Shown: positions 1 to 64,000 of the stretch, piece by piece
How positions within the stretch are numbered: the first letter of the stretch is position 1
Layout: each line of letters begins with the position of its first letter
Made by a program: the position numbers and the translations under genes
Notes under the pieces: generated by a model
The model's input: the letters and a program-made list of their open reading frames with translations, nothing else
Database searches by the model: none
Told to the model about the DNA's origin: nothing
DNA from: Actinomycetota bacterium
Lineage (GTDB): Bacteria > Actinomycetota > Actinomycetes > Mycobacteriales > Mycobacteriaceae
Reading direction: 5' to 3'
Length of the DNA: 64,000 nucleotides
NCBI GenBank assembly: GCA_036338755.1
Contig: JAYZBN010000007.1
Coordinates: forward strand, 3,702 to 67,701

Positions 1-50
1 ACAACGGATGGGCACGCCCCATCCTGCCCGACCCAGGTGCCGCCGATGCT

Positions 51-758
51 GTGACAAAGATCGACTACGACTTCGACGGCCTGGGGCTCGTGACGCCCGT
101 GGTTTGTCAAACATCCCTGCGCGCAAAACTTCTCGACGACCGAGTGCGCGCGTTCATCGCCCAGTACGCCGACGCCGTGGTGGTCGATCTGGGCGCGGGG
201 CTAGACGACGGGTACGCCCGTGTCGATCCACCGGACACCATCGACTGGTACAGCGTCGAGCTGCCCGGGCTGGCCGCCCTGCGCGACAAAGTGATGCCAC
301 CGGGACCTCACGAACACACCATCGGAATCTCCGTGACCGACCCTGAGTGGATATCGGGGATTCCGGCGAACCGCCCCGCGATCGTCGTCGCCGACGGATT
401 GTTCCCCTTCCTCAACAAGGAGCAGATCATCGCGGTGATGCGCGCGATCACCGACCACTTCCCCGCCGGACAACTGACGTTCAACGACTACGGACGCATG
501 GTGATTGGCGTGTGGATCTCAAAGTTGTTCCCGCAGCAGATGTTCAAGAAGGTAAACCAGCTCCGTGCGTTCGAGGGTTACAACGACCCCCACACGCCGG
601 AACGCTGGAACCCCAAACTCAAGCTCGTCGAGGAGACCAGCCTGACGAGTGTGCCCGAGGTGGACCTATTTCCGACGTGGTTGCGAATCTCGACACGGAT
701 GGCGGGGTGGAGCAAGTCGACCGCACGGTCTGCGCGCATCCTGAGGTTCAGCTTTTAG
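51..758 (+). CDS. Class I SAM-dependent O-methyltransferase (LCM/TcmP-like mycobacterial Omt family)
   Basis: 235-aa ORF with the SAM-binding-like core VVDLGAGLD and overall resemblance to the multi-paralog mycobacterial putative O-methyltransferases. GC-rich third codon positions. Confidence 0.75.
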   Translation: MTKIDYDFDGLGLVTPVVCQTSLRAKLLDDRVRAFIAQYADAVVVDLGAGLDDGYARVDPPDTIDWYSVELPGLAALRDKVMPPGPHEHTIGISVTDPEWISGIPANRPAIVVADGLFPFLNKEQIIAVMRAITDHFPAGQLTFNDYGRMVIGVWISKLFPQQMFKKVNQLRAFEGYNDPHTPERWNPKLKLVEETSLTSVPEVDLFPTWLRISTRMAGWSKSTARSARILRFSF

Positions 759-806
759 TATCGTCGGAGTGCTCTGGTGCCCCTCCGTTGCGTCCGGCAT
801 CACCGG

Positions 807-1268
807 TCAGCTCATGAACGGCCGGATGGCCAACAGGTAGATCACCAACGCCCCCAGCGGGGCCACCAGCGGCAACCACGGCAGCTGCAAGGGAAACGAC
901 ATCGCGACCAGCCCGGCGAACGTAAACCCCACGGCGCCGGCCGCCGTCGGCCAGCTGTCCAGCACCACCGGGGCGGACGCGCCGGCCGCATGGCGGCATA
1001 CCAGGTAGGCGGCGCCGGACAAACCGGACAGCGCGACGAATATCACCGGCGGGTTGGACAGCATTGCGGTGACCGCCGCGAGCAGCACGGCAACCGTTGC
1101 GGCGGGGCGAAATACAATGCCGACCGCGACCGCGATCAGCGCCGCCACCCAGGCGGACACCGCCGCGCCATGCCAACCGTCGGCGGCCAGGCCCACCATG
1201 AGCAGACCGAAGCCCGTCGCGAACGCGGGCGCTCCCACCCGCGTCAGCGCGCTCGTTCCGTTATCCAC
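807..1268 (-). CDS. Integral membrane protein, last gene of the MoxR cluster (Rv3162c position)
   Basis: Product is almost entirely hydrophobic helices (GFGLLMVGLAADGW, VAALIAVAVGIVF, LPLVAPLGALVIYLLAI). A GTG at 1268 overlaps the DUF58 stop codon (1261-1263). The ORF stays open up to 1481, so the start is uncertain. Confidence 0.6.
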   Translation of the reverse strand: MDNGTSALTRVGAPAFATGFGLLMVGLAADGWHGAAVSAWVAALIAVAVGIVFRPAATVAVLLAAVTAMLSNPPVIFVALSGLSGAAYLVCRHAAGASAPVVLDSWPTAAGAVGFTFAGLVAMSFPLQLPWLPLVAPLGALVIYLLAIRPFMS

Positions 1269-2520
1269 GAAGCCTCCCCCGCACTCGCCGGCGGCGATCC
1301 GGCAGCACGCCCATGGACTGCTCCAGACCGCTATCGCCCGGCCACGACACGATGTCCACCCCGATCGTGGCCATGTCCCGGTACATGGCGGAGCGCTGCA
1401 GCGCCCACATTTGATCCACCAGGGGATCCTGTTCGTCTTCGAACGGCGAACGATCGAGAATGTCGACGGCCAGCACGACATGGCCGCGCTTACGCAGATC
1501 GATCAAGGCCAAGGCGAATTCGGTGTCGAGCAGGGTGGAGAACGCGATGACGATCGCCCCCGCGGGAACCGCCGCGCGCGGCGCCAATGTGCCCGTGGTG
1601 TGTTCGAACCGGTCGCCGGCGTTCAGGACGGTGTCGAGCACCCGATAGAACTGACGCTGCCCGATGTCGGCGCCGAGCCAGCGCGGGCGGTTACCCCCGA
1701 GGGCGACGATGCCGGCGCGATCACCGTGGCGCAACGCGGTTTGCACCACCTGCGCCGCTCCGCGCACGACGCGTTCGGTGGCCTCGGTCGCCGGACCCGC
1801 GGGCTGCCGGTACCCATCGATCAAGACCACCACATCGGCGGCGCGGTCCGTCAATCGCTGTGTCACGTGCAATTGGCCACGACGCGCGCTCACCGGCCAA
1901 TTGACCGCGCGCAGTTGGTCGCCGGGCACATACAGGCGAATGTCGGCGTACTCCACTCCCGGACCGACATGGCGGGTCAGGTGGGCACCCAACCGGTCGA
2001 GCAGCTCCGTCTGCGGAATGGGCGTCTGCTGTGGCGGCGTCAAGGGAAACACGATGACCTCGGCGGCCCCGACGGTGGCCGTCCCGGTGAGCAGCCCACC
2101 GCGCGCAACGACGTCGATGCGAACCCCGATCGGATACCGGCCCCAGCGCCGCGCGGTCGCCGTGACGGTTTTCTCCTGAGCCGCATCGGATTCGGCGATT
2201 CCAAGCTCCATGCCCGCGATGTCGGGGACCGTGACCTGTACCGCAGAAGTCCCGTCTTCTTCGGTTGCCCACACCCTGATGTGCGCCTGCTCGTTTTCGA
2301 AGCAACGCTGGGCGTCGGGCTCGCCATGCACCAGGATCGTCGGGACCGGCCGCTGCCAGCTGATCGAGCACAACACGCCGAGCAGCGGTGCCGCGAAGGC
2401 GAGCAGCTGCCAGCGGGCGCCGATCACGGCGGCGGCCATCGCAAACCCCGCGCAGGTCGCGATCGCCCGTGTCAATTCTGATGCGCGCCAGCGGAACTCG
2501 ACTGCCACGCTGGATATCAT
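1261..2520 (-). CDS. DUF58 (vWA-like) protein, MoxR partner
   Basis: Start chosen at MISSVAVEF, where the ATG overlaps the moxR stop codon as ATGA (2517-2520). Two N-terminal TM segments followed by a DUF58-type domain (VVVLIDG...). Canonical MoxR-DUF58 gene pair. Confidence 0.85.
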   Translation of the reverse strand: MISSVAVEFRWRASELTRAIATCAGFAMAAAVIGARWQLLAFAAPLLGVLCSISWQRPVPTILVHGEPDAQRCFENEQAHIRVWATEEDGTSAVQVTVPDIAGMELGIAESDAAQEKTVTATARRWGRYPIGVRIDVVARGGLLTGTATVGAAEVIVFPLTPPQQTPIPQTELLDRLGAHLTRHVGPGVEYADIRLYVPGDQLRAVNWPVSARRGQLHVTQRLTDRAADVVVLIDGYRQPAGPATEATERVVRGAAQVVQTALRHGDRAGIVALGGNRPRWLGADIGQRQFYRVLDTVLNAGDRFEHTTGTLAPRAAVPAGAIVIAFSTLLDTEFALALIDLRKRGHVVLAVDILDRSPFEDEQDPLVDQMWALQRSAMYRDMATIGVDIVSWPGDSGLEQSMGVLPDRRRRVRGRLRG

Positions 2521-3497
2521 GCCGGGTTCTCTCCGCCGCCGGCACCGGTTCGCGGCACGGGTAGGCGGTGCAGCAACTCCCCGATCACGTCGGCGCCCTG
2601 GATCTTTCGTACCCACATCTCGGGGCGCAGGGTGATCCGGTGCGAGACCGCCGCAATCGCGAGCGCCTTCACGTCCTCGGGGATGACGTAGTCGCGGCCG
2701 AGCAGCAGCGCGCGGGCGCGGGCGAGTTGCACGAGATCGAGTTCGGCGCGCGGACTGGCACCCACCGCAACCTGCGGATGGTGTCGCGTCGCATTGGCCA
2801 GCGACACCACATAATGCAGGACGTCTTCGTGCACGGTCACCTGCTCGACCGATTCACGCATGGCCAGCAGGTCGTGTGCGTCCACGACTTGGTTGACCGT
2901 CGGTTCCGCCGAACCGCGTTCGAGGCGGCGGCGCAGCATCGAGGTCTCGTCTCGCTCGTTGAGATACCGCAGTTCCAGCCGGATCGCGAACCGGTCGAGT
3001 TGCGCCTCGGGTAGTGGGTATGTGCCCTCGTACTCGATCGGGTTGTCGGTGGCCAGCACGATGAAAGGCTCTGGCAGTTGGTGTGTTTCGCCGTCGATGC
3101 TGACCTGGCCTTCGGCCATCGCCTCCAGCAGCGCCGCCTGGGTTTTGGGCGGTGTGCGATTGATCTCGTCGGCCAGAAGCAAGTTGGTGAAGATGGGGCC
3201 GGGCCGGAACGCGAAGCGGCCGGACTGCATGTCGTAGATCGTCGAGCCGAGCAGGTCCGCCGGCAATAGGTCTGGGGTGAACTGCACCCGGGTGAATTGC
3301 AACCCCAGCGCGGCGGCAAACGATCTCGCGATCAGCGTCTTGCCCAGGCCGGGCAGGTCTTCGATGAGGATGTGGCCGCGCGCGAGGACCGTGGTGAGGA
3401 TGAGCCGCAGCGCGGACCGCTTCCCCACCACCACGCGTTCTATTTCGTCGAGAATCGCCTCGCAGTGGGCGGTCGTGGTCGCGGCCGGCAGCGTCAT
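2517..3497 (-). CDS. moxR: MoxR-family AAA+ ATPase
   Basis: Walker A region LIEDLPGLGKT, Walker B LLADEINR, and typical MoxR sequence throughout. Start at MTLPAATTT (ATG at 3495-3497), 20 nt after the upstream gene ends. Confidence 0.95.
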   Translation of the reverse strand: MTLPAATTTAHCEAILDEIERVVVGKRSALRLILTTVLARGHILIEDLPGLGKTLIARSFAAALGLQFTRVQFTPDLLPADLLGSTIYDMQSGRFAFRPGPIFTNLLLADEINRTPPKTQAALLEAMAEGQVSIDGETHQLPEPFIVLATDNPIEYEGTYPLPEAQLDRFAIRLELRYLNERDETSMLRRRLERGSAEPTVNQVVDAHDLLAMRESVEQVTVHEDVLHYVVSLANATRHHPQVAVGASPRAELDLVQLARARALLLGRDYVIPEDVKALAIAAVSHRITLRPEMWVRKIQGADVIGELLHRLPVPRTGAGGGENPA

Positions 3498-3516
3498 GTT
3501 GGGATCGCGCCTCCTG

Positions 3517-3999
3517 TCATACCTGCTCCAGCTTTTGCAAAATCTCCTGCAGCGCCGCACGGCCCGGGCCGGGTTGGCGGTCACCGCTGCGAATGACGTT
3601 GTTGGGATTGACCCACTCCCACAGTTCCGGACCGAAGAGGATCCGGCCGGTCGCGTGGAAGGAAACAGGATCCTTGGACTGCCTTTGGCCGGTCGTCATC
3701 TCGTAGCGGCGCGCGAGCATTGGGCGCAGATGCCGGTCCCAATCGGCCCGGGTGGACTCCGACCACCGAATCGTCGTCTCGGTGTTGGACAGCCAGCGGC
3801 GCAACGAATCCCCGAGATCGTCAACGTCCGGCTCCGCGTCGGCATCGAATCCACGTGCCAGCGCACGACGCAGGCTCAGCAGCACCAGAGCCAGCCCTAG
3901 ACCGGAGGCCGCCAACACCCATCGTCGATCATGCTGGGACAGTGCCAACAGTTCTATGCCGATGATCAGGCAAATGCCCAGGGAGATAATCTTTTTCAT
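3517..3999 (-). CDS. Small membrane protein of the MoxR cluster (Rv3165c position, same 160-aa length)
   Basis: 160-aa ORF with two N-terminal TM helices. Its start overlaps the upstream gene's stop codon by 4 nt (3996-3999). Confidence 0.7.
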   Translation of the reverse strand: MKKIISLGICLIIGIELLALSQHDRRWVLAASGLGLALVLLSLRRALARGFDADAEPDVDDLGDSLRRWLSNTETTIRWSESTRADWDRHLRPMLARRYEMTTGQRQSKDPVSFHATGRILFGPELWEWVNPNNVIRSGDRQPGPGRAALQEILQKLEQV

Positions 4000-4979
4000 G
4001 CAACGCTCCGCGAGCCCAGCTCGTCGAGGACCAATTGAAGGACGCGCACCGCAACGTCGCGGTGGCCCTCGTTCATCACATGGGGGCTGAACCGCGCTTC
4101 AGCGAACAGGTTCACCAATTGGACGGCGTTGTCGGCGTGCAAAGCGTGGTGCTCCACCGCGCGGGCCAACACCTCGGTCGGAGTATCGAATTCCTGGGGC
4201 ACTGCGCCGGGAACCTGCGCGAGTTCACGTTCCATCGCGGCGTAGCAGGCGATGATCGCCTCACGCGGCTCTCGGCTCAGGTCGGTCATCTCGGCCAATC
4301 CACGCTCGGCCGCTCGCGCCAGCGACTCCGAACGTGCCGGGGGCGGCGGGGGTTCCGCCGGCTCGTCGGCGATGCCCGGAACCGCCGGACGCCAGCGCCG
4401 CCGCGCCGACGCGACCGTCCCGGCGACGAACATCCCCAACATGGCGACGGTGCAGGCGAGCAGGATTCCCAGCATGTTCTGCGATGCGTCGCGCGGACGG
4501 CTCGGATGCTGCTGCGACGGTGGCTGTGCGGGAGGCTGTGTCGACGGCGCTGCGCCGCTGTCGCGCGGTGACGGGCCGGGCGCGACGCCGTGGGGCAGAT
4601 ACCGGGTCAGCAGTATCACGACCCCCAGCCATGCCACGATCACGGCGAGTCCGATCAACAGCACGCGCCAGCTGGGTCGTCCCCTGCCGGTGCCCAGCAT
4701 GTCGGACAGCTGGCCAGCACTCGGCGCGGAAGTACGGGGGTCCCGCAAGCGCGCGACCACGGCGACCGCGATCAACGCAAGCGTCACGGCGAGAATCGCT
4801 ACCACGAAGGCCAGCGCCGCCCGGCCGCCCGACTCGCTGCGCGCCGCATCGTGCCGAGCCGGAAGGTAGCCGCGCAGGGCGGCGGCGACCACGAACAGCA
4901 GAACGATCAGGGCAACGACTCGCCCTGTCGGCTTGTCCATACCAGGCATTGGCACGCCACTCGATCGGTTTTTGCGCAC
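3996..4979 (-). CDS. DUF4129-type membrane protein (Rv3166c position)
   Basis: 327-aa ORF with several TM helices, a Pro/Gln-rich linker, and a C-terminal block typical of DUF4129 proteins that accompany MoxR/DUF58. Confidence 0.75.
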   Translation of the reverse strand: MRKNRSSGVPMPGMDKPTGRVVALIVLLFVVAAALRGYLPARHDAARSESGGRAALAFVVAILAVTLALIAVAVVARLRDPRTSAPSAGQLSDMLGTGRGRPSWRVLLIGLAVIVAWLGVVILLTRYLPHGVAPGPSPRDSGAAPSTQPPAQPPSQQHPSRPRDASQNMLGILLACTVAMLGMFVAGTVASARRRWRPAVPGIADEPAEPPPPPARSESLARAAERGLAEMTDLSREPREAIIACYAAMERELAQVPGAVPQEFDTPTEVLARAVEHHALHADNAVQLVNLFAEARFSPHVMNEGHRDVAVRVLQLVLDELGSRSVA

Positions 4980-5181
4980 TGGCTTTCCTCATACTTGCAC
5001 GTCAGACGAGCATGACGCCAGGAAAGAAGCGGTGGGCGCTCGCGTCCTCGACTATTGGCGATTCGTCCTGGTTCGTCGCCGGTCCGCCGGTCGGATCTTG
5101 CCTATCCCCGTCGAGACGATCGACGCCGCCCTGTTGCCGCCGTGGGTGGCACCGCGAATCGCCGCGTGCACCGACACCAAG

Positions 5182-6171
5182 TCACAGCTCGTCGGCGTCA
5201 ATGCGTGACAGCACGATGTCAAATCTGTCGCGGCGCTCCAATCGCGCGAGGTCGCGAAGCCGCTTCGGGGCGCGAACATCCTTTGACCACAGGTAGCGCC
5301 ACGGCCAGTAGTTGGCCGGCATCAGGTAGACGTGGTAACCGCGCTCGAGGTAGGGCCGCAGCACATCGATGGGTCGCAGCCGCGGATCGCTCCAGCATTT
5401 TGCCTCGACCTCGACAAAGATTTCCGCCTCCGATGCGAGTTGATCGAGGGATGTCAGCATGCCGGTGAGCACGCGGTCTTCGGCGCTCTCCACATCAATT
5501 TTGATCAGGCGCGTGGTGGCCAGTTCCTCGCGAGTCACCAGTGATCCGAGCGGTGCGGCACGCACGCGGCCGTGTTCACGGAGTAGAGGGTGACCTTGAG
5601 CCGCTCGGGGGACCGTCGTGGAGCGGCCCAGAGACAGGAAGCTGGGTCCGACGAACAGCGGAAGTTCCTCGTCGCGATCCGAGACGGCGGCACTGACCAG
5701 GCGTATGTTGGCGAGATCGTTCATCGCAATCGTTTGCCGTAGTGCGGTGTTCGCGATGGGAGCCGGTTCTATGGCCACAACGACGCCGCGCGGACCGACT
5801 AGTCTGCTGGCCATCGCGCTCTTGTACCCGACGTTCGCACCGACGTCGATGAAGGTGTCGCCGGGCCGCAATCGGCGCCGCAGGAATGCCGTGAGGTCGG
5901 GTTCCCACGTTCCGAATAAGTACACGAACGTCTGGACACCGTCTGGCAGACGGCATCGAAAATGGATGCCGTCTTCGGTGGTGTGATCGACGGTCAGCGG
6001 CCGCAACAATGTGGCGCGGATCAAGAGCACCAAAGCTACTACGTAGTACGGCACTACTACCGGCAATCCCCGCATGAGGCGCTCGGCAACACCGACGTGT
6101 TCCTTATCGGTCCGGAGAGATTGTATGTATTTCCGCCATAGCGCCAACATCCGCGCCTCGATCATTTGCAC
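5182..6171 (-). CDS. FkbM-family SAM-dependent methyltransferase with an N-terminal TM anchor
   Basis: Motif FIDVGANVGY and overall Methyltransf_21 (FkbM) layout. N-terminal helix VVVPYYVVALVLLI. The 5' part of the gene is noticeably less GC-rich than its surroundings. Confidence 0.8.
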   Translation of the reverse strand: MQMIEARMLALWRKYIQSLRTDKEHVGVAERLMRGLPVVVPYYVVALVLLIRATLLRPLTVDHTTEDGIHFRCRLPDGVQTFVYLFGTWEPDLTAFLRRRLRPGDTFIDVGANVGYKSAMASRLVGPRGVVVAIEPAPIANTALRQTIAMNDLANIRLVSAAVSDRDEELPLFVGPSFLSLGRSTTVPRAAQGHPLLREHGRVRAAPLGSLVTREELATTRLIKIDVESAEDRVLTGMLTSLDQLASEAEIFVEVEAKCWSDPRLRPIDVLRPYLERGYHVYLMPANYWPWRYLWSKDVRAPKRLRDLARLERRDRFDIVLSRIDADEL

Positions 6172-6400
6172 AGCCTAGCCTCCGATACGTCGATGCATGT
6201 GAAATCGCCACTTGCGGAGGGAAAATCGCGATTACCGGCATGTGCCGGCGAACGAACGACACATGCGTCTGGCCCTTGAGCCCACCCTCAAGGGTGACCT
6301 GACGAAAGACCGATCGATACCTCCTGGCTGACGCTTCTCGTCTGCCTAGTCACGAAAGTGCTTGCCCTGCAAAAGATAGAGACGATGAGTGATGTGCAAA

Positions 6401-8626
6401 TCAGCTCTCGGCGAGCGCGCGGTCGGCCAGCGCCCCGATCGCCGGAGCCAATAGCCGGGAATAATCGCCGGTCAGGTGATTCCAGTCCGCGTACACGAGG
6501 GCGTTGCCGACGATGACGGGACAGCGGTCAGCGGTGCAGAACAGATCGGTCACGTCGGCGTACTGTCCGCCCGCGGCTTTGGTGGCGGCCGACTCACCCG
6601 CGATGCCGGACTCGTTCACCGCCCGCGATCGTGGCGGCGAGCAGGCTGTCGCGTCATCGAGATGCCCGGACAGGCAGACGGGAACCACCACATGGGGATC
6701 CGGGATCGGCCCGAGCACCAAGACTTGGGTACCGATGCCGCGCAGCTGCTGCACGAGGCGGGTCAAGCTGCCCATCCACGCCGAGTCATATGTCCTGAAA
6801 TCGGGCACCCAACCGAAGCTGGATTCATACCCCCGCCACATGCTCACCACGACCAGTCGCGGCCGCTCCGCACGCAGGCGGGCGATGATCCGATCGCGCC
6901 ACTGGTCGCAGTGCAAACTGCGCGTGTTTCCGATCGGTATGTCCATCAACGGGCAGCCCGCCTTCATCAGCATCTCCAGGCGCCAGCGCCGCTGGGTGCC
7001 CAGCTGTCGGAATGCGGGATTCCACATCATGGCATGTGAGTCGCCGACCAGGGCCACCGTGGTGGTGGAGGTGGTATCGCCGGTCGCGCATTCGGGTTGG
7101 TCGACTTGGAAAAAATCGCGCATGCAGCTGTCGAGGGTCATGGCTCTGAGTTGGTTTTCCGCATCTGCAAGCGCCGGGGTCAGATTCGACGGTACGGCTT
7201 TCAGGTCCGCGGATGCCGCGAGCGCGGTCTGCACTTGGGCGAACGCGCGCTGCACCGCCGCGTTGTAAGCGTCGATGTTGCGCCCCGTTGGAGGGGGCGA
7301 TGCGTTGATGGTCGGCGCCGGAGCTGGTGCACCCCGGCCGACCGGAAGTGGCATCCATACCAGCAGCGCCACGCCCACACAGACCGCTAGCGCGGTGGCG
7401 CCGGCGCCCAGCGCGAGACTACGAAGCGGAGAGCGGCGTATGGCGGCGGCGAATCGAAACGGGTTCTCGATGAGATGCAGTGTCAGCACTGCCAGCCCGC
7501 CGGAGACGAATACCGCCGCCAACCTGCCGACCAAGCCCAGTGAGTGGCCCAGCAACGGCGCCGCGAGCACCAGCACCGGCCAGTGCCACAGGTACCACGA
7601 ATACGACACCCTGCCGATCGCCCGCATCGGCGACAATGCCAGGACGCGCCCGCATCCATAGGAGGGCGCGGCACAGCCGGCGCCGATCACCAGCGCCGCG
7701 CCCAGCACCGGCCAAAGGGCAGCAGTCCCCGGATAGGGCGTGGTCGTCCTCAGCAGGGTGCAGGTCAGCAAGATGATCGCCAGCCCTGCCCATCCCGCAA
7801 TCGCGGCAAGCGTCGCCGGAAGCCGGCGCCAGTGGCCCGCCGTCAAAGCCACCAGACCGCCTGCGGCCAACTGCCATGCACGGGTGGGCAGCGAAAAGAA
7901 CGCAAAGGAAGGCACCACGTAAGTGGCCGCCAGCGACAGCGCGAACGACACGACCGCGACCACCGCAAGGACCGCCAGATACGGGCGTTGCGACGAGGGG
8001 GCCTCAGCCTTGCTGCGGCGTCGCACGCGCCGGATGAGCCATGCCGTACCGATGATCATGGGCGGCCACACCAAATAGAACTGCTCTTCTACGCCCAAGG
8101 ACCAGTAATGCAGGAACGGCGAGGGCAAGACAGCGGTGAAGTAGTCAACGGCTTGCAGAGTGAACCAGTAGTTCCCGACATACAGCGCGCTGGCGATGCC
8201 ATCCCCAAAAACGGTACGGGCCTGCAACGGAGGTAACACGATCGCCGAGACGATCACCGTGATGACGCCGACCGTGGCAGACGCGGGGAGCAGTCGGCGG
8301 GCACGCGCCCCGTAGAAACGGCGCAGCCGCACGGTGCCGACGGTGCTCACCTCGCGCCACAGCAGCCCCGTGATCAGAAAGCCGGAGATCACGAAGAACA
8401 CGTCGACGCCGACGTACCCACCACCGACACCGGGCACGTCAGCGTGAAAAAGGACAACGCCCAACACCGCGACCGCGCGCAAGCCCTCGATGTCTGACCG
8501 AAAACTTGCCGGTGCCGAGCGCTGTCCCTGAAGCCCTTCGACGGAACTAACGTGGCTCTGGCCCAAGGTCACCAACTTCGTAAGAGGATGCGTCCTTCGA
8601 GTAGGGGCATTGTTACATTTCGCCAC
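6401..8626 (-). CDS. Acyltransferase-3 (OafA/YrhL-type) membrane protein with a C-terminal SGNH domain
   Basis: N-terminal AT3 signature (LRAVAVLGVVLFHA...VDVFFVISGFLIT) and about 10 TM helices. C-terminal extracytoplasmic part contains VALVGDSHAMMW (SGNH block I). The start is probably downstream of 8626. Confidence 0.85.
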   Translation of the reverse strand: MAKCNNAPTRRTHPLTKLVTLGQSHVSSVEGLQGQRSAPASFRSDIEGLRAVAVLGVVLFHADVPGVGGGYVGVDVFFVISGFLITGLLWREVSTVGTVRLRRFYGARARRLLPASATVGVITVIVSAIVLPPLQARTVFGDGIASALYVGNYWFTLQAVDYFTAVLPSPFLHYWSLGVEEQFYLVWPPMIIGTAWLIRRVRRRSKAEAPSSQRPYLAVLAVVAVVSFALSLAATYVVPSFAFFSLPTRAWQLAAGGLVALTAGHWRRLPATLAAIAGWAGLAIILLTCTLLRTTTPYPGTAALWPVLGAALVIGAGCAAPSYGCGRVLALSPMRAIGRVSYSWYLWHWPVLVLAAPLLGHSLGLVGRLAAVFVSGGLAVLTLHLIENPFRFAAAIRRSPLRSLALGAGATALAVCVGVALLVWMPLPVGRGAPAPAPTINASPPPTGRNIDAYNAAVQRAFAQVQTALAASADLKAVPSNLTPALADAENQLRAMTLDSCMRDFFQVDQPECATGDTTSTTTVALVGDSHAMMWNPAFRQLGTQRRWRLEMLMKAGCPLMDIPIGNTRSLHCDQWRDRIIARLRAERPRLVVVSMWRGYESSFGWVPDFRTYDSAWMGSLTRLVQQLRGIGTQVLVLGPIPDPHVVVPVCLSGHLDDATACSPPRSRAVNESGIAGESAATKAAGGQYADVTDLFCTADRCPVIVGNALVYADWNHLTGDYSRLLAPAIGALADRALAES

Positions 8627-8726
8627 GCCGAGTGGACCGTTTTGCAGGGCATTCCGGACGCGCGCACCGGCGGCTCACGAACGCGCTTACGTGGCAACAA
8701 GCCCACGTCGAGGTCCAGCTGCCCGC

Positions 8727-9614
8727 CTAGTCCGTCGCGAAGGGACGAAAGCTGCCGTCGAGCACCTGGTGGTGACCGATGGTGCGCCCGGTGACCCTGG
8801 CGGGATCGACCAGGGCCAATTCGACCGCCGCGCGGGCGAATTCGTCCTGCGACGCGGTCTCATCGAAGTTGCGGGCATAGTACGAAAGCCCTGGCGTGAG
8901 AATCGGTTTGGAGGGCGATAGGGCATTGACCGCGATGTTGTGGCCGGCGAGATCGAAGGCCGCGCACTGGGTGAGGTGCTCGAGCGCGGCCTTCGATCCG
9001 CCGTATCCGGGCAGCACCCCGCCGCTGCGGTCGGCGTACGGGCCGTTTCCGGGCAACCGCGACGCGACCGAGGTGATGTTGATGATCGAGCCGCCCCCCG
9101 CCTCGATCATGTCGGGGCACACCAGCTGCATCAGCTCGTAAGCCGCGAACACCGCGATGTCGAAATGCCTGCGGTACGCATGCAGTGGCGTGCTGACGAA
9201 CCCGGGCCAGCCGGGTTTGACGGCGGCACCCGCTTTGGCGTGAGCACCCGCTTTGGTGGCCTTGTCGCGCGGCTGGTCGCTGCTTGCGGGTGGCCGCCCG
9301 GGGGCGGTGAAGGCCGCGTTGTTGATCAGAATCCCGATGGGGCCCAACGCCTGTCGCGCCGATTCCACCAGCCCGGCGACCTGATCGCGGTCGGTCAGAT
9401 CCGCCCGAATCGGCACCGCACGCCCGCCGGCCGCCTCGATGTCGGCGACCGTGTCACCGATGGTCCCCGGTAGCCGTTCGTCCCACACCTCTTCGGTCCG
9501 CCCGGCGACCGCCACCGCGGCGCCGTCGGCCGCCAGGGCCAGCGCGATCGCCCGGCCCAGGCCGCGGCTACCGCCGGTGACGATCGCGGCGCGGCCCGCC
9601 AGCCGTCCCGTCAT
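8727..9614 (-). CDS. Short-chain dehydrogenase/reductase
   Basis: TGGSRGLGRAIA Rossmann motif and the YGGSKAA catalytic YxxxK. The ATG at 9612-9614 overlaps the TetR stop codon (ATGA). Confidence 0.85.
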   Translation of the reverse strand: MTGRLAGRAAIVTGGSRGLGRAIALALAADGAAVAVAGRTEEVWDERLPGTIGDTVADIEAAGGRAVPIRADLTDRDQVAGLVESARQALGPIGILINNAAFTAPGRPPASSDQPRDKATKAGAHAKAGAAVKPGWPGFVSTPLHAYRRHFDIAVFAAYELMQLVCPDMIEAGGGSIINITSVASRLPGNGPYADRSGGVLPGYGGSKAALEHLTQCAAFDLAGHNIAVNALSPSKPILTPGLSYYARNFDETASQDEFARAAVELALVDPARVTGRTIGHHQVLDGSFRPFATD

Positions 9615-10213
9615 CGCCGCACCCCGTGCACGACGATCGCCGTGGTTTGCTCCACCCACGCGTCGTCGAGTTCTTCTTCCGGGCGCAGCAGCATCCGCAG
9701 CATCGTCGCACCCCCGATCAACTCGATCAGTCGGTCCGGATCCACATCGGGATGGGCTTCGCCCCGGTCGACCGCCTCGCGCAGCCGCACCCGCACCGCG
9801 GTGAACAGGTCCACGAATCGCGACATCACCCGCGCGTTGAGCGCGGGGTCGGCGGTCATGTCGGCGACCAGACCGGGCAGCGCGGCGCGCACCACCGGGG
9901 TGGTGAACACGTCGCGCGTGGCCTCGATCATCATCCGCATGTCGGCGGCGATATCCCCGGCCGGCGACTCCAGCGCGGTCGGGGCCGTCGGGAAGGCCGC
10001 CTCGTGCACCAACTCAGCCTTGCTCGACCAGCGCCGGTACAGCGCGGATTTCGTGGTGCCGGCGCGCTCGGCGACCGCCGCCAGACTGATGTTGGAATAG
10101 CCCGTTTTGACCAGCAGTTCGGCGGTCGCCGATAGGATCGCCGAGTCGATACGCGGATCGCGCGGGCGGCCGGCGCCGGAGGCCTTGTCAAGGCCGGACG
10201 GGTCTGCTTTCAT
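9611..10213 (-). CDS. TetR-family transcriptional regulator (Rv3167c position)
   Basis: N-terminal TetR HTH (GYSNISLAAVAERAGTTKSALYRRW). Diverges from the phosphotransferase gene across a gap of only 46 bp. Confidence 0.9.
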   Translation of the reverse strand: MKADPSGLDKASGAGRPRDPRIDSAILSATAELLVKTGYSNISLAAVAERAGTTKSALYRRWSSKAELVHEAAFPTAPTALESPAGDIAADMRMMIEATRDVFTTPVVRAALPGLVADMTADPALNARVMSRFVDLFTAVRVRLREAVDRGEAHPDVDPDRLIELIGGATMLRMLLRPEEELDDAWVEQTTAIVVHGVRR

Positions 10214-10235
10214 AACGCTACCTACCGTATCGTAA

Positions 10236-11395
<1,160 letters not shown>

Positions 11396-11396
<1 letters not shown>

Positions 11397-12511
11397 TGCT
11401 CGGACCGCTCGACGAGTTCCCGGTACATCAGATTCCCCAGCCGATAGCGTGGCCGGGCTCCTCGGACCGCAACTTCTACGACCGCTCCTACTTCAACGCC
11501 CACGACCGCACCGGAGACATCTTCGTGATCAGCGGCATCGGCTACTACCCCAACCTCGGGGTCAAGGATGCGTTCCTGCTCATCAGGCGCGGCGACACCC
11601 AGACCGCCGTACACGTTTCCGACGCCATCGACCAAGACCGGCTCAACCAACGCGTCAACGGCTACCGCGTCGACGTCATCGAGCCGCTACACCAGCTACG
11701 GATCGTCCTCGACGAAACCGAAGGCATCGCAGCCGATCTCACCTGGAAGGGGCTTTTCGACGTCGTTCAGGAGCAGCCGCACATCCTGCGATCGGGCAAC
11801 CGAGTCACGCTGGACGCGCAACGTTTTGCACAGTTGGGCAGCTGGAGCGGACACATCATCGTCGACGGTGAGGAAATCGCCGTCGATCCCAAGACGTGGC
11901 TGGGCAGCCGCGATCGGTCCTGGGGCATCCGTCCGATCGGCGAGGCCGAGCCCGCGGGCCGTCCCGCGGATCCGCCCTTCGAGGGCATGTGGTGGCTGTA
12001 CGTACCAATGGCTTTCGACGATTTCGCGATCGTGCTGATCATCCAGGAGGAGCCCAACGGGTTCCGCTCGCTCAACGACTGCACCCGGATCTGGCGCGAC
12101 GGCCGCGTCGAGCAGCTGGGCTGGCCGCGGGTCAAGATCCACTACCGCTCCGGCACCCGTGTCCCGACCGGCGCGACCGTCGACGCCACCACCCCAGACG
12201 GCACCCCGGTGCACTTCGACATCGAGTCCAAACTGCCGGTGCCCATTCACGTCGGCGGCGGTTATGGCGGTGACTCCGACTGGACACACGGCATGTGGAA
12301 GGGCGAGAAGTTTGCCGAGCGCCTGACCTACGACATGACCGATCCGGCCATCATCGGGCGAGCGGGCTTCGGCGTGATCGACCACGTCGGCCGCGCGGTC
12401 TGCCGTGACGGGGACCGCGAGCCGGTCGAGGGCTGGGGCCTCTACGAACACGGTGCGCTGGGCCGGCACGATCCCTCTGGATTCAAAGATTGGCTGACGG
12501 TCGCGCCATAG
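11396..12511 (+). CDS. Conserved hypothetical protein (Rv3169 position)
   Basis: The ATG overlaps the upstream TAA stop codon (TAATG at 11394-11398). 371 aa with good coding bias. Function unknown. Confidence 0.7.
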
Positions 12512-12601
12512 CCGCAGGGTGGCCGCGGCGAGGCCGGGAGACGCTCCGACAGCTTGCACAATTTGCGGTGAAATCCGTCGAAATGCGGTTCACTGGACCG
12601 C

Positions 12602-13948
12602 GTGCCGAAACCCCCGCGGATTGTCGACATTGTCGTGGTCGGTGCGGGCTTTGCCGGACTCGCCGCGGCCCGCGAGCTGTCTCAACAGGGCCACGACGTG
12701 GTGGTCTTCGAGGGGCGTGACCGAGTCGGTGGGCGGTCGCTGACCGGCAGCGTCGCAGGCTTGCCGGCCGATCTGGGCGGCACTTTCGTCGGGCCGACCC
12801 AGGACGCGGTCTTGGCGATGGCGGCCGAACTCGACGTCCCGACCACGCCGACCCACGATGACGGCAAGAACCTCATCCATTGGCGCGGGTGGACGCACGC
12901 CTATCACGGCACCATCCCCAAGCTTTCGCTGACCGGGCTGCTGGACATCGGCCGGCTGCGGTGGCAGTTCGACCGGATCGCCCGCAGCATCCCGCTGGCG
13001 GCGCCGTGGGATGCCCGCCGTGCCCGCGAACTCGACGGCTTGTCGCTCGGCGGCTGGTTGCGCTCCGTGCGCGCGACCGCCTCGTCGCACGACCTGCTGG
13101 CGATCGTGGCGCGGGTGACGTGGGGGTGTGAACCCGACGACGTGTCGATGTTGCACGCCGCCCGTTACGCGCACGCGGCCGGTGGCCTGGACCGGCTGCT
13201 CGACGTGAAGGACGGTGCCCAACAAGATCGCTTTCCCGGTGGCACACAACAGATCGCCGAGGCCGCGGCCGCCGACCTGGGCGCCCGGGTGGTCCTCAAC
13301 GCTCCGGTTCGCCGAATCGAACGGCACGGTGCGGGCGTGACCGTGACGACCGATCTCGGCGCGACCGAGGCGGGATTCGTCATCGTGGCGATCCCGCCCG
13401 CCCACCGCGCCTCGATCGAGTTCGCGCCCCCGTTGCCCGCCGAATACGAGCAACTCGCCCTGCATTGGCCGCAGGGCCGGCTCAGCAAGGCGTACGCGGC
13501 CTATTCCACGCCGTTTTGGCGGACCAACGGATTTTCCGGACAGGCGCTGTCCGACGAGGGTCCCGTCTTCATCACCTTCGACGTCAGTCCGCATCCGGAG
13601 GGTCCCGGAATTCTGATGGGTTTCGTCGACGCCCGCGCGTTCGACTCGCTACCCGGCGATCAGCGCCGCCGTGACGCATTGCGCTGCTTTGCAACGCTTT
13701 TCGGCGATGATGCGCTCAATCCCCTCGATTATGTCGATCATCGTTGGGGGGCGGAGGAATTCGCGCCCGGCGGCCCAACCGCCGCGGTCCCGCCGGGGTC
13801 GTGGACGCGGTTCGGGCCGTGGCTGCGCGAACCGGTCGGGCCGATTCACTGGGCCGGCACCGAAACCGCCGACGAGTGGACCGGGTTTCTCGACGGGGCG
13901 ATCCGCTCCGGGCAGCGCGCCGCCGCCGAGATCACCGCCCTGCTATGA
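12602..13948 (+). CDS. aofH: Flavin-containing amine oxidase
   Basis: FAD dinucleotide fold [18 protein letters not shown]...GGR. 448 aa, the same length and genomic position as M. tuberculosis AofH (Rv3170). Confidence 0.9.
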
Positions 13949-14908
13949 GCTGATACGGCGGGTGGCCGCGTTGTGGACCGCCATTTCGGCGAGTCCGCGC
14001 AAGTGGCGATTCACCTCACGCGGGTGTTCCAGCATCGAGCAGTGGCCGCCGGGCAGTTCAACCAGCTCGATCAGGTTGGGCGCGCAGCGAGCGATCCTGC
14101 GGGACTGGCTGATCGGGGTCAGCCGGTCGAGTGCGCTGCCGATGACCAACGTCGGCACGGTCAGCCCGTCCAGATTCAAATGCCGCGACCCCAGTGCGGT
14201 CACCAGCGCCCGCGCACACCCGGCCCGTCCCGCCGGTGAGGTGTTCTCGAACAGCTCGCAGACGAGCCTGGCGACACTCGGGTCGGCGTCTCGTCCGGTG
14301 GCCAGCATCGCCACCGCATACCGGCTCGGGATACGTGCCGCACGCGGGAGCGGGAACCCGCCGAACGCGTTGATCAGGGCGCGCCCGGCGAGAACCCGGG
14401 CCGGCGACAACCCGTAGGGCGCCCGCAACAGCTGCACCTGCCGGATCAGGTCACCGGTGGTGGTGTTGATCAGCGCGACGGCGTCGGCGCGCCGGGGAAC
14501 CTTGTGGCGGTAGCGCTCAGACCACGCGGCGATGGTGATGCCGCCCATCGAGTGACCCGCCACCACGGCCCGTTCGTGCGGCGCCAGGGTCGCATCCAGC
14601 ACCGAATTCAGGTCGGAGGCAAGATGTTTGAGGCTGTAGTCCTTGCGTCCCGGTACGCCACTTCGTCCATGGCCGCGATGATCGAATGCGATCACCCGGT
14701 AGTCGTTGGACAAGTCGGCGATCTGATATGCCCACGCCCGTATCGCGCAGGTGATGCCGTGGATCAAGACAATCGGATAACCGTCGGGCGGCCCGAACAC
14801 CTCCGCGTGCAGCCGGGTGCCGTCGGCGGCCCTAACAGCCACGGTCTCACTCGGCGGCAGCCGGTCGGGGAACGGGTCAACTGGGCGAGCCGACCGTCGA
14901 GCACTCAT
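13943..14908 (-). CDS. hpx: Alpha/beta hydrolase (non-heme haloperoxidase-like, Rv3171c position)
   Basis: HG oxyanion motif (LIHGIT) and nucleophile elbow GHSMGG. Its 3' end overlaps the aofH 3' end convergently by 6 nt. Confidence 0.8.
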
Positions 14909-15006
14909 GTTTCCGCTCCCCCCTCGAACGCGGCCCCATTGCCGCAGCTAAGGATGAGACGATCTTATGCCTGGAGTCGGTCCGCTTTTGGCGAATCCGG
15001 CAACCG

Positions 15007-15018
15007 ATTCTTAAGAAA
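15007..15018. promoter_or_regulatory. AT-rich palindromic motif ATTCTTAAGAAA (core TTCTTAAGAA), copy 1
   Basis: Perfect 10-bp palindrome in the hpx upstream region. An identical 12-mer (reverse complement) recurs at 29447-29458. Confidence 0.3.
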
Positions 15019-15021
15019 TGC

Positions 15022-16098
15022 TTAGACCTGCTGCCGCAGCGTGGTGTGCGGGCTCTGGCCGTACGTCTGCCGGTAGAGCACCGCGAACCGTCCGGTGTGG
15101 GCGAATCCCCACCGCTGCGCGATCTCGGTGACCGTCGCCGTAGTACTTGTCGCCGCGATCAGCTCTTGATGGGCGTGGCTGAGCCGGACACGGCGCATGT
15201 ACTCCGTCGGCGTCGTGTCGAGCTGCCGGCGGAACAGGTACTGGACTGCCCGGGGCGTCAGATGCACGGCGGCGGCGACTTCGTTGATGCCGATGTCCTC
15301 TGCTGTGTGGCGATGGATGAAAGACACCGCCTCCTTGAGGGTCTCGGGCAGCGCGAGATCACTGGCCGGGTCTTGCTCGGTGAGATTGGACGGATAGCAC
15401 TCGAGCAGCGCACCGGCGAGCAGGTTGGCCATGCCTGCCGCGATCAGCGGCTGGTGCGCGATGTCAGCGGAGGCCAAGGTGCCGGCCACGTAATCCAGCG
15501 CTCGGTGCCAGGCCCGCACGGCGGCACGGGAACGCGGCCGCCAATTCACGAACTGAGTCTGCTGCCCTAGCGACGTCTGCCAATCCGCGGCGACTTTGTT
15601 CAGCACGTCAGCCTCGACGGTCACCGCGTCGAACCGCGCGCCATTGCAGTGCAATACGCAGGGCATCCCGTGAGCGACGAGAATCGGGAAGTCCGCATCA
15701 GCAACGGGGCCGCCCGCGACACTCAACGATCCCGCGCGCGGCTGGATCACCATGGTGTCGGCGGCCGGGATTTCGAGCGTCACACGCCCCTGGATCATCA
15801 CCTCGTCGACCATCATCGAGCCGGCTTCACTGCGCCGGTGCGACACCGCAACGTGGCCGGTAAGCCCGGAGATGCGCCAGCCCGGCTGATACGCGCCGGC
15901 GAAGAACCGCCGCGCGGCTTGCGCATCGGCGGTGCGAAACTGCTTGTATTGCACGACAACCGGACGGAACCCGTGCTCGGCATCCGGCGTGGGACGATTC
16001 GGGCAGTAGTCGGATCGAGGCCCGTCGGGCGACTCGCCGGCAGAACCGATGACGACCCTGGCGGCTTTGCCGTCGATCCCGCTCGTCGCGATGGTCAT
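15022..16098 (-). CDS. AraC-family transcriptional regulator
   Basis: C-terminal double HTH (INEVAAAVHLTPRAVQYLFRR...IAQRWGFAHTGRFAVLYRQTYGQSP). Confidence 0.85.
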   Translation of the reverse strand: MTIATSGIDGKAARVVIGSAGESPDGPRSDYCPNRPTPDAEHGFRPVVVQYKQFRTADAQAARRFFAGAYQPGWRISGLTGHVAVSHRRSEAGSMMVDEVMIQGRVTLEIPAADTMVIQPRAGSLSVAGGPVADADFPILVAHGMPCVLHCNGARFDAVTVEADVLNKVAADWQTSLGQQTQFVNWRPRSRAAVRAWHRALDYVAGTLASADIAHQPLIAAGMANLLAGALLECYPSNLTEQDPASDLALPETLKEAVSFIHRHTAEDIGINEVAAAVHLTPRAVQYLFRRQLDTTPTEYMRRVRLSHAHQELIAATSTTATVTEIAQRWGFAHTGRFAVLYRQTYGQSPHTTLRQQV

Positions 16099-16132
16099 GG
16101 CCGGCCTTGCACAAGGACCGCGTGCGCTCGCA

Positions 16133-17305
16133 TCACCGCGCCGCCGTCGGTCGCAAACCTGCCCGATCCGGCGACCCGATGCTTCCGTAGATGCTCAGCG
16201 CATCGAGCGCTATTCGCTCCCACGCGAAGCGCGACACGGCGCGGGTTCGGCCCGCCGCGCCCATGCTCTCGCTTTGAAATCTTTGGCTCACAAGCTTTCT
16301 CAACGCCACAGCCAAGGCCGCGGGGTTCTCCGGCGACACCATGACGCCGGTGATGTCGTCCAGCACGACGTCGGCCAGGACTCCCACAGTGGCCGCGGCT
16401 ACCGCCATCCCGGTGGCCATGGCCTGTAACACGGCGGTGGCGCGTGGTGGCTGCCGAGGCGTGCACACCGCGACGTCGACGGACCGCATCAACTTCGGCA
16501 GTTCGTCATCGCTGACGGTTCCGGCAAAGCGGATGCGGTCGCCCACGCCCAGCTCCACAGCAAGATGTCGCAGCCGAGCCCGCGCGTCGTTGTGGACACC
16601 GTTCGTGGCGTCATTCTCCGCGATCACCAGCTCCGCACCAGGCACGTTAGGCAGGGCACGGATGGCGATATCGATACCGTTGCACCGCAAAGGGTTTGGT
16701 GTCGCGCAGAGGATGCGTTGCAGGCCGTTGCGCGAGGCCATCGGACCGATGGGCGAGTAGCGCGACGCGTCCACGCCGCAGGTCAGGGCGGACACTCGGG
16801 CGCGGCTATGCCGCAGCCGGGCCAGCGCGTCGACGTCGTCGCTGCTCTCGCCCGTTACCCATGCCGCACTGCGCGCCAGGAGCGGCTCGAGGCGCAGTCG
16901 TTCGCTGTGATGTTCCGCGTCGGCCTGTCCGCGCGACGTCGCGGCCAAACCCAGAAATGTCTGCACCACGGGGATGCGCCGACGACGAGCCGCCAATTGA
17001 GCAGCCACCCCGGCCAGCCAGCCATAGGCGTGCACGACGTCGGGTTGTTCTCTGGACCAGGCGCGCTCGAGTTTGGCGGCCCATTCCCCCACATAGGGCA
17101 AGACCTCGACGGGCGGTGCGGCCCTGCGCGGGCCCACGGGAATCGACAGGCATCGGTAGTGGTCCTCGGCCGCCGCCTGTCCCGCGCGTCGACCGGCTCG
17201 CCGAAGGCACGCCGTCGCGTCGTGCCCCTGGGCTGCCAGGGCGGCGCACAGCTGCTCCGGGTCGTCCCCGACAACGTCGTCGCCGCTGACAATTGCAATC
17301 TTCAA
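16133..17305 (-). CDS. GT4-family (GT-B fold) glycosyltransferase
   Basis: Typical GT4 C-terminal half. Start set at the TTG at 17305 (MKIAIVSGD), which follows the RBS GGAGGG. The ORF stays open to 17344. Confidence 0.75.
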   Translation of the reverse strand: MKIAIVSGDDVVGDDPEQLCAALAAQGHDATACLRRAGRRAGQAAAEDHYRCLSIPVGPRRAAPPVEVLPYVGEWAAKLERAWSREQPDVVHAYGWLAGVAAQLAARRRRIPVVQTFLGLAATSRGQADAEHHSERLRLEPLLARSAAWVTGESSDDVDALARLRHSRARVSALTCGVDASRYSPIGPMASRNGLQRILCATPNPLRCNGIDIAIRALPNVPGAELVIAENDATNGVHNDARARLRHLAVELGVGDRIRFAGTVSDDELPKLMRSVDVAVCTPRQPPRATAVLQAMATGMAVAAATVGVLADVVLDDITGVMVSPENPAALAVALRKLVSQRFQSESMGAAGRTRAVSRFAWERIALDALSIYGSIGSPDRAGLRPTAAR

Positions 17306-17479
17306 CTGCAATTCCCTCCGCGCCCATCGTCCATCCGCCAACACTAGATTGAGATACCCTGCCCGATACTCGCGAAACGACGCGAGCGCATCTTCGCAGG
17401 CTGGCCCAGCTTTCGCCGGTCGACCCTTGTGTCCGCCGCAGCACTATGACGGCCTCTGCACAAGGAGGAGACTTGAGAG

Positions 17480-18388
17480 GTGACGACTGACGAGCATGGC
17501 CGAGGCGTCGAGCTGGTGGTCCTGCTGGCGTCGGCAGGCGGTCTGGAACCGCTGTCGACCGTATTGCGAGGTTTGCCCTCCGACTTTCCCGCCGCGGTCG
17601 TCGTGCAACAACACCTGGGCGGTCACCACAGTCTGCTGACCACGATCCTGCACAGGCACACGGGACGTGCGATCGGCTGGGCGCAGGACGGAATGGTGCT
17701 GCGGTCCGGGCAGGTGGTCGTCTGCCCACCGACGGTACTGCTGCAACTCGACCCCGACGGCCGCTGCCGCCTGCAGACTGCCCAGAGGCATCAGGCGCTG
17801 GTGTTCGACGTGCTGCTGGCGTCGGTCGCCGGCTCGTTCGGCCCGCGCAGCGTCGCCGTGGTGCTGTCAGGTTCCGGACATGACGGCGCGGCGGGCACCG
17901 TCGCGATGAAGCTGGCCGGCGCCGCCGTCATCGCCCAAAGCCCGGAGACGGCGCAGTACCCGTCAATGCCGATCGCTGCCGCCCGCGCCGGCGCCGACCT
18001 GGTGTTGGACGTCGCCGAAATCTCCGACGTTCTCATCGGCATTGTCCGAGGGGCGGCACTCCCCCCACGGCGCAAATCGTCGGCACCGACTCCGGAGGAC
18101 CGACCCGATGCCGTCCTCACCTACGACGTTCTCGACCGGCTGCCTCCGAAGTTTGCGACCAATAGCGCGGCGGCGCGGGGCGAGCTCGCCCGGCTGCGCG
18201 CGGCGGAGCTCGAACGCCGCCGCAAGGAGCTGACGGCGGGATTCGGTGCCACGCGGGAAACGGTCGCCATGGCCCGGCGTAGGGCGCAGGAGTCGCGGTC
18301 CCGCGCTCAGCTGGCTCACCAGGCGGCCGAGGAGGCAACCACCCGGTGGCCCACCACAGCAGCGGGCCACCCCATTGCGGGCGGCTAA
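17480..18388 (+). CDS. CheB-type protein-glutamate methylesterase domain protein with a coiled C-terminal tail, no receiver domain
   Basis: Catalytic-triad contexts are present: LLASAGG (Ser), VVQQH (His), SGSGHDG (Asp). RBS AAGGAGGAG lies upstream of the GTG start. The stop codon overlaps the convergent CheR-PAS stop codon. Confidence 0.8.
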   Translation: MTTDEHGRGVELVVLLASAGGLEPLSTVLRGLPSDFPAAVVVQQHLGGHHSLLTTILHRHTGRAIGWAQDGMVLRSGQVVVCPPTVLLQLDPDGRCRLQTAQRHQALVFDVLLASVAGSFGPRSVAVVLSGSGHDGAAGTVAMKLAGAAVIAQSPETAQYPSMPIAAARAGADLVLDVAEISDVLIGIVRGAALPPRRKSSAPTPEDRPDAVLTYDVLDRLPPKFATNSAAARGELARLRAAELERRRKELTAGFGATRETVAMARRRAQESRSRAQLAHQAAEEATTRWPTTAAGHPIAGG

Positions 18389-20226
18389 CCCACCACCTCC
18401 ATCAGCAGCAACGCCCCGCCGACCGTCCCCTCGATCGAACGGAACGACGTGCAGGTGATGCGCACGGTCGCCGGGCGGCCACGCCGGTTGACCGCCTCCA
18501 CCACGACTTCGCCGGAGCTCTCCGGGTCGACGAAAGCGTTGCCGATCAGCGGCCGCACAGCGTCGAGCGGTAGGCCGATGTCCAGATTTGTCAGCCCGGT
18601 CCCCGTCGTCTCATCTGCACGCAATCCCCAGAGCTCCTCACAGCCGCGGTTCCACAAGATCACCTTCATCTCGCGGTCGACCACCACCATGCCCATCTGC
18701 ACCGAGTCGATCAGCGAGTCCTGGAAATGCTTGGCTTCGTCGAGTTCCAGGCTGCGCTCGCGCAGCATGTCGTTGATGGTGTGCAGTTCGTCGTTGGTGG
18801 ACTGCAACTCCTCGTTCATCGTCTCGAGTTCTTCGTTGGTGGACTGCAATTCCTCGTTCGTGGTCTCGAGTTCCTCAACGGTGGACTGCAATTCCTCGTT
18901 GGTCGTTTCGAGTTCTTCGTTGGTGGACTGCAGCTCCTCGTAGGCGGCCTCCAGCTGGCGGTTGGTCTGGACGACCTTGTCGAGCAGCGCGCGGGTCGCG
19001 GTGACGTCGAAGAAGACGATCGACACGCCGAGCAGACCGTTCTCGGCGTCGACCAGTGGATTGACGTGGATCTCGAACCACACCGTTTCGGCGCCCGGGC
19101 GTTGCCATTTGACGTCTTGGATCCGCGCCGAGCGCCGCTCCACCTTGGCCTGCTCCAGGTACGCGCGCAGCTCGACCGGACGGTAGGACACCTCGAGATC
19201 GCGCAGCAGCCGGCCGATGTCGCGGGCCGAGAGCCCGAAGATGGACTCGGCCTGCTGGTTGATCATCGCGACGGTGTCTTCACCGGTGACCACGATCTGT
19301 GCCACCGGGCTGGCACGAAAGGCCAAGTCGCGCACCGTCGTCAGCCCAGACAGGTCGATGTTGCGTTCGTAGAACGCCGCGTTCGGGTCGTAGCGATCCA
19401 CGCCGCCGTGGGTTCCGGCCGCCTTGCGAAAGATGCGGTGCTTGAGGTTCAGCGGGGTGAACCTGTCTCCGTGACTCAGCAGCATCTCGGCATGCCCGAG
19501 AAACAGCGTGCCCTGCGGCGCAAGGGCAAAATGCAGACGCCCCAACACGTTTCGTTGGGTCTCCGCATTGAGGTACATCAGGCTGTTACGGCACACCAGG
19601 AGGTCGACGCGCTAAATCGGCGCGTCCTTGACCAGGTCGTTACGCCCGAAGATCACCGCGCGGCGCAGGTCCTTGTGAAACACGTAGCGGCCGTTGACGT
19701 GTTCGAAGTAGCGTTCCAACAGATCCGCGGGTACGGATTCGACCGCCTTGGCGTCGTAGGAGGCGATGCGCGCCTCGCTCAGCGCGTCCTCGTCGACGTC
19801 GGTGGCGTAGATCTTGACGCGCTGCCGGAATCCGTCGGGTCCCAGCGCCTCGGCCAGCAGCATGGCCAGCGTGTAGGCCTCCTGTCCGGAGGCGCAGCCG
19901 GCGCTCCACACCCGGATCGGATCGTTGGGGCCGCGCTCGGCCAGCAGCCGCGGGATGACCTCCGCGCTGACGAACTCCCAGGCATCCGGGTCCCGGAAGA
20001 ACGAGGTGACGTTGATCAGGATGGTGTTGAACAGCGCGGTGAATTCGTCGGAGCTGGCCTGCAGGAAATCGAGGTACTCGTCGAATGCGGTGTAGCCCGC
20101 CTGGTCCATCCGGTGGCGGACGCGGCGCATCAGAGAGGTGCGCTTGTAGCCGGTGAAGTCGAAGCCGCGCGAGTCCCGCATATAGCGCAGCAGGGCTTCG
20201 AACGCCTCGTCAGTCGTGGATTCCAT
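18385..20226 (-). pseudogene. CheR-type methyltransferase-PAS-coiled coil-PAS protein interrupted by one in-frame TAG
   Basis: ORFs 19612..20226 and 18385..19596 are in the same frame and separated only by TAG at 19612-19614: ...VKDAPI*RVDLLVCRNSLMYL... The stop codon sits inside the conserved CheR SAM-domain block. The upstream part carries VWSAGCASGQEAYTLA. Confidence 0.75.
18771..18939 (-). repeat. Coding tandem repeat: eight 21-bp heptads (42-bp super-unit x4) encoding EELQSTN/EELETTN
   Basis: Minus-strand translation reads EELQSTNEELETTNEELQSTVEELETTNEELQSTNEELETMNEELQSTNDELHTIN. The DNA units are visibly repeated (ctcgttggtggactgcaa.. / ctcgagttcttcgtt..). Confidence 0.85.
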
Positions 20227-20278
20227 CCAAGTCCCGTCGATAGGGGTGTATCGAAGGATTTGAACATTACTCGCGACG

Positions 20279-21037
20279 TCAGAAGTGGTTTTCCCGACCG
20301 ATCAATGCCCATACCGTTTTGCCCGACGAGGTCGGGGTCGCACCCCATGCCCGGCACATAGCGGCGACGATGGCCAGTCCCGAGACGACATCCGCGCCGA
20401 GGTCGGCATCTTCATGCCGCCCCGGCAGGTGGGAACTGCTGTCCTCCACAGCGACGGTGACTGTGTCTTGATAGCTCTCGACGATCAGCACCGGTGCGCT
20501 CTCCGTGTGGTCCAGAACGTTTTCGACGAGGACAGTGGCCAGTGTGGCAGCGACCGGTATCACCTCACTGATGTCCCACTGGGTGAGCCATTCGGCGATC
20601 ACACTGCGCGCGACCTGCAGGCTGCTGACGTTTCGCGCAAGGCTGGCGCGCGCCCGCCGACGGACCTGGAACAACCGGTCCTGCAGGGCATTTCGGGCGA
20701 GCTCCAGGCTGGCGTGTATCGGCACATAGCGGGTAACACCGGCGTTGATCATCTCCTGCTGCACCCACGCCTCGCCACACACGAGCAGGATCGGCACGTC
20801 CGGCCAGATGCTGACGTGCCAGCGGGCGCTGGTGAATACGGTCCATGCGGAAGCCGACGGCGCGCGCAGACGGTTGATGTCGACAATCACCGCACGGGGC
20901 TCGTCGATCGCGGCCTTGATGACGGCGTCGCGAACGGTCCGATAGGTCGAGCTGTCCAGCACGCCCTCGATGGTCAGGATCGGTAGGTCTTCTGAGGTTT
21001 CCAGCTCGATTCGGACCGCCGGTCGATCGTTACTCAT
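20279..21037 (-). CDS. STAS (anti-sigma antagonist-like) domain fused to an RsbW-like HATPase_c (anti-sigma kinase-like) domain
   Basis: Start at MSNDRPAVRIELE; the ATG overlaps the upstream CheB stop codon (ATGA, 21034-21037). N-terminal STAS fold (LTIEGVLDSSTYRTVRDAV...VIVDINRL). C-terminal N-box LVENVLDH, but the G1 box position reads VEDSSSH with no DxGxG. Confidence 0.7.
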   Translation of the reverse strand: MSNDRPAVRIELETSEDLPILTIEGVLDSSTYRTVRDAVIKAAIDEPRAVIVDINRLRAPSASAWTVFTSARWHVSIWPDVPILLVCGEAWVQQEMINAGVTRYVPIHASLELARNALQDRLFQVRRRARASLARNVSSLQVARSVIAEWLTQWDISEVIPVAATLATVLVENVLDHTESAPVLIVESYQDTVTVAVEDSSSHLPGRHEDADLGADVVSGLAIVAAMCRAWGATPTSSGKTVWALIGRENHF

Positions 21038-22047
21038 CCGGTTTCGCCCTCCTGCTGGGCAGCGGTCGACAGCCGGTCGCTGAGCAGTGTCAGGGCACGC
21101 TCGGTCTCGGCCGCAATTGCCGTGTAGCGCCGGTGCAGTGGACCGGTTCCGGCTTTGCCGGCCATGTCGCGGGCTAGCTTGGCCTTTTCCTGCAGGCTGC
21201 GCACCGCGATCCACAGCGCCCCCTCGAGCTCGGCGTCCCGCGCGCCGAGCAGCGCCTCGGCCGTCCACGCATGGCCCACATGGCAGCGAAAGTTGGCCTC
21301 ACTGATGGAGATCAGCGAGCCGTTGCAGTCGGGACAGGTGTAGCCCGATGGGGGCCCCAGTTTTTCGGTGTCGAAGTCGGTCGCGAACCGCGACATCATG
21401 GCGATGCGGTTCTCGAGCTCCATGGCGGCGTCGCGCTCCATGTCAAAATCCCTTATCTCTCGGTGCGACAGCTCTTTGAGGACCGCGCCGATATCGGCCG
21501 CCGGGGACTGCCGATCCACCACGCCGGCCCGCGCGGCGGTGGTGGGCATCGCCGGGAACAACGCGTCCTCGGGCGCCTGCGCGATGGTGGTGCCGCCGCG
21601 CGAACGGATGGCTCCCATTCCCAGCACGCCGTCATCGAGCACGCCGGAAAGCAACACGCCGATTGCGCGGGGCCCGAAGTTCAGGGCCACCGACCGGAAC
21701 AACGCGTTGATCGCAGGCCGGTGCCCGTTCTCGGTTGGCCCCTGCGACAGGAGTACATGATGGTCGGCGACCAGCAGATGGCGATCCGGAACCCCGACAT
21801 AGATGCGCCCCTGTTCCAGGGGTGCCCCGTCCTCGGCGGCGACCGCGGGCAGCGGACCGCTGCGGTCGATGATGCGGGCCAAGATGCTGGGCGCGCCGGG
21901 GGGGATGTGCAGCACCATCAGATAGGCGTAGGGCACGTCCGGCGATAACCCGGCCGCAAGGTTCGACAGCGCTTCGACGCCTCCCGCCGACGCACCGATC
22001 GCTACCACACCTTGCAGGGCGCCGACTTCAGCCGTCTCAACCACCAC
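21034..22047 (-). CDS. CheB-type methylesterase domain protein with a C-terminal Cys/His zinc-ribbon-like extension, no receiver domain
   Basis: IGASAGG (Ser), MVLHIPPG (His), LSGVLDDG (Asp). C-terminal CPDCNGSL...FRCHVGH. GTG start at 22047. Confidence 0.8.
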   Translation of the reverse strand: MVVETAEVGALQGVVAIGASAGGVEALSNLAAGLSPDVPYAYLMVLHIPPGAPSILARIIDRSGPLPAVAAEDGAPLEQGRIYVGVPDRHLLVADHHVLLSQGPTENGHRPAINALFRSVALNFGPRAIGVLLSGVLDDGVLGMGAIRSRGGTTIAQAPEDALFPAMPTTAARAGVVDRQSPAADIGAVLKELSHREIRDFDMERDAAMELENRIAMMSRFATDFDTEKLGPPSGYTCPDCNGSLISISEANFRCHVGHAWTAEALLGARDAELEGALWIAVRSLQEKAKLARDMAGKAGTGPLHRRYTAIAAETERALTLLSDRLSTAAQQEGETG

Positions 22048-22110
22048 TTTCGACTACCCCTATAGATGGTAGGCAACCCTTTCCCTCCTGGATAGGGCTG
22101 CGGTCATCCC

Positions 22111-22136
22111 GTTTGCGCCGGTCAGACGGTGGTACT
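22111..22136 (+). promoter_or_regulatory. SigF-type promoter candidate for katE (GTTT-N16-GGTACT)
   Basis: GTTT at 22111-22114 and tGGTACt at 22130-22136, about 26 nt upstream of the katE ATG and just upstream of its RBS. Confidence 0.4.
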
Positions 22137-22161
22137 CCCCACGGTTGAAAGGAGGCGAGCC

Positions 22162-24264
22162 ATGGCCGCCGATCAAAATCCGAAACAGCGCGATCTGGAC
22201 TCCGCGCGGTTCCGCCGTGACACCGGATACCTGACCACGCAACAGGGCGTTCGCGTCGACCACACCGACGATTCGCTGACGGTCGGTGAGCGAGGACCGA
22301 CACTGCTGGAGGACTTCCACGCCCGCGAGAAGATCACCCACTTCGACCACGAACGCATCCCGGAGCGCGTGGTGCACGCACGTGGAGCCGGCGCCTACGG
22401 TTTTTTCGAGCCATACGAAGACTGGCTGGCCGATCACACCGCGGCGAAATTCTTGACCACTCCTGGCCTTCAGACGCCGGTGTTCGTTCGATTCTCCACG
22501 GTGGCCGGGTCGCGCGGATCGGCCGACACGGTGCGCGACGTACGCGGCTTCGCCACCAAGTTCTATACCGAACAAGGCAATTACGACCTGGTGGGCAACA
22601 ACTTCCCGGTGTTCTTCATCCAGGACGGCATCAAATTCCCCGACTTCGTGCACGCGGTGAAACCAGAGCCGCACAACGAGATTCCGCAGGCGCAGTCCGC
22701 ACACGACACATTGTGGGACTTCGTGTCGCTGCAGCCCGAGACCCTGCACACCATCATGTGGCTGATGTCGGACCGGGCGCTCCCGCGCAGCTACCGCATG
22801 ATGCAGGGCTTCGGCGTGCACACCTTCCGGCTGGTAAACAACAGCGGGGAAGGCACTTTCGTCAAGTTTCACTGGAAGCCCCGGCTCGGGGTGCACTCAC
22901 TGATCTGGGACGAATGCCAAAAGATCGCCGGCAAGGATCCCGATTACAATCGCCGCGATCTGTGGGAGGCCATCGAGTCCGGGCAATACCCGGAGTGGGA
23001 GCTGGGCGTGCAGCTGATCGCCGAGCCCGACGAGTTCGACTTCGATTTCGATCTGCTCGACGCGACCAAACTCATTCCGGAAGAACAGGTTCCGGTTCGC
23101 CCGGTGGGCAAAATGGTGCTGAACCGCAACCCGGACAATTTCTTCGCCGAGACCGAGCAGGTGGCGTTTCACACGGCGAACGTGGTGCCCGGCATCGACT
23201 TCACGAACGATCCGCTGCTGCAGTTCCGCAACTTCTCCTACTTAGACACTCAGCTGATCCGCCTGGGCGGCCCCAACTTCGCTCAACTGCCGATCAACCG
23301 GCCGGTGGCCGAAGTGCGAACCAACCAGCATGACGGCTACGGACAGCACGCGATCCCGCAGGGGCGCTCGAGCTACTTCAAGAACAGCATCGGCGGCGGC
23401 TGCCCGGCGCTGGCCGATGAGAACGTCTTCCGCCACTACACAGAGCGACTCGACGGGGAGACAATGCGCAAGCGCGCCAAGTCGTTTGAGAACCACTACA
23501 GCCAGGCGCGGATGTTCTGGCTGAGCATGTCGGCGGTCGAAGCCGAACACATCGTTGCCGCGTTCGCCTTCGAGCTCGGCAAGGTCGAAGTGCCCGAGAT
23601 CCGTTCGGCCGTGGTGGAACAACTCGCGCGAGTCGACAGTGGGCTGGCCGCGCAGGTGGCGGCGAAGCTGGGTCTTCCCGATCCGCCCGAGGAGCCCGTC
23701 GACAATCGGGTGGCCCCGTCGCCGGCGCTCTCCCAGATCGGTGTCAGCGACACCATCACCTCGCGCAAAATCGCGGTCCTGGCCGCCAACGGTGTCGACG
23801 TGGTGGGGACGCAACGCCTCATCGAGCAGATGGGCGAACGCGGCGCCATGGTCGAGGTGTTGGCACCGGTCGCCGGTGGCACGTTGGAGGGCGGATCCGG
23901 CGGCGAGCTTCCGGTCGACCGATCGTTCACGACGATGGCATCGGTGCTTTATGACGCCGTCGTGGTGGCGTGCGGGCCACAATCGGTGCAGACCCTGTCC
24001 GACGACGGCTACGCGGTGCACTTCGTGACCGAGGCCTTCAAACATCTGAAGCCGATCGGCGCCTACGGGGCGGGCGTCGACCTGCTCCGCACGGCCGGCA
24101 TCACGAATCGACTCGCCGAGGACACCGACGTCGTCAACGATCAAGCCGTCATCACCACCAAAGCCGCTGCCGATGAGTTGCCGGACCGCTTCGTCGAGGA
24201 GCTGGCCGCCGCTCTCGCCCGCCACCGTTGCTGGGAGCGGCGCACCGACCCGATTCCTGCCTAA
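22162..24264 (+). CDS. katE: Large-subunit monofunctional catalase (HPII type)
   Basis: [20 protein letters not shown] heme-catalase signature, about 700 aa including the C-terminal flavodoxin-like domain. ATG follows the RBS GAAAGGAGG. Confidence 0.95.
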
Positions 24265-24338
24265 GACGTGGTTTTCTCCGCGCCCGGGGCGGGCACTCCG
24301 AGATTCGGGGCGTCTCATGGTGGACAGGAGGATCGCTG

Positions 24339-24596
24339 ATGCCGCGTTCGTCGATCAAGAATGAAAAGCTGTATCAGGATTTGCGTAAAAAGGGCGACTC
24401 CAAGGAGAAGGCCGCGCGCATCTCTAACGCGGCCGCCGCCCAGGGCAAGTCGAAGGTCGCGCGTAAGGGCGGCAAGTCCGGGTCTTATCAGGACTGGACC
24501 GTGGCGGAACTCAAGAAGCGGGCCAAAGAGCTTGGTATGTCCGGCTATTCAAGCCTGACCAAAGACAAGTTGGTCGCCAAACTGCGTAATCACTAG
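24339..24596 (+). CDS. Small basic protein with a C-terminal Rho_N/SAP-like motif
   Basis: 85 aa. RBS GGAGGA precedes the ATG. C-terminus reads WTVAELKKRAKELGMSGYSSLTKDKLVAKL (Rho N-terminal-like helix-extended-helix). Confidence 0.75.
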   Translation: MPRSSIKNEKLYQDLRKKGDSKEKAARISNAAAAQGKSKVARKGGKSGSYQDWTVAELKKRAKELGMSGYSSLTKDKLVAKLRNH

Positions 24597-25168
24597 CTGG
24601 TGAGGCCGAGCCGCTCGGCCAGCACCAAGAACGCGACCGCGTAGTCGTTGTCCTTGGTCATCGTTCGGATCGCCTCCCAGTCCAGCCGTTCGCGTACCGC
24701 GCGCACCGCCGGCAGCAACCTGGCGAAGTCGCAGTGGTGCTCGTGCAGTGCCCGTAGCTGCTGGACGATCACCAAAGTGGGCGGCAACACCGCCATGCCG
24801 ATGGCGAGCACCTCTTGCTGTTCGGCGCGGTCCAGCATGCCCGCGTCGACCGGGACTCCGTTGATCCGGTGCAGGACGTCGACGAGCGTGTCGGCGCTGC
24901 GGGCCTTGAACAGCCAGTCCTCCGGCGGACGCTCGATGACGAATCCCGCGTCGGCCAAGGTTGTCACGGCCGCTTCGACATCGGACTCCGCCACCACCAG
25001 GTCCACGTCGTGACGGGGTTCCGGTGCCCCGTAAACCCATAACGCATAACTGCCGGCCAGGGCGAAACGTGGTCCGTTCGCCTTGAGAGCTGACGCCGCG
25101 CCACGCAGCGCGTCCCGCAACGGCGTGGCGCACGCGGGTGGATCGGGCTGGGCTTCGGTAGCTGCCAT
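24593..25168 (-). CDS. Pol-beta-superfamily nucleotidyltransferase-fold protein
   Basis: GS-x-(D-x-D) signature: LAGSYALWVYGAPEPRHDVDLVV. Start ambiguous (ATG at 25168 or TTG at 25204). Its stop codon overlaps the convergent upstream gene's stop codon. Confidence 0.65.
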   Translation of the reverse strand: MAATEAQPDPPACATPLRDALRGAASALKANGPRFALAGSYALWVYGAPEPRHDVDLVVAESDVEAAVTTLADAGFVIERPPEDWLFKARSADTLVDVLHRINGVPVDAGMLDRAEQQEVLAIGMAVLPPTLVIVQQLRALHEHHCDFARLLPAVRAVRERLDWEAIRTMTKDNDYAVAFLVLAERLGLTS

Positions 25169-25225
25169 GGTGAATAGGTCATACCCGGCCTGTCCCGGGA
25201 GCAACCTGGCGAGGCGGCCAAGGCC

Positions 25226-25250
25226 GTTTAACTTGTGGCGAACTGGGAAA
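25226..25250 (+). promoter_or_regulatory. Weak SigF-type promoter candidate (GTTT-N15-GGGAAA)
   Basis: The -10-like element ends 10 nt before the ATG at 25261, compatible with a leaderless or near-leaderless transcript. Confidence 0.25.
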
Positions 25251-25260
25251 TCTCGGGGTT

Positions 25261-25467
25261 ATGTCAACCGCCGTGCCATGCGCCTATGACGCTGCCGCTG
25301 TAGTGGTCGGTCAGCTGAGGTCCGGCGCGCACACGGTCGGCCACCACACAGATCGTGACACCGACTTGTCGGTGATCACGTCGAAGCGAATCCCGGCTCG
25401 GGACCCGTACGGATTCGCCGATTACCTCACACCATTGGGGAGAACGGCGGCGGGTGATTGCGCGTGA
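25261..25467 (+). CDS. Possible 68-aa small ORF translationally coupled to the downstream gene
   Basis: Its TGA stop codon (25465-25467) overlaps an in-frame GTG (25464) of the ACAD-like gene. GC3 is about 72 percent by my hand count, lower than I expect for solid genes here. No recognisable domain. Confidence 0.25.
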   Translation: MSTAVPCAYDAAAVVVGQLRSGAHTVGHHTDRDTDLSVITSKRIPARDPYGFADYLTPLGRTAAGDCA

Positions 25468-26417
25468 CGGCGGGCCTTGTTGAGCACTGGCTGGAGTCCG
25501 GACGACTTGAGTTGCCCTTTCCCGCATCGGGGCGCACAGCCGAACGCTGGCAGCGTCTGGCGCGCCTGGCCGAAGAGAACATCGTGGCGGCCAGGATCGC
25601 CGAAGCGCACGTCGATGCGGTAGCGATACTTCACGAATTGGGCGGCAAGCCGCCCGAACCGGGCCAATTGTGGGGGGTGTGGACGGCCGAGGCGCCGGAC
25701 GCCGTTCTGACGGCCACCAGCAACGACGGCGCGTTCTCGCTGAACGGGACGAAGGTGTGGTGCGCGGGCGCGGGATTCTGCACGCACGCGCTGGTCACCG
25801 CGCGCCTTGACGACGGAACGCGCGGGCTGTTCGCCGTCGCCGCGATAGACCCCACCGTCAAGGCGTTGCCCAGCACGTGGTGGAACGCCGGGATGGCCGG
25901 CAGCGATACCAGGCCGGTCCAGTTCACCAATGCCCAAGCCGTGGCGGTGGGCGATCCCGACGCCTATCTGGAGCGGCCCGGGTTCTGGCACGGCGCCATC
26001 GGTGTGGCTGCCTGCTGGCTGGGCGGTGCGCGGCGGGTCGCCGACCCGCTATACCGCTGCGCCGCAAGCCAGTCGGCCGACGCGTACTCGCTCGCGCACC
26101 TTGGCGCGGTGGACGCCGCGCTCGCCGCCGGCGATGCGATCCTGTCCGCAGCGGCGACTCAGATCGATGACGACCCCTTCGACAGGGCCGGCACAGCGCA
26201 GCTTCTCGCCCGTCGAGTCCGCACGGTGGTGGAACACGCGGTCGATGAAGCGATTACGCGCACCGGGCGCGCTCTGGGCCCCGGCCCACTGTGCCAGGAC
26301 GGCCGGCACGCGCAACGCGTGGCCGATCTGAGCATCTACATCCGGCAAAGCCATGCGGAGCGGGATTTGGCCGAGCTCGGACGCCTGGCGGGACAGCAGG
26401 GGATGCGGGCGCCATGA
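25458..26417 (+). CDS. Acyl-CoA dehydrogenase-like protein (short form)
   Basis: ACAD middle/C-terminal-like sequence (FSLNGTKVWCAGAGFCTHALV). Start is TTG at 25458 or GTG at 25464. The stop codon overlaps the next ATG. Confidence 0.7.
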   Translation: MRVTAGLVEHWLESGRLELPFPASGRTAERWQRLARLAEENIVAARIAEAHVDAVAILHELGGKPPEPGQLWGVWTAEAPDAVLTATSNDGAFSLNGTKVWCAGAGFCTHALVTARLDDGTRGLFAVAAIDPTVKALPSTWWNAGMAGSDTRPVQFTNAQAVAVGDPDAYLERPGFWHGAIGVAACWLGGARRVADPLYRCAASQSADAYSLAHLGAVDAALAAGDAILSAAATQIDDDPFDRAGTAQLLARRVRTVVEHAVDEAITRTGRALGPGPLCQDGRHAQRVADLSIYIRQSHAERDLAELGRLAGQQGMRAP

Positions 26418-27187
26418 CAACCGCGTCGGCGGGCAACCGCACCCGGTTTGCGGCCGAATCGCTCACCCACGGCGGCACGCCAGCGCCGTTGTGGCTGGCC
26501 GCTTTCGCGGAGAGCCCCCTGCCGACGTTGGATCTCACGGAGTGTTTACGGCTGATCGTCGTGGCTCCTCACCCCGACGACGAAACCCTCGGGCTGGGCG
26601 CCACAATCGCTCAGCTGACCGCGCGCGGGGTTAGCGTTCGAGTGGTCTGCGTCAGCGACGGTGGCGCCGCCCGGCCCGGCACGTCAGCGTCGGAGCGGCT
26701 TCGCAGGCAGACCATCCGTCGTTGCGAATTACGCAGAGCGACAAACCTTTTGAACGCCCCGCCGCCGTTGATGCTGGGTCTGCCCGACGGTGAGCTGGCA
26801 GACCACGAAGACGGTATCACCGAGACGCTGACCGAAATCCTCGACGAGGCCGGACCCGGGACCTGGTGTGCGGCGACGTGGCGCGGGGACGGCCATCCCG
26901 ACCACGAAGCCGTCGGCCTCGCGGCTTCGGCCGCGTGTGCGCGTACCGCGACGACATTGTTGGAATATCCGGTGTGGATGTGGCACTTGGCATTTCCAGC
27001 CGACGAGGCGGTGCCGTGGGACCGGGCCTACTCGGTGCCCGCACCCAGTTGGGCGTCGGAACGCAAACTGCGTGCGGCGCAATGTTATCGAAGCCAATTC
27101 GAGCGCAGTGGCGACGGCGCCGCGCCCAGGTTGCCGGGCTGCGTGCTGCCGCGCTTGCGCGCGGTGGGCGAGGTCGTCTTTCGGTGA
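26414..27187 (+). CDS. PIG-L/LmbE-family deacetylase
   Basis: Signature VVAPHPDDETLG plus downstream HPDH. ATG overlaps the upstream TGA stop codon (ATGA). Confidence 0.85.
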   Translation: MTTASAGNRTRFAAESLTHGGTPAPLWLAAFAESPLPTLDLTECLRLIVVAPHPDDETLGLGATIAQLTARGVSVRVVCVSDGGAARPGTSASERLRRQTIRRCELRRATNLLNAPPPLMLGLPDGELADHEDGITETLTEILDEAGPGTWCAATWRGDGHPDHEAVGLAASAACARTATTLLEYPVWMWHLAFPADEAVPWDRAYSVPAPSWASERKLRAAQCYRSQFERSGDGAAPRLPGCVLPRLRAVGEVVFR

Positions 27188-27305
27188 CCCGCACCGACCG
27201 CCGGGTGTTCCAATCAGGATGCGCCCCCGTCGGTTCGTGTCGTAGCGAGCCCGCGCGTCGGGGACGGCGGCGACTGCACCGGGAAAAAAGTGATAGGGGA
27301 AACCT

Positions 27306-28070
27306 ATGCGTGTGGCGACGTTCAACATCCTGCACGGGCGCACGGTCGGCGACGGCGTGGTGCTCCAGCGGCTGCGTGACTGCGTACAACGCCTCGATCC
27401 GGACGTGCTGAGCTTGCAAGAGGTCGACTGCGACCAACCGCGCTCCGAGCGCGCCGACCTGACCGCAGCGGCGGCCGAAGCCATGGGCGCCGTGGAACAC
27501 CGGTTCGTGGCGGCGATTTCGGGCACGCCGGGGGCGACCTGGATGGCCGCCACGGGCCGCGAGCAACCCGGCACCGCCGCATACGGAATCGCGTTGCTGT
27601 CCCGATACCCAGTCACCAGCTGGCAGGTGCTACGGCTGCCCCGCATACCGATGCGGTTTCCCATGTACCTCCCGGGACCCAACCGGGTCATGGTCGTCAA
27701 CGAGGAGCCGCGCGCGGCGGTCATCGCGCAGATGCGCACGCCCCTGGGCGCGCTCACGGTGGCCAACACTCACCTGTCCTTCGTCCCGGGCTGGAACCGG
27801 CGTCAGCTACGCCGACTGATTCATGACCTGCGCGGCTTTCCCGGACCACGGCTGCTGACCGGGGACTTGAACATGACCCCGAAGGCGGTGGGCCGGTGGT
27901 CGGGCATGCGGACGTTGGCCACCGCCCAAACGTTTCCCGCGGACACGCCCAATCGCCAGCTCGACCACATCTTGACCGACGACCGCCGGCTGCGCGGGGG
28001 CGTCGTGGGATCGGACCTGATGACCATTTCCGACCATCGTCCGCTGGTGGTCGATCTGCAGCGGGCCTGA
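27306..28070 (+). CDS. Endonuclease/exonuclease/phosphatase (EEP) family protein
   Basis: N-terminal VATFNILHG and C-terminal SDHRPLVVDL, the hallmark EEP motifs. Confidence 0.85.
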   Translation: MRVATFNILHGRTVGDGVVLQRLRDCVQRLDPDVLSLQEVDCDQPRSERADLTAAAAEAMGAVEHRFVAAISGTPGATWMAATGREQPGTAAYGIALLSRYPVTSWQVLRLPRIPMRFPMYLPGPNRVMVVNEEPRAAVIAQMRTPLGALTVANTHLSFVPGWNRRQLRRLIHDLRGFPGPRLLTGDLNMTPKAVGRWSGMRTLATAQTFPADTPNRQLDHILTDDRRLRGGVVGSDLMTISDHRPLVVDLQRA

Positions 28071-28130
28071 GATTTCAACCGTCGGCCGAAGGCATCTCGT
28101 CGGCGCAGCCGCCATACCCGACGCGCGAAA

Positions 28131-28161
28131 GGGGCCCGGTCCGTCAATCGGACCGAGCCCC
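28131..28161. terminator. Bidirectional hairpin between the convergent EEP and csbD-like genes
   Basis: ggggcccggtccg-tcaat-cggaccgagcccc (7-bp perfect core plus 5-bp outer stem with one bulge). On the minus strand it is followed by TTTC. Confidence 0.55.
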
Positions 28162-28172
28162 CTGCGGGTGAC

Positions 28173-28409
28173 CTACTGGTTCTTCTTCTGCCGCTCCTCG
28201 GCGGCGTCGGCGCCCGCGCGCGCCGACTCAGCTTCGGCTTCCTTCTTGCCCGCATCGCGTTGAGCGTCGGCTTTGTCCTGCTGGGCCTGGCCCTCTCTGT
28301 GCAAGTCGTCGCGCCCGAGCACGGCCCCGCCGACCTCTTTGACCTTCCCCTTCACGCCTTCCACGGTGCCCTTGACCGCTTCCTCCGGCCCGCTCTTGTC
28401 ATCCCCCAT
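28173..28409 (-). CDS. CsbD-family general stress protein
   Basis: 78 aa. KGTVEGVKGKVKEVGG...GQAQQDKADAQ is typical CsbD. RBS GGGAGG lies upstream of the ATG at 28409. Confidence 0.85.
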   Translation of the reverse strand: MGDDKSGPEEAVKGTVEGVKGKVKEVGGAVLGRDDLHREGQAQQDKADAQRDAGKKEAEAESARAGADAAEERQKKNQ

Positions 28410-28465
28410 GGGTTCAACCTCCCTCTCGGTGATTACTGAGCTTGCGCTCGCATGGCACCTAGGGC

Positions 28466-28490
28466 GTTCCCACCGCACGCCCCATCAAAC
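28466..28490 (-). promoter_or_regulatory. SigF-type promoter candidate for the csbD-like gene (GTTT-N15-GGGAAC)
   Basis: Minus-strand GTTT at 28490-28487 and GGGAAC at 28471-28466, about 57 nt upstream of the ATG. Confidence 0.4.
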
Positions 28491-28535
28491 GCGCGCGGTC
28501 CGCGTGACCCTTCGACGCGACCGCCGAATCCGTCC

Positions 28536-28560
28536 GTTTGAACGAGGCCTGTTTGGGTAG
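28536..28560 (+). promoter_or_regulatory. SigF-type promoter candidate for the NmrA-like gene (GTTT-N15-GGGTAG)
   Basis: GTTT at 28536-28539 and GGGTAG at 28555-28560, 17-20 nt upstream of the GTG/ATG start at 28578/28581. Confidence 0.5.
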
Positions 28561-28577
28561 TAGCCACGCCGAAGGGG

Positions 28578-29396
28578 GTGATGGCGCTGACCACTATCGC
28601 CGTGATCGGCGCGACCGGCACCGCAGGTACCCGCATTGTCGCCCGGCTGAGGTCGCGCGATGTCGCCGTCGTAGAGATATCGCGTGAGCATGGTGTCGAC
28701 CTGTTTGACGGGCCCGGTCTTTCGCGCGCGCTCAAGGACGTTGACGTCGCCATCGACGTGTCCAACCCGGTGCCTCCCGACGGCCGGTCCGACATCGGCC
28801 AGACCCTGGCGGCGGCCTCCCACAACATCGTGGGCGCGTGTGCCGCGCAAGAAGTTCAGCGCCTGGTGGTGTCGACGATCGCCGGAATCGAGGACCCCGT
28901 GTTCGACGGCTTCGCCTATTACGAAGCCAAGCGCAGGGCCAAAGACATCATGCTCGACGGTCCGGTACCGACCACGATCGTCAGGTCGACGCAATGGTTC
29001 GAATTCGCCACCAACGACGACGCGGTGACATGCAACTCCGACGAGGTCATCGTCGAGGACTGGCTGATTCAACCCGTCGCCGCCGATACGGTCGCCGACG
29101 TGATGGTCGAGGCGGCCCTGGGGCAGCTACACGCACCGCGCACCATCACCGGCCCGGACGCCATCCGGCTGCCCGATCTCACATCCAAACTCCTTGCCCA
29201 GCAGGGCGATAGCCGACAGGTGCGAACCGTGCAGCCCGCGGTTGCCGCACTGGGCGCCGGAGCGCTGCTCGCTCCCGGCCAGGCCGTCGTCGTCGGCCCC
29301 GGCGTCGACACGTGGCTGCAGACCCTGGCTCCCCCCGGCACCAACGGCCACCATTGCGCCGACGGCTCGAGTCCGCACTTCGGGACCAGCCAGTAA
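28578..29396 (+). CDS. NmrA-like/atypical SDR NAD(P)H-binding protein
   Basis: N-terminal IAVIGATGTAGTRIV Rossmann motif. 272 aa. Confidence 0.8.
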   Translation: MMALTTIAVIGATGTAGTRIVARLRSRDVAVVEISREHGVDLFDGPGLSRALKDVDVAIDVSNPVPPDGRSDIGQTLAAASHNIVGACAAQEVQRLVVSTIAGIEDPVFDGFAYYEAKRRAKDIMLDGPVPTTIVRSTQWFEFATNDDAVTCNSDEVIVEDWLIQPVAADTVADVMVEAALGQLHAPRTITGPDAIRLPDLTSKLLAQQGDSRQVRTVQPAVAALGAGALLAPGQAVVVGPGVDTWLQTLAPPGTNGHHCADGSSPHFGTSQ

Positions 29397-29399
29397 ATA

Positions 29400-29431
29400 A
29401 CGATCCCGTCACGATCCCGCCGACGATTCCC
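29400..29431 (+). repeat. Three direct repeats ACGATCCCG / ACGATCCCG / ACGATTCCC with 11-12 bp spacing
   Basis: Read directly at 29400-29408, 29411-19 and 29423-31, immediately after the NmrA-like stop codon. Confidence 0.6.
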
Positions 29432-29446
29432 TAAGACCCCGGCCGT

Positions 29447-29458
29447 TTTCTTAAGAAT
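29447..29458. promoter_or_regulatory. AT-rich palindromic motif TTTCTTAAGAAT (core TTCTTAAGAA), copy 2
   Basis: Reverse complement ATTCTTAAGAAA is identical to 15007-15018. About 190 nt upstream of the hemophore-like gene. Confidence 0.3.
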
Positions 29459-29603
29459 TCGTTGCTCCTTTAATCGTTCGCTTAGCAAACGACCGCCGGA
29501 AAGGGGGTAACGACCGCTAGCGTTCGTCGTCGGCGAACATCAGCGAATACTGCCACCGTCCGCTTCCGCTACTTTGGATTCCGAGGATCGGGAGCCTCTC
29601 GCA

Positions 29604-29623
29604 GAAACAATCATTTTCGTTTC
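29604..29623 (+). promoter_or_regulatory. Fur-family (Zur-like) box candidate GAAACAATCATTTTCGTTTC
   Basis: Imperfect palindrome (GAAAC...GTTTC) with core AATCATTTTC, resembling the actinobacterial Zur box TGAAAATCATTTTCA. About 11 of 15 positions match by my alignment. Directly abuts the RBS of the hemophore-like gene. Confidence 0.3.
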
Positions 29624-29639
29624 GAAGGACAACAAGATC

Positions 29640-30038
29640 ATGAAAATCAGCAGTATCGTCGCGCGCCGGAAAGCGGCCGGGATCAGTGCCGGCTGCCTGC
29701 TCGGGGGAATGGCGATGGGCATCATCGGTGCGCCCTCGGCGGCCGCAGCGCCCGACTGCAGCCCAGCCGGTGTGAACAACACCGTTTCCTCGGTGGAAGG
29801 CTCCGCCCAGCAGTATCTGGCGGCGCATCCGGGCGCGAACCAGGTGGTGACGGCCGCCTACGGGCAGCCGCGGCCGGAGGCCGAATCGAGCCTGCGCGGC
29901 TACTTCACCGGCCACCCGCAGGAGTACAACGACCTGCGCGGCATTCTGGCGCCAATCGGCGACACCGAGCGGCAGTGCAATGTCACCGCCCTGCCGCCGA
30001 ACCTGGAGTCGGCTTACCACGAGTTCATGGCCGGCTGA
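29640..30038 (+). CDS. Secreted hemophore-related protein (Rv0203 family)
   Basis: Signal peptide ending AAAAPDCS, followed by a family-typical sequence (AQQYLAAHPGANQ...YFTGHPQEYNDLRGI..P......C). Confidence 0.8.
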   Translation: MKISSIVARRKAAGISAGCLLGGMAMGIIGAPSAAAAPDCSPAGVNNTVSSVEGSAQQYLAAHPGANQVVTAAYGQPRPEAESSLRGYFTGHPQEYNDLRGILAPIGDTERQCNVTALPPNLESAYHEFMAG

Positions 30039-30050
30039 TTGCGCTACGAC

Positions 30051-30080
30051 ACGACCCGCCACAGCGCCGTGGCGGGTCGT
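30051..30080 (+). terminator. Intrinsic-terminator-like hairpin after the hemophore-like gene
   Basis: acgacccgccac-agcgcc-gtggcgggtcgt: perfect 12-bp stem with a 6-nt loop, 13 nt after the stop codon. The T tract is only tt. Confidence 0.65.
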
Positions 30081-30167
30081 TGCCATGTGGGGGCGCTAGT
30101 TCGGCCGTGTGAACAACTTCTCCGGCGGGTAATTGTGCAGTCAGCTACCAGAATTGGAGGGCGGAAA

Positions 30168-31223
30168 ATGCGGCTGCGCCGGAGCGTGCTGAGCAAGCCT
30201 GGTATCGCGCGCAAGCGTCGCGGTAAAGGCTTCGCCTATTACCAGCCGGATGGCAAACCGCTGTCCGACCCGGAAACCCTGCAGCGCATCAAGGATCTGG
30301 TCATCCCACCTGCCTGGAAGAACGTGTGGATTGCGCCGTACAGCAACGGCCACATCCAAGCCGTGGGCGTCGACGCCGCCGGGCGGCGGCAGTATCTGTA
30401 CCACTCCCTCTGGCAACAGGAACGCGCCGAGGAGAAATTCGACCGTGTGCTGGAACTGTCGACGCGGCTGCCGGTGTGGCGCGCCGAGATTGCCAAAGAC
30501 CTGACGCGCAAGGGCTTGACCCGCAAGCGGGTGCTGGCGCTCGCGCTGCGGCTGCTCGATCGCGGGTACTTTCGCGCCGGCGGCGAGCAATACGCCGAGG
30601 AGAACGAGTCCTACGGTCTGTCCACCCTGCTATGTGAGCATGTGGTGGTCCGGCGCGATGCGGTCGAGTTCGATTTCCCCGCCAAGAGCGGAGTCCGGCG
30701 CACCGTGGAAATCGAGGATCCCGACGTGGTCCGCGCGGTGCGTGCGTTGACGCGCCGCCCCGACCGCACCGAGCGATTGCTGGTGTGCCGCACCTCATCC
30801 GGCTGGCTCGATGTTCGTGCCGCCGACCTGAACGAGCGATTCAAGGAACTGGTCGGCGACGAATACACCGTGAAGGACCTGCGGACGTGGCATGGGACGG
30901 TGCTGGCGGCCGCGGCATTCGCCGACGCGGACCCTGCCGTCTCTCGCCGGGTGGCCAAACGCGTTGAATCCGCAGTGATGAAAGAGGTGGCCGAGGAGCT
31001 GGGCAACACTCCGGCGGTCGCGCGCGGATCCTACGTCGACCCCCGCGTGGTCACCGGTTACGAGCAGGGGCTGACCATCGCGGCGGCGACCCGCCGCGCC
31101 GAACGCGCCCGCAAACCCGACGTCGCCCAGGAGATCCTGGACAAGGCCACCCGCATGTTGATCCGGCGAGTGGCCAAGGGCCACAGCGCTGGTGGATCCT
31201 CGGCGCTGCCCAAATCGGCGTGA
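30168..31223 (+). CDS. Type IB DNA topoisomerase (poxvirus-like bacterial TopIB)
   Basis: N-terminal GFAYYQPDGKPLSDPETLQRIKDLVIPPAW and the C-terminal catalytic-Tyr context ARGSYVDPRV. ATG follows the RBS GGAGGG. Confidence 0.9.
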   Translation: MRLRRSVLSKPGIARKRRGKGFAYYQPDGKPLSDPETLQRIKDLVIPPAWKNVWIAPYSNGHIQAVGVDAAGRRQYLYHSLWQQERAEEKFDRVLELSTRLPVWRAEIAKDLTRKGLTRKRVLALALRLLDRGYFRAGGEQYAEENESYGLSTLLCEHVVVRRDAVEFDFPAKSGVRRTVEIEDPDVVRAVRALTRRPDRTERLLVCRTSSGWLDVRAADLNERFKELVGDEYTVKDLRTWHGTVLAAAAFADADPAVSRRVAKRVESAVMKEVAEELGNTPAVARGSYVDPRVVTGYEQGLTIAAATRRAERARKPDVAQEILDKATRMLIRRVAKGHSAGGSSALPKSA

Positions 31224-31305
31224 GCGGTCGCGCCAGCTGAAAACTGGCTGAGAGTCGCCTGACCTGCCGAATAACACCGGCGAATCCGGGTAACCGGGCT
31301 CGTGT
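31218..31305 (+). ncRNA. THI-box (TPP riboswitch)-like aptamer candidate
   Basis: CUGAGA at 31248-53 directly after a hairpin (CCAG-N7-CUGG). ACCUGCCGAAUAACACCGGCGAA aligns to the consensus ACCUGAUCCGGAUAAUGCCGGCGUA at about 19 of 23 positions. A three-way junction can be drawn: P1 31218-25/31298-305, P2 31226-31/31254-59, P3 31233-36/31244-47, P4 31262-65/31288-91, P5 31266-69/31278-81. The usual GGGG/ACCC and AGGGA elements are not canonical. Confidence 0.4.
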
Positions 31306-31476
31306 GGGAAGTGCCCAAGTCGTCCTCGCGGCGGCAGCCTGCGTGGGTCTCGTCTGTCAGCGGCGGCCGCTAGCGGCTGGTTCGCGTCTCGACAACGGTG
31401 CCACGCAGGTGGTTCAAACAATAGCCACACCGCCCATCCGCCAGCACAGTAGGACCGTCTGCCGAGGAGCGAAAAC

Positions 31477-33270
31477 ATGTCCAAAAAAGAGGTTTCCGAC
31501 TATCTGCTAGAGCGCTTGCGGGCGTGGGGCGTTGAACATGTATTCGGGTACCCCGGCGACGGCATCAACGGCCTGCTGGCGGCGTGGGGACGCGCGGACA
31601 ACAAACCCAAGTTCATCCAGTCGCGCCACGAGGAGATGAGTGCCTTCGAGGCGGTGGGCTACGCGAAATTCACCGGCCGGGTCGGAGTTTGCGCCGCCAC
31701 CTCGGGCCCCGGCGCGATCCACCTGCTCAACGGCCTCTACGACGCCAAGCTCGACCATGTTCCGGTGGTGGCCATCGTCGGCCAGACCAACCGCAGCGCG
31801 ATGGGCGGAAACTACCAGCAAGAGGTCGACCTGCTGACCCTTTTCAAGGACGTCGCCAGCGACTACGTCCAGATGGTCACCGTCCCCGAACAATTGCCCA
31901 ACGTGCTCGACCGCGCGATCCGCATCGCGATGACCCAGCGGGCCCCGACGGCGTTGATCATCCCCAGCGACGTCCAGGAGCTGCCATACTCTCCGCCCGA
32001 ACACGCGTTCAAGATGGTGCCCTCCAGCCTCGGCATCGAATATCCGGAAATCGCCCCGGACGACACCGCCATCGCGCGCGCCGCCGATGTGCTGAATGCG
32101 GGCAAGAAGGTCGCCATGCTGGTGGGCTCCGGCGCCCGCGGCGCCCAAGACGAGCTCGCCGAAGTCGCCGACCTGCTCGGTGCGGGCGCGGCGAAGGCGT
32201 TGCTGGGCAAGGACGTGTTGTCGGACGAATTGCCCTGGGTCACCGGCTCGATCGGCTTGCTGGGGACGCGGCCGAGCTATGAGTTGATGCGCGACTGCGA
32301 CACGCTGCTGACCGTCGGCTCGAGCTTCCCGTACACGCAGTTCCTGCCGGAATTCGGTCAAGCGCGCGCGGTGCAGATCGACGTCGACGGCCGGATGATC
32401 GGCATGCGCTACCCGTTCGAGGTCAACCTGGTTGCCGACGCGAAGACCGCACTGCGGGCGTTGATCCCACACCTGCGCCGCAAAGAGGACCGCTCGTGGC
32501 GCGAGGGCATCGAGAAGACCGTGGCCCGCTGGTGGGAGACCATGGACAAGGAGGCCATGGTCAGCGCTCACCCGGTCAACCCGTTGCGATTGTTCTCGGA
32601 GCTGTCGCCGCAGTTGCCCGACAATGCCATCGTCGCAGCCGATTCCGGCTCGTCGGCCAACTGGTATGCGCGCAATCTGCGCTTCCGCGGCAACATGCGG
32701 GGCTCGCTGTCGGGCAACCTCGCCACGATGGGCCCGGGGGTTCCGTACGGCATCGGCGCCAAGTTCGGCCACCCGGACCGGCCCGTCATCGTGTTCAGCG
32801 GTGACGGCGCAATGCAGATGAACGGCATGGCCGAACTGATCACGATCAAGCGGTACTGGAACGAGTGGAAAGATCCGCGCCTGATCATCGCGATCCTGCA
32901 CAACAACGACCTGAATCAGGTCACCTGGGAAATGCGGGCGATGGCCGGCGCGCCGAAATTCGCGGAGTCCCAAAATCTTCCCGACATCGACTTCGCCGCG
33001 TTCGCGGCCAGCCTGGGCCTGAACGCGATGACCATCAAGGACCCGGAGGAGCTCTCGGACGCCTGGCGCAACGCGCTGTCCGCGGACCGCCCCACCGTGC
33101 TGGACGTCCACACCGACCCGGACATGCCGCCCATCCCCCCGCACGCCACCTGGGAACAGTTCAAGTCGGCGACCGCGGCGGTGCTCTCCGGTGACGAAGA
33201 CCGGGTGGGCTTCGTCAAGGTCGGACTGAAGACCAAGGCGCAGGAGTTCTTGCCGCACAAGAAGAGTTGA
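31477..33270 (+). CDS. poxB: Pyruvate dehydrogenase (quinone)/pyruvate oxidase, ThDP- and FAD-dependent
   Basis: Collinear with PoxB/Pqo: SRHEEMSAFEAVGYAK...SGPGAIHLLNGLYDA, the ThDP motif GDGAMQMNG...NN, and a C-terminal amphipathic tail. Confidence 0.9.
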   Translation: MSKKEVSDYLLERLRAWGVEHVFGYPGDGINGLLAAWGRADNKPKFIQSRHEEMSAFEAVGYAKFTGRVGVCAATSGPGAIHLLNGLYDAKLDHVPVVAIVGQTNRSAMGGNYQQEVDLLTLFKDVASDYVQMVTVPEQLPNVLDRAIRIAMTQRAPTALIIPSDVQELPYSPPEHAFKMVPSSLGIEYPEIAPDDTAIARAADVLNAGKKVAMLVGSGARGAQDELAEVADLLGAGAAKALLGKDVLSDELPWVTGSIGLLGTRPSYELMRDCDTLLTVGSSFPYTQFLPEFGQARAVQIDVDGRMIGMRYPFEVNLVADAKTALRALIPHLRRKEDRSWREGIEKTVARWWETMDKEAMVSAHPVNPLRLFSELSPQLPDNAIVAADSGSSANWYARNLRFRGNMRGSLSGNLATMGPGVPYGIGAKFGHPDRPVIVFSGDGAMQMNGMAELITIKRYWNEWKDPRLIIAILHNNDLNQVTWEMRAMAGAPKFAESQNLPDIDFAAFAASLGLNAMTIKDPEELSDAWRNALSADRPTVLDVHTDPDMPPIPPHATWEQFKSATAAVLSGDEDRVGFVKVGLKTKAQEFLPHKKS

Positions 33271-33284
33271 CCCGCGCGGGTCAA
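33267..33284. terminator. Perfect 18-bp palindrome TTGACCCGCGCGGGTCAA containing both convergent stop codons
   Basis: The poxB TGA (33268-70) and the udgX TGA (complement of 33281-83) both lie in the arms of the palindrome. Confidence 0.5.
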
Positions 33285-33943
33285 CTCACCAGGCTCGCGC
33301 CCGCGCTGCGCAGGTCGTCGACGAACGAGTTGTACACCTGATCGTGTCGGTCGCTGCGGTCGCGCAGCACCGACGAGGGGTGCACCGTCGCAAAGACGAT
33401 CGGCTCCGGTGTGAGGTCGACGTCGACGGACGCCGGCAGCCGCAGTTGTTGGCCACGCTGGGTGGAAACACGAAAGGTGTTGCCCAGCAAGGACTGCGCG
33501 GCCGTCGCACCCAGGCACACGACGACTTGGGGCCGCACCGCCTCGATCTCGGCGATCAGCCATGGTCGGCACGCGACTACTTCGGTGCGGCCGGGCTTTT
33601 GGTGGATGCGTCGCTTGCCGCCCTTACGGGTGAACTTGAAGTGCTTGACGGCGTTGGTCTCATAGACCAGCGCCGGGTCGATGCCGGCATCGTCGAGAGC
33701 ACGGGCGAGCAACCGCCCGGCCGGGCCTACGAACGGCTCGCCAGCGCGGTCCTCCTGGTCGCCCGGTTGCTCGCCCACCAACATGATCGGCGCCCCGGAA
33801 TTCCCGTTGCCGAACACCGTTTGGGTGGCGTCTTCGAAAAGTAAACAGCCGTGGCACGTTTCGGCCGCGTCGCGCAGCGCGTCGAGGTCCCGCTGCTGCG
33901 GAAGGTAGCGGTCGGCCCCGGGTGCGTTCGATGTTGCGGCCAT
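33281..33943 (-). CDS. udgX: UdgX-type family-4-like uracil-DNA glycosylase (covalent uracil-DNA binding class)
   Basis: Motif A GEQPG, Fe-S cysteines (CHGC..), and the UdgX-specific insertion KGGKRRIHQKP containing KRRIH. Long collinear similarity to M. smegmatis UdgX as I remember it. Start at MAATSNAP. Confidence 0.85.
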   Translation of the reverse strand: MAATSNAPGADRYLPQQRDLDALRDAAETCHGCLLFEDATQTVFGNGNSGAPIMLVGEQPGDQEDRAGEPFVGPAGRLLARALDDAGIDPALVYETNAVKHFKFTRKGGKRRIHQKPGRTEVVACRPWLIAEIEAVRPQVVVCLGATAAQSLLGNTFRVSTQRGQQLRLPASVDVDLTPEPIVFATVHPSSVLRDRSDRHDQVYNSFVDDLRSAGASLVS

Positions 33944-33955
33944 GGTGCGCTGAAG

Positions 33956-34000
33956 GGCGTGGTACCCCCCGCTCCCCCACCGAGCAGGGGGTACCACGCC
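33956..34000 (-). terminator. Long hairpin between the hemerythrin stop codon and the udgX start
   Basis: ggcgtggtaccccc (33956-69) pairs perfectly with gggggtaccacgcc (33987-34000), with a 17-nt loop. Could act as a terminator or as a regulatory dyad. Confidence 0.5.
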
Positions 34001-34013
34001 ATGGGTGGCTGCG

Positions 34014-34574
34014 TCAGCCTTTGCCGAGGATGGTGTCGCGGGCCCGGTCAAGCATCGCCGCGAACGGTCCGGCGGCCAGATTGGCCACCTGCGATTCCAC
34101 TCCGGGGTGCGGGCGGGTGGGCGCAATCGCCTCGGCGAGCTTGGCGGCGCGCCCCATGCGCTCGAGCTCCTCGCCGCTCAATTCCTCACCCAGCTTGGCG
34201 AATTCGTCGTACTCCTCGTGCTCGGCGTGTTCGATGACCGCGTCGCGCAGCTTGGTCAATTCGCGAGTGAACTCCTCGCTGTCGACGTCAAGCTTTTCCA
34301 GCTTCTGCAGAACGGTCTTGGCTTCGTGCTCTTCGTGGAGGCGCTTGTCGACCACGGCGGCGCCGTCGGAGATCTTGCGCTTGGCGCGGGGGTGCACGAT
34401 CTCCTCCTCCGCGGTTTCGTGGACGGCGAGCAGCCGCCGAAGCTCGACGAAGGCCTTCTCGCGGGCCTTTCCGGACGCCGCCAGTGTCTCGGCGAACATC
34501 GCTTTGATCTGCTCATGCTGACTGACGAGGAAGTCGACCACGTCGGTGGGCGACTTGATGGCGTTCGTTGCCAC
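34014..34574 (-). CDS. Hemerythrin (HHE cation-binding) domain protein
   Basis: H/E ligand pattern (VSQHEQI, HETAEEEIVHP, HEEHE, IEHAEHEE). 186 aa. Confidence 0.85.
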   Translation of the reverse strand: MATNAIKSPTDVVDFLVSQHEQIKAMFAETLAASGKAREKAFVELRRLLAVHETAEEEIVHPRAKRKISDGAAVVDKRLHEEHEAKTVLQKLEKLDVDSEEFTRELTKLRDAVIEHAEHEEYDEFAKLGEELSGEELERMGRAAKLAEAIAPTRPHPGVESQVANLAAGPFAAMLDRARDTILGKG

Positions 34575-34632
34575 AGTGTCCCTCCCATCTACTTTGGTTC
34601 GACGCGCAAGGCTGTGCGCGCTCCGTCAACGG

Positions 34633-34658
34633 CTACCCGACGAATCCGGGCGTCAAAC
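34633..34658 (-). promoter_or_regulatory. SigF-type promoter candidate for the hemerythrin gene (GTTT-N16-GGGTAG)
   Basis: Minus-strand GTTT at 34658-34655 and GGGTAG at 34638-34633, 59 nt upstream of the ATG. Confidence 0.5.
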
Positions 34659-34720
34659 GGAGTGTGGCCGCGCCCGCGCGGGGTATGTACTGGACAAACA
34701 GCGAAAGGAGCTCGCGGTCG

Positions 34721-35794
34721 ATGGATGCCGAAATCGATTCCCGCACTCGCCACCGCATCCGGGCTCTGTTGCGCTGCGGAGTCGTCGGCGTGCTCGCGAC
34801 GGCCGCGCTGAGCACGGGCTGTTCGCGCCCCGGAGCATCGCTGGAAGCCGCGCCCGACGTCGAACTCTGGCAGGCAGGCGCCGCGTTGCACGAGCCGGTG
34901 TGGTCGTATCGGATGAACGCGTTGGTCGCGCTCACCGACGACCACCGATTGGCCGAGGTCAGTGCCGGCGATCACGGCGCAGGGGCCAAGACGCGGTTTT
35001 CCGCGCCCATGGCGTCCGGGCGCAACCTGCAAATCAGCCGAAAAGACGAGCGGGTGGTGTTCGTGCCACAACCCGAGCGCGGCAAGGTGGCGGAGGTCGA
35101 ACTGGAAAGCCTGCGCCAGGTCAACGATTTTGACGCCGGACCGGCGCCGGCCTACCTGACCGAGGATTCGGGATTGCGGATGCTGCTTGCGCTTTCGGCG
35201 GATGGGAAGGCGGTGACGCCGGTGGATCAGTACGGCTACCGCAAGCTCCCCACCGCGACCACCGGCGAGAGCGCGGACACCATAGACGGCGCCAATCGCG
35301 GCCGCGAGCTGGACTACCACCTGTTCGGCTCGTCGGGCATCCGCCATTTCCAGGGGACATCGTCGCCCGCGGCGGAACGCGGATCACTGGACCTCGACGT
35401 CGCGGTTTCGGCGGGCGACGGCACCGCGGTGACACGCAGCTACGTGGCCGGACGCGACGACGACACCCTGCGCGCCGTCGACTCGCGCCGCGGCGGAAAG
35501 GGATTGGAGGTGCTGGCCAGCACGCGGTTACCGTCCCCGATCCGCGAACTCGGCACCGACGACACCAGGATCTATGCGGCCACCGACCACGAACTGGTGA
35601 CGCTGGAGGCGGCGTGCTTCACCGGTTTTCCGGACGGTCACATCCCGGTACTGCGCGCCATCGATTACCGGTCGGGGCTGCCTCCCGACGCCCGGGCGGC
35701 CCAGCTCTCGGGAATGGCCGTCGGGCCGCATCGGGTGTACCTGACCTTCGCGCACGCGCCCTACGTGGTCGGCATCGCCAAACCGCGCCTGTGA
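34721..35794 (+). CDS. Putative lipoprotein of unknown function
   Basis: ATG at 34721 follows the RBS GAAAGGAG. Signal peptide with the lipobox LSTGC. No domain recognised. Confidence 0.6.
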   Translation: MDAEIDSRTRHRIRALLRCGVVGVLATAALSTGCSRPGASLEAAPDVELWQAGAALHEPVWSYRMNALVALTDDHRLAEVSAGDHGAGAKTRFSAPMASGRNLQISRKDERVVFVPQPERGKVAEVELESLRQVNDFDAGPAPAYLTEDSGLRMLLALSADGKAVTPVDQYGYRKLPTATTGESADTIDGANRGRELDYHLFGSSGIRHFQGTSSPAAERGSLDLDVAVSAGDGTAVTRSYVAGRDDDTLRAVDSRRGGKGLEVLASTRLPSPIRELGTDDTRIYAATDHELVTLEAACFTGFPDGHIPVLRAIDYRSGLPPDARAAQLSGMAVGPHRVYLTFAHAPYVVGIAKPRL

Positions 35795-35861
35795 CGGGTT
35801 TGCCCAAGCGCCCTCGTCGGCTACATTTCGGGCAGGTTCTCCCCGCTAAGGAGGCACTGGG

Positions 35862-36872
35862 GTGACCAACCCGCAGGACCCGTACTGGCAAAACCCGCTC
35901 AGCTATGACCCGCTCGGCCGCGTCCCGCCGGCCGACGAGGAGCTACCCGACGAGCTGCCCACCGCGCCTTCGCCTTTCACGCCGCCGCCAGCGCCCTACC
36001 GCCCGCCGGTCAACACCATGGCGACGCTGTCGCTGGTCTTCGCATTCCTCTTCGCGCCGGCGGGGGCGATTCTGGGACATCTCGGCCTGTCGCAGATCCG
36101 CCGCACCGGCGAACTCGGCCGCGACCGCGCGCTGGTGGGCGTGACGCTGTCGTACATCTTCATCCTGTTGGCGGTCGTCGCCCTGGCCGGGTGGGCCACG
36201 CTTTCCGGTTCGACCTCCCCGAACCGGACGCCTCCCGGGTCCAGCACGGCGGCCGGGCCGCCGCCGCCCACAGTCCCCCCGGAGACCATCGCCACGCTGC
36301 TACCTGGGCTCGACGCCCTGCGGAACATCACCGGCGATGCGAACCTCGATGCCGGACCGACCTGGAACAGCCCCGGCCGACCCGCGGATGACGGCAGCAT
36401 CGACCGCCCGGAGTGTTGGGGAAGCATCGCCGCCGGCAGCCCGGACGCCTACCCTCCGGGGGCGCTGGCCGGATATCACGCCGGGCAATTCACCGATACG
36501 CGCAGCATGCTGAAGTCGATGCAGGTCATCCAGAGCGTGGGGGCGTTCCGCGACCCCGCCGCCGCCCAGGCCCAGCTTGCGGGCTTGCTGTCGGGATGGC
36601 GCCAGTGCGGCGGCTACACCGTCACCGTGACCGCCCCCGGCGGACGGCCGATCCCGATGTCGTTGGGCACGCCCGCCGACGCCGGCAACGGCATCACCAC
36701 CCTGGATCTGACGCCCAAGGCCATTCAGGTGCGCTCGGCGCGGGCGATCGCCACCAAGGCGAACGTCGTCATCGACCTGAGCGTGTCCGCCAACGGCACT
36801 ACGGACAGCGGGCCGCCCCGCGCGGCCGCGGTCAGCATCGCCAACTACATCCTCGGCAAGATCCCCGGCTGA
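35862..36872 (+). CDS. DUF4190 membrane domain plus PknH-like extracellular sensor domain protein
   Basis: Pro-rich N-terminus and two TM helices (LSLVFAFLFAPAGAILGHLGLSQIRR). C-terminal Cys-containing sensor domain (PECWGS...WRQCGG). Confidence 0.75.
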   Translation: MTNPQDPYWQNPLSYDPLGRVPPADEELPDELPTAPSPFTPPPAPYRPPVNTMATLSLVFAFLFAPAGAILGHLGLSQIRRTGELGRDRALVGVTLSYIFILLAVVALAGWATLSGSTSPNRTPPGSSTAAGPPPPTVPPETIATLLPGLDALRNITGDANLDAGPTWNSPGRPADDGSIDRPECWGSIAAGSPDAYPPGALAGYHAGQFTDTRSMLKSMQVIQSVGAFRDPAAAQAQLAGLLSGWRQCGGYTVTVTAPGGRPIPMSLGTPADAGNGITTLDLTPKAIQVRSARAIATKANVVIDLSVSANGTTDSGPPRAAAVSIANYILGKIPG

Positions 36873-36881
36873 GCAGCCTAC

Positions 36882-37031
36882 GGTTCGCCCGGCTTTGCCG
36901 CGCTCGCGATCGCCACTACCCACATGAGTGGCGACCCGCAGCGCCCGGCTCCGCCGCGCTCGCGATCGCCACTACCCACATGAGTGGCGACCCGCAGCGC
37001 CCGGCTCCGCCGCGCTCGCGATCGCCACTAC
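36882..37031. repeat. 56-bp tandem repeat (MIRU/VNTR-like): two perfect units plus partial units on each side
   Basis: Units 36901-36956 and 36957-37012 are identical (cgctcgcgatcgccactacccacatgagtggcgacccgcagcgcccggctccgccg). The first 19 nt recur at 37013-31, and a degenerate unit tail lies at 36882-36900. Intergenic, ending 9 nt before the AKR start. Confidence 0.9.
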
Positions 37032-37040
37032 GCTGAGCCC

Positions 37041-38012
37041 ATGAAATTTGTCGACGTCGACGGGGTCGGCCGGGTCAGCCGGATCGGCCTGGGCACCTGG
37101 CAGTTCGGTTCGCGCGAATGGGGTTACGGAGATAGCTACGCCGCCGGCGCAGCCGGCGACATCGTCCGCCGCGCCCTTGCCATGGGGGTGACGCTGTTCG
37201 ACACCGCCGAGGTTTACGGCCTGGGCAAGAGCGAGCGGATCCTGGGCGAAGCCCTCGGCGACAAGCGCGCGGACGTCGCGGTGGCCAGCAAGATCATGCC
37301 GGTCGCGCCCTTTCCCGCCGTGGTCAAGCAGCGCGCCCGCGCCAGCGCGCAGCGGCTGAGGCTGGACCGGATTCCGCTTTATCAGATTCACCAGCCCAAC
37401 CCGGTGGTGCCGGATTCGGTGATCATGCCGGGCATGCGCGACCTGCTGGAGCGCGGCAAGATCGGCGCGGCCGGCGTCTCGAACTATTCGCTGCAGCGCT
37501 GGCAGAAGGCCGACGCCGCGCTCGGGCGCCCGGTGATCAGCAACCAGGTGCACTTCTCGCTCGCCTTCCCGAAGGCGCTGAAGGACCTGGTGCCCTTCGC
37601 CGAGCGGGAGAACCGCATCGTGATCGCCTACAGCCCGCTGGCACAGGGCCTGCTCGGCGGCAAGTACGGCGTCGACAACCGCCCAGGCGGCGTGCGGGCG
37701 GTGAACGCGCTGTTCGGCACCGAAAACCTGCGCCGCGTCGAGCCGCTGCTGCAGCTGCTGCGCGACGTCGCCAAGGACGTGGACGCCAAGCCGGCGCAGG
37801 TGGCACTGGCCTGGTTGATCAGCTATCCGGGCGTCGTCGCGATTCCGGGCGCCTCCAGCGTCGAGCAGCTCGAGTTCAACGTCGCCGCCGCCGACATCGA
37901 ACTGCCCACCGCATCACGTGACGCGCTCACCGAGGCGGCCCTGGCCTTCCGGCCCACGTCGACGGCGCGTTTCCTCACCGACCTGGCCAAGGAGAAGCTC
38001 GGCCGCGGTTAA
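37041..38012 (+). CDS. Aldo/keto reductase
   Basis: GLGTWQFG..., FDTAEVYG, and typical AKR motifs. Start at MKFVDVDG. Confidence 0.9.
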   Translation: MKFVDVDGVGRVSRIGLGTWQFGSREWGYGDSYAAGAAGDIVRRALAMGVTLFDTAEVYGLGKSERILGEALGDKRADVAVASKIMPVAPFPAVVKQRARASAQRLRLDRIPLYQIHQPNPVVPDSVIMPGMRDLLERGKIGAAGVSNYSLQRWQKADAALGRPVISNQVHFSLAFPKALKDLVPFAERENRIVIAYSPLAQGLLGGKYGVDNRPGGVRAVNALFGTENLRRVEPLLQLLRDVAKDVDAKPAQVALAWLISYPGVVAIPGASSVEQLEFNVAAADIELPTASRDALTEAALAFRPTSTARFLTDLAKEKLGRG

Positions 38013-38788
38013 GACTGGTTGGCCTCGGCGAACGCGGCGGGGCTGGCCGGCGCCCCGCGCGCCACCACGAGCGGCATCGATGTCGAGGAGTTGGTGCGCA
38101 GGATGGTGTGGACGACGTCGACGAGGTCCTCGACCGGCATCAGCTTGCCGGGCATGCAGCCGCGCGCCGACCACAGCGGCACCGCTTTCATCGCGAGATC
38201 CATATCCCAGCCCTCGTTCATTCCGGTCTGACCGTCACCCTCTCCGCCCGCGCACTCCCCGACGATCAGGTTGGTGAAGCCGATGTCGGAGTGTTCGGCT
38301 CGCCACGCTTCGACGAGCCGCTCCAGGGCGGCCTTGCTGACGCCGTAGGCGCCCAGACCCGGCCACGGCGGCCCGAAGGTGCCGGCGTCGGAAGACAGGT
38401 ACACTGCCTTGCCGGCCGACGCGGTGAGGTAAGGCACCGCCGCGGCCGTCACCAACGATGCGCCGATGACGTTGGTGTCGAAGATGCGCCGCCACGTGTC
38501 GGCGTCGGTGTCCACCATGCGGACCAGCGGCCCCACCGCGGGTGTGTAGACGATGTTGTCGATGCCGCCGAGGGCGTCGGCGGCGTGGTCGATGGCCGAG
38601 CGGCAGGAGCCCTGGTCGGTGACATCGCATTCGACGGCGATCGCGTTCGGGCCGGCGTCCTTGGCCGCGGCTTCGATGCGCTCCCGGCGCCGGGCGAGTA
38701 GCGCGACCTGATCGCCGCGCTGCGCAAGACCGACGCCTATGCAGCGCCCCAACCCACTGGAGGCGCCGATGACCACTGTCCTTGACAT
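38009..38788 (-). CDS. Short-chain dehydrogenase/reductase
   Basis: VIGASSGLGRCIG Rossmann motif and YGVSKAA catalytic motif. Its 3' end overlaps the AKR 3' end by 4 nt. Confidence 0.85.
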   Translation of the reverse strand: MSRTVVIGASSGLGRCIGVGLAQRGDQVALLARRRERIEAAAKDAGPNAIAVECDVTDQGSCRSAIDHAADALGGIDNIVYTPAVGPLVRMVDTDADTWRRIFDTNVIGASLVTAAAVPYLTASAGKAVYLSSDAGTFGPPWPGLGAYGVSKAALERLVEAWRAEHSDIGFTNLIVGECAGGEGDGQTGMNEGWDMDLAMKAVPLWSARGCMPGKLMPVEDLVDVVHTILRTNSSTSMPLVVARGAPASPAAFAEANQS

Positions 38789-38880
38789 ATTCGCCCTCTC
38801 CTGTAACGACCGCGCTGCAGCCACAGCGTATCGGCAGGCGGCGCGTTACGTAACGTTCGGGCGGGTTTGTGTCAAGGTGG

Positions 38881-41031
<2,151 letters not shown>

Positions 41032-41123
41032 GGCGCAATCAATACCCTGCTTACCGGACCGTCAAACTGTGCGTCACGCCCGAAAGCGCCGCGACTTACT
41101 GGAAAGCCTTGGCGCATAGGAGA

Positions 41124-42305
41124 TCACGGCTTGAGTATGACCTTCACCGCACCGTCCTGCTTCTTCTGGAAGATGTCGTAGGCGTGCGGGGCCTCGCCGA
41201 GGGGTAGCACGTGGGTGGCGAAGCTGTCGACGCCGAGCGGGTCTTCGTCGGTCAGCAGCGGCATGATGTCGTCGACCCAGCGCTTCACGTTGGCCTGCCC
41301 CATCCGCAGCGTCACCTGCTTGTCGAACAGGGTGAGCATCGGCAACGGGTCGGCCATCCCGCCGTACACGCCGCTCAACGAGATCGTGCCGCCGCGCCGC
41401 ACGATGTCGATGGCGGAGTACAGGGCACTGAGGCGGTCCACGCCGGCGGTTTGCATGACCCGCTTGCCCAGCACATCGGGCAGCAACCCGGCAACCTGCT
41501 GTGCCAGTTTGGCCGCCGGCGAGCCGTGCGCCTCCATTCCCACCGCGTCGATGACGGAATCGGTTCCCCGCCCGTCGGTCAGGTCGCGGATCACGTCACC
41601 CAGCGGGGTTTCGAGCCGACTTGAATCGATGGTGTGGATACCGCGTTTCGCGGCGCGGGCGAGCCGCTCGGGCACCAGGTCGACGGCGATGACGCGGTAG
41701 CCCAGGTGATCGGCGATGCGCGCAGCCATGTCCCCGATGGGACCCAGCCCCAGCACGGTCACCGAGCCGCCATCCGGGACGTCGGCATAGGCCACCGCCT
41801 GCCATGCGGTCGGCAGCACGTCCGACAAGTAGACGAAGCGTGAATCCGGCGGTCCTACAGGAACTTTGATGTGGGTGAACTGGGCCTGCGGGACGCGCAG
41901 CAGCTCTGCCTGTCCGCCGGGGACTTCGCCGTAGAGCTCCGAATAGCCGAACAGGGCGGCGCCCATACCCTGATCGCGCACCTGGGTGGTCTCGCATTGG
42001 GTGAAGAGCTGTTGGTCGCACATATGGCAACTGCCGCAGGAGATTTGGAAGGGGATGACCACCCGGTCCCCCACCCGCAGGTCACCCGTTTGACCGCCGA
42101 CCTCCCGCACGATGCCCATGGCCTCGTGCCCGAGGATGTCCCCGGGGTTCATGAACGCCCCGAGAATCTCGTACAGGTGCAGGTCGGACCCGCAGATATT
42201 GGTCGAGGTGACTTCGATGATCGCGTCGGTAGATTGCTCGATCTTCGGATCGGGCACCGATTCCACCCGCACATCGCGTTTGCCGTGCCACGTGACAGCC
42301 TTCAT
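41124..42305 (-). CDS. Zinc-dependent alcohol/formaldehyde dehydrogenase (MDR family)
   Basis: MKAVTWHG..., CGSDLH, GHEAMG zinc ligands, and the structural-zinc Cys cluster CGSCHMCDQQLFTQC. Confidence 0.9.
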   Translation of the reverse strand: MKAVTWHGKRDVRVESVPDPKIEQSTDAIIEVTSTNICGSDLHLYEILGAFMNPGDILGHEAMGIVREVGGQTGDLRVGDRVVIPFQISCGSCHMCDQQLFTQCETTQVRDQGMGAALFGYSELYGEVPGGQAELLRVPQAQFTHIKVPVGPPDSRFVYLSDVLPTAWQAVAYADVPDGGSVTVLGLGPIGDMAARIADHLGYRVIAVDLVPERLARAAKRGIHTIDSSRLETPLGDVIRDLTDGRGTDSVIDAVGMEAHGSPAAKLAQQVAGLLPDVLGKRVMQTAGVDRLSALYSAIDIVRRGGTISLSGVYGGMADPLPMLTLFDKQVTLRMGQANVKRWVDDIMPLLTDEDPLGVDSFATHVLPLGEAPHAYDIFQKKQDGAVKVILKP

Positions 42306-42367
42306 GGGAGGGCGATACCCGTCTCGCACCCGTCGAAACCGCTTTGCCACCGCTGTCGCGAATGGCT

Positions 42368-43075
42368 TTAACCGCGGCGGTGTTTGAGGGGATGTTCGCT
42401 GTCGATGAGGGCGGCCGCGACATCCACCAGCCGGATGTTGGATTGCTGCGAAAGCCGGGTGAGCAGCCCGAAGGCTTCGACGGAATCGAGGTTGAAGCGC
42501 TCCATGATGACGCCCTTGGCCTGCCCGATGATGTCACGCGTGGCCAGGGCGCTGCGAAATTGGTCCTGACGGCGCATCATCGTCCAGGCCAAGGCGATAT
42601 GGGTGGCATACACCGTGCCCAGCTCCACTGACTCACCACCGAATGCGCGCGGAGCGTCGGCGTAGAAGTTCAGCGCTGCCATGCTGCTGCCGTCGACGAA
42701 CAGCTCATAGGACAGGATGGAACGGATCGGGGTCTGCTCGAGCGCATGCCGCCGGTAGCGCGGCCAGCGCTGTTCGGCGTCCAGGTCGGCGATATGCATG
42801 ATGTGGTGTTCCCAGGCCGCGGCCAGGCACGGCCCCTCGCCGTACCTGTTCTGAATCGCGTCAAGAACCATCGGGTAGTGATGCGTGGCGGCCACGCTGC
42901 TGACCGACCGGCTCTTCTCGGCCAACGTGATTCCCGCATACTTGGCGCCGGTCACGTGGTCGACGCCGTTATCGATCAGCTCGTGCAGCCCGGCCGCGGT
43001 ATCGCCGTTCTCCCGCTCCAGGTTCGTCACCAGCTCCACAAGCTGATTGACGATGGTGGCGCGTCCATCTCGCAT
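42368..43075 (-). CDS. GAF-ANTAR RNA-binding regulator
   Basis: N-terminal GAF-like domain. C-terminal ANTAR motif IIGQAKGVIMERFNLDSVEAFGLLTRLSQQSNIRL. Confidence 0.85.
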   Translation of the reverse strand: MRDGRATIVNQLVELVTNLERENGDTAAGLHELIDNGVDHVTGAKYAGITLAEKSRSVSSVAATHHYPMVLDAIQNRYGEGPCLAAAWEHHIMHIADLDAEQRWPRYRRHALEQTPIRSILSYELFVDGSSMAALNFYADAPRAFGGESVELGTVYATHIALAWTMMRRQDQFRSALATRDIIGQAKGVIMERFNLDSVEAFGLLTRLSQQSNIRLVDVAAALIDSEHPLKHRRG

Positions 43076-43343
43076 CGAACATCACCCCCTCGGGCCTGTC
43101 GGGCCGCAGAGCCCCTTCTCGCAGAGGTCAGAGTGGCATTGACAAGTGTATGAGCCATTTAGCGAAGCGCAAGGCCGGACAACGAATGCCCATCAAGCGA
43201 TGACCGCGCACGCAGCGCACAGAGGGGCTTCGGTGCGAAGGTAGCATCAAAAACTGCCCCGCACAACGTCTTTCGCGTCGACCGCGAGCGCGGGATCAAG
43301 GGGCACCGCGCCGGTCCCCCGACGGCCGCCTACACTCGGCTGG

Positions 43344-44654
43344 GTGACCTCCATTGTGATCGTGGGAAGCGGCTTCACCGGATTCACCTGCGCCCGTCGC
43401 CTGGCCAAAATTCTGCGGCGGCGGCGCGCCCCGGTCGACATCACGATAATCTCGCCGGTCGACTACATGCTCTACACGCCACTGCTACCCGATGTCGCCG
43501 GTGGTGTCGTCGATGCCCGCTTTGTCGCTGTGCCACTGGCCAATTCGCTCAAGGGTGTCCGCGCTGTGCGTGGACGCGTGGACGCTGTGGACTTCGCCCG
43601 GCACACGCTGACCTATTGCGATCCCGAAGAGCGCAGCCATTCCATGTCCTGGGATCGTTTGGTGCTGACGCCCGGTTCGGTGACGCGGTTGTTCGACGTA
43701 CCGGGGCTCGCCAGGCACGCGCGCGGGCTGAAGACCACTGCCGAAGCCCTCTATCTGCGAGACCATTTCGTGGAACAACTGGAGCTGGCCAACATCGAAG
43801 ACGATGCCCGGATGGCCGCCGCCCGGCGCACCGTCGTGGTGGTCGGCGCGTCGTATTCGGGCACCGAGCTGGTGGCGCAGCTGCGCGCTCTGGCCGATGC
43901 CGCGGCCAAGCAGATGGGTTTCAACCCCGCCGAGGTGCGGTTCTTGCTGCTGGACCTGGCCGACCAAGTGATGCCCGAGGTGGGGAAGAAGTTGGGTGAC
44001 GCCGCGCTCAAGGTGCTACGTAAGCGCGGCATCGACGTTCGGCTCGGCATCACCCTCAAGGAGGCGCACGCTGATCACGTTGTGCTCAGCGATGATTCGC
44101 GCATCGAGACACGCACGATCGCGTGGGTGACGGGGGTAGTCGGCGCGCCGTTGATTCAGAACCTGGGGCTACCGACGGAGAAAGGCCGGCTCACCGTGCA
44201 GCCCGATCTGCAGGTGCCCGATCACCCCGACGTCTTCGCGGCCGGTGACGCGGCCGCGGTGCCCGACTTGACCCAACCGGGAAAGGTCACGCCGCCGACC
44301 GCCCAACACGCGACCCGGCAGGGCAAGGCGCTGGCCCGCAATGTCGCGGCTAGCCTCGGTTACGGCAGCAGCAAGGAGTACAAGCACCGCAACCTCGGCC
44401 TGGTCGTCGACCTCGGACCGCGCTACGCGGTGGCCAACCCGCTCAACATCCACTTGTCCGGATTGCCCGCCAAGGCCGTCACCAGGTCGTACCACTTGTA
44501 CGCGATTCCACGCGGCGTCAATCGGTGGGCGGTGTCACTGGCGTACTTGACCGACTTGCTGTTCACCCGCTCGGTCGTTTCGATCGGGTTGTCCTCGGAG
44601 GACGACGCGCAATTCACCGCCAGCGAGGGCATCCCCATGCCCAAGACGAGTTGA
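43344..44654 (+). CDS. Type II NADH dehydrogenase-like FAD-dependent oxidoreductase
   Basis: IVIVGSGFTG and VVVVGASYSGTE dinucleotide folds, and FAAGDAA. GTG start. Confidence 0.85.
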   Translation: MTSIVIVGSGFTGFTCARRLAKILRRRRAPVDITIISPVDYMLYTPLLPDVAGGVVDARFVAVPLANSLKGVRAVRGRVDAVDFARHTLTYCDPEERSHSMSWDRLVLTPGSVTRLFDVPGLARHARGLKTTAEALYLRDHFVEQLELANIEDDARMAAARRTVVVVGASYSGTELVAQLRALADAAAKQMGFNPAEVRFLLLDLADQVMPEVGKKLGDAALKVLRKRGIDVRLGITLKEAHADHVVLSDDSRIETRTIAWVTGVVGAPLIQNLGLPTEKGRLTVQPDLQVPDHPDVFAAGDAAAVPDLTQPGKVTPPTAQHATRQGKALARNVAASLGYGSSKEYKHRNLGLVVDLGPRYAVANPLNIHLSGLPAKAVTRSYHLYAIPRGVNRWAVSLAYLTDLLFTRSVVSIGLSSEDDAQFTASEGIPMPKTS

Positions 44655-44665
44655 CTCGACCGGCG

Positions 44666-45202
44666 TCAGCCTTCGGCCGACTGTTGCGCCATCGCGTAGG
44701 CGAGTTGAAGGAAGTCCGCGCCGGCCAGTGCGGTGAACACCCCGGCGACGAGCCGGGTGAACCTGGGTGCGAAAACCAGGCCGATGGCGAATCCCGTGGC
44801 GACCCACATGTCCAGGCAGAAGGGGCAGGTGAGCAACTCGCCCAAGCTGTGCCGGAGCTGACTCTGGTCGCGGGCCTCTTCCTGGACTTCCGCCGGTCCG
44901 CCCGTGCCCGCGTAGTGCGTGAAGGGCGCTCGCAGCGGGCTCGTCACCGCGTCCTTGGTCAAGGTGCGCGACAGCTTGTGGGTGCCCAGGGTGAGCAGGA
45001 CGAGGTCCTGGACCCGCCACCGGGTCGGAAGTGTGCGCCCGCTGGCCAGCGCGGCCAGCACCGCAAAGACCACTACGACGCCATAGACGAACATCACCGC
45101 CAGGTAGCCGCCCAGTGGCCGGTCGTTGTCGCCCCGGTAGGCATCGGCTTCCTGCCGCGCGCTGCTGGCGACCTGGGCACCGGTATCCGTCAACTCACCC
45201 AT
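44666..45202 (-). CDS. DUF1360 membrane protein
   Basis: Family-typical KLSRTLTKDAVTSPLRAPF and CPFCLDMW motifs, with TM helices. Confidence 0.75.
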   Translation of the reverse strand: MGELTDTGAQVASSARQEADAYRGDNDRPLGGYLAVMFVYGVVVVFAVLAALASGRTLPTRWRVQDLVLLTLGTHKLSRTLTKDAVTSPLRAPFTHYAGTGGPAEVQEEARDQSQLRHSLGELLTCPFCLDMWVATGFAIGLVFAPRFTRLVAGVFTALAGADFLQLAYAMAQQSAEG

Positions 45203-45265
45203 CGCTTCTCCTCAAAGGCATAGCGGGTTGGGTACCCGGCGTCGGCCGGCGCAATCCGGAACGGC

Positions 45266-45634
45266 TCAGGCTGTGTCCGGTTCGACGGCGTTGGTCCTTT
45301 TTGCGGCTTCCCGCAAGGTGCGGTTGGTGGACCGCAGGTCGGTGTTGGCCGCCGACAGCGTGGCGTTGTGATCTTCCAGGTCGAGGATGCGCGCGACGCC
45401 CGCCAGGTTGACCCCGGAGTCGACCAGCTCACTGATGCGTCTGAGCCGCATCAGGTCGTCGGCGCTATACCGGCGGGTGCCGCCTTCGCTGCGGGCGGGT
45501 GTGATCAAGCCGTAGCGCTCGTAGAGCCGCAATGACTGCACCGCGATCCCGGACAATTCGGCGGCCACCGAGATGCCGTACACACCATGGTCGGACGAGG
45601 GGGCACCCGCGTCGCCGCGGTAGTCGGCCATCAC
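45266..45634 (-). CDS. MerR-family transcriptional regulator (HspR-like)
   Basis: HTH YGISVAAELSGIAVQSLRLYERYGLITPARSEGGTRRYS. Diverges from the Hsp20 gene. Confidence 0.85.
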   Translation of the reverse strand: MMADYRGDAGAPSSDHGVYGISVAAELSGIAVQSLRLYERYGLITPARSEGGTRRYSADDLMRLRRISELVDSGVNLAGVARILDLEDHNATLSAANTDLRSTNRTLREAAKRTNAVEPDTA

Positions 45635-45669
45635 CCATCTCCTTCAACTACCCGCACAAAAAATCTATC

Positions 45670-45728
45670 TAGCACACTTGCATCATTCTGTCGAGAGTGC
45701 TATATGAAATCTATGTCATTAGACATAG
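45670..45728 (+). promoter_or_regulatory. hsp18 promoter/operator region
   Basis: TTGCAT (45678-83), a 17-nt spacer, then TATATG (45701-06). Dyad TAGCAC-N21-GTGCTA (45670-45702) spans the -35/-10 elements. Perfect dyad CTATGTC-ATTA-GACATAG lies at 45711-28. The region is strikingly AT-rich. Confidence 0.45.
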
Positions 45729-45764
45729 GAAATTGCCGACCCACCGCCTAGATTGGAGTGAGAG

Positions 45765-46223
45765 GTGACCACCATGCTGATGCGTTCAGATCCGTTCCGT
45801 GAGCTCGACCGCTTCGCTCACCAAGTCCTCGGCACTGCCGCCCGGCCGGCAGTGATGCCGATGGACGCCTGGCGCGAAGGCGAGAAATTCGTCGTCGAGT
45901 TCGACCTGCCCGGCATCGATGTCGACTCGCTGGACATCGACATCGAGCGCAATGTGGTGACCGTGCGCGCCGAACGGCCGGCCGTCGATCCCAACCGCGA
46001 GATGCTGGCCACCGAGCGGCCGCGCGGCGTCTTCAGCCGCCAGCTGGTGCTCGGCGAGAATCTCGATACCGAAAAGATCGAGGCCTCCTACGCCGAAGGC
46101 GTTCTGCGCCTGCATGTTCCGGTGGCCGAGAAGGCGAAGCCGCGCAAGATCACGGTCGGCCGCGGGGACACGCCGCGGGCCGTCCGGGACAGCGCCGGCG
46201 AGCGCGAGGTCATCAACGCCTGA
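45765..46223 (+). CDS. hsp18: Hsp20/alpha-crystallin small heat-shock protein (18-kDa antigen type)
   Basis: [21 protein letters not shown]...[21 protein letters not shown] is nearly collinear with the M. leprae 18-kDa antigen as I recall it. The true start may be the ATG at 45774. Confidence 0.9.
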
Positions 46224-46329
46224 CCGACCGGCGGCCCGGGCGGCGGTCAACTCCCCCGACCACCGCCCGCCGCCGGCCCCGGACCACCGGTGCGGACGTC
46301 TCGCCCGGCGCCAGGAAGACCGAATCCAG

Positions 46330-47013
46330 ATGAAATGGGAACTCGATGGCCAGACGGCCAACGTCGAACGGGCGTTGGCCGGCGGCGCCGCACAACCGGC
46401 GGGCTGGTTTCGGTTCTACTTCACCGACCAACGCTGGGAATGGTCGGAACAAGTGCAACGCATGCACGGGTATGAGCCCGGCAGCGTCACTCCGACCACC
46501 GATCTGGTGCTCTCGCACAAGCATCCCGAAGACCGCGGGCATGTCGCGGCCACCATCGATCAAATAGTCCATACGCACCAGGCGTTCAGCACTCGGCATC
46601 GCATCGTCGACACCCGGGGAAATGTGCGCCACGTCGTCGTCGTCGGCGACCGGATCTTCGACGACGACGGTGACGTGATCGGAACGCACGGGTTTTACAT
46701 CGACGTCTCGGGACCGCGCGAGCGATCGCGCGAGGACGAGATGAGCGCGAAAATCGCTGAAATCAGCGAGAATCGGGCCGCCATCGAACAGGCCAAGGGC
46801 ATGCTGATGCTGATCTACGGCCTCAGCGAAAGCGCGGCGTTCGATTTGCTCAGGTGGCTGTCCCAGGAAGCGAATGTCAAGCTGCGACCGCTGGCCGAGC
46901 AGATTGCCGAAGACTTCCGCCGAGCCGGCCTGCCGCTGAACACGCAGTCGCAATTCGATCACCTGATGCTGACCGCGCATGAGCGCGTCCACCCGTCCGC
47001 CGACCACGAGTAA
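46330..47013 (+). CDS. PAS-ANTAR RNA-binding regulator
   Basis: PAS-like N-terminus (WEWSEQVQRMHGYEPG...HPEDR). ANTAR motif IEQAKGMLMLIYGLSESAAFDLLRWLSQEANVKL. Confidence 0.85.
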   Translation: MKWELDGQTANVERALAGGAAQPAGWFRFYFTDQRWEWSEQVQRMHGYEPGSVTPTTDLVLSHKHPEDRGHVAATIDQIVHTHQAFSTRHRIVDTRGNVRHVVVVGDRIFDDDGDVIGTHGFYIDVSGPRERSREDEMSAKIAEISENRAAIEQAKGMLMLIYGLSESAAFDLLRWLSQEANVKLRPLAEQIAEDFRRAGLPLNTQSQFDHLMLTAHERVHPSADHE

Positions 47014-47040
47014 AACTTTGGCGGGCAACGCCGTTGGCCC

Positions 47041-48753
47041 TCAGTGGTCGATCAGCGGGGCGACCCAGTGGACCCGGGTGCCGCCGCCGGGCGCACTGGT
47101 GATCTCACAAGTGCCGCCGAGTTGTTCGGCGCGCCGCTTCATGTTGGCCAAGCCGCTGTGCCGCGTGTTGCCGGCCGGTATGCCGCATCCGTCGTCGACC
47201 ACGTCCAGGGTGAAGGTGTCCGCGACGCTGACGTCGACGGTCAGCCGCGACGCGCCCGCATGACGCAGGGCATTGCTGACGGCTTCGGTGGCGACGGCTT
47301 CGGCGTGGTCGGCCAGTTCGGTACCGATGGCGGTCGTCGGCCCGTCCAGGCGCACGGTGGCGACGAGATCACGGTTTTCGGTCAGGTCGGCCACCACCCG
47401 CTGGATGCGCCGGCGGAAATCACCGCTCGCGGCGATCGGGTCCTTGAGCGCGAAGATCGTCGTGCGGATTTCCTCGATGATGGTCTGCAGATCGTCGAGC
47501 GTGCGATTGAGCCGCTCGGCCACTTCGGGCGAACGCGCCCTTGCCAGCGTGCCTTGCAAGTTCATCCCGGCCGCGAAGAGGCGTTGAATGACGTGGTCGT
47601 GCAGGTCATGGGCGATGCGTTCGCGCTCAGCCAGGATGGCCAACTGCCGCGCGTCCTCGCGTGCCGACGCCAGCACCAGCGCGATGGCGGCATGCGTGGC
47701 GAAATCGCTGACCAGGTCCAGATAGCTCTCGTTGAACGGCGGCTGCTCGGCGCCGCGGGCGATCGCGATCACCCCGACGACCTCGTCGCGGGCGCGTAGC
47801 GGCATCACGATCGCCGGGCGCTGCCCGACGTCGGTGAAGGCCTGGATCGGGTACTGCAATTCCTCGGTGATCAGCGGTTCGCCGGATCGGTACACGGCGC
47901 CGCTGGTGGAGCCGTCCACCGGAACCCGTTGACCGAGCACATCGGAGGCGTGCAAACCCACCGCAGCGGAGACCACCAGCGTGTCGGCATCGTCGTCGGC
48001 CGCGTCGGCGTCGGCCGGCACCAGCACGATGGCCTGTTCGGCGCCGGTCAACACGCGCGCGCGTTCGGCGATCAGTTGCAGGGGGCGGTGGTGCGGTTCG
48101 GAACGTGACAACAGCGCGGTGGTGATCTCGCGGCTGGCCTCCATCCACTTCACCGATGTCCGTTCGCGTTCGAAGACCTGCGCATTGTCGATGGCGACGG
48201 CGGCCGCGAACGCCAACGCGCGGGCGGCAACCTCGTCGGACTCGGAGAACACCCGCTTTGGATCGGTGTGGGTGAGATACAGGTTGCCGAACACGGTGTC
48301 GCGGATGGTGATCGGAACCGCGAGGAAGGCACGCATTCTCGGATGGTGCTCGGGAAAACCGACGGCGGCGCGGTGCGTCGTCAGATCGTCCATCCGCAGC
48401 GCGGGCGTGTCCAGCAGTGACAAGCTCAACAGACCCCTGCCGACCGGCAGGTGCCCGATGCGCGAAACCGTCTCGGCGTCCATGCCCTCGTGGACAAACG
48501 ACTTCAAGTTGCCGTCGCGATCGCGGATAGCCAGCGCGCCGTATTGTGCGGAGGTCAAATCCCTTGCCGCACTGAGGGTCCGATGCAGAGTGGCGTCGCG
48601 ATCGAGGCCCGCGCCGATCTCGACGATGACCCGAAGCAATCGCTCCATCTGATCGCGCGCGTCCAGCAACTCGTCGAGCTGGGCGTGCATCTTGGTGACC
48701 AGCCCGCGCTGCCCGAAATCCGTGGACCCCGAGCCGTTTTCGCCGCCGGTCAC
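47041..48753 (-). CDS. devS: Tandem-GAF heme sensor histidine kinase of the DevS/DosT type
   Basis: GAF-A block [39 protein letters not shown]...[17 protein letters not shown] parallels DevS. HisKA_3 ([16 protein letters not shown]) and HATPase domains follow. The GTG start overlaps the devR stop codon (GTGA). Confidence 0.85.
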
Positions 48754-49418
48754 CCCGACCAGTCCGGCGCTGTCGATGATGGGCCGGCCCGCTGATTCAG
48801 TTTCGAAGCGAACACCGCGGCCTGGGTGCGGCGCTCCATGCCGAGTTTGGCCAACAACCGCGAGACGTAGTTCTTCACCGTCTTCTCCGCGAGGAACATC
48901 CGCGCGGCGATCTGCCGGTTGGTCAATCCCTCGCTGAGCAGTCCGAGCAGCGTTCGCTCCTGCTCGGTCAGCCCGGACAGCGGGTCGTCGCGCGCGGTCG
49001 TACCCCGCAGCTTTGCCATCAGCGCCGCGGCCGCCCGGTTGTCCAGCAGCGATTTACCGGCGCCCACCTCTTTGATCGCGTGGGCCAGCTCCATGCCCTT
49101 GATGTCTTTGACGACGAACCCGCTGGCGCCGGCCAGGATCGCCTCGAGCATCGCCTCGTCGGAGGTGAACGACGTCAACATCAGGCAGCGTAGGTCGGGA
49201 TGATCCGACACCAGGTCGCGACACAGTTCGATGCCGTTGCCATCGGGCAGACGAACGTCGAGGACGGCGACGTCGGGCGACAGCGCCGGTATCCGCGCTT
49301 TCGCCTCCGCCACCGTGCCGGCCTCGCCGACGATCTGGAGATCGGGGTCGGAAGCGAGCAGATCGGAAAGACCGCGGCGGACGACTTCGTGGTCGTCGAC
49401 CAGGAACACCTTGACCAT
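48750..49418 (-). CDS. devR: Dormancy survival response regulator (NarL/LuxR family)
   Basis: Long runs identical to M. tuberculosis DevR/DosR as I remember it: [95 protein letters not shown]. Confidence 0.92.
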
Positions 49419-49636
49419 GGCGGGCCCTTTCCTGCCGGTCTATCAATCGCGGCAGACCAACCCAATATCTCATATGTCTCGGCGGATGACGTCGAGAAGA
49501 AACTGGTTCAACGACTTTGGACCCTGCGGGTGAGGACGTTCGGCCGATGTCGCTTCAATAGCGTTGCGGCCGTGGCCCATTGCGGGACGGGTCGATTCCC
49601 CGCAGGGGCAGGTCCGATGACCGCTTAGGCCTGCGA

Positions 49637-50611
49637 TCAATCGGCCCACTCGACGAAGTCGCGGAGGTCACGTCGCGGGGTCGCCGGCAACGGGTCGGCG
49701 TTGATCGGCGCCCAACCCACCCGAAGCAGCATCTGCGCGTAGTTGCTGTCGCCGAAGATGCCGGAGCGGACCGCTGCGCGGGTCTCGGCCGTCTCCAGTG
49801 GTTCAGTGACCGGGCAACTGGCCAGTCCCGTCGACGTCGCGGTGAGCAGCACGACGCTGGTGGCCTCACCGGCGCGGAGCTGCGCCAGCCGGTCGTCGTG
49901 GCGGGTGCCCAACGCGAGAACCACGGCGTTGTCGTCGGCCGCGGACGAATCCGGCGCCATCGGCAGTGTGGCACCGGCGAATAGCCGACTCGGTATCTTG
50001 GCGTCCGGATCCGATATCGGCGTATTTCGGGCGGGAACGCCCGCAACCGAGAAGTAGCGCCCACTCCACGTCGTGAGCTCGGCGAGATAGTCGTTGGTCA
50101 GGTGATCGCGGACGGATTCGGCGACGATGTCGTGCAGCCTGTCGATGTCTTCCACTTGGCACAGCGTGACACCGGTGCGGGCGGCCCGCGCGGCCATGAG
50201 CGCGATATCGCCCATCGGCACCGCCCAGGAGCTGTAGTGGCGTCGATCGGTTCGCCGCCGGGGGATGGCCGCGGCGAGCGCGATGTCGACGAAATCGGCC
50301 GACTGAGGCCAAAGCTCGATGGTGGCAAGGTGATCGGGGTCGTCGGCGTTCGGCAGCCGACTCACCCGGGAGCGCCATCCCACCGCCGCGAACGCCGCAA
50401 CGCAGTGATGCAGCGCCGTCCCGCAACTCAGGATCAGGTCGCGGCCATCGGGATCGGTGTTGGGGAGTCGACGGTCGGGGTCGGCGTACAGCTGCAGGCT
50501 TGCCGCCTCGACGCGCCAGCGCCATGGCTGGGTGTTGTGCACCGACGGGGCGCGCGATGCCAAAGTCAGGGCCGTCCGGATCGTGCCGGCGTCCGGAAAG
50601 CGGATGCTCAT
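49637..50611 (-). CDS. Acg-family FMN-binding nitroreductase-like protein (Rv2032/Rv3131/Rv3127 family)
   Basis: LTLASRAPSVHNTQPWRW signature. 324 aa. Confidence 0.85.
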   Translation of the reverse strand: MSIRFPDAGTIRTALTLASRAPSVHNTQPWRWRVEAASLQLYADPDRRLPNTDPDGRDLILSCGTALHHCVAAFAAVGWRSRVSRLPNADDPDHLATIELWPQSADFVDIALAAAIPRRRTDRRHYSSWAVPMGDIALMAARAARTGVTLCQVEDIDRLHDIVAESVRDHLTNDYLAELTTWSGRYFSVAGVPARNTPISDPDAKIPSRLFAGATLPMAPDSSAADDNAVVLALGTRHDDRLAQLRAGEATSVVLLTATSTGLASCPVTEPLETAETRAAVRSGIFGDSNYAQMLLRVGWAPINADPLPATPRRDLRDFVEWAD

Positions 50612-50698
50612 CCTCGCTCTGCCTCTCTCCTAGCGCCTGTTCGTATCACCGTCACGCATCAACGGCGACGCCACGAGGGCACGACGGCTCTAAATCAA

Positions 50699-50712
50699 AG
50701 GACTTTCGGCCA
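50699..50712. promoter_or_regulatory. Weak DosR-box candidate AGGACTTTCGGCCA
   Basis: 10 of 14 matches to the GGGACTWWAGTCCC core, 88-101 nt upstream of the Acg-family gene start. Confidence 0.25.
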
Positions 50713-50750
50713 ATCTTCGTGGCCGGTCCACCGCGGCGCCGTCCGCCCTT

Positions 50751-51911
50751 ATGCTGGCCACGATGGCGAATCACGGCCCCGATCCCACCACGCCGCTGTG
50801 GCGCGCGGCGCAGGTGTTCCGGTTGCTGAGCTGCGTCTATGCCACCGGATTTCAGATCGCGGTCAACCCGGATCTGATTCGGCCCGCGCTGGGTTGGGTG
50901 CTGTTCGCGGCCCTGATCGGTTGGAGCGCGGCGTGCGCGTTCGCCTACCTGCGGGGGTTCGGCCGCAAACCGGCGTGGGTGCTCGCCGAGCTCGTGGTCG
51001 TCGTCTTGCTGATGTGGTCGAACACCTTCGTTGCGAGCCCGCACTGGGCGGCCGAGAACCAAACCTGGCCGACGACGCTATGGGCGAGCAATCCCACGAT
51101 CTCGGCCGCCATCCAGTTCGGCCCCGCGGGCGGAATGCTGACGGGATTGGCGGTGATGGCCACCAACTTCGCCGTCAAGAACTACCTCGCGCTCAACCTC
51201 GGGCACAACGCCACGATCATCATCGAGCTGGCGATCGGCATGGCGATCGGGATGGCCGCGCAAACCGCGCGCCGCGCCCACGCCGAGCTACAACGAGCGG
51301 CCGAGTTGACGGCTGCGGTGCAGGAACGCGACCGGCTGTCGCGGCAGGTACACGACGGAGCCATCCAGGTGCTGGCGCTGGTCGCCAAGAAAGGGCATGA
51401 GATCGGCGGCGCCACAGCAGAACTCGCCGACCTGGCGAGCGAGCAAGAACGCGCGCTGCGGCGCTGGCTGGCGTGCACGGACATCGGCCAGGAAACAGAC
51501 GGCGCCACCGTCGACCTGCGCACGCTGCTCCAATGCCGGGAATCCGATCGGGTGTCGTTCAGCCTGCCCGGCACCCCGGTGCCGTTAGCACGTTGGGCGG
51601 CAACCGAACTCGACGCAGCGGTGGGCAATGCGCTGGACAACGTGGTCACCCACGCCGGTCCGGATGCGCACGCGTTCGTACTCGTGGAGGACCTCGGCGA
51701 TTCCGTTCTGGTCAGTGTCCGCGACGATGGAGTGGGAATCACCCCGGGCCGGCTCGAGGAAGCGAAGCGCCAGGGACGGCTCGGCATCTCCCAATCGATC
51801 GTGGGACGGTTGACGTCGTTGGGCGGCAGCGCCGAATTGCGCAGCGAGCCCGGAGAAGGCGCCGAGTGGGAGTTGTGCGTGCCGCGCGGGGAGGGACGCC
51901 ATGGCGGATGA
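50751..51911 (+). CDS. Membrane sensor histidine kinase (HisKA_3 type, polytopic N-terminal domain)
   Basis: About 5 TM helices, then DRLSRQVHDGAIQVLA (H-box) and a HATPase domain (NALDNVVTHAG...DDGVGI). The start could be the ATG at 50763. Confidence 0.8.
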   Translation: MLATMANHGPDPTTPLWRAAQVFRLLSCVYATGFQIAVNPDLIRPALGWVLFAALIGWSAACAFAYLRGFGRKPAWVLAELVVVVLLMWSNTFVASPHWAAENQTWPTTLWASNPTISAAIQFGPAGGMLTGLAVMATNFAVKNYLALNLGHNATIIIELAIGMAIGMAAQTARRAHAELQRAAELTAAVQERDRLSRQVHDGAIQVLALVAKKGHEIGGATAELADLASEQERALRRWLACTDIGQETDGATVDLRTLLQCRESDRVSFSLPGTPVPLARWAATELDAAVGNALDNVVTHAGPDAHAFVLVEDLGDSVLVSVRDDGVGITPGRLEEAKRQGRLGISQSIVGRLTSLGGSAELRSEPGEGAEWELCVPRGEGRHGG

Positions 51912-52566
51912 CGGGACGCCGACGACGGTGATGGTGGTCGACGACCATCCGATCTGGCGTGAGGCGGTCGCTCGTGACCTGGCCGAGCACGGCTTCACCG
52001 TGGTCGCCACCGCCGACGGGGTGGCGGCCGCACAGCGGCGGGCGGCCGCGGTCCAGCCCGACGTGGTGGTGATGGACATGCAGTTGACCGACGGCGACGG
52101 CGCGCAGGCGACCGCCGCGGTGCTCGCGGTCTCGACCTCATCGCGGGTGCTGGTGTTGTCGGCCTCCGACGAACGCGAGGACGTGCTGGAGGCGGTCAAG
52201 GCCGGCGCGACGGGATACCTGGTCAAGAGTGCCTCGAAAGCCGAACTGGCGCAGGCGGTCACGGCCACGGCGGCGGGGCGGGCCGTGTTCACCCCGAGCC
52301 TGGCCGGGCTGGTGCTCGGCGAATATCGGCGCATCGCGCAGAGCAAGGACGACGGCCCCGCGCGCCCCAGCCTCACCGACCGTGAGACCGAGGTGTTGCG
52401 TTATGTCGCAAAAGGGCTGTCCGCCAAGCAGATCGCCAACAAGCTTTCGCTGAGCCATCGCACGGTGGAGAACCATGTGCAGGCGACATTCCGCAAGCTT
52501 CAGGTCGCCAATCGCGTGGAGCTGGCTCGCTACGCTATCGAGCACGGCCTGGACGAAGAGCCGTGA
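51901..52566 (+). CDS. NarL/LuxR-family response regulator
   Basis: Receiver domain (VMVVDDHP...VVVMDMQL) plus the LuxR HTH LTDRETEVLRYVAKGLSAKQIANKLSLSHRTVENH. Overlaps the kinase gene by 11 nt. Confidence 0.9.
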   Translation: MADDGTPTTVMVVDDHPIWREAVARDLAEHGFTVVATADGVAAAQRRAAAVQPDVVVMDMQLTDGDGAQATAAVLAVSTSSRVLVLSASDEREDVLEAVKAGATGYLVKSASKAELAQAVTATAAGRAVFTPSLAGLVLGEYRRIAQSKDDGPARPSLTDRETEVLRYVAKGLSAKQIANKLSLSHRTVENHVQATFRKLQVANRVELARYAIEHGLDEEP

Positions 52567-53846
52567 CCCGCCACGATCCGGGCGGTCACCAGCGCGGTCA
52601 CCACCACGGCCATGCACACCAGCCCGTCGTCCTTGAGTCCCCACCTGATCGCGGCGAGCAAGGCCACGCCGGCCACGCATAGCAGGGCACCGATGGCGCG
52701 ACCCTGCCCACGTGACGTCACCGCGGGTGCGCCGTCCCAACCGGACAGCGGGTTGTTCTCCAGCGGCCGCAGCGCGACGAACAGCACCGCCACCGCGACG
52801 ACGACGATGAGCACTTGCGCGAGGCTGACGGCGAGGAAGTCCTGCTCGCCCGGAAAGCGCGGGCAGCCAAGGTAATCGAAGGCCAGGTGCACGCCCAGCA
52901 GCACCGGCATGTGCCACAGGTACAGGGTCATCGCGCCGGAGTTACCGATGGCGGTCCACCACCACACCCGCGGACGCTGCGCCCAGCGCGCGATCGCCGG
53001 TGCGGCCGCGATTGCCAACGCGCTCAGGATGATTGCATGCCCCGCCAGCAGCAGCGACGGCGGGCTGGTGTTGGACAGCTGGTGGTCACCGGTGCCCACC
53101 ATGCTGATCTGATACGGCCCCCAGTGCACCAGGGCGACGTCCACGGCGAAGAAGGCGGCGGCGACGGCCAGCGCGGCGCGGCCACCGAGTAGCCCGCGGC
53201 GGTAGGCCACGCCGAACATGGCGGGAATGAGCCAGACGGCCAGGTTGAGGTACCCCAGCAGCATCATCGCCGGCCAGTGCAGCCGGATCGTGTCGATCAG
53301 CGCGATCGCGCCATAGGCCGCCGCCACACCGGCGACCAGGCGCCCGGCCGTGGTGATGCGGTACAGCACGGGCATGGCCGCCAGCACCAGGACGTAGGCT
53401 CCCAGGAACCAGAGCAGCTGCGTGCTGACGCCGGCGATCGGCTCGTAGATGTGTTGCGGCAGTGCCCGATACAGCACCGTCAGCGCGACGGCCCAGAACG
53501 CAAGATAGTAGAGCACCGGACGGAACAGCCTGGTGCAGCGTTTCATCAGCCAGCCGCCCCAGTTGGTGCCGGGAGCCCAGGTAGACACGCAGGCCGCCGC
53601 TCCGGCGAAGAAGAACAGCGGCATGATCTGCAGCAACCACGTCATCGCCTGGAACAGCACCGAGCTGGTGAGCAGGTTGTCCCAGATCAATACGTGGTTT
53701 TCAATGATGCTGGCCGCCATCACGGTATGGCCGAGCACCACGCCGACCAGCGATGTGATGCGGATGACGTCGAGGACGCGATCGCGATCGGCCGGCGTGC
53801 TCGCGGCCACCTCGGCGACGCCGGGAAACTTCACAAGAGTTGTCAT
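52530..53846 (-). CDS. Acyltransferase-3 family membrane protein (no SGNH domain)
   Basis: RDRVLDVIRITSLVGVVLGH plus about 10 TM helices. Its 3' end overlaps the response-regulator 3' end by 37 nt. Confidence 0.75.
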   Translation of the reverse strand: MTTLVKFPGVAEVAASTPADRDRVLDVIRITSLVGVVLGHTVMAASIIENHVLIWDNLLTSSVLFQAMTWLLQIMPLFFFAGAAACVSTWAPGTNWGGWLMKRCTRLFRPVLYYLAFWAVALTVLYRALPQHIYEPIAGVSTQLLWFLGAYVLVLAAMPVLYRITTAGRLVAGVAAAYGAIALIDTIRLHWPAMMLLGYLNLAVWLIPAMFGVAYRRGLLGGRAALAVAAAFFAVDVALVHWGPYQISMVGTGDHQLSNTSPPSLLLAGHAIILSALAIAAAPAIARWAQRPRVWWWTAIGNSGAMTLYLWHMPVLLGVHLAFDYLGCPRFPGEQDFLAVSLAQVLIVVVAVAVLFVALRPLENNPLSGWDGAPAVTSRGQGRAIGALLCVAGVALLAAIRWGLKDDGLVCMAVVVTALVTARIVAGHGSSSRPCSIA

Positions 53847-53949
53847 GGGAGCGGATCTGCCCTTCTGCGGATGCGTTGTGGTGGAAAAGCGATGAGAGAA
53901 GCCTCGCCGAGGATGCGCGCGCGAGCCTGCGCACTTCTACGCGTCGAGG

Positions 53950-53967
53950 CTGAGTAGTACTACTCAG
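53950..53967. terminator. Perfect 18-bp palindrome CTGAGTAGTACTACTCAG at the yiaAB-like gene end
   Basis: Read directly. Includes the stop codon at 53964-66. Could fold as a 7-bp stem with a GUAC loop, or be a protein-binding dyad upstream of the acyltransferase gene. Confidence 0.35.
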
Positions 53968-54254
53968 TTCGCGGCGTTGAGCGGGTCGTAGTCGGCGAGC
54001 AGCTTTTCGATGCGGGCCTCGTCGAGGCGTACCCGCACGGTCGCGGCCTCCTGCTGGTCGCGGATGACCTTGGCCAGGGTGAACGCGCTGGACACCAGGA
54101 ATAGGAAGGTGATGCCGAGAAACAATCGTGGCCAAGGATCAAGCGGAAGGAAGTAGATTCCGCCGAGCGCGGCCACGAAGCTGATCGCGAACGCGACAGC
54201 GGCCTGAACGAAGAAGGCGGCGGTGGTTTTCGACATGCTGCTGGGAACGGTCAT
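53964..54254 (-). CDS. YiaA/YiaB-type two-helix membrane protein
   Basis: 96 aa: AFFVQAAVAFAISFVAALGGIYFL...LFLGITFLFLVSSAFTLAKVIRD. Confidence 0.7.
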   Translation of the reverse strand: MTVPSSMSKTTAAFFVQAAVAFAISFVAALGGIYFLPLDPWPRLFLGITFLFLVSSAFTLAKVIRDQQEAATVRVRLDEARIEKLLADYDPLNAAN

Positions 54255-54299
54255 GCCAATGACTCTGCGGCAGTGGACCGTTCGCGGGCATCCGTAAGA

Positions 54300-55583
54300 C
54301 TACTCAGATTTCAACGGTGTATCGCGGCGCCACGGCAGTACCGCCGCCGCAGCGGCCGCGGCGCCCACGCCGATCGCGGCGGCGACCACCGTCGCCACCC
54401 GGACGCCGGCGAACTCGGAATCCACGATCGGCTTGACCACCGCCACCACGGCAAGCGCCGGCATCACCAGCCGCACCCACCAGGCCACCACGCTGTCGCC
54501 GGGGATCCGCGAATTAGCCTCTGTGACAAACACATACAGCACCATCAGCAGCAGGGGCACCGCGCCGAAGATGGCCGGCCCGATCCAGCCAGCGCGTTGC
54601 GCCGAGACCACGACGGCAACCACCGCGACGAGCCCCACCACCGAAAGTCGCAGACCGGCGTTCGGTGACGCCCCGCGCATCACCGCCAGACCCGAGGCGG
54701 CGCGCACCGCGGCCCAGCCGGACACCAGCGCGGCGGCCACAGCCAACGCGGTGCCGGCCACCGCCATCCACCACCGGCCGTCGTCGGCGTAGAACTCGGG
54801 CACGGCCTCGGCCAGCATCTTGGCGCTCCATCGCCACGGCCCCGCCACGCCACGGTGATCACCCACCCACAACACCACCGCGGCCGCGACCACCAGCGCG
54901 ACGGCCAGCGACATGGATCGCCCCGGCCTGGCGACGCGCGTGATGCGGAGGGTGAGCAGTTCGACGCCCACCATGCCCAAGCCGAAGCCGACGAGCTGGC
55001 CGGACAGCGGGCGCGGTGATGCGGCCGTCCCGATGACGACGGGGTCGGTGCTCAGCGCGACGAGGGCGATCACCGCCGCCGCGAGGCAGACGTAGAGGAG
55101 CAGGCCCGCGACCACGAGCGGCATCGCCAGCGACGCCACGACACGAGTCGATGTCCAACAGGCCGCGGCCCCGATGACGAGAGCCGCAGCCGCGGCGGCG
55201 ACCGGGAGCCACGACACGATCGCGGCGGGATCGTCACCGGGCGAAAGCACCTGCAGCGCTTGCAATCCGAGCGTCGCAGCGAACTTCCCTGCCAGCACCA
55301 GGTAGGCGAGCAGCTGAACGATGCCCGCGGCCGCCCCCGCTCGCGGCCCCAGCGTGGCGCCGATCAACTCGGCGGTGCTGCGCGCTTCCGGAGCATGGCC
55401 ACGCAACCGCGCCAGAGCGTAGATCACCGGAATCGCCACCGCCGCCCCGAGCAGCGCGCCCAGCCCGTACCAGGCCGCGGGCGCGATCACCGCCATGCTC
55501 AGCGCGGCGGCCCGCCACGTCCCTACCGTCGGGTCCCCCAAGCCGGTTTCCGGCTGCAGCGACAGGAGCGATTTCTTCGGCAT
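54300..55583 (-). CDS. Polytopic membrane protein (APC-transporter-like)
   Basis: 427 aa with about 12 hydrophobic segments. No specific motif recognised. Confidence 0.6.
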   Translation of the reverse strand: MPKKSLLSLQPETGLGDPTVGTWRAAALSMAVIAPAAWYGLGALLGAAVAIPVIYALARLRGHAPEARSTAELIGATLGPRAGAAAGIVQLLAYLVLAGKFAATLGLQALQVLSPGDDPAAIVSWLPVAAAAAALVIGAAACWTSTRVVASLAMPLVVAGLLLYVCLAAAVIALVALSTDPVVIGTAASPRPLSGQLVGFGLGMVGVELLTLRITRVARPGRSMSLAVALVVAAAVVLWVGDHRGVAGPWRWSAKMLAEAVPEFYADDGRWWMAVAGTALAVAAALVSGWAAVRAASGLAVMRGASPNAGLRLSVVGLVAVVAVVVSAQRAGWIGPAIFGAVPLLLMVLYVFVTEANSRIPGDSVVAWWVRLVMPALAVVAVVKPIVDSEFAGVRVATVVAAAIGVGAAAAAAAVLPWRRDTPLKSE

Positions 55584-55677
55584 TGCCTAAGCATGACCCA
55601 ACGGAGCACTTAATGGTTCCCGCAATGCGGCGCGGTTTCGATAGTTTTGTAGGCCCAGCGGCAGTGAGGACTTGACG

Positions 55678-56733
55678 ATGTCAGACACGGTGAAGGTGTC
55701 CGTCGACCGCGGCTCGGTCGCCATGGGCGACGATGTTGACTCGCACCGCGAGTTCTGGGTTTTCCCCGCCTCGGCCACGGTCGATGACTTGTTGGTCGAA
55801 ATCTCTTCGCACTTCTTACCGGGAATTGCCGGACCGGCCGGGTGGCGCGTGTATCTCGGGACTCGCGGCGACGAACAACAGCAAGTCGGCCTCATCTACA
55901 CCCGCGATGACCTCAACCAGCAGGATCAGATCTGCAGGTTATACCCCGGCGAGAGAACGCTGGGCGAGCTGGCCCGTTGGACGGGATTGCCGGAGTTGGA
56001 GGTATACGTGGCGTACCTGACCCATGACCAGGCCCGGCCAATGGCACTGGACGAGCTGACGGGCGGCCCCACGTGCACAGGCAGCCGACCGGTCAAGCTG
56101 GAATCCGAAGCGGCTGCCAATGCCAAGCGTGACTGGGTGATGATGCGCGAACTGGACCGACGCGCCTCGGGGGTCGCCGATGCGCGGCGCCAGTGGGTTC
56201 GGGCCAATCTGCTAGCGGCGCCGCCGCCGTGGATCGACGTCTTCATCGCCCGCAATTTCCACTACCTGACCGAGCTGCACTGTCCCGCCAGCATGACGCT
56301 GGCGGCAGAAATGCTGGGGATCAACGAATCCAGTGGAGAGCAGTTGGCGGCGCGGGCCAACGTCGACGTGCGCTCCGATGTCGTGATCCTGGCGATGGTG
56401 CTGGCCGCTTTCGAGTGGGGAGCCCAACGCGACACGTGGCGCGTCGGCGAAAGACCGTATTACAAGGCCTATCTGGAGATGCTGGCTCATTGCGGCTATC
56501 GGCTCTCTCCGATAGAACACGTTATGGCCGGCCACATCAGCATCGAGGAACTCAAACTTTCGGCGACCGACACCGCCCGACTCGACCGCATTCGGCAACT
56601 CCGAGACCAGCAATACCAGCTCCGGATGAACCGGTACTACACAAAAACGCTCAGCGAGGAGCAATACCGCGCCGCCATCGAATCCGTCCACGCCGAGCTG
56701 TCTGATCTGGGGGAGCTTCCCGGACCGATGTAG
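55678..56733 (+). CDS. Hypothetical protein, no recognisable domain
   Basis: ATG at 55678 lies 8 nt after GAGGA. 351 aa, cytoplasmic-looking. Codon third positions look less GC-biased than in neighbouring genes. Confidence 0.6.
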   Translation: MSDTVKVSVDRGSVAMGDDVDSHREFWVFPASATVDDLLVEISSHFLPGIAGPAGWRVYLGTRGDEQQQVGLIYTRDDLNQQDQICRLYPGERTLGELARWTGLPELEVYVAYLTHDQARPMALDELTGGPTCTGSRPVKLESEAAANAKRDWVMMRELDRRASGVADARRQWVRANLLAAPPPWIDVFIARNFHYLTELHCPASMTLAAEMLGINESSGEQLAARANVDVRSDVVILAMVLAAFEWGAQRDTWRVGERPYYKAYLEMLAHCGYRLSPIEHVMAGHISIEELKLSATDTARLDRIRQLRDQQYQLRMNRYYTKTLSEEQYRAAIESVHAELSDLGELPGPM

Positions 56734-56803
56734 GTCCTCGAAACCTACTGTATTCGAAGAGAATTGCCCTGCGCTACCGCCCGTTAGCTGGCGCATCGAG
56801 CGC

Positions 56804-57886
56804 TCAGGCGTCGATCACCACGCGCCCGGATTTCGCGCGGGAAACGCACACCAGCATCTCGTCATCACCCTCGACGGTGCGCCCGCGGCAATCGACCTGT
56901 CCCCCAAGCACTTTGACCTTGCAAGTTCCGCAGAACCCCTGCTGGCAGGAGTATGCGGTGGTCGAATCGCGGTCGAGCATGACGTCCAGCGCCGACCGGT
57001 TCGCCGGCACGCTGAGCACTCGCCGCGAGCGGGCCAGTTCCAACTCGAAGGGAACACCATCGACCACCGGCGGCGGGCCGAAACGTTCGTAGTGCAGCGG
57101 CGCGTCCGCGTGGTCGTTGCGCGCGATGCGCACCGATTCCAGCATAGGGGTGGGGCCACACACGTACACCGCCGTCCCCGGCCCCGCGTCGGCAAGCAAG
57201 TCGGACGCGGTGGGCAATCGGCCGCGCTCGTCATCGGCCCACACGGTGACCCGGTCCGGGGCCACCGACACCACCTCGTTCAGCAGCGGCATGTGATCTC
57301 GGCTGCGACCGGCATAGACGGCGCGCCAATCGATTCCGCGCTGCTGGGCGGTGCGGATCATCGGCAGAATCGGTGTCACCCCGATGCCGCCGATCACGAA
57401 CAACACCTCACGCTCGTCGGTGACGAGATAGAACGCGTTGCGGGGCCCTTCGAACTCGAGTTTGTCGCCGGCCTTGAACGCATCGTGCATTTCGATCGAA
57501 CCACCGCCACCCTCGGCGATGCGGCGCACCGCGATGCGATAGTCGGTGCGCCGGCCGGGCGAACCGCACAGCGAGTACTGTCGGCGCCGGCCCGATGGCA
57601 GCCGAACGTCGATGTGGGCGCCGGGTGTCCAGGACGGCAACAACCCACCGTCGGGGTCGACCAGCGTCAGCGCGACCACGTCGGGCGTCACTAGTTCGCG
57701 CTTGGCGACCACCGCGGTGGTGGTGCGCCGCACGGACTGAACCCGCGCGGATGTCCACCGCGACGCCGACGCTAGGCCACCGAACAGCGAACCGACGCCG
57801 TACAACGCGGTGTACATGCGGTCACGCTTGCGACGGCCGTACAGGTCGGCCGGGATGCTGTCCCAAATAGTCTGCGCCACAATCAT
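56804..57886 (-). CDS. FNR-like flavin reductase fused to a plant-type 2Fe-2S ferredoxin (PDR/VanB-type oxidoreductase)
   Basis: RQYSL FMN/FAD motif, GGIGVTP NAD motif, and a C-terminal CQQGFCGTCKV...C cluster. ATG at 57886 lies 8 nt after the upstream stop codon. Confidence 0.85.
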   Translation of the reverse strand: MIVAQTIWDSIPADLYGRRKRDRMYTALYGVGSLFGGLASASRWTSARVQSVRRTTTAVVAKRELVTPDVVALTLVDPDGGLLPSWTPGAHIDVRLPSGRRRQYSLCGSPGRRTDYRIAVRRIAEGGGGSIEMHDAFKAGDKLEFEGPRNAFYLVTDEREVLFVIGGIGVTPILPMIRTAQQRGIDWRAVYAGRSRDHMPLLNEVVSVAPDRVTVWADDERGRLPTASDLLADAGPGTAVYVCGPTPMLESVRIARNDHADAPLHYERFGPPPVVDGVPFELELARSRRVLSVPANRSALDVMLDRDSTTAYSCQQGFCGTCKVKVLGGQVDCRGRTVEGDDEMLVCVSRAKSGRVVIDA

Positions 57887-57894
57887 CCTCACAT

Positions 57895-58815
57895 CTAGCC
57901 GATGCCGCGACGGTCGCCGGAGGAGGCGATCAGGTCGACCCACTCACCGGTCAGCCGGGCGATGACGTCGGGGTAGGCGGTGACCACCCAATGCCCGCCC
58001 TCTATCGGCACGACCCTGCCGCCCTCCGGGATGGAGCCGGTAAACCGTTGCAGGGCGGGCGACACGAAATAATCCTGGCGCGCGACCAGCACCTGCACCG
58101 GAACGGTGGTCCGCGGCAACTGCGCCGGGGGCGCCAGCATCGGTGCGGGCATGTTCGCGCGATACAGGTTGAGCCCGTTCAGGTAGTCATCGACCGAGCG
58201 GTACTGACCGCCGCGGCTACGAGCGCCCGATCCGCCGATACGCTCAACGGCCTCAAAGACTTTCACCGTCGCCCGGGACCGGATCGCCAGCTCCGGCACG
58301 CCCGGGCACAGGAAAAACCAGATGTAGGACGAGGCCAGGACCTGTTTGACCACGTCGAGAAGCGCGCGCGGCGTGCGGGCCGACCGCAAAAATTTGCCCG
58401 CGTAGTTCAGGTGCGGGCCGGAGACGGAGGTGAACGAGGCGATCTTGCCCATCACGGCGTCGTCGGTGACCGCCGCCCAGGCCTGGATCGATCCCCAGTC
58501 GTGGGCCAGCAGGTGCACCTCGTCCACGCCGAGGCGCTCGATCACCGCGCCGACGTCGGCGACCAGCTGTGGCAGCCGGTATCCCGAACGGCCTGGCGGC
58601 GTTGAGGATTGGCCGGCACCGCGGACGTCGTACGCCACGACGTTGAATCGGCGACCCAATGTCGTCGCCACGCCGTCCCATACGTGGTGGTTGTCCGGAT
58701 AGCCGTGGATGGCCAGGATCGTCGGGCGCCCCGGGTCGATGTCGGTGTAGGCATGCACCGCCAGTCGCACGCCGTCGGAGGCGGTGACGGTAGTTGACAC
58801 CAATTCGTTCGTCAT
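57895..58815 (-). CDS. Alpha/beta hydrolase of the epoxide-hydrolase/dehalogenase class
   Basis: HGYP oxyanion motif and an Asp nucleophile elbow (LLAHDWGS). Start at MTNELVST (ATG at 58815), 2 nt after the upstream stop codon. The longer 490-aa ORF is rejected. Confidence 0.85.
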   Translation of the reverse strand: MTNELVSTTVTASDGVRLAVHAYTDIDPGRPTILAIHGYPDNHHVWDGVATTLGRRFNVVAYDVRGAGQSSTPPGRSGYRLPQLVADVGAVIERLGVDEVHLLAHDWGSIQAWAAVTDDAVMGKIASFTSVSGPHLNYAGKFLRSARTPRALLDVVKQVLASSYIWFFLCPGVPELAIRSRATVKVFEAVERIGGSGARSRGGQYRSVDDYLNGLNLYRANMPAPMLAPPAQLPRTTVPVQVLVARQDYFVSPALQRFTGSIPEGGRVVPIEGGHWVVTAYPDVIARLTGEWVDLIASSGDRRGIG

Positions 58816-58817
58816 CG

Positions 58818-59735
58818 TCAGTGCGACGCGCGGGCAGCGGGCGAGCGGGCCAGGTAGTCGACCGCGCGCCCGACCCCGCCCAGCTGGGAAGGATGGAAAC
58901 TCGGCGTGTAATAGGCGCCGATGACCCGGAGGAATTGGAACGGGCCGGGCACCAAACCCCGGCGCGCGGCGCGGAAGTAGTCTCGCCAGCGCGGCTTGGT
59001 GCCGGGGGGCAGGTAGGGGTCGACCGAGTACATGAATCGCACGCCGCGGACGAACAACCACAGCAGCGCCGGGGTGATCAGCAGCTGGGTGCGCACCTGC
59101 CGCCAATACCCGGCGCGCAGGTGCTTCATGGTGTCGAAGGCAACCGCTTTGTGCTCGACTTCCTCGGCGCCGTGCCAACGCAACAAGTCCAGCATCACCG
59201 GGTCGGTGCCCATGGCGTCGTGCTGCGGGGTGTCGAGAATCCACTCGCCCAGAATGGCGGTGTAGTGCTCGAGTGCGGCCACCATCGACACCCGCTCGAG
59301 CAACCAGCTCTGCCGCCGGCGTGGGCTCCACCGCGGCCGGTCGCCGATGAGTTGGGTGAATAGCCAACGCATTTGGTCGGTGAACGGGGTCACGTCGATG
59401 CCTTTGACCGCGAAGTGCCCGAGCACCCCCGCGTGCGCCTGGGAATGCATCGCCTCCTGGCTGATGAATCCCTGCACATCGCGGCGCAGCTGATCGTCTT
59501 TGATCAGCGGCAGGGTGTCCTTGAAAGCGGCGACGATGAACTCCTCGCCCGCCGGCAACAACAGGTGCAGCACGTTGCAGAAGTGCGTGGTGAAGGGCTC
59601 GTTGGGCACGTAGTAGAACGGCAGCGTCGACCAGTCGAAGTCGACGTCGCGCGCCTGCAGGACGATTCGCTCGTGGTCGAGCGAAGCGTCGTGCGGGCCG
59701 GTTGCCCTGTCATCGACGGTGAACATCGTCGCCAT
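58818..59735 (-). CDS. 'Predicted metal-dependent hydrolase' family protein with a ferritin-like di-iron ligand pattern
   Basis: Two E...ExxH pairs: GEEF-(about 30 aa)-QEAMH and ALEH-(about 35 aa)-EEVEH. 305 aa. Confidence 0.8.
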   Translation of the reverse strand: MATMFTVDDRATGPHDASLDHERIVLQARDVDFDWSTLPFYYVPNEPFTTHFCNVLHLLLPAGEEFIVAAFKDTLPLIKDDQLRRDVQGFISQEAMHSQAHAGVLGHFAVKGIDVTPFTDQMRWLFTQLIGDRPRWSPRRRQSWLLERVSMVAALEHYTAILGEWILDTPQHDAMGTDPVMLDLLRWHGAEEVEHKAVAFDTMKHLRAGYWRQVRTQLLITPALLWLFVRGVRFMYSVDPYLPPGTKPRWRDYFRAARRGLVPGPFQFLRVIGAYYTPSFHPSQLGGVGRAVDYLARSPAARASH

Positions 59736-59757
59736 CCCTTTCCGTCAGATCGTAAGG

Positions 59758-62700
59758 CTAGGCGCTGCGCTGCGCCTCGTCCTCCACCTCAGTGATCAAA
59801 CGCTCGCTGCGCAAGAACCGGACCAGATGATCGACCGTCTCGGTCAGGGCCGGCTCGCGCAGGCGGACCTTGGCCAGCCCGCGTCGGTGGCGGTACTGGG
59901 TGTTGTCGTAGCGCTTGTCCCGCATCGCCGCGATCTTGTCCGCCGACCGGGTGAGGAAATCGACCAGCGGGTACATCTGATCGTTCGGCGTGCAGCGGCG
60001 GTTCAGCTGCTCGGTGAACGACGGGATGTCGTGGTAGTCAAAGCGATACCCGTACCGCTCGGACAAGATCCGGGTGACGTCGGTGAGGTTGTAGTAGTCG
60101 TCGGCGGTCATGTTGAAAACACTGCAGACGCTGTCGTCTTTGGGCAGGCCCATCAGCGTGACGATGTGATCCGCGATCAGGTCCGCCGGCAGCAGGCTGA
60201 TCTGGTTGAGGGCGTTGACGGCGACGCCGTGCTCGATCATGAACGCCGTCAAGCGGACCAGGATGTCGTCCTGGCTGCCGAAGCCCGCGCGGGTCGGCGA
60301 GATCAGCGACGGCCGGTAGATGCGGACGTCGAGTCCCTTGCGCTGCGCGGCCAGCGCCAGCTGCTCGCCGACCCATTTGGTCTGCGAGTAGCCGAAGTCC
60401 AGGCCGGCCATCTTTTCGTTGGCGTCCCACTCCCCGACCACCGGCTCGGTGCTCCAGCCGTAGATGAACGTGCTGGAGACGAGATGGAAAGCCTTGCGGT
60501 GGTTGGTCATCGCCAGCCGCAACAGCTCGCGGGTGCCCTCGACGTTGGCCGGCCGCAGGGCGTCATAGGTGCGCACGTAGTTGACCAGGGCGCCGTTGTG
60601 CACGACGGCATCGACGTCTTGCGCCAGCTGTTGGAAGGCCGCCTCCCCGATGCCCAGCGCGGGCTCGGCGAGATCGCCGCAGACGACGCGGACCCGCGCG
60701 CGAACGTCGGCTTCCAGCGCCGGCGTCCATAGCTGGGCGCGGCGCAGCGACGCCACGATGCGGTCCAGGCCGTGCGCGGCGTCCGTGGCACGCACCAGCG
60801 CATGCACCGTAAAGGAGGTTTGCGCCAGCAGGCTGCTCACCAGGAACGGCCCGAGGAATCCGGTCGCGCCGGTGAGCAGCAGATCCGTGGGCTCACCCGG
60901 CCGCGCAGGTGCCAATTCCGGCAGCGGCAGTGCCGCGTCGGCCCGCATCTGCGCGGCTTCGTAGGCCTCGTACTCGGCGGAGATCTGATCCAGCGCGCGG
61001 CGCAGCGCGTCGAGCGGCTGCCCGGTCCCCTCGCCGAATTGGCGGACCAGCCCGAAGAATTCGGACACCGTCAGCCGCTGCAACAGGCGGGTGTTGACCT
61101 CTTCGGCCAGCTCCCCGGCGCCGTTCTCCGCCAGCAAGGCCTGCAGGTCGGTGCGGAGTTCGGCCAACGCCAGCGAGTCGATGCCGAGATCGGCGAACGA
61201 GCAGTCCTCATCGCCGCTCAGGTCGTAGCTCTCGATGAGATTGCGGAAGCGCTCCAGCGGACCCGCGCCGTCAGCCAGGCCATCGTGAGTTCGGTTGGCC
61301 GACTGGTTGATCCAGCTCGCGAAGGTGGGCAGCTTGCCGTCCAGCCACAGCTGGCGTGTCGACGAGCGCCGGATCTTGCCCGAAGTGGTCTTCGGAATGC
61401 TGCGCGGCGGTGCGAAAACGATTGTGTGCGGATCGATGTGGCAGTGCCGCCGGATCGCGCGGGCCAGGGTCTTGGCGTCCGGAAGGCTGTGCTCGTCGCG
61501 CGCCTCGGCGACGACGATCAGCGCCTCGGACTCATCGTGCTCGACCGAGAAGGCGGCGACGCAGCCCTTGCGGATCTGCGCGGCGGTGCGCTCGACGACG
61601 GCTTCGATGTCGGAGGGGTAGCAGTTGACGCCGCGGACGATGATCAGATCCTTGCTGCGGCCGCAGACGAACAACTCGCCCTCGTAGACGAAGCCGAGAT
61701 CTCCGGTCCGCAGGTAGGTGCGCTCGTCATCACCGGCGACGCGCGCGCCGAAGATCTCCGCGGTGAGCTCCGGCCGGTTCCAGTAGCCGGCACCCTTGGA
61801 GCGTCCGGCCAGCCAGACCTCGCCGACGCGGCCGTCGGGCAACACCCGCCGGGATTCGGGATCGACGATGCGAACCACGGCATCCTCGATGGGCTTGCCG
61901 CAGCTGACCAAGGTGACCTGGTTGCTGTTCTCGGGCAGCGCCTTTTCGACGCGGGCGACGTTGCGCTCCAGTCCACGCTTGTTCACCGCGATGGTCTGGC
62001 GCCCGCGGATCGACACGGTCAGGGTGAATTCGGCCATGCCGTAGGCGCCGGTGAGCGCCTCGGGCCGCAGGCCATACTCGGCGAATCGCTGCCGGAAGCG
62101 AGCGAAGGTGTTGGCGCGCAGCGGTTCTGCGCCCACCACGATGCATTCGAGGCTGCTGAGGTCCACGCCGGTCAACTCGGCGGCGGGCAGCTTGTCCTCG
62201 CGCAGGCAGTATTCGAGCGCAAAGTTGGGGCCCGGCGTGTGCGTGGCGCGCACGTCGCTGATCAGCCGAAGCCAGGAGGCCGGCCGGGCGAGGAAGTCCA
62301 AAGGCGACATCGCATGCGTGGTTCCGCCCAACAGCACGACGAACATGTAGGCCGAGATCAGCCCCATGTCGTGGTGTTGCGGCAGCCACGAGGCCACCAC
62401 CACGTCGCCGCCGCTGAAGGCGAAACCGTTGGCGATGATGTTGGCGTGGGTGACGATCACACCCTTGGGATCGCTCGTCGAGCCCGAGGTGTACTGCAGG
62501 AAGAGCACCTCGCCGGGCGTGTCCGCGACGGGCGCGCCGCCGAAGTCCTGGGCGCCGTCGGTGGCGAACCAGGGCAGCTCGGGCAGGCCGGCGCCGGATT
62601 CGTCCGCCCAGAGTTGCTGGCCGTGCCGTTGGCCAAGCAGCAGGCGGAAGTCATATTCGAACTGCTTCGTCGACAGCACGGCTTTGGCCCCGCAATCGCG

Positions 62701-63024
62701 GGCGATGAAGCTGAGCTTGGCGAGCCCGGAATCGAAGGACATCGGCAAGGGCGGGCTGACCGGAACGGCGATCACCCCGATGCGGGCGCAGGCATAGAGC
62801 GACGCGACCATTTCGAGTCCGGGCGAGTAGACCAGCAGTGCACGATCGCCCGATTCGAGGCCGGCCTCCTTGGACAGGTAGGCGGCCAGTTCACGGGTGC
62901 GTTCGGCGAAGCCCTGGTAGGTGTAGTGCTCGAGTTCCCGGCCATCGGCATCGACGAAGCGAAACAGGGTCTGGTCCGGCTTCTGCGCTTCCCACTTGTG
63001 TAGGTAATCGATCAGCGTCTCCAT
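59758..63024 (-). CDS. Fatty acyl-AMP ligase-ACP-thioester reductase tridomain enzyme (NRPS-like A-T-R)
   Basis: FAAL-type N-terminus (LQYTSGSTSDPKGVIVTHANI). Carrier-domain Ser in DLGIDSLALAEL. R domain with LLTGATGFLGPFL and YSQTK. ATG at 63024 follows the RBS AAGGGGGA. Confidence 0.9.
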   Translation of the reverse strand: METLIDYLHKWEAQKPDQTLFRFVDADGRELEHYTYQGFAERTRELAAYLSKEAGLESGDRALLVYSPGLEMVASLYACARIGVIAVPVSPPLPMSFDSGLAKLSFIARDCGAKAVLSTKQFEYDFRLLLGQRHGQQLWADESGAGLPELPWFATDGAQDFGGAPVADTPGEVLFLQYTSGSTSDPKGVIVTHANIIANGFAFSGGDVVVASWLPQHHDMGLISAYMFVVLLGGTTHAMSPLDFLARPASWLRLISDVRATHTPGPNFALEYCLREDKLPAAELTGVDLSSLECIVVGAEPLRANTFARFRQRFAEYGLRPEALTGAYGMAEFTLTVSIRGRQTIAVNKRGLERNVARVEKALPENSNQVTLVSCGKPIEDAVVRIVDPESRRVLPDGRVGEVWLAGRSKGAGYWNRPELTAEIFGARVAGDDERTYLRTGDLGFVYEGELFVCGRSKDLIIVRGVNCYPSDIEAVVERTAAQIRKGCVAAFSVEHDESEALIVVAEARDEHSLPDAKTLARAIRRHCHIDPHTIVFAPPRSIPKTTSGKIRRSSTRQLWLDGKLPTFASWINQSANRTHDGLADGAGPLERFRNLIESYDLSGDEDCSFADLGIDSLALAELRTDLQALLAENGAGELAEEVNTRLLQRLTVSEFFGLVRQFGEGTGQPLDALRRALDQISAEYEAYEAAQMRADAALPLPELAPARPGEPTDLLLTGATGFLGPFLVSSLLAQTSFTVHALVRATDAAHGLDRIVASLRRAQLWTPALEADVRARVRVVCGDLAEPALGIGEAAFQQLAQDVDAVVHNGALVNYVRTYDALRPANVEGTRELLRLAMTNHRKAFHLVSSTFIYGWSTEPVVGEWDANEKMAGLDFGYSQTKWVGEQLALAAQRKGLDVRIYRPSLISPTRAGFGSQDDILVRLTAFMIEHGVAVNALNQISLLPADLIADHIVTLMGLPKDDSVCSVFNMTADDYYNLTDVTRILSERYGYRFDYHDIPSFTEQLNRRCTPNDQMYPLVDFLTRSADKIAAMRDKRYDNTQYRHRRGLAKVRLREPALTETVDHLVRFLRSERLITEVEDEAQRSA

Positions 63025-63099
63025 GTCGGAGTGATCCCCCTTCCAGGTTGGCTTGGCCCGAGCACGACTCACGTCGGTAATTATTAATCCAATGTAGCG

Positions 63100-63430
63100 C
63101 TGTCGGCCTGCCCTTAGCAAAGGGTTGAACAGCCTAAATGGTCATCACACATTGCATTCACAGGATTCAGATACCCGTCTGATTTAAATGCACGGATGCT
63201 GATCTCCGCTGCTACGGATTTCAGTATCTCAGTCGCTCGCGACCAGGTATTATCCCTGCGTCACGGCCTGAAGTACTGAAGTACGTATCTACTAATCCAC
63301 GCATTTACTATAAACGGTCAAGCAACCGCCGCGGTCAATTAAGTCTTTTACCATCGTCGCACTCACAGGCCAAATCGCAAATAGAAATCGCAATTGTCCG
63401 CACGATAACGCGAGCCCGGAAACCGCGCGT
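63100..63430. promoter_or_regulatory. Unusually AT-rich non-coding region upstream of the FAAL-ACP-R operon
   Basis: About 0.3 kb with far lower GC than the rest of the window. Internal repeats: AAATCGCAA x2 (63372-80, 63385-93), GAAGTAC x2 (63270-83), GGATT(T)CAG(A)TAT x2, and the palindrome ATTTAAAT (63182-89). No plausible ORF. Confidence 0.6.
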
Positions 63431-63473
63431 GCGGGCGGGCCGCCAAGGGCGATTGGATGCCGGCCGCAGCCGG

Positions 63474-64000
63474 CTACGCGGGCCTGGCGATGCGGATCCG
63501 CGGTCCCGCGCGCGCCACCAGTTTCACGATGCCGAGGAAACGCTCACCGTCGATGATGGGCGACAGGGGTTCGTCCTCGGCTTCGATCGTCATCTCCTTG
63601 CCGTTGACGTCGCGCAGCCCGTTGCCGCGCAGCATGCCGTTGGTCAGTGCCGTCGGAAGCTGCGCCACGATCAGGGATGGCCGGAGGTTTCCGGCCTGGA
63701 AATGCAGCGCACCGGGCTCGGACGCCTTGGGGAACAACCGAAGCGGCCCACCGATGCGAAGGTCGATCGCGCCGGCGTGCAACAAGCTGTGCGTGCGCGA
63801 CGGAACCTCATCGCCGTCGATCACCACACGCGCCCGCGTCGGCGTGAACAGGATGGAGGCGTAGTTGGGCGTCTTCACCCGGCTCGGGGCGACCTTCGAG
63901 GTGAGGTAATCGCCGAAGCTGCGAGCGATCACCCGGGCGACCGCCAGCCGACCGTGATCGGGTGAGTCGTAATACCGGTCGTAGAAACGGTTCCCGACGC
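63474..64000 (-). CDS. C-terminal part of a diacylglycerol/lipid-kinase-like (YegS/Rv2252-type) protein, truncated by the window edge
   Basis: The frame stays open from 63932 to the window end (VGNRFYDRYYDSPDHGRLAVARVIARSF...). The C-terminal domain resembles the DAGK accessory domain. The assignment is tentative. Confidence 0.5.
   Translation of the reverse strand, partial: VGNRFYDRYYDSPDHGRLAVARVIARSFGDYLTSKVAPSRVKTPNYASILFTPTRARVVIDGDEVPSRTHSLLHAGAIDLRIGGPLRLFPKASEPGALHFQAGNLRPSLIVAQLPTALTNGMLRGNGLRDVNGKEMTIEAEDEPLSPIIDGERFLGIVKLVARAGPRIRIARPA

Follow-up and report, generated by a model that had tools for sequence, protein, structure and literature searches.

A conserved, uncharacterised mycobacterial operon of CheB, STAS-GHKL and CheR-PAS genes

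The cheB2/STAS-GHKL/cheR-PAS operon of mycobacteria is conserved and uncharacterised, and in some lineages it is accompanied by a convergent cheB1 gene. At roughly even odds (a probability of about 0.5), we read the operon as an MCP-independent cytoplasmic sensor that works by methylation, is akin to the 'CheB/CheR fusion' proteins (K13924) and is coupled to a SigF-regulon partner-switching protein. No published function of the cassette was found in the searchable literature.

Genes of the cassette and their products

The window, the whole 64,000-nt stretch of DNA that was analysed, comes from a non-motile mycobacterium and contains the following features.

17480 to 18388, plus strand: cheB1, receiver-less CheB-type methylesterase of 302 aa (Pfam CheB_methylest)
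18385 to 20226, minus strand: cheR-PAS, encoding CheR_N and CheR SAM domain, PAS1, heptad coiled coil and PAS2 (Pfam and translation)
18388 to 18729, minus strand: PAS2, about residues 500-613 of the cheR-PAS product (Pfam PAS_8/PAS)
18793 to 18939, minus strand: array of heptads within the coiled coil, spanning residues 430-478 of the cheR-PAS product
18982 to 19341, minus strand: PAS1, about residues 296-415 of the cheR-PAS product (Pfam PAS/PAS_4/PAS_9/PAS_10)
19612 to 19614, minus strand: in-frame TAG in cheR-PAS, within the CheR SAM-binding domain
20279 to 21037, minus strand: STAS and GHKL fusion (RsbV/SpoIIAA-like and RsbW/SpoIIAB-like), 252 aa
21034 to 22047, minus strand: cheB2, receiver-less CheB methylesterase with a C-terminal domain, 337 aa, GTG start
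22054 to 22078, minus strand: SigF-type promoter candidate of the cheB2 operon, GGTT-N15-GGGTAG
22111 to 22134, plus strand: weaker SigF-like candidate 5' of katE, GTTT-N15-TGGTA(C)
22162 to 24264, plus strand: katE, large-subunit haem catalase (Pfam Catalase, 1.2e-178), divergent from the cassette

These gene positions, and much of the domain content, had already been read from the letters alone (the sequence-only reading). The operon consists of cheB2, the STAS-GHKL gene and cheR-PAS, all on the minus strand; cheB1 is convergent with cheR-PAS, and the stop codons of the two overlap. The translational coupling that had been noted between cheB2 and the STAS-RsbW-like gene is present, in that the cheB2 stop and the STAS-GHKL ATG overlap as ATGA, with GGAGG upstream.

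Both CheB proteins matched the Pfam family CheB_methylest (7.6e-43 for CheB1; 2.2e-50 for CheB2, whose methylesterase part covers residues 12-192), and Pfam found no receiver domain in either. In alignments with 1CHD and 1A2O, the catalytic Ser164, His190 and Asp286 correspond to S18, H45 and the Asp of GHDG in CheB1 and to the GASAGG, LH and LDDG motifs in CheB2, and both triads are kept in the orthologues; Pfam and the structural alignment thus agree with the sequence-only reading of two stand-alone CheB domains with intact Ser/His/Asp contexts. The cheB1 gene is intact in just 27 of 82 related loci, and its product ends in a charged, poorly conserved tail. CheB2 carries a family-specific C-terminal domain (about residues 230-334), in which a zinc-ribbon-like Cys/Cys/Cys/His module is followed by a long helical hairpin. 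All 45 orthologues share C238, C255 and H259, at least 90% of them have C241, and the AlphaFold model of residues 230-334 (pLDDT 81-97) has four short strands and helices at 263-299 and 303-334. No Pfam family matched this C-terminal half, and no PDB structure matched the extra domain.

When the STAS-GHKL protein of the window was searched as a single sequence, Pfam recognised STAS (E 5e-6) and gave HATPase_c only at E 0.089; in the alignment of the 72-member family, STAS was matched in 50 members and HATPase_c_2 in 37. Foldseek searches with the AlphaFold model (pLDDT 92.7, pTM 0.74) matched the N-terminal half to RsfB (8ih8_A, TM 0.84), SpoIIAA and RsbV, and the C-terminal half to SpoIIAB (1l0o_A, TM 0.67), UsfX (8ih8_D) and RsbW. 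As modelled, one protein combines the two folds that a partner-switching pair divides between its members, and the proposed STAS-RsbW-like fusion is borne out, by Pfam for the STAS half and by the family alignment and AlphaFold/Foldseek for the RsbW-like half. Ser63 is conserved and aligns with the phospho-Ser of SpoIIAA, the N-box Asn173 is nearly invariant, and the G1 Asp199 and G220/L221 show little or no variation. The GHKL domain is without the glycines of the G1 DxGxG motif, and therefore kinase activity is doubtful.

Pfam searches on the two halves of cheR-PAS around its stop codon gave the architecture CheR_N, CheR, PAS, coiled coil and PAS. The TAG (...GCGCCGATTTAGCGCGTCGAC...) falls in frame between positions 130 and 141 of the 195 positions of the Pfam CheR profile. 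The M. avium orthologue, which is intact (616 aa) and matches the window gene over its full length, has a Ser codon (TCG) at this position, within DAPISRVDLLVCRN; besides the TAG, the two differ only by a 3-residue N-terminal indel and scattered substitutions. As sequenced, cheR-PAS of the window is therefore either a pseudogene or the site of an assembly error, so that the architecture read earlier stands while the uninterrupted reading frame does not. A genuine stop would inactivate the methylating arm and leave the CheBs and the STAS-GHKL protein as the only functional parts. PAS1 is highly conserved (column identity 0.91-0.97 in 57 orthologues); PAS2 is less so (0.76-0.85) and shows weak similarity to the haem PAS domain of DosP.

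Promoter candidates and conservation of the linkage

The operon is probably under the control of a SigF-type promoter, that is, of a stress sigma factor. The element GGTT-N15-GGGTAG ends 6-7 nt 5' of the GTG start of cheB2, and a gap this short implies that the operon mRNA is probably leaderless. GGGTAG is invariant in 18 aligned katE-cheB2 intergenic sequences (the window and 17 loci), and G[GT]T[TA]-N14-17-GGGTA lies directly 5' of cheB2 in 53 of 63 loci, whatever the upstream gene; in most of these carriers GGGTA ends 7-11 nt before the cheB2 start. The SigF consensus has been given as GTTT-N14-19-GGGTA, and the SigF-dependent promoter of MSMEG_6211 is GGTT-N15-GGGTA, 9 nt from the start (PMC4694148). 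The spacer of 15 is one base short of another SigF consensus, GGWWT-N16-17-GGGTAY (PMC7693655).

The sequence-only reading had placed a SigF-type candidate in front of katE, whose ATG at 22162 is preceded by GAAAGGAGG. The candidate block, GTTT-N15-TGGTAC, is indeed conserved across species, but it has two mismatches to GGWWT-N16-17-GGGTAY, the count of such motifs is not above chance, and the better SigF-type element faces the cassette. In M. smegmatis, KatA is SigF-dependent, with the promoter GTTT-N16-GGGAA (PMC4694148). DNA of katE adjoins the cassette in 21 of the 82 loci, with a full-length gene in 16-18, and thus in only a subset of species. Genes of the general-stress or SigF-regulon type are found nearby (katE, CsbD and hemerythrin), as are further SigF-type motifs, with two perfect consensus matches versus 0.2 expected.

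Conservation of the gene linkage had been posed beforehand as a test. Among the 82 loci, which come from Mycobacteriaceae and Skermania, cheB2, the STAS-GHKL gene and cheR-PAS are all intact and in the same order in 50, with varying flanking genes; this intact set spans Mycobacterium, Mycolicibacter, Mycolicibacterium and Skermania, and the Skermania loci keep the linkage at 39-40% STAS identity. The rest of the sample shows how unevenly the genes are retained. The STAS-GHKL gene is intact in 81 of the 82 loci; 13 loci have neither cheB2 nor cheR-PAS, and in about 19 more at least one of the two is a remnant, frameshifted, stopped or missing. The same GT4 neighbour is kept at six loci without intact che genes (L012, L025, L032, L045, L056 and L080), three of which also keep katE, and in Amycolatopsis the more distant homologues of STAS-GHKL, at about 30% identity, have no che genes linked to them. 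Since che genes are missing or degraded in about one third of the loci while STAS-GHKL stays intact, the che 'wiring' is dispensable; because STAS-GHKL persists without che genes and its distant homologues are unlinked, the functional dependence may be weak. An independent function of the STAS-GHKL protein is probable.

It is possible, with a likelihood clearly below that of the methylation-sensor reading, that STAS-GHKL is a stand-alone partner-switching protein of the SigF regulon, that the che genes are a dispensable accessory in the course of being lost, and that the switch is already dead in the window through its nonsense codon. However, cheB2 and cheR-PAS are under very strong purifying selection in the 50 intact loci, as CheR-PAS orthologues are 74-98% identical across genera and the CheB triads are conserved. 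Moreover, the single TAG is the sole damage in cheR-PAS of the window, so that an assembly error could account for it, and sequencing errors may explain some frameshifts elsewhere, namely those in draft genomes or MAGs.

Candidate methyl acceptor and proposed signal flow

The coiled coil of CheR-PAS contains the heptads EELQSTN, EELETTN, EELQSTV, EELETTN, EELQSTN, EELETMN and EELQSTN. These include six EExx[AST][ST] motifs at an exact spacing of seven residues, versus none in the 13,465 aa of the other window proteins. No other segment of the CheR-PAS protein is conserved as highly as the heptads, with 98-99% column identity across 57 orthologues. A search with the coiled coil recovered 120 fragments, of which 116 contain these heptads; several of them are annotated 'CheB/CheR fusion protein'. 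The heptads are close to the methylation consensus of MCPs, such as Tsr with sites 297, 304 and 311 spaced by seven (PMC1079850), although position 5 is Ser/Thr where the MCP consensus has Ala, and their Glu-Glu pairs are plausible candidates for methyl acceptors.

From these elements we infer the following signal flow. PAS1 would sense an intracellular cue; the CheR domain would add methyl groups to the Glu-Glu pairs of CheR-PAS's own coiled coil, and the CheBs would remove them; and the methylation state would alter how the sensor engages the STAS-GHKL protein. The latter would act in the SigF partner-switching network, where its binding partner could be a sigma factor or the anti-SigF factor UsfX/RsbW1, by analogy with RsbW3 of M. 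smegmatis, a SigF-dependent RsbW homologue that acts as an anti-SigF antagonist against RsbW1 (PMC7693655). SigF would also induce the operon, and a feedback loop is therefore proposed. The methylation switch feeding a partner-switching module, as the sequence-only reading had it, is thus favoured by the linkage, the two folds, the SigF-type promoter and a plausible internal acceptor, and is weakened by the TAG in cheR-PAS, by the loss of che genes in about one third of the loci and by the finding of no sigma factor or PP2C phosphatase gene in the window.

The enzymes might instead modify another protein, either STAS-GHKL or an unlinked regulator. That cheB2 and the STAS gene are translationally coupled is consistent with this, as is the conserved zinc-ribbon and helical-hairpin domain of CheB2, which could dock a partner; and in Salmonella a regulator that is not an MCP, PhoP, is reportedly methylated by CheR (PMC8546571). 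However, no Glu-Glu pair with consensus-like surroundings was seen when the STAS-GHKL sequence was read by eye, and the consensus-like sites in the window are confined to the coiled coil, the most conserved part of CheR-PAS, which makes a different target unlikely.

It is still harder to regard STAS-GHKL as a historical accident, inserted into a K13924-type locus and functionally unconnected with it. A locus of that type without a STAS gene does exist (L089, on a contig of 52% GC, encoding a CheB with a zinc-ribbon tail, then CheB, CheR, PAS, coiled coil and PAS), and so do STAS-GHKL genes without che genes. Against this, at least four genera share the gene order, the close spacing (an ATGA overlap or a very small gap) and one common promoter although the flanking genes change, and cheR-PAS remains within about 4 kb in two rearranged loci (L066 and L074).

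Mycobacteria are non-flagellate and are not known to encode chemosensory arrays. That the genes encode ordinary adaptation enzymes for MCPs and a CheA/CheW pathway located elsewhere in the genome is the least credible reading, for despite clear CheB and CheR homology and intact catalytic residues, neither CheB has the receiver domain through which canonical CheB is coupled to CheA, CheR carries fused PAS domains, and no MCP (MCPsignal), CheA, CheW or single-domain CheY was found among the 50 scanned ORFs of the window, all but a few small ones, nor any MCP, CheA or CheW in the Pfam-annotated surroundings in M. avium (±10 kb) and Skermania (±8 kb). The same features support the earlier view, including its window without chemotaxis partners, that this is not a chemotaxis pathway.

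Comparison with known systems

The 'CheB/CheR fusion protein' kind (KEGG K13924) is widespread but uncharacterised, and no functional study of it was found in the searchable literature. Its Pfam architecture is CheB_methylest-CheR_N-CheR-PAS_10-coiled coil-PAS, often followed by a histidine kinase, and the mycobacterial system shares its core of CheR, PAS, EELQSTN/EELETTN heptad coiled coil and PAS. In contrast to other bacteria, in which CheB and CheR are usually on one polypeptide, here each is encoded separately, a histidine kinase output is lacking, and the STAS-GHKL gene lies between cheB2 and cheR-PAS.

Canonical chemotaxis adaptation, with CheR, CheB and the methylation helices of MCPs, uses homologous enzymes, and the catalytic residues are intact here. 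The mycobacterial system differs in its receiver-less CheBs, in having no MCP signalling domain, CheA, CheW or motility output, and in a candidate substrate that is on the methyltransferase polypeptide itself and has Ser/Thr rather than Ala at motif position 5.

The halves of STAS-GHKL superpose on the antagonist and anti-sigma folds of mycobacterial SigF regulation (UsfX/RsbW1, RsfA, RsfB and RsbW3) and of Bacillus SpoIIAA/SpoIIAB and RsbV/RsbW, with the conserved Ser at the place of the SpoIIAA phospho-Ser, and the operon has a SigF-type promoter, as befits comparison with the SigF-dependent rsbW3, whose product antagonises RsbW1 (PMC7693655). Unlike in those systems, the domains are fused, STAS then GHKL, in 252 aa, the G1 glycines are missing, no sigma factor or PP2C phosphatase gene is adjacent, and the linkage is to CheB and CheR. 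A multidomain partner-switching protein with the order PAS-PP2C-RsbW-RsbV is represented by Rv1364c of M. tuberculosis. Compared by description only, Rv1364c likewise combines a sensor, an anti-sigma-like kinase domain and STAS in one mycobacterial system; it differs in that the kinase precedes STAS, on one polypeptide with a phosphatase and without CheB or CheR.

Conservation and loss of the cassette

The sequence-only reading had proposed a methylation cassette wired to partner switching, and our results support this in part: they argue for a conserved, non-chemotactic methylation module that is tied physically and transcriptionally to a partner-switching-type protein, but the che genes appear to be dispensable. 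The genes concerned, of which cheB2, the STAS-GHKL gene and cheR-PAS form the cassette, are the following:

17480-18388, + strand: cheB1
18385-20226, - strand: cheR-PAS
20279-21037, - strand: STAS-GHKL gene (252-aa STAS and RsbW/SpoIIAB-like fusion)
21034-22047, - strand: cheB2
22162-24264, + strand: katE, divergent from cheB2

The cheB2 gene is located two genes upstream of cheR-PAS, and cheB1 is convergent with cheR-PAS, with overlapping stop codons. The window is mycobacterial and high in GC (~66%), and MCPsignal, CheW, CheA and single-domain CheY were not found by Pfam in 50 scanned ORFs across it, in agreement with the earlier claim that no such chemotaxis partners are encoded there. MCP, CheA and CheW were likewise not found within +/-10 kb of the M. 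avium locus or +/-8 kb of the Skermania locus.

Conservation of the linkage, a check called for by the sequence-only reading, was found in both of these organisms. In M. avium subsp. hominissuis, the gene order is the same and the flanks are identical: katE diverges from cheB2, which is followed by the STAS gene, an intact 616-aa cheR-PAS, the converging cheB1, GT4 and AraC. In Skermania (STAS protein 39-40% identical), the set of cheB, STAS gene and cheR-PAS persists between unrelated flanks, and cheB1 is missing. No linkage to che genes was found for the Amycolatopsis STAS-GHKL homologues (~30% identity). When GTDB species representatives were scanned with a narrower STAS-GHKL alignment (A3), 293 stretches were found to encode a relative, and the best 80 of the 293 were all from Mycobacteriaceae. 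Intactness was assessed in 82 loci by tblastn of the window proteins together with a check for stops and frameshifts. Both cheB2 and cheR-PAS were intact in 50 of the 82 loci and both were absent in 13, and in about 19 at least one of the two was a remnant, frameshifted, stopped or missing. The STAS-GHKL gene was intact in 81 of the 82 loci and cheB1 in only 27, and katE DNA adjoins the cassette in 21. Judged by this survey, the three-gene core is truly a conserved module, present in Mycobacteriaceae and some of their relatives.

In six loci (L012, L025, L032, L045, L056 and L080), intact che genes are absent and the STAS gene is located beside GT4, with katE also kept in three of the six; a short cheB2 remnant persists in two of them, and the STAS gene of L025 contains one stop. 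Taken with the remnants of che genes visible elsewhere (L013, L014, L016, L064 and L088), these loci show that the che genes have been deleted repeatedly, and the loss or decay in related Mycobacterium species covers cheB2, cheR-PAS and cheB1. As judged from these comparisons, the STAS-GHKL protein outlives the che genes, which are evolutionarily dispensable. Such repeated loss with the STAS-GHKL gene kept provides natural 'mutants' for comparison, one example of a strain without the che genes being M. colombiense GF28. In three further loci (L063, L075 and L077), the convergent cheB1 is absent, and a CheB1-like gene (35-37% identity) is instead found farther downstream, ~2.7 kb from cheR-PAS, on the + strand and in the same orientation.

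Proteins encoded by the cassette

Both CheB1 and CheB2 have CheB_methylest as their sole Pfam match (7.6e-43 and 2.2e-50, respectively), beginning at residue 12-15, and a receiver (REC) domain is absent from both. In canonical chemotaxis, the N-terminal REC domain of CheB is the target of CheA phosphorylation. When aligned with 1CHD/1A2O, S18, H45 and the Asp of GHDG in CheB1, and GASAGG, LH and LDDG in CheB2, correspond to the catalytic Ser164/His190/Asp286, and these positions are kept across orthologues. The earlier description of two receiver-less CheBs with preserved Ser/His/Asp contexts was therefore correct. No specific NCBIfam model was matched, all CheB and CheR matches being far under the equivalog cut-offs. 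CheB2 also has a family-specific extension:

21046-21360, - strand: C-terminal domain of CheB2, residues 230-334

This domain has no Pfam match and no structural relative in the PDB by Foldseek. C238, C255 and H259 do not vary among 45 orthologues, and the conservation of C241 is 90% or higher. In the AlphaFold model, which is poor for the catalytic domain and confident for the C-terminal domain, the extension consists of four short strands resembling a zinc ribbon and a long helical hairpin (helices 263-299 and 303-334; pLDDT 81-97). We speculate that the extension may serve to dock a partner, either the coiled coil of CheR-PAS or the STAS-GHKL protein.

The proposed fusion of CheR to PAS-coiled coil-PAS was recovered by Pfam in the order CheR_N, CheR, PAS, coiled coil and PAS, but the reading frame is broken by a stop codon that the sequence-only reading had overlooked:

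19612-19614, - strand: in-frame TAG midway through the SAM-binding domain of CheR

This position is Ser (TCG) in the intact M. avium orthologue, which otherwise matches cheR-PAS over its full length, with a 3-residue N-terminal indel and scattered substitutions as the differences. The CheR gene is uninterrupted in M. avium and 49 other loci, the remainder of the window copy is undamaged, and exact look-ups found no independent record of the two truncated products. The TAG arose either through a (very) recent nonsense mutation or as an error in the MAG consensus, and the cheR-PAS copy in the window may be inactive. A PDB sequence search for a PAS ligand gave only weak DosP-like similarity for the second PAS domain.

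The closest named relatives of the STAS protein among the matches listed are from Mycobacterium sp., M. colombiense, M. mantenii and M. avium (65-81% identity), and sequencing runs such as SRR34502225 and SRR34502216 contain the same STAS gene. From the single sequence, STAS alone was detectable (E 5e-6), with E 0.089 for the C-terminal half against HATPase_c. A full-database search returned a family of 528 clusters at E <= 1e-10, and in a 72-member alignment STAS was found in 50 and HATPase_c_2 in 37 of the members. In the AlphaFold model (pLDDT 92.7, pTM 0.74), the N-terminal half matches RsfB, SpoIIAA, RsbV and RsbS by Foldseek (TM ~0.8) and the C-terminal half matches SpoIIAB, UsfX and RsbW (1l0o_A, E 3.6e-5, TM 0.67). 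The family-level Pfam, AlphaFold and Foldseek results together confirm that the gene encodes a STAS-RsbW-like fusion, as had been claimed. Ser63, in the conserved 'SA' of the family, aligns with the phospho-Ser of SpoIIAA (Ser58 position) in a profile alignment to 1tid_B; it is invariant in alignment A3, although some family members lack it. Of the residues in the ATP-binding motifs (N box, G1 and G2), Asp199 of G1 shows no variation, Asn173 of the N box shows almost none, and G220/L221 are fully or almost fully conserved. The glycines of the G1 motif DxGxG are replaced, giving D-S-S-S-H in the window protein and D-x-S in the family, and the kinase competence of the predicted GHKL domain is uncertain. 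The translational coupling to cheB2 noted earlier was evident as an ATGA in which the stop codon of cheB2 overlaps the start codon of the STAS gene, with GGAGG upstream. Neither the scanned window ORFs nor the annotated sequence flanking the M. avium and Skermania loci yielded a Sigma70 or SpoIIE/PP2C domain.

Promoters and neighboring stress genes

A cross-species alignment of the katE-cheB2 spacer revealed two conserved blocks on opposite strands:

22111-22134, + strand: katE-side SigF candidate, GTTT-N15-TGGTAC
22078-22054, - strand: SigF-type element, GGTT-N15-GGGTAG, pointing into the cassette and ending 6-7 nt before the cheB2 GTG

The SigF-type katE promoter that had been proposed does lie in a conserved block, but it has two mismatches relative to the mycobacterial SigF consensus (GGWWT-N16-17-GGGTAY; PMC7693655), and the stronger element faces the cassette instead. 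GGGTAG is invariant in all 18 aligned spacers (the window and 17 loci). Of 63 loci, 53 have G[GT]T[TA]-N14-17-GGGTA immediately upstream of cheB2, irrespective of whether katE adjoins, and in most of the 53 the motif ends 7-11 nt before the start codon. The element has the form of documented SigF-dependent promoters of M. smegmatis, with the consensus GTTT-N14-19-GGGTA, for instance that of MSMEG_6211, which is GGTT-N15-GGGTA at 9 nt from the start (PMC4694148). Its short distance from the cheB2 GTG implies a leaderless mRNA. From the conservation of the motif and its similarity to these promoters, the cheB2 operon is very probably a leaderless transcript of SigF or a SigF-like sigma factor, and the cassette probably belongs to the SigF regulon.

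The window also contains general-stress and dormancy genes, including katE, genes for CsbD, hemerythrin, Hsp20, a DosS-like GAF-GAF histidine kinase, a DosR-like regulator and a nitroreductase, and two encoding ANTAR proteins. Those near the cassette and those in a dormancy-regulon-like cluster (45765-50611) are as follows:

General-stress-type genes near the cassette
24228-24596, + strand: small gene, ORF at the position that the DUF7218/Rho_N protein occupies in M. avium
28173-28478, - strand: small gene, CsbD-like protein
34014-34574, - strand: small gene, hemerythrin

Dormancy-regulon-like cluster
45765-46223: Hsp20
46114-47013: PAS-ANTAR protein
47041-48753: DosS/DosT-like GAF-GAF-HisKA_3-HATPase kinase
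48750-49418: DosR-like REC-LuxR regulator
49637-50611: nitroreductase

The hemerythrin gene is of interest because hemerythrin genes of M. smegmatis are SigF-dependent, and the SigF regulon of that species includes hemerythrin, catalases and an anti-sigma antagonist (PMC4694148). Further SigF-type matches were located a short distance upstream of genes in the window:

Further SigF-type matches and the genes downstream
17354-17379, - strand: GT4 glycosyltransferase
25181-25206, - strand: NTP_transf_5-like protein
28536-28559, + strand: NAD_binding_10 protein
34634-34658, - strand: hemerythrin
41042-41068, - strand: CBM48/alpha-amylase protein
42315-42340, - strand: alcohol dehydrogenase
45232-45257, - strand: DUF1360 protein

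With up to one mismatch allowed, 18 consensus matches were found in the window against 12 +/- 3 expected, which is not above chance. Two of the seven matches listed are perfect (GGWWT-N15-GGGTAY), which exceeds the 0.2 expected for the window. The window may be rich in SigF-regulon genes. The meaningful SigF signal comes from the cross-species footprinting alone and not from counting motifs with up to one mismatch.

A candidate methyl acceptor and comparison with known systems

Between the two PAS domains of CheR-PAS are the heptads EELQSTN, EELETTN, EELQSTV, EELETTN, EELQSTN, EELETMN and EELQSTN, which contain six EExx[AST][ST] motifs spaced by exactly 7 residues; no such motif was found in the 13,465 aa of the other window proteins. 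These heptads differ from the MCP methylation consensus solely by the replacement of Ala with Ser/Thr. The coiled coil is the best-conserved segment of CheR-PAS among 57 orthologues (98-99% column identity), above the CheR catalytic core, and this degree of conservation exceeds what a coiled coil with a structural role alone would require.

When the query was only the coiled coil, or only the CheB2 C-terminal domain, the hits listed were short fragments rather than full-length architectures. With the coiled coil as query, 116 of 120 fragments contained EELxxTN heptads, and several were annotated 'two-component system, chemotaxis family, CheB/CheR fusion protein' (KEGG K13924). In one such context (L089, 4020-7640), a CheB with a CheB2-like zinc-ribbon tail is followed by CheB, CheR, PAS, the heptad coiled coil and PAS, and the STAS-GHKL gene is absent. 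This locus, on a noisily assembled metagenomic contig of 52% GC, suggests that two CheBs and CheR-PAS are the ancestral module. Two of the fragments came from error-ridden assemblies, and L089 was the sole informative context. Since the heptads are shared with K13924-annotated fragments and with L089, the che part belongs to a widespread, uncharacterised family, and the STAS-GHKL gene is a lineage-specific addition.

In textbooks, CheB/CheR methylation is the mechanism by which chemotaxis adapts, and we know of no described function for CheB/CheR in non-motile mycobacteria, the M. avium complex included. Literature searches on the coiled-coil motif, on CheB/CheR fusion or K13924 and on mycobacterial CheB/CheR identified no functional study of these proteins or of the cassette. 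We propose that CheR-PAS could act as a soluble methyl-accepting sensor independent of any MCP. Its coiled coil, in which six to eight EExx[ST][ST] heptads are arrayed, would be reversibly methylated by the CheR domain of the same protein together with the two receiver-less CheBs, providing a chemotaxis-style adaptive 'memory'. In mycobacteria, the fused RsbV-RsbW-like protein would read out this methylation and tune the activity of SigF (general stress); we infer this direction of signal flow, from methylation through the partner-switching protein to the sigma factor. For the whole chain, in which adaptation has been repurposed in a non-motile pathogen group, we estimate a probability of roughly one in four. 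If the coiled coil is the acceptor and STAS-GHKL the output, this would be chemoreceptor-free reversible glutamate methylation controlling a stress sigma factor, and the SigF network, under whose control oxidative-stress and stationary-phase responses stand, would acquire a further, new input. The K13924 family, which is common, uncharacterised and found in many phyla, would also gain a mechanistic model, and the idea is directly testable in cultivable strains of the M. avium complex.

The che part is organized like the K13924 family, with the EELxxTN heptad coiled coil lying between two PAS domains that come after CheR, but CheB and CheR are usually on one polypeptide in that family and are encoded by separate genes in the window. 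For the proposed output, the nearest functional precedent is RsbW3 of M. smegmatis, an RsbW homologue that is induced by SigF and creates positive feedback by antagonising RsbW1, the anti-SigF factor (PMC7693655).

Follow-up and report, generated by a model that had tools for sequence, protein, structure and literature searches.

The four genes g1 to g4 (56804-63024, minus strand) of the window, the whole stretch of 64,000 nucleotides that was analysed from a Mycobacterium colombiense-like genome, are best explained as an operon for a long-chain lipid that is oxygenated and released by reduction. The chemistry is most likely epoxidation followed by hydrolysis to a diol, and we give this reading about even chances. 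Genes g2 to g4 are a paralogous, duplicated copy of an ancient three-gene actinobacterial module that works without a FAAL. The features are:

56804-57886, minus strand: g4, phthalate-dioxygenase-reductase (PDR)-type reductase of 360 aa (Pfam, PDB matches, motifs); ATG start, 8 nt past the TAG of g3
57895-58815, minus strand: g3, epoxide-hydrolase-type alpha/beta hydrolase of 306 aa (Pfam, NCBIfam NF004514, PDB matches, residues); ATG start, 2 nt past the TGA of g2
58818-59735, minus strand: g2, PF10118 protein of 305 aa, putative ferritin-like dimetal-carboxylate oxygenase (profile, residues, AF2 model, Foldseek, fusions); ATG start with GGAAAGGG upstream, 22 nt past the TAG of g1
59758-63024, minus strand: g1, FAAL-carrier-thioester reductase of 1088 aa (Pfam, NCBIfam and PDB matches, orthologs); ATG start with GGAAGGGGG upstream
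about 59839-60879, minus strand: R domain of g1, TGATGFLG at residue 718 and YSQTK at residue 879
about 60985-61242, minus strand: carrier domain of g1, Ser617 within LGIDSL
about 61300-63024, minus strand: FAAL domain of g1
63025-63473, minus strand: leader/promoter region of g1, about 450 nt of lower GC (eight-species alignment)
63474-64000, minus strand: DAGK_cat lipid-kinase-like gene, 3' half, cut at the window edge (83% identity to the full-length homolog in L009)

Intergenic gaps of 22, 2 and 8 nt, accompanied by Shine-Dalgarno-like sequences, and a recurring gene order bear out the single four-gene operon that the sequence-only reading had claimed. The same order was present in 13 of 13 FAAL-R loci examined, the window included; thus the arrangement is not due to chance, and the co-conservation of the gene set, proposed earlier as a check by synteny, was confirmed. 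The FAAL-linked copy of g2 to g4 represents one clade in slow-growing mycobacteria. It is located in a seven-gene block whose further members are a DAGK-like kinase, an SDR and a DMT transporter; the block exceeds the window edge and relocates as a whole from one genome context to another. Its upstream member is the kinase-like gene, the homologs of which carry DAGK_cat Pfam matches. The g1 leader contains a conserved inverted repeat (63213-63232 / 63268-63287), recovered separately from M. malmoense, M. xenopi and the window, and, closer to the start codon, conserved blocks, TTTGCT...TACATTGG. No Rfam family matched in this leader. Terminator-like sites occurred at chance level (5 seen, 4.3 expected). 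Two long plus-strand ORFs over g1 (743 and 337 aa) had no gene-like signs and were rejected as genes, antisense ORFs of this kind being common in high-GC DNA.

The module without FAAL was found in housekeeping surroundings, the ald-dapB region in mycobacteria and recF-gyrB in Rhodococcus, and is present also in Streptomyces, Kitasatospora and Amycolatopsis. As these three genera are not known to make mycolic acids, the substrate of the module cannot be mycolate-specific. The oxygenase gene adjoins the reductase gene in 77 of 80 actinobacterial loci, and a g3-like hydrolase gene is present as well in 54 of the 80. An aldehyde-forming enzyme is almost never near this pair, nor is a dedicated carrier protein near the ancestral module. 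A BVMO-like flavin monooxygenase is encoded upstream in 17 module loci. The module hydrolase is often an EphD-like fusion of epoxide hydrolase and SDR (EH-SDR), a form that scores 750-848 bits against NF004514 and passes the cutoff. In M. xenopi and M. branderi the g3 ortholog at this operon position is a complete EH-SDR fusion, also above the cutoff. These operon-linked EH-SDR genes are sited apart from ephD in the genome and are probably paralogs of it.

The FAAL-carrier-reductase architecture predicted for g1 was upheld by the domain calls. AMP-binding scored 229 bits, with FAALs as top NCBIfam and PDB matches, and thioester reductase TIGR01746 scored 244 bits (curated cutoff 213). Pfam PP-binding was slightly below its cutoff (19.4 against 20.8 bits); LGxDSL with the carrier serine and the YxxxK motif were kept in 120 of 120 orthologs. 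The top PDB matches were the FAAL domains 7r7e and 3kxw, FadD23/32/28 and the R domain of MxaA (4u7w). MxaA, the nearest solved R domain, is presumably a four-electron, alcohol-forming reductase.

The other end of the operon encodes the flavin/2Fe-2S electron donor expected from the first analysis: g4 has the domains FAD_binding_6, NAD_binding_1 and Fer2, an RQYS flavin motif and a C-terminal 2Fe-2S motif, CX4CX2CX(n)C, from residue 314. It matched 2pia with 176 bits and the CYP116B reductase domains 6laa and 6kbh; the match to PaaE was weak (73 bits). Likewise g3 agreed with its description as an epoxide-hydrolase-type enzyme with an aspartate nucleophile. It matches Abhydrolase_1, and the motifs HGYP (residues 37-40) and HDWGS (105-109) are present and kept in homologs. 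The full catalytic set of epoxide hydrolases (HGxP 37-40, nucleophile D106, cap tyrosines Y164 and Y218, acid D248, H275) is kept in 53 g3 homologs. The score against NF004514, to which EphD presumably belongs, was 315 bits over profile positions 2-292, equivalent to the N-terminal half of the EphD-like EH-SDR. The best full-length PDB matches were epoxide hydrolases, and haloalkane and fluoroacetate dehalogenases were among the weaker ones. Asp-nucleophile enzymes of the epoxide hydrolase fold also include dehalogenases.

Gene g2 matched PF10118 with 245 bits, a family named 'Predicted metal-dependent hydrolase' in Pfam and 'metal-dependent hydrolase' in every source. That g2 truly is such a hydrolase, with the reductase adjacent by coincidence, is nevertheless very improbable. 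The family name is itself a prediction, no characterised or biochemically assayed PF10118 member was found in the literature searchable here, and fold and ligand set of g2 are those of O2-activating dimetal proteins. Throughout 24 family sequences of 25-77% identity, E64, E94xxH97xxxH101, E156-H157 and H188xxxE192xxH195 were invariant, corresponding to the family pattern E...ExxH(xxxH)...E(H)...HxxxExxH. The proposed ligands (E64, E94, H97, H101, E156, H157, H188, E192, H195) are placed on four long helices in the AF2 model (pLDDT 89, pTM 0.86). Foldseek matched this model to R2lox, AurF, RNR R2, CmlI and VlmB, the top matches all being dimetal-carboxylate oxidases or oxygenases, though remote ones (E 0.01-0.2, TM 0.35-0.54, about 0.5). 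Profile matches to AurF (Pfam, 16 bits; cutoff 29.6), Rubrerythrin and Ferritin_2 were weak, and no PDB chain matched by sequence at E<1. Besides the adjacency in 77 of 80 loci, natural fusions of PF10118 exist with a reductase (P0122) and with a hydrolase (P0128, P0143, P0175). On account of the ligand set, the fold matches and the adjoining or fused reductase, g2 looks like a ferritin-like dimetal oxygenase, in line with the di-iron-type assignment made before, and the database label "hydrolase" would be wrong. The fold does not tell which reaction g2 performs: hydroxylation, desaturation, N-oxygenation, halogenation, deformylation and C-C cleavage are all carried out by enzymes that share it. 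The extra histidines of g2 resemble the N-oxygenases AurF and CmlI more than known epoxidases.

In the favoured pathway, predicted in substrate, reaction type, step order and product on the basis of the observed gene structure, domains, motifs, fold, co-conservation, fusions and paralogy, g1 would adenylate a fatty acid and load it onto its own phosphopantetheine arm. The R domain would release it with NAD(P)H as aldehyde, or as alcohol after a second reduction. Electrons would pass from NAD(P)H over the flavin and the 2Fe-2S cluster of g4 to g2, which would activate O2 and most likely epoxidise a double bond of the acyl chain; hydroxylation is less likely. This oxidation may take place on the thioester-bound chain or after release. 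Opening of the epoxide by g3 would yield a vicinal diol, which the g3-SDR fusions of M. xenopi and M. branderi would probably oxidise on to a hydroxy-ketone. Phosphorylation, modification and export of the product may fall to the three remaining members of the block, the kinase-like gene, the SDR and the DMT transporter. As the g2 to g4 module works without a FAAL, the FAAL-R would have been brought in to supply, or to release, one dedicated substrate.

Parts of this scheme have counterparts elsewhere. Gene g3 resembles the N-terminal half of EphD (Rv2214c), an epoxide hydrolase-SDR fusion, and lacks the SDR half. With AurF/CmlI and R2lox, g2 shares the four-helix-bundle dimetal fold, and AurF and CmlI have HxxxExxH on the last ligand helix as in g2; the operon, in contrast, holds no amine substrate or amine-forming gene. 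Crystals of R2lox hold a long-chain fatty acid ligand. PaaABCE and BoxAB combine a di-iron epoxidase with an FNR/2Fe-2S-type (flavin/iron-sulfur) reductase on aromatic CoA esters, and an enzyme that processes the ring or the epoxide acts downstream of them. In this logic they are comparable to g2 to g4; no sequence relation of PaaA or BoxB to g2 was detected. Stearoyl-ACP desaturase is a ferritin-like dimetal enzyme acting on carrier-bound fatty chains. Such oxidation of ACP- or CoA-bound chains has further precedents in BioE (PMC12704756) and CylC (PMC8406957), soluble dimetal-carboxylate enzymes beside or with a FAAL/ACP system that oxidise an unactivated chain with O2. All three differ from g2 in sequence family, and neither BioE nor CylC is described as sharing its operon with a dedicated PDR-type reductase and an epoxide hydrolase, or as served by a loading protein that ends in a thioester reductase. 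No characterised pathway matching g1 to g4 was found in the literature searchable here, as the sequence-only reading had stated for mycobacterial lipid pathways.

The same precedents, which together suggest that characterised soluble ferritin-like long-chain enzymes mostly use ACP or CoA thioesters, and the position of g2 directly after the FAAL-carrier-R gene (22 nt) would fit a non-epoxidising oxidation on the carrier. Here g2 would hydroxylate, desaturate, halogenate or cleave the g1-bound chain, and g3 would act, e.g., in proofreading, detoxification or as a dehalogenase-type enzyme, as its weaker matches would permit. We regard this as possible but rather doubtful: the best full-length matches of g3 and both typical cap tyrosines are those of epoxide hydrolases, and no dedicated carrier is encoded near the ancestral module. 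For EphD, the closest characterised architecture, hydrolysis of 9,10-cis-epoxystearic acid in vitro and an influence on epoxy- and keto-mycolates have been reported (PMC7998700). A detoxification role proposed for mycobacterial epoxide hydrolases (PMC7998700), the housekeeping neighbourhoods and the BVMO-like genes would agree with a catabolic or detoxifying trio for unsaturated lipids, alkenes or xenobiotics, working by epoxidation, hydrolysis and dehydrogenation, or by ester formation and cleavage where the BVMO adjoins, with the FAAL-R merely channelling scavenged fatty acid. This is unlikely, for the FAAL-linked block with kinase-like gene and DMT transporter, mobile as a unit, resembles a biosynthetic cluster. 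FAAL-carrier-R enzymes, which are typical of biosynthesis, avoid CoA and so keep the acid out of β-oxidation.

Somewhat more improbable is an alkane pathway, an option raised by the sequence-only reading and weakened here, in which the g1 aldehyde would be deformylated by g4-reduced g2 to the Cn-1 alkane and formate. The likeness to cyanobacterial AAR/ADO is a fatty-aldehyde-making reductase, as the thioester reductase of g1 can be, a ferritin-like dimetal enzyme and an external electron donor; ADO requires a ferredoxin-type reducing system (PMC9743570). Yet g1 is a FAAL-carrier-R and not an AAR, and the pair in 77 of 80 loci almost always lacks an aldehyde-forming enzyme. The coupled, sometimes fused epoxide hydrolase or EH-SDR would be left idle. 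No ADO-family Pfam match was obtained from g2, the AurF score being below threshold too, and 6d9f, a remote fold match and a Kitasatospora protein described as aldehyde-deformylating, aligned poorly (TM 0.32). The solved R domain nearest to that of g1, MxaA, is of the alcohol-forming type.

The preferred epoxidation-hydrolysis reading concerns a module that reaches beyond the FAAL-linked clade. In M. haemophilum, the homologs of g2 and g4 (77% and 79% identity) belong to a gene series ribF-rpsO-gpsI-pepR-NMO-ald-lrp-(Polyketide_cyc2)-PF10118-reductase...dapB, which presumably matches Rv2786c to Rv2773c of M. tuberculosis, the Rv numbers being assigned by H37Rv gene order. Rv2777c-Rv2776c, a conserved hypothetical protein and a probable oxidoreductase, would be the same oxygenase-reductase pair as g2/g4 and appear to be a reduced version of the module, unlike g1 to g4 without FAAL-R and hydrolase; on these two genes, the papers retrieved report no more than expression or SNP data. 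Neither M. tuberculosis nor M. haemophilum has the hydrolase in its version of the module, so that an oxygenase product other than an epoxide is conceivable in some cases. An unstudied, widespread oxygenase-reductase-epoxide-hydrolase module thus appears to have a counterpart in M. tuberculosis.

The minus strand carries four consecutive open reading frames (g1 to g4) in tandem, with the 3' half of a further gene, cut by the window edge, upstream of them:

59758-63024, minus strand: g1, fatty acyl-AMP ligase (FAAL)-carrier-thioester reductase, 1088 aa
58818-59735, minus strand: g2, PF10118 protein, 305 aa
57895-58815, minus strand: g3, epoxide-hydrolase-type alpha/beta hydrolase, 306 aa
56804-57886, minus strand: g4, phthalate dioxygenase reductase (PDR)-type reductase, 360 aa
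63474-64000, minus strand: DAGK_cat lipid-kinase-like gene, 3' half

The gaps of 22, 2 and 8 nt claimed by the sequence-only reading were confirmed at the junctions, which were read directly from the sequence. Purine-rich ribosome-binding sequences precede g1 (GGAAGGGGG) and g2 (GGAAAGGG), a convergent open reading frame downstream of the operon terminates 70 nt from g4, and an intergenic region of ~450 nt with lower GC content lies upstream. Terminator-like sites in the operon region stayed at chance level (5 found, 4.3 expected from shuffled sequence), a pattern scan for promoters and terminators gave no excess over chance, and an Rfam scan of positions 56000-64000 yielded no match, also not for an inverted repeat at 63213-63232 and 63268-63287. 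This repeat is located ~190-260 nt upstream of the g1 start; its arms of 20-23 nt, 35-47 nt apart, read TACGTA..TCAGTA and TACTGA..CCGTA. It is conserved in M. colombiense, M. malmoense, M. xenopi and others (8723-8806 in locus L086, 8650-8724 in locus L085), and more TCAGTA-like copies occur close to it. The repeat is probably an operator pair for a regulator. Two open reading frames antisense to g1 (59719-60732, plus strand, 337 aa; 60772-63003, plus strand, 743 aa) were rejected as genes: no supporting evidence was seen, and such frames are a usual artefact of high-GC coding DNA.

The protein encoded by g2 matched PF10118 (Metal_hydrol) with 245 bits against a cutoff of 33.2, over profile positions 1-245 of 247. 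Pfam names this family a predicted metal-dependent hydrolase, a name repeated in every database source, and literature searches for PF10118, COG3687, UCP07580 and IPR016516 retrieved no functional papers and no characterised member. The exact protein was absent from the public contig collection; a protein on an M. colombiense contig (L033) is 99 % identical, and the window is accordingly assigned to M. colombiense or a very near relative. Invariant in an alignment of 24 members, extending down to 25 % identity, were E64, Q93, E94, H97, H101, E156, T159, W187, H188, E191, E192 and H195. The pattern presents the two-fold E...ExxH of dimetal-carboxylate proteins plus extra histidines in an HxxxExxH arrangement, which occurs also in AurF and CmlI. 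In an AlphaFold2 model (pLDDT 89, pTM 0.86), the putative ligands E64, E94xxH97, E156 and E192xxH195 fall on the helices 47-77, 81-110, 138-167 and 179-205. A sequence search of the PDB revealed no match at E<=1. The top Foldseek matches of the model in the PDB were all ferritin-like dimetal proteins, at a remote level (E 0.01-0.2, TM 0.3-0.55), among them M. tuberculosis R2lox, AurF, RNR R2, CmlI, VlmB and a protein from Kitasatospora that is reported to deformylate aldehydes. R2lox binds a fatty-acid ligand. Weak matches to the AurF, Rubrerythrin and Ferritin_2 profiles were obtained among PF10118 members. Membership of g2 in the AurF family itself was rejected, although the protein resembles AurF: the PF11583 score of 16.2 bits missed the cutoff of 29.6, and just 3 of 24 family members had a weak match. 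Natural PF10118 fusions were found among 1.8 billion representative proteins (P0122, P0128, P0143, P0175), of which P0122 joins g2 and g4 homologs in a single polypeptide. Ligand pattern, model, fold matches, weak profiles and fusions, taken together, lead us to read g2 as a predicted oxygenase. The model suggests a member of the ferritin-like dimetal-carboxylate superfamily, with a four-helix bundle and two E...ExxH sets, and the protein would be described far better as a dimetal oxygenase that activates O2 with g4 as its reductase than as a hydrolase. The di-iron-type oxygenase of the sequence-only reading thus gains support from the invariant ligands, their helix placement and the ferritin-like fold matches. 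Very probably, g2 encodes a dimetal redox enzyme whose function is linked to those of g3 and g4. A bioRxiv interactome paper of 2026 in which ferritin-like proteins and epoxide hydrolases are mentioned was set aside, as it treats other genes, EphE/PimA and DUF4439.

The catalytic set of g3 comprises H37-G-x-P40, the nucleophile D106, the cap tyrosines Y164 and Y218, D248 and H275. HGxP, D106, Y164, Y218 and D248 are kept in at least 95 % of 53 homologs, H275 in all 50 homologs extending that far. The best PDB matches were epoxide hydrolases, and both cap tyrosines align with 5ng7. These features argue for an alpha/beta-fold epoxide hydrolase; an Asp-nucleophile alpha/beta hydrolase had been proposed before, and the full conserved catalytic set bears this out. 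The best family match was the N-terminal half of NF004514, a family of 578-residue epoxide hydrolase-SDR fusions (EH-SDR), with 315 bits at positions 2-292. As a full EphD-type fusion g3 was rejected, since the score stands against a cutoff of 455 and only one domain is present. Scores above the cutoff of NF004514, the family to which EphD itself presumably belongs, were reached by the ortholog in the M. xenopi operon (750 bits) and by a gene of Streptomyces from a module of g2, g3 and g4 homologs (848 bits). The EH-SDR fusions of such modules have the two-domain architecture of EphD, whereas g3 in the window represents only half of it. In g4, the Pfam domains follow in the order flavin domain, NAD domain and C-terminal plant-type 2Fe-2S domain. 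The protein matched 2pia with 176 bits over residues 60-359, as well as 6laa and 6kbh, which are reductase domains from self-sufficient P450s, and contains an RQYS flavin motif at residue 102 and a four-cysteine motif, CX4CX2C...C, from residue 314. It is a protein of the PDR type; domains, 2pia match and motifs agree with the flavin/2Fe-2S electron donor claimed earlier.

Gene neighbourhoods were surveyed in the best 80 loci around g2 homologs, each of which was searched for counterparts of the four proteins. The open reading frame calls were heuristic (GC3-based, longest frame) with some starts mis-set; the counts rest on tblastn coordinates. A g4 homolog lay on the same strand within 4 kb of the g2 homolog in 77 of these 80 loci, two of the three exceptions being truncated contigs. 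A g3-like hydrolase was present in 54 of the 80, in 31 loci as an SDR fusion of ~590 residues, and a FAAL-reductase in only 8. Checked for synteny across Actinobacteria, the g2, g3 and g4 homologs thus proved to be co-conserved. The pair or trio was found in Mycobacterium, Rhodococcus, Dietzia, Streptomyces, Kitasatospora, Amycolatopsis, Saccharopolyspora, Lentzea and others. For 17 of the best 80 loci, Amycolatopsis included, a gene of ~490 aa resembling Baeyer-Villiger-type flavin monooxygenases is situated directly upstream of the g2 homolog of a FAAL-less module (among them L011, L013, L014, L018, L022, L029 and L039), which hints at a longer oxidation sequence of epoxide, diol, ketol and ester. 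The flanking housekeeping genes differ by genus: mycobacterial copies lie near ald, lrp and dapB, those of Rhodococcus in the stretch from dnaA to gyrB, and the trio is therefore regarded as a self-contained module. In Rhodococcus it is inserted between recF and gyrB of the dnaA-dnaN-recF-gyrB origin region (L038, L041, L043, L045, L055, L060), an unusual site for a metabolic module; as a functional clue, this neighbourhood was uninformative. M. haemophilum has a pair with 77 % and 79 % identity to g2 and g4, in the gene order ribF, rpsO, gpsI, pepR, NMO, ald, lrp, Polyketide_cyc2, PF10118, reductase ... dapB. We take this order to correspond to Rv2786c to Rv2773c of strain H37Rv, so that the pair would be Rv2777c-Rv2776c. 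The papers retrieved on Rv2777c and Rv2776c contained expression and SNP data only.

The window presents the FAAL-linked version of the module. The top NCBIfam matches of the AMP-binding domain of g1 were FAAL subfamilies, with 361, 318 and 308 bits, each under its own full-length cutoff, and the top PDB matches were all FAALs: 7r7e (an olefin-synthase FAAL domain), 3kxw (Legionella), FadD23, FadD32 and FadD28. A PF23024 C-terminal domain was found as well. Its sequence thus likens the adenylation domain to FAALs more than to acyl-CoA ligases. The carrier motif LGIDSL at residues 613-618, with Ser617, lies between the A and R domains, and LGxDSL is present in all 120 closest homologs; the call of a carrier domain rests on motif and position, because the Pfam PP-binding score of 19.4 bits is slightly below the cutoff of 20.8. 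For the R domain, TIGR01746 scored 244 bits against a curated cutoff of 213.35, and the motifs TGATGFLG at residue 718 (113 of 120 orthologs) and YSQTK at residue 879 (YxxxK in 120 of 120) were identified. The nearest solved R domain is that of MxaA, a four-electron, alcohol-forming reductase; those of carboxylic acid reductases are further off. The product released by g1 may be an aldehyde or an alcohol. A literature search for FAAL, reductase domain and fatty aldehyde in mycobacteria retrieved only papers on the FCR wax-ester system, on Nrp/kupyaphore and on FAALs in general, none of which fits the cluster.

Homologs of g1 with 77-94 % identity occur in M. colombiense, M. mantenii, M. marseillense, M. 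malmoense, M. heidelbergense, M. europaeum, M. heckeshornense, M. noviomagense, M. xenopi, M. branderi, M. interjectum and M. seoulense. All 13 loci examined, the window included, have g2, g3 and g4 in the same order after the FAAL-reductase; M. xenopi and M. branderi have a complete EH-SDR fusion in place of the single-domain hydrolase. The DAGK_cat lipid-kinase-like gene is always located upstream of the FAAL-reductase in the same orientation, at a distance of ~450-950 nt, and a PRK06197-type SDR and a DMT-family transporter, both outside the window, diverge from it. This block of seven genes is conserved in M. xenopi, M. malmoense, M. branderi and the M. colombiense group, and behaves as a unit, since the genes around it differ among the species. 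In one metagenome-assembled genome a FAAL-linked copy (L008) and an ald-locus copy (L011) coexist, and a neighbour-joining tree groups all FAAL-linked g2 sequences in a single clade next to the remaining copies from mycobacteria. The genes g2 to g4 of the window are thus a paralog of the ancestral module, which joined a FAAL-carrier-reductase on one occasion. Within a few kb of the operon lie genes for a DevS/DosT-like histidine kinase with two GAF domains, a response regulator of the LuxR type, a nitroreductase resembling Acg and a further kinase/regulator pair (47041-50611, minus strand; 50751-52566, plus strand), shared only with the closest relative, L003. Likewise conserved only in L003 are two open reading frames without Pfam family, a multi-pass membrane protein of 427 aa (54300-55583, minus strand) and a protein of 353 aa (55672-56733, plus strand). 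All these genes were rejected as partners: they accompany the operon in L003 only, and the flanks in M. xenopi, M. malmoense and M. branderi differ.

In the proposed pathway, g1 would load a fatty acid and release the chain reductively, g2, reduced by g4, would oxidise the chain with O2, and g3 would open the epoxide so formed to give a diol; further processing may fall to SDRs, either fused or encoded nearby, and to the kinase and the transporter. As a speculative illustration, oleate could be converted via the 9,10-epoxide and the 9,10-diol to a 1,9,10-triol after reduction. The PF10118 protein very probably acts in the same pathway as the hydrolase. The sequence-only reading had offered desaturation or epoxidation with hydrolysis to a diol, or alkane formation, for the oxidative step. 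Epoxidation is favoured, because the most consistently coupled and sometimes fused partner has the complete catalytic set of an epoxide hydrolase, and because EphD, of the same architecture, hydrolyses 9,10-cis-epoxystearic acid (PMC7998700). The oxygenation may take place on the carrier-bound thioester or after release; BioE (PMC12704756) and CylC (PMC8406957) set precedents, as ferritin-like dimetal enzymes that act on chains bound to ACP or CoA. Alkane formation as by the cyanobacterial aldehyde-deformylating oxygenase (ADO) is less likely: it would need an aldehyde source, which the module nearly always lacks among the best 80 loci, and it leaves the hydrolase unexplained. Pfam scans of 24 PF10118 members gave no match to the ADO family at E<=1, and with the PDB sequence search likewise negative at this level, g2 was rejected as an ADO-family member. 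The overall scheme of FAAL-reductase release, oxygenation by g2 and g4 and epoxide hydrolysis by g3 has in our view an even chance of being correct, any specific substrate a smaller one. Rather unlikely is the most far-reaching proposal, that PF10118 comprises unrecognised O2-activating dimetal lipid epoxidases or other chain oxygenases conserved across Actinobacteria, Rv2777c included, which with a dedicated PDR-type reductase would supply the physiological substrates of EphD-type epoxide hydrolase-dehydrogenases, and that in slow-growing non-tuberculous mycobacteria the duplicated copy, joined with a FAAL-carrier-reductase, a lipid kinase and a transporter, would lead to a new class of oxygenated, possibly phosphorylated long-chain polyol lipids.

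The component superfamilies of the cluster are known: FAAL, thioester reductase, ferritin-like dimetal oxygenase, alpha/beta epoxide hydrolase and PDR-type reductase. The literature searched held no described pathway with this gene set, in line with the first reading, and we rate g1 to g4 as an orphan cluster for lipid tailoring, centred on an oxygenase family that is uncharacterised and misannotated. If this is true, PF10118, with thousands of members including those of M. tuberculosis, would move from hydrolase to redox oxygenase, and EphD-type epoxide hydrolases would gain a genetic partner as candidate source of their epoxides. The FAAL-linked version provides a handle on the substrate, because the specificity of the loading enzyme is assayable, and the fusions P0122, P0128, P0143 and P0175 are handy single-polypeptide versions for biochemistry. 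For M. colombiense, M. xenopi, M. malmoense and opportunistic pathogens related to them, the cluster suggests a lipid that is as yet undescribed, and the presence of the same module in M. tuberculosis and most Actinobacteria gives it a wider interest.
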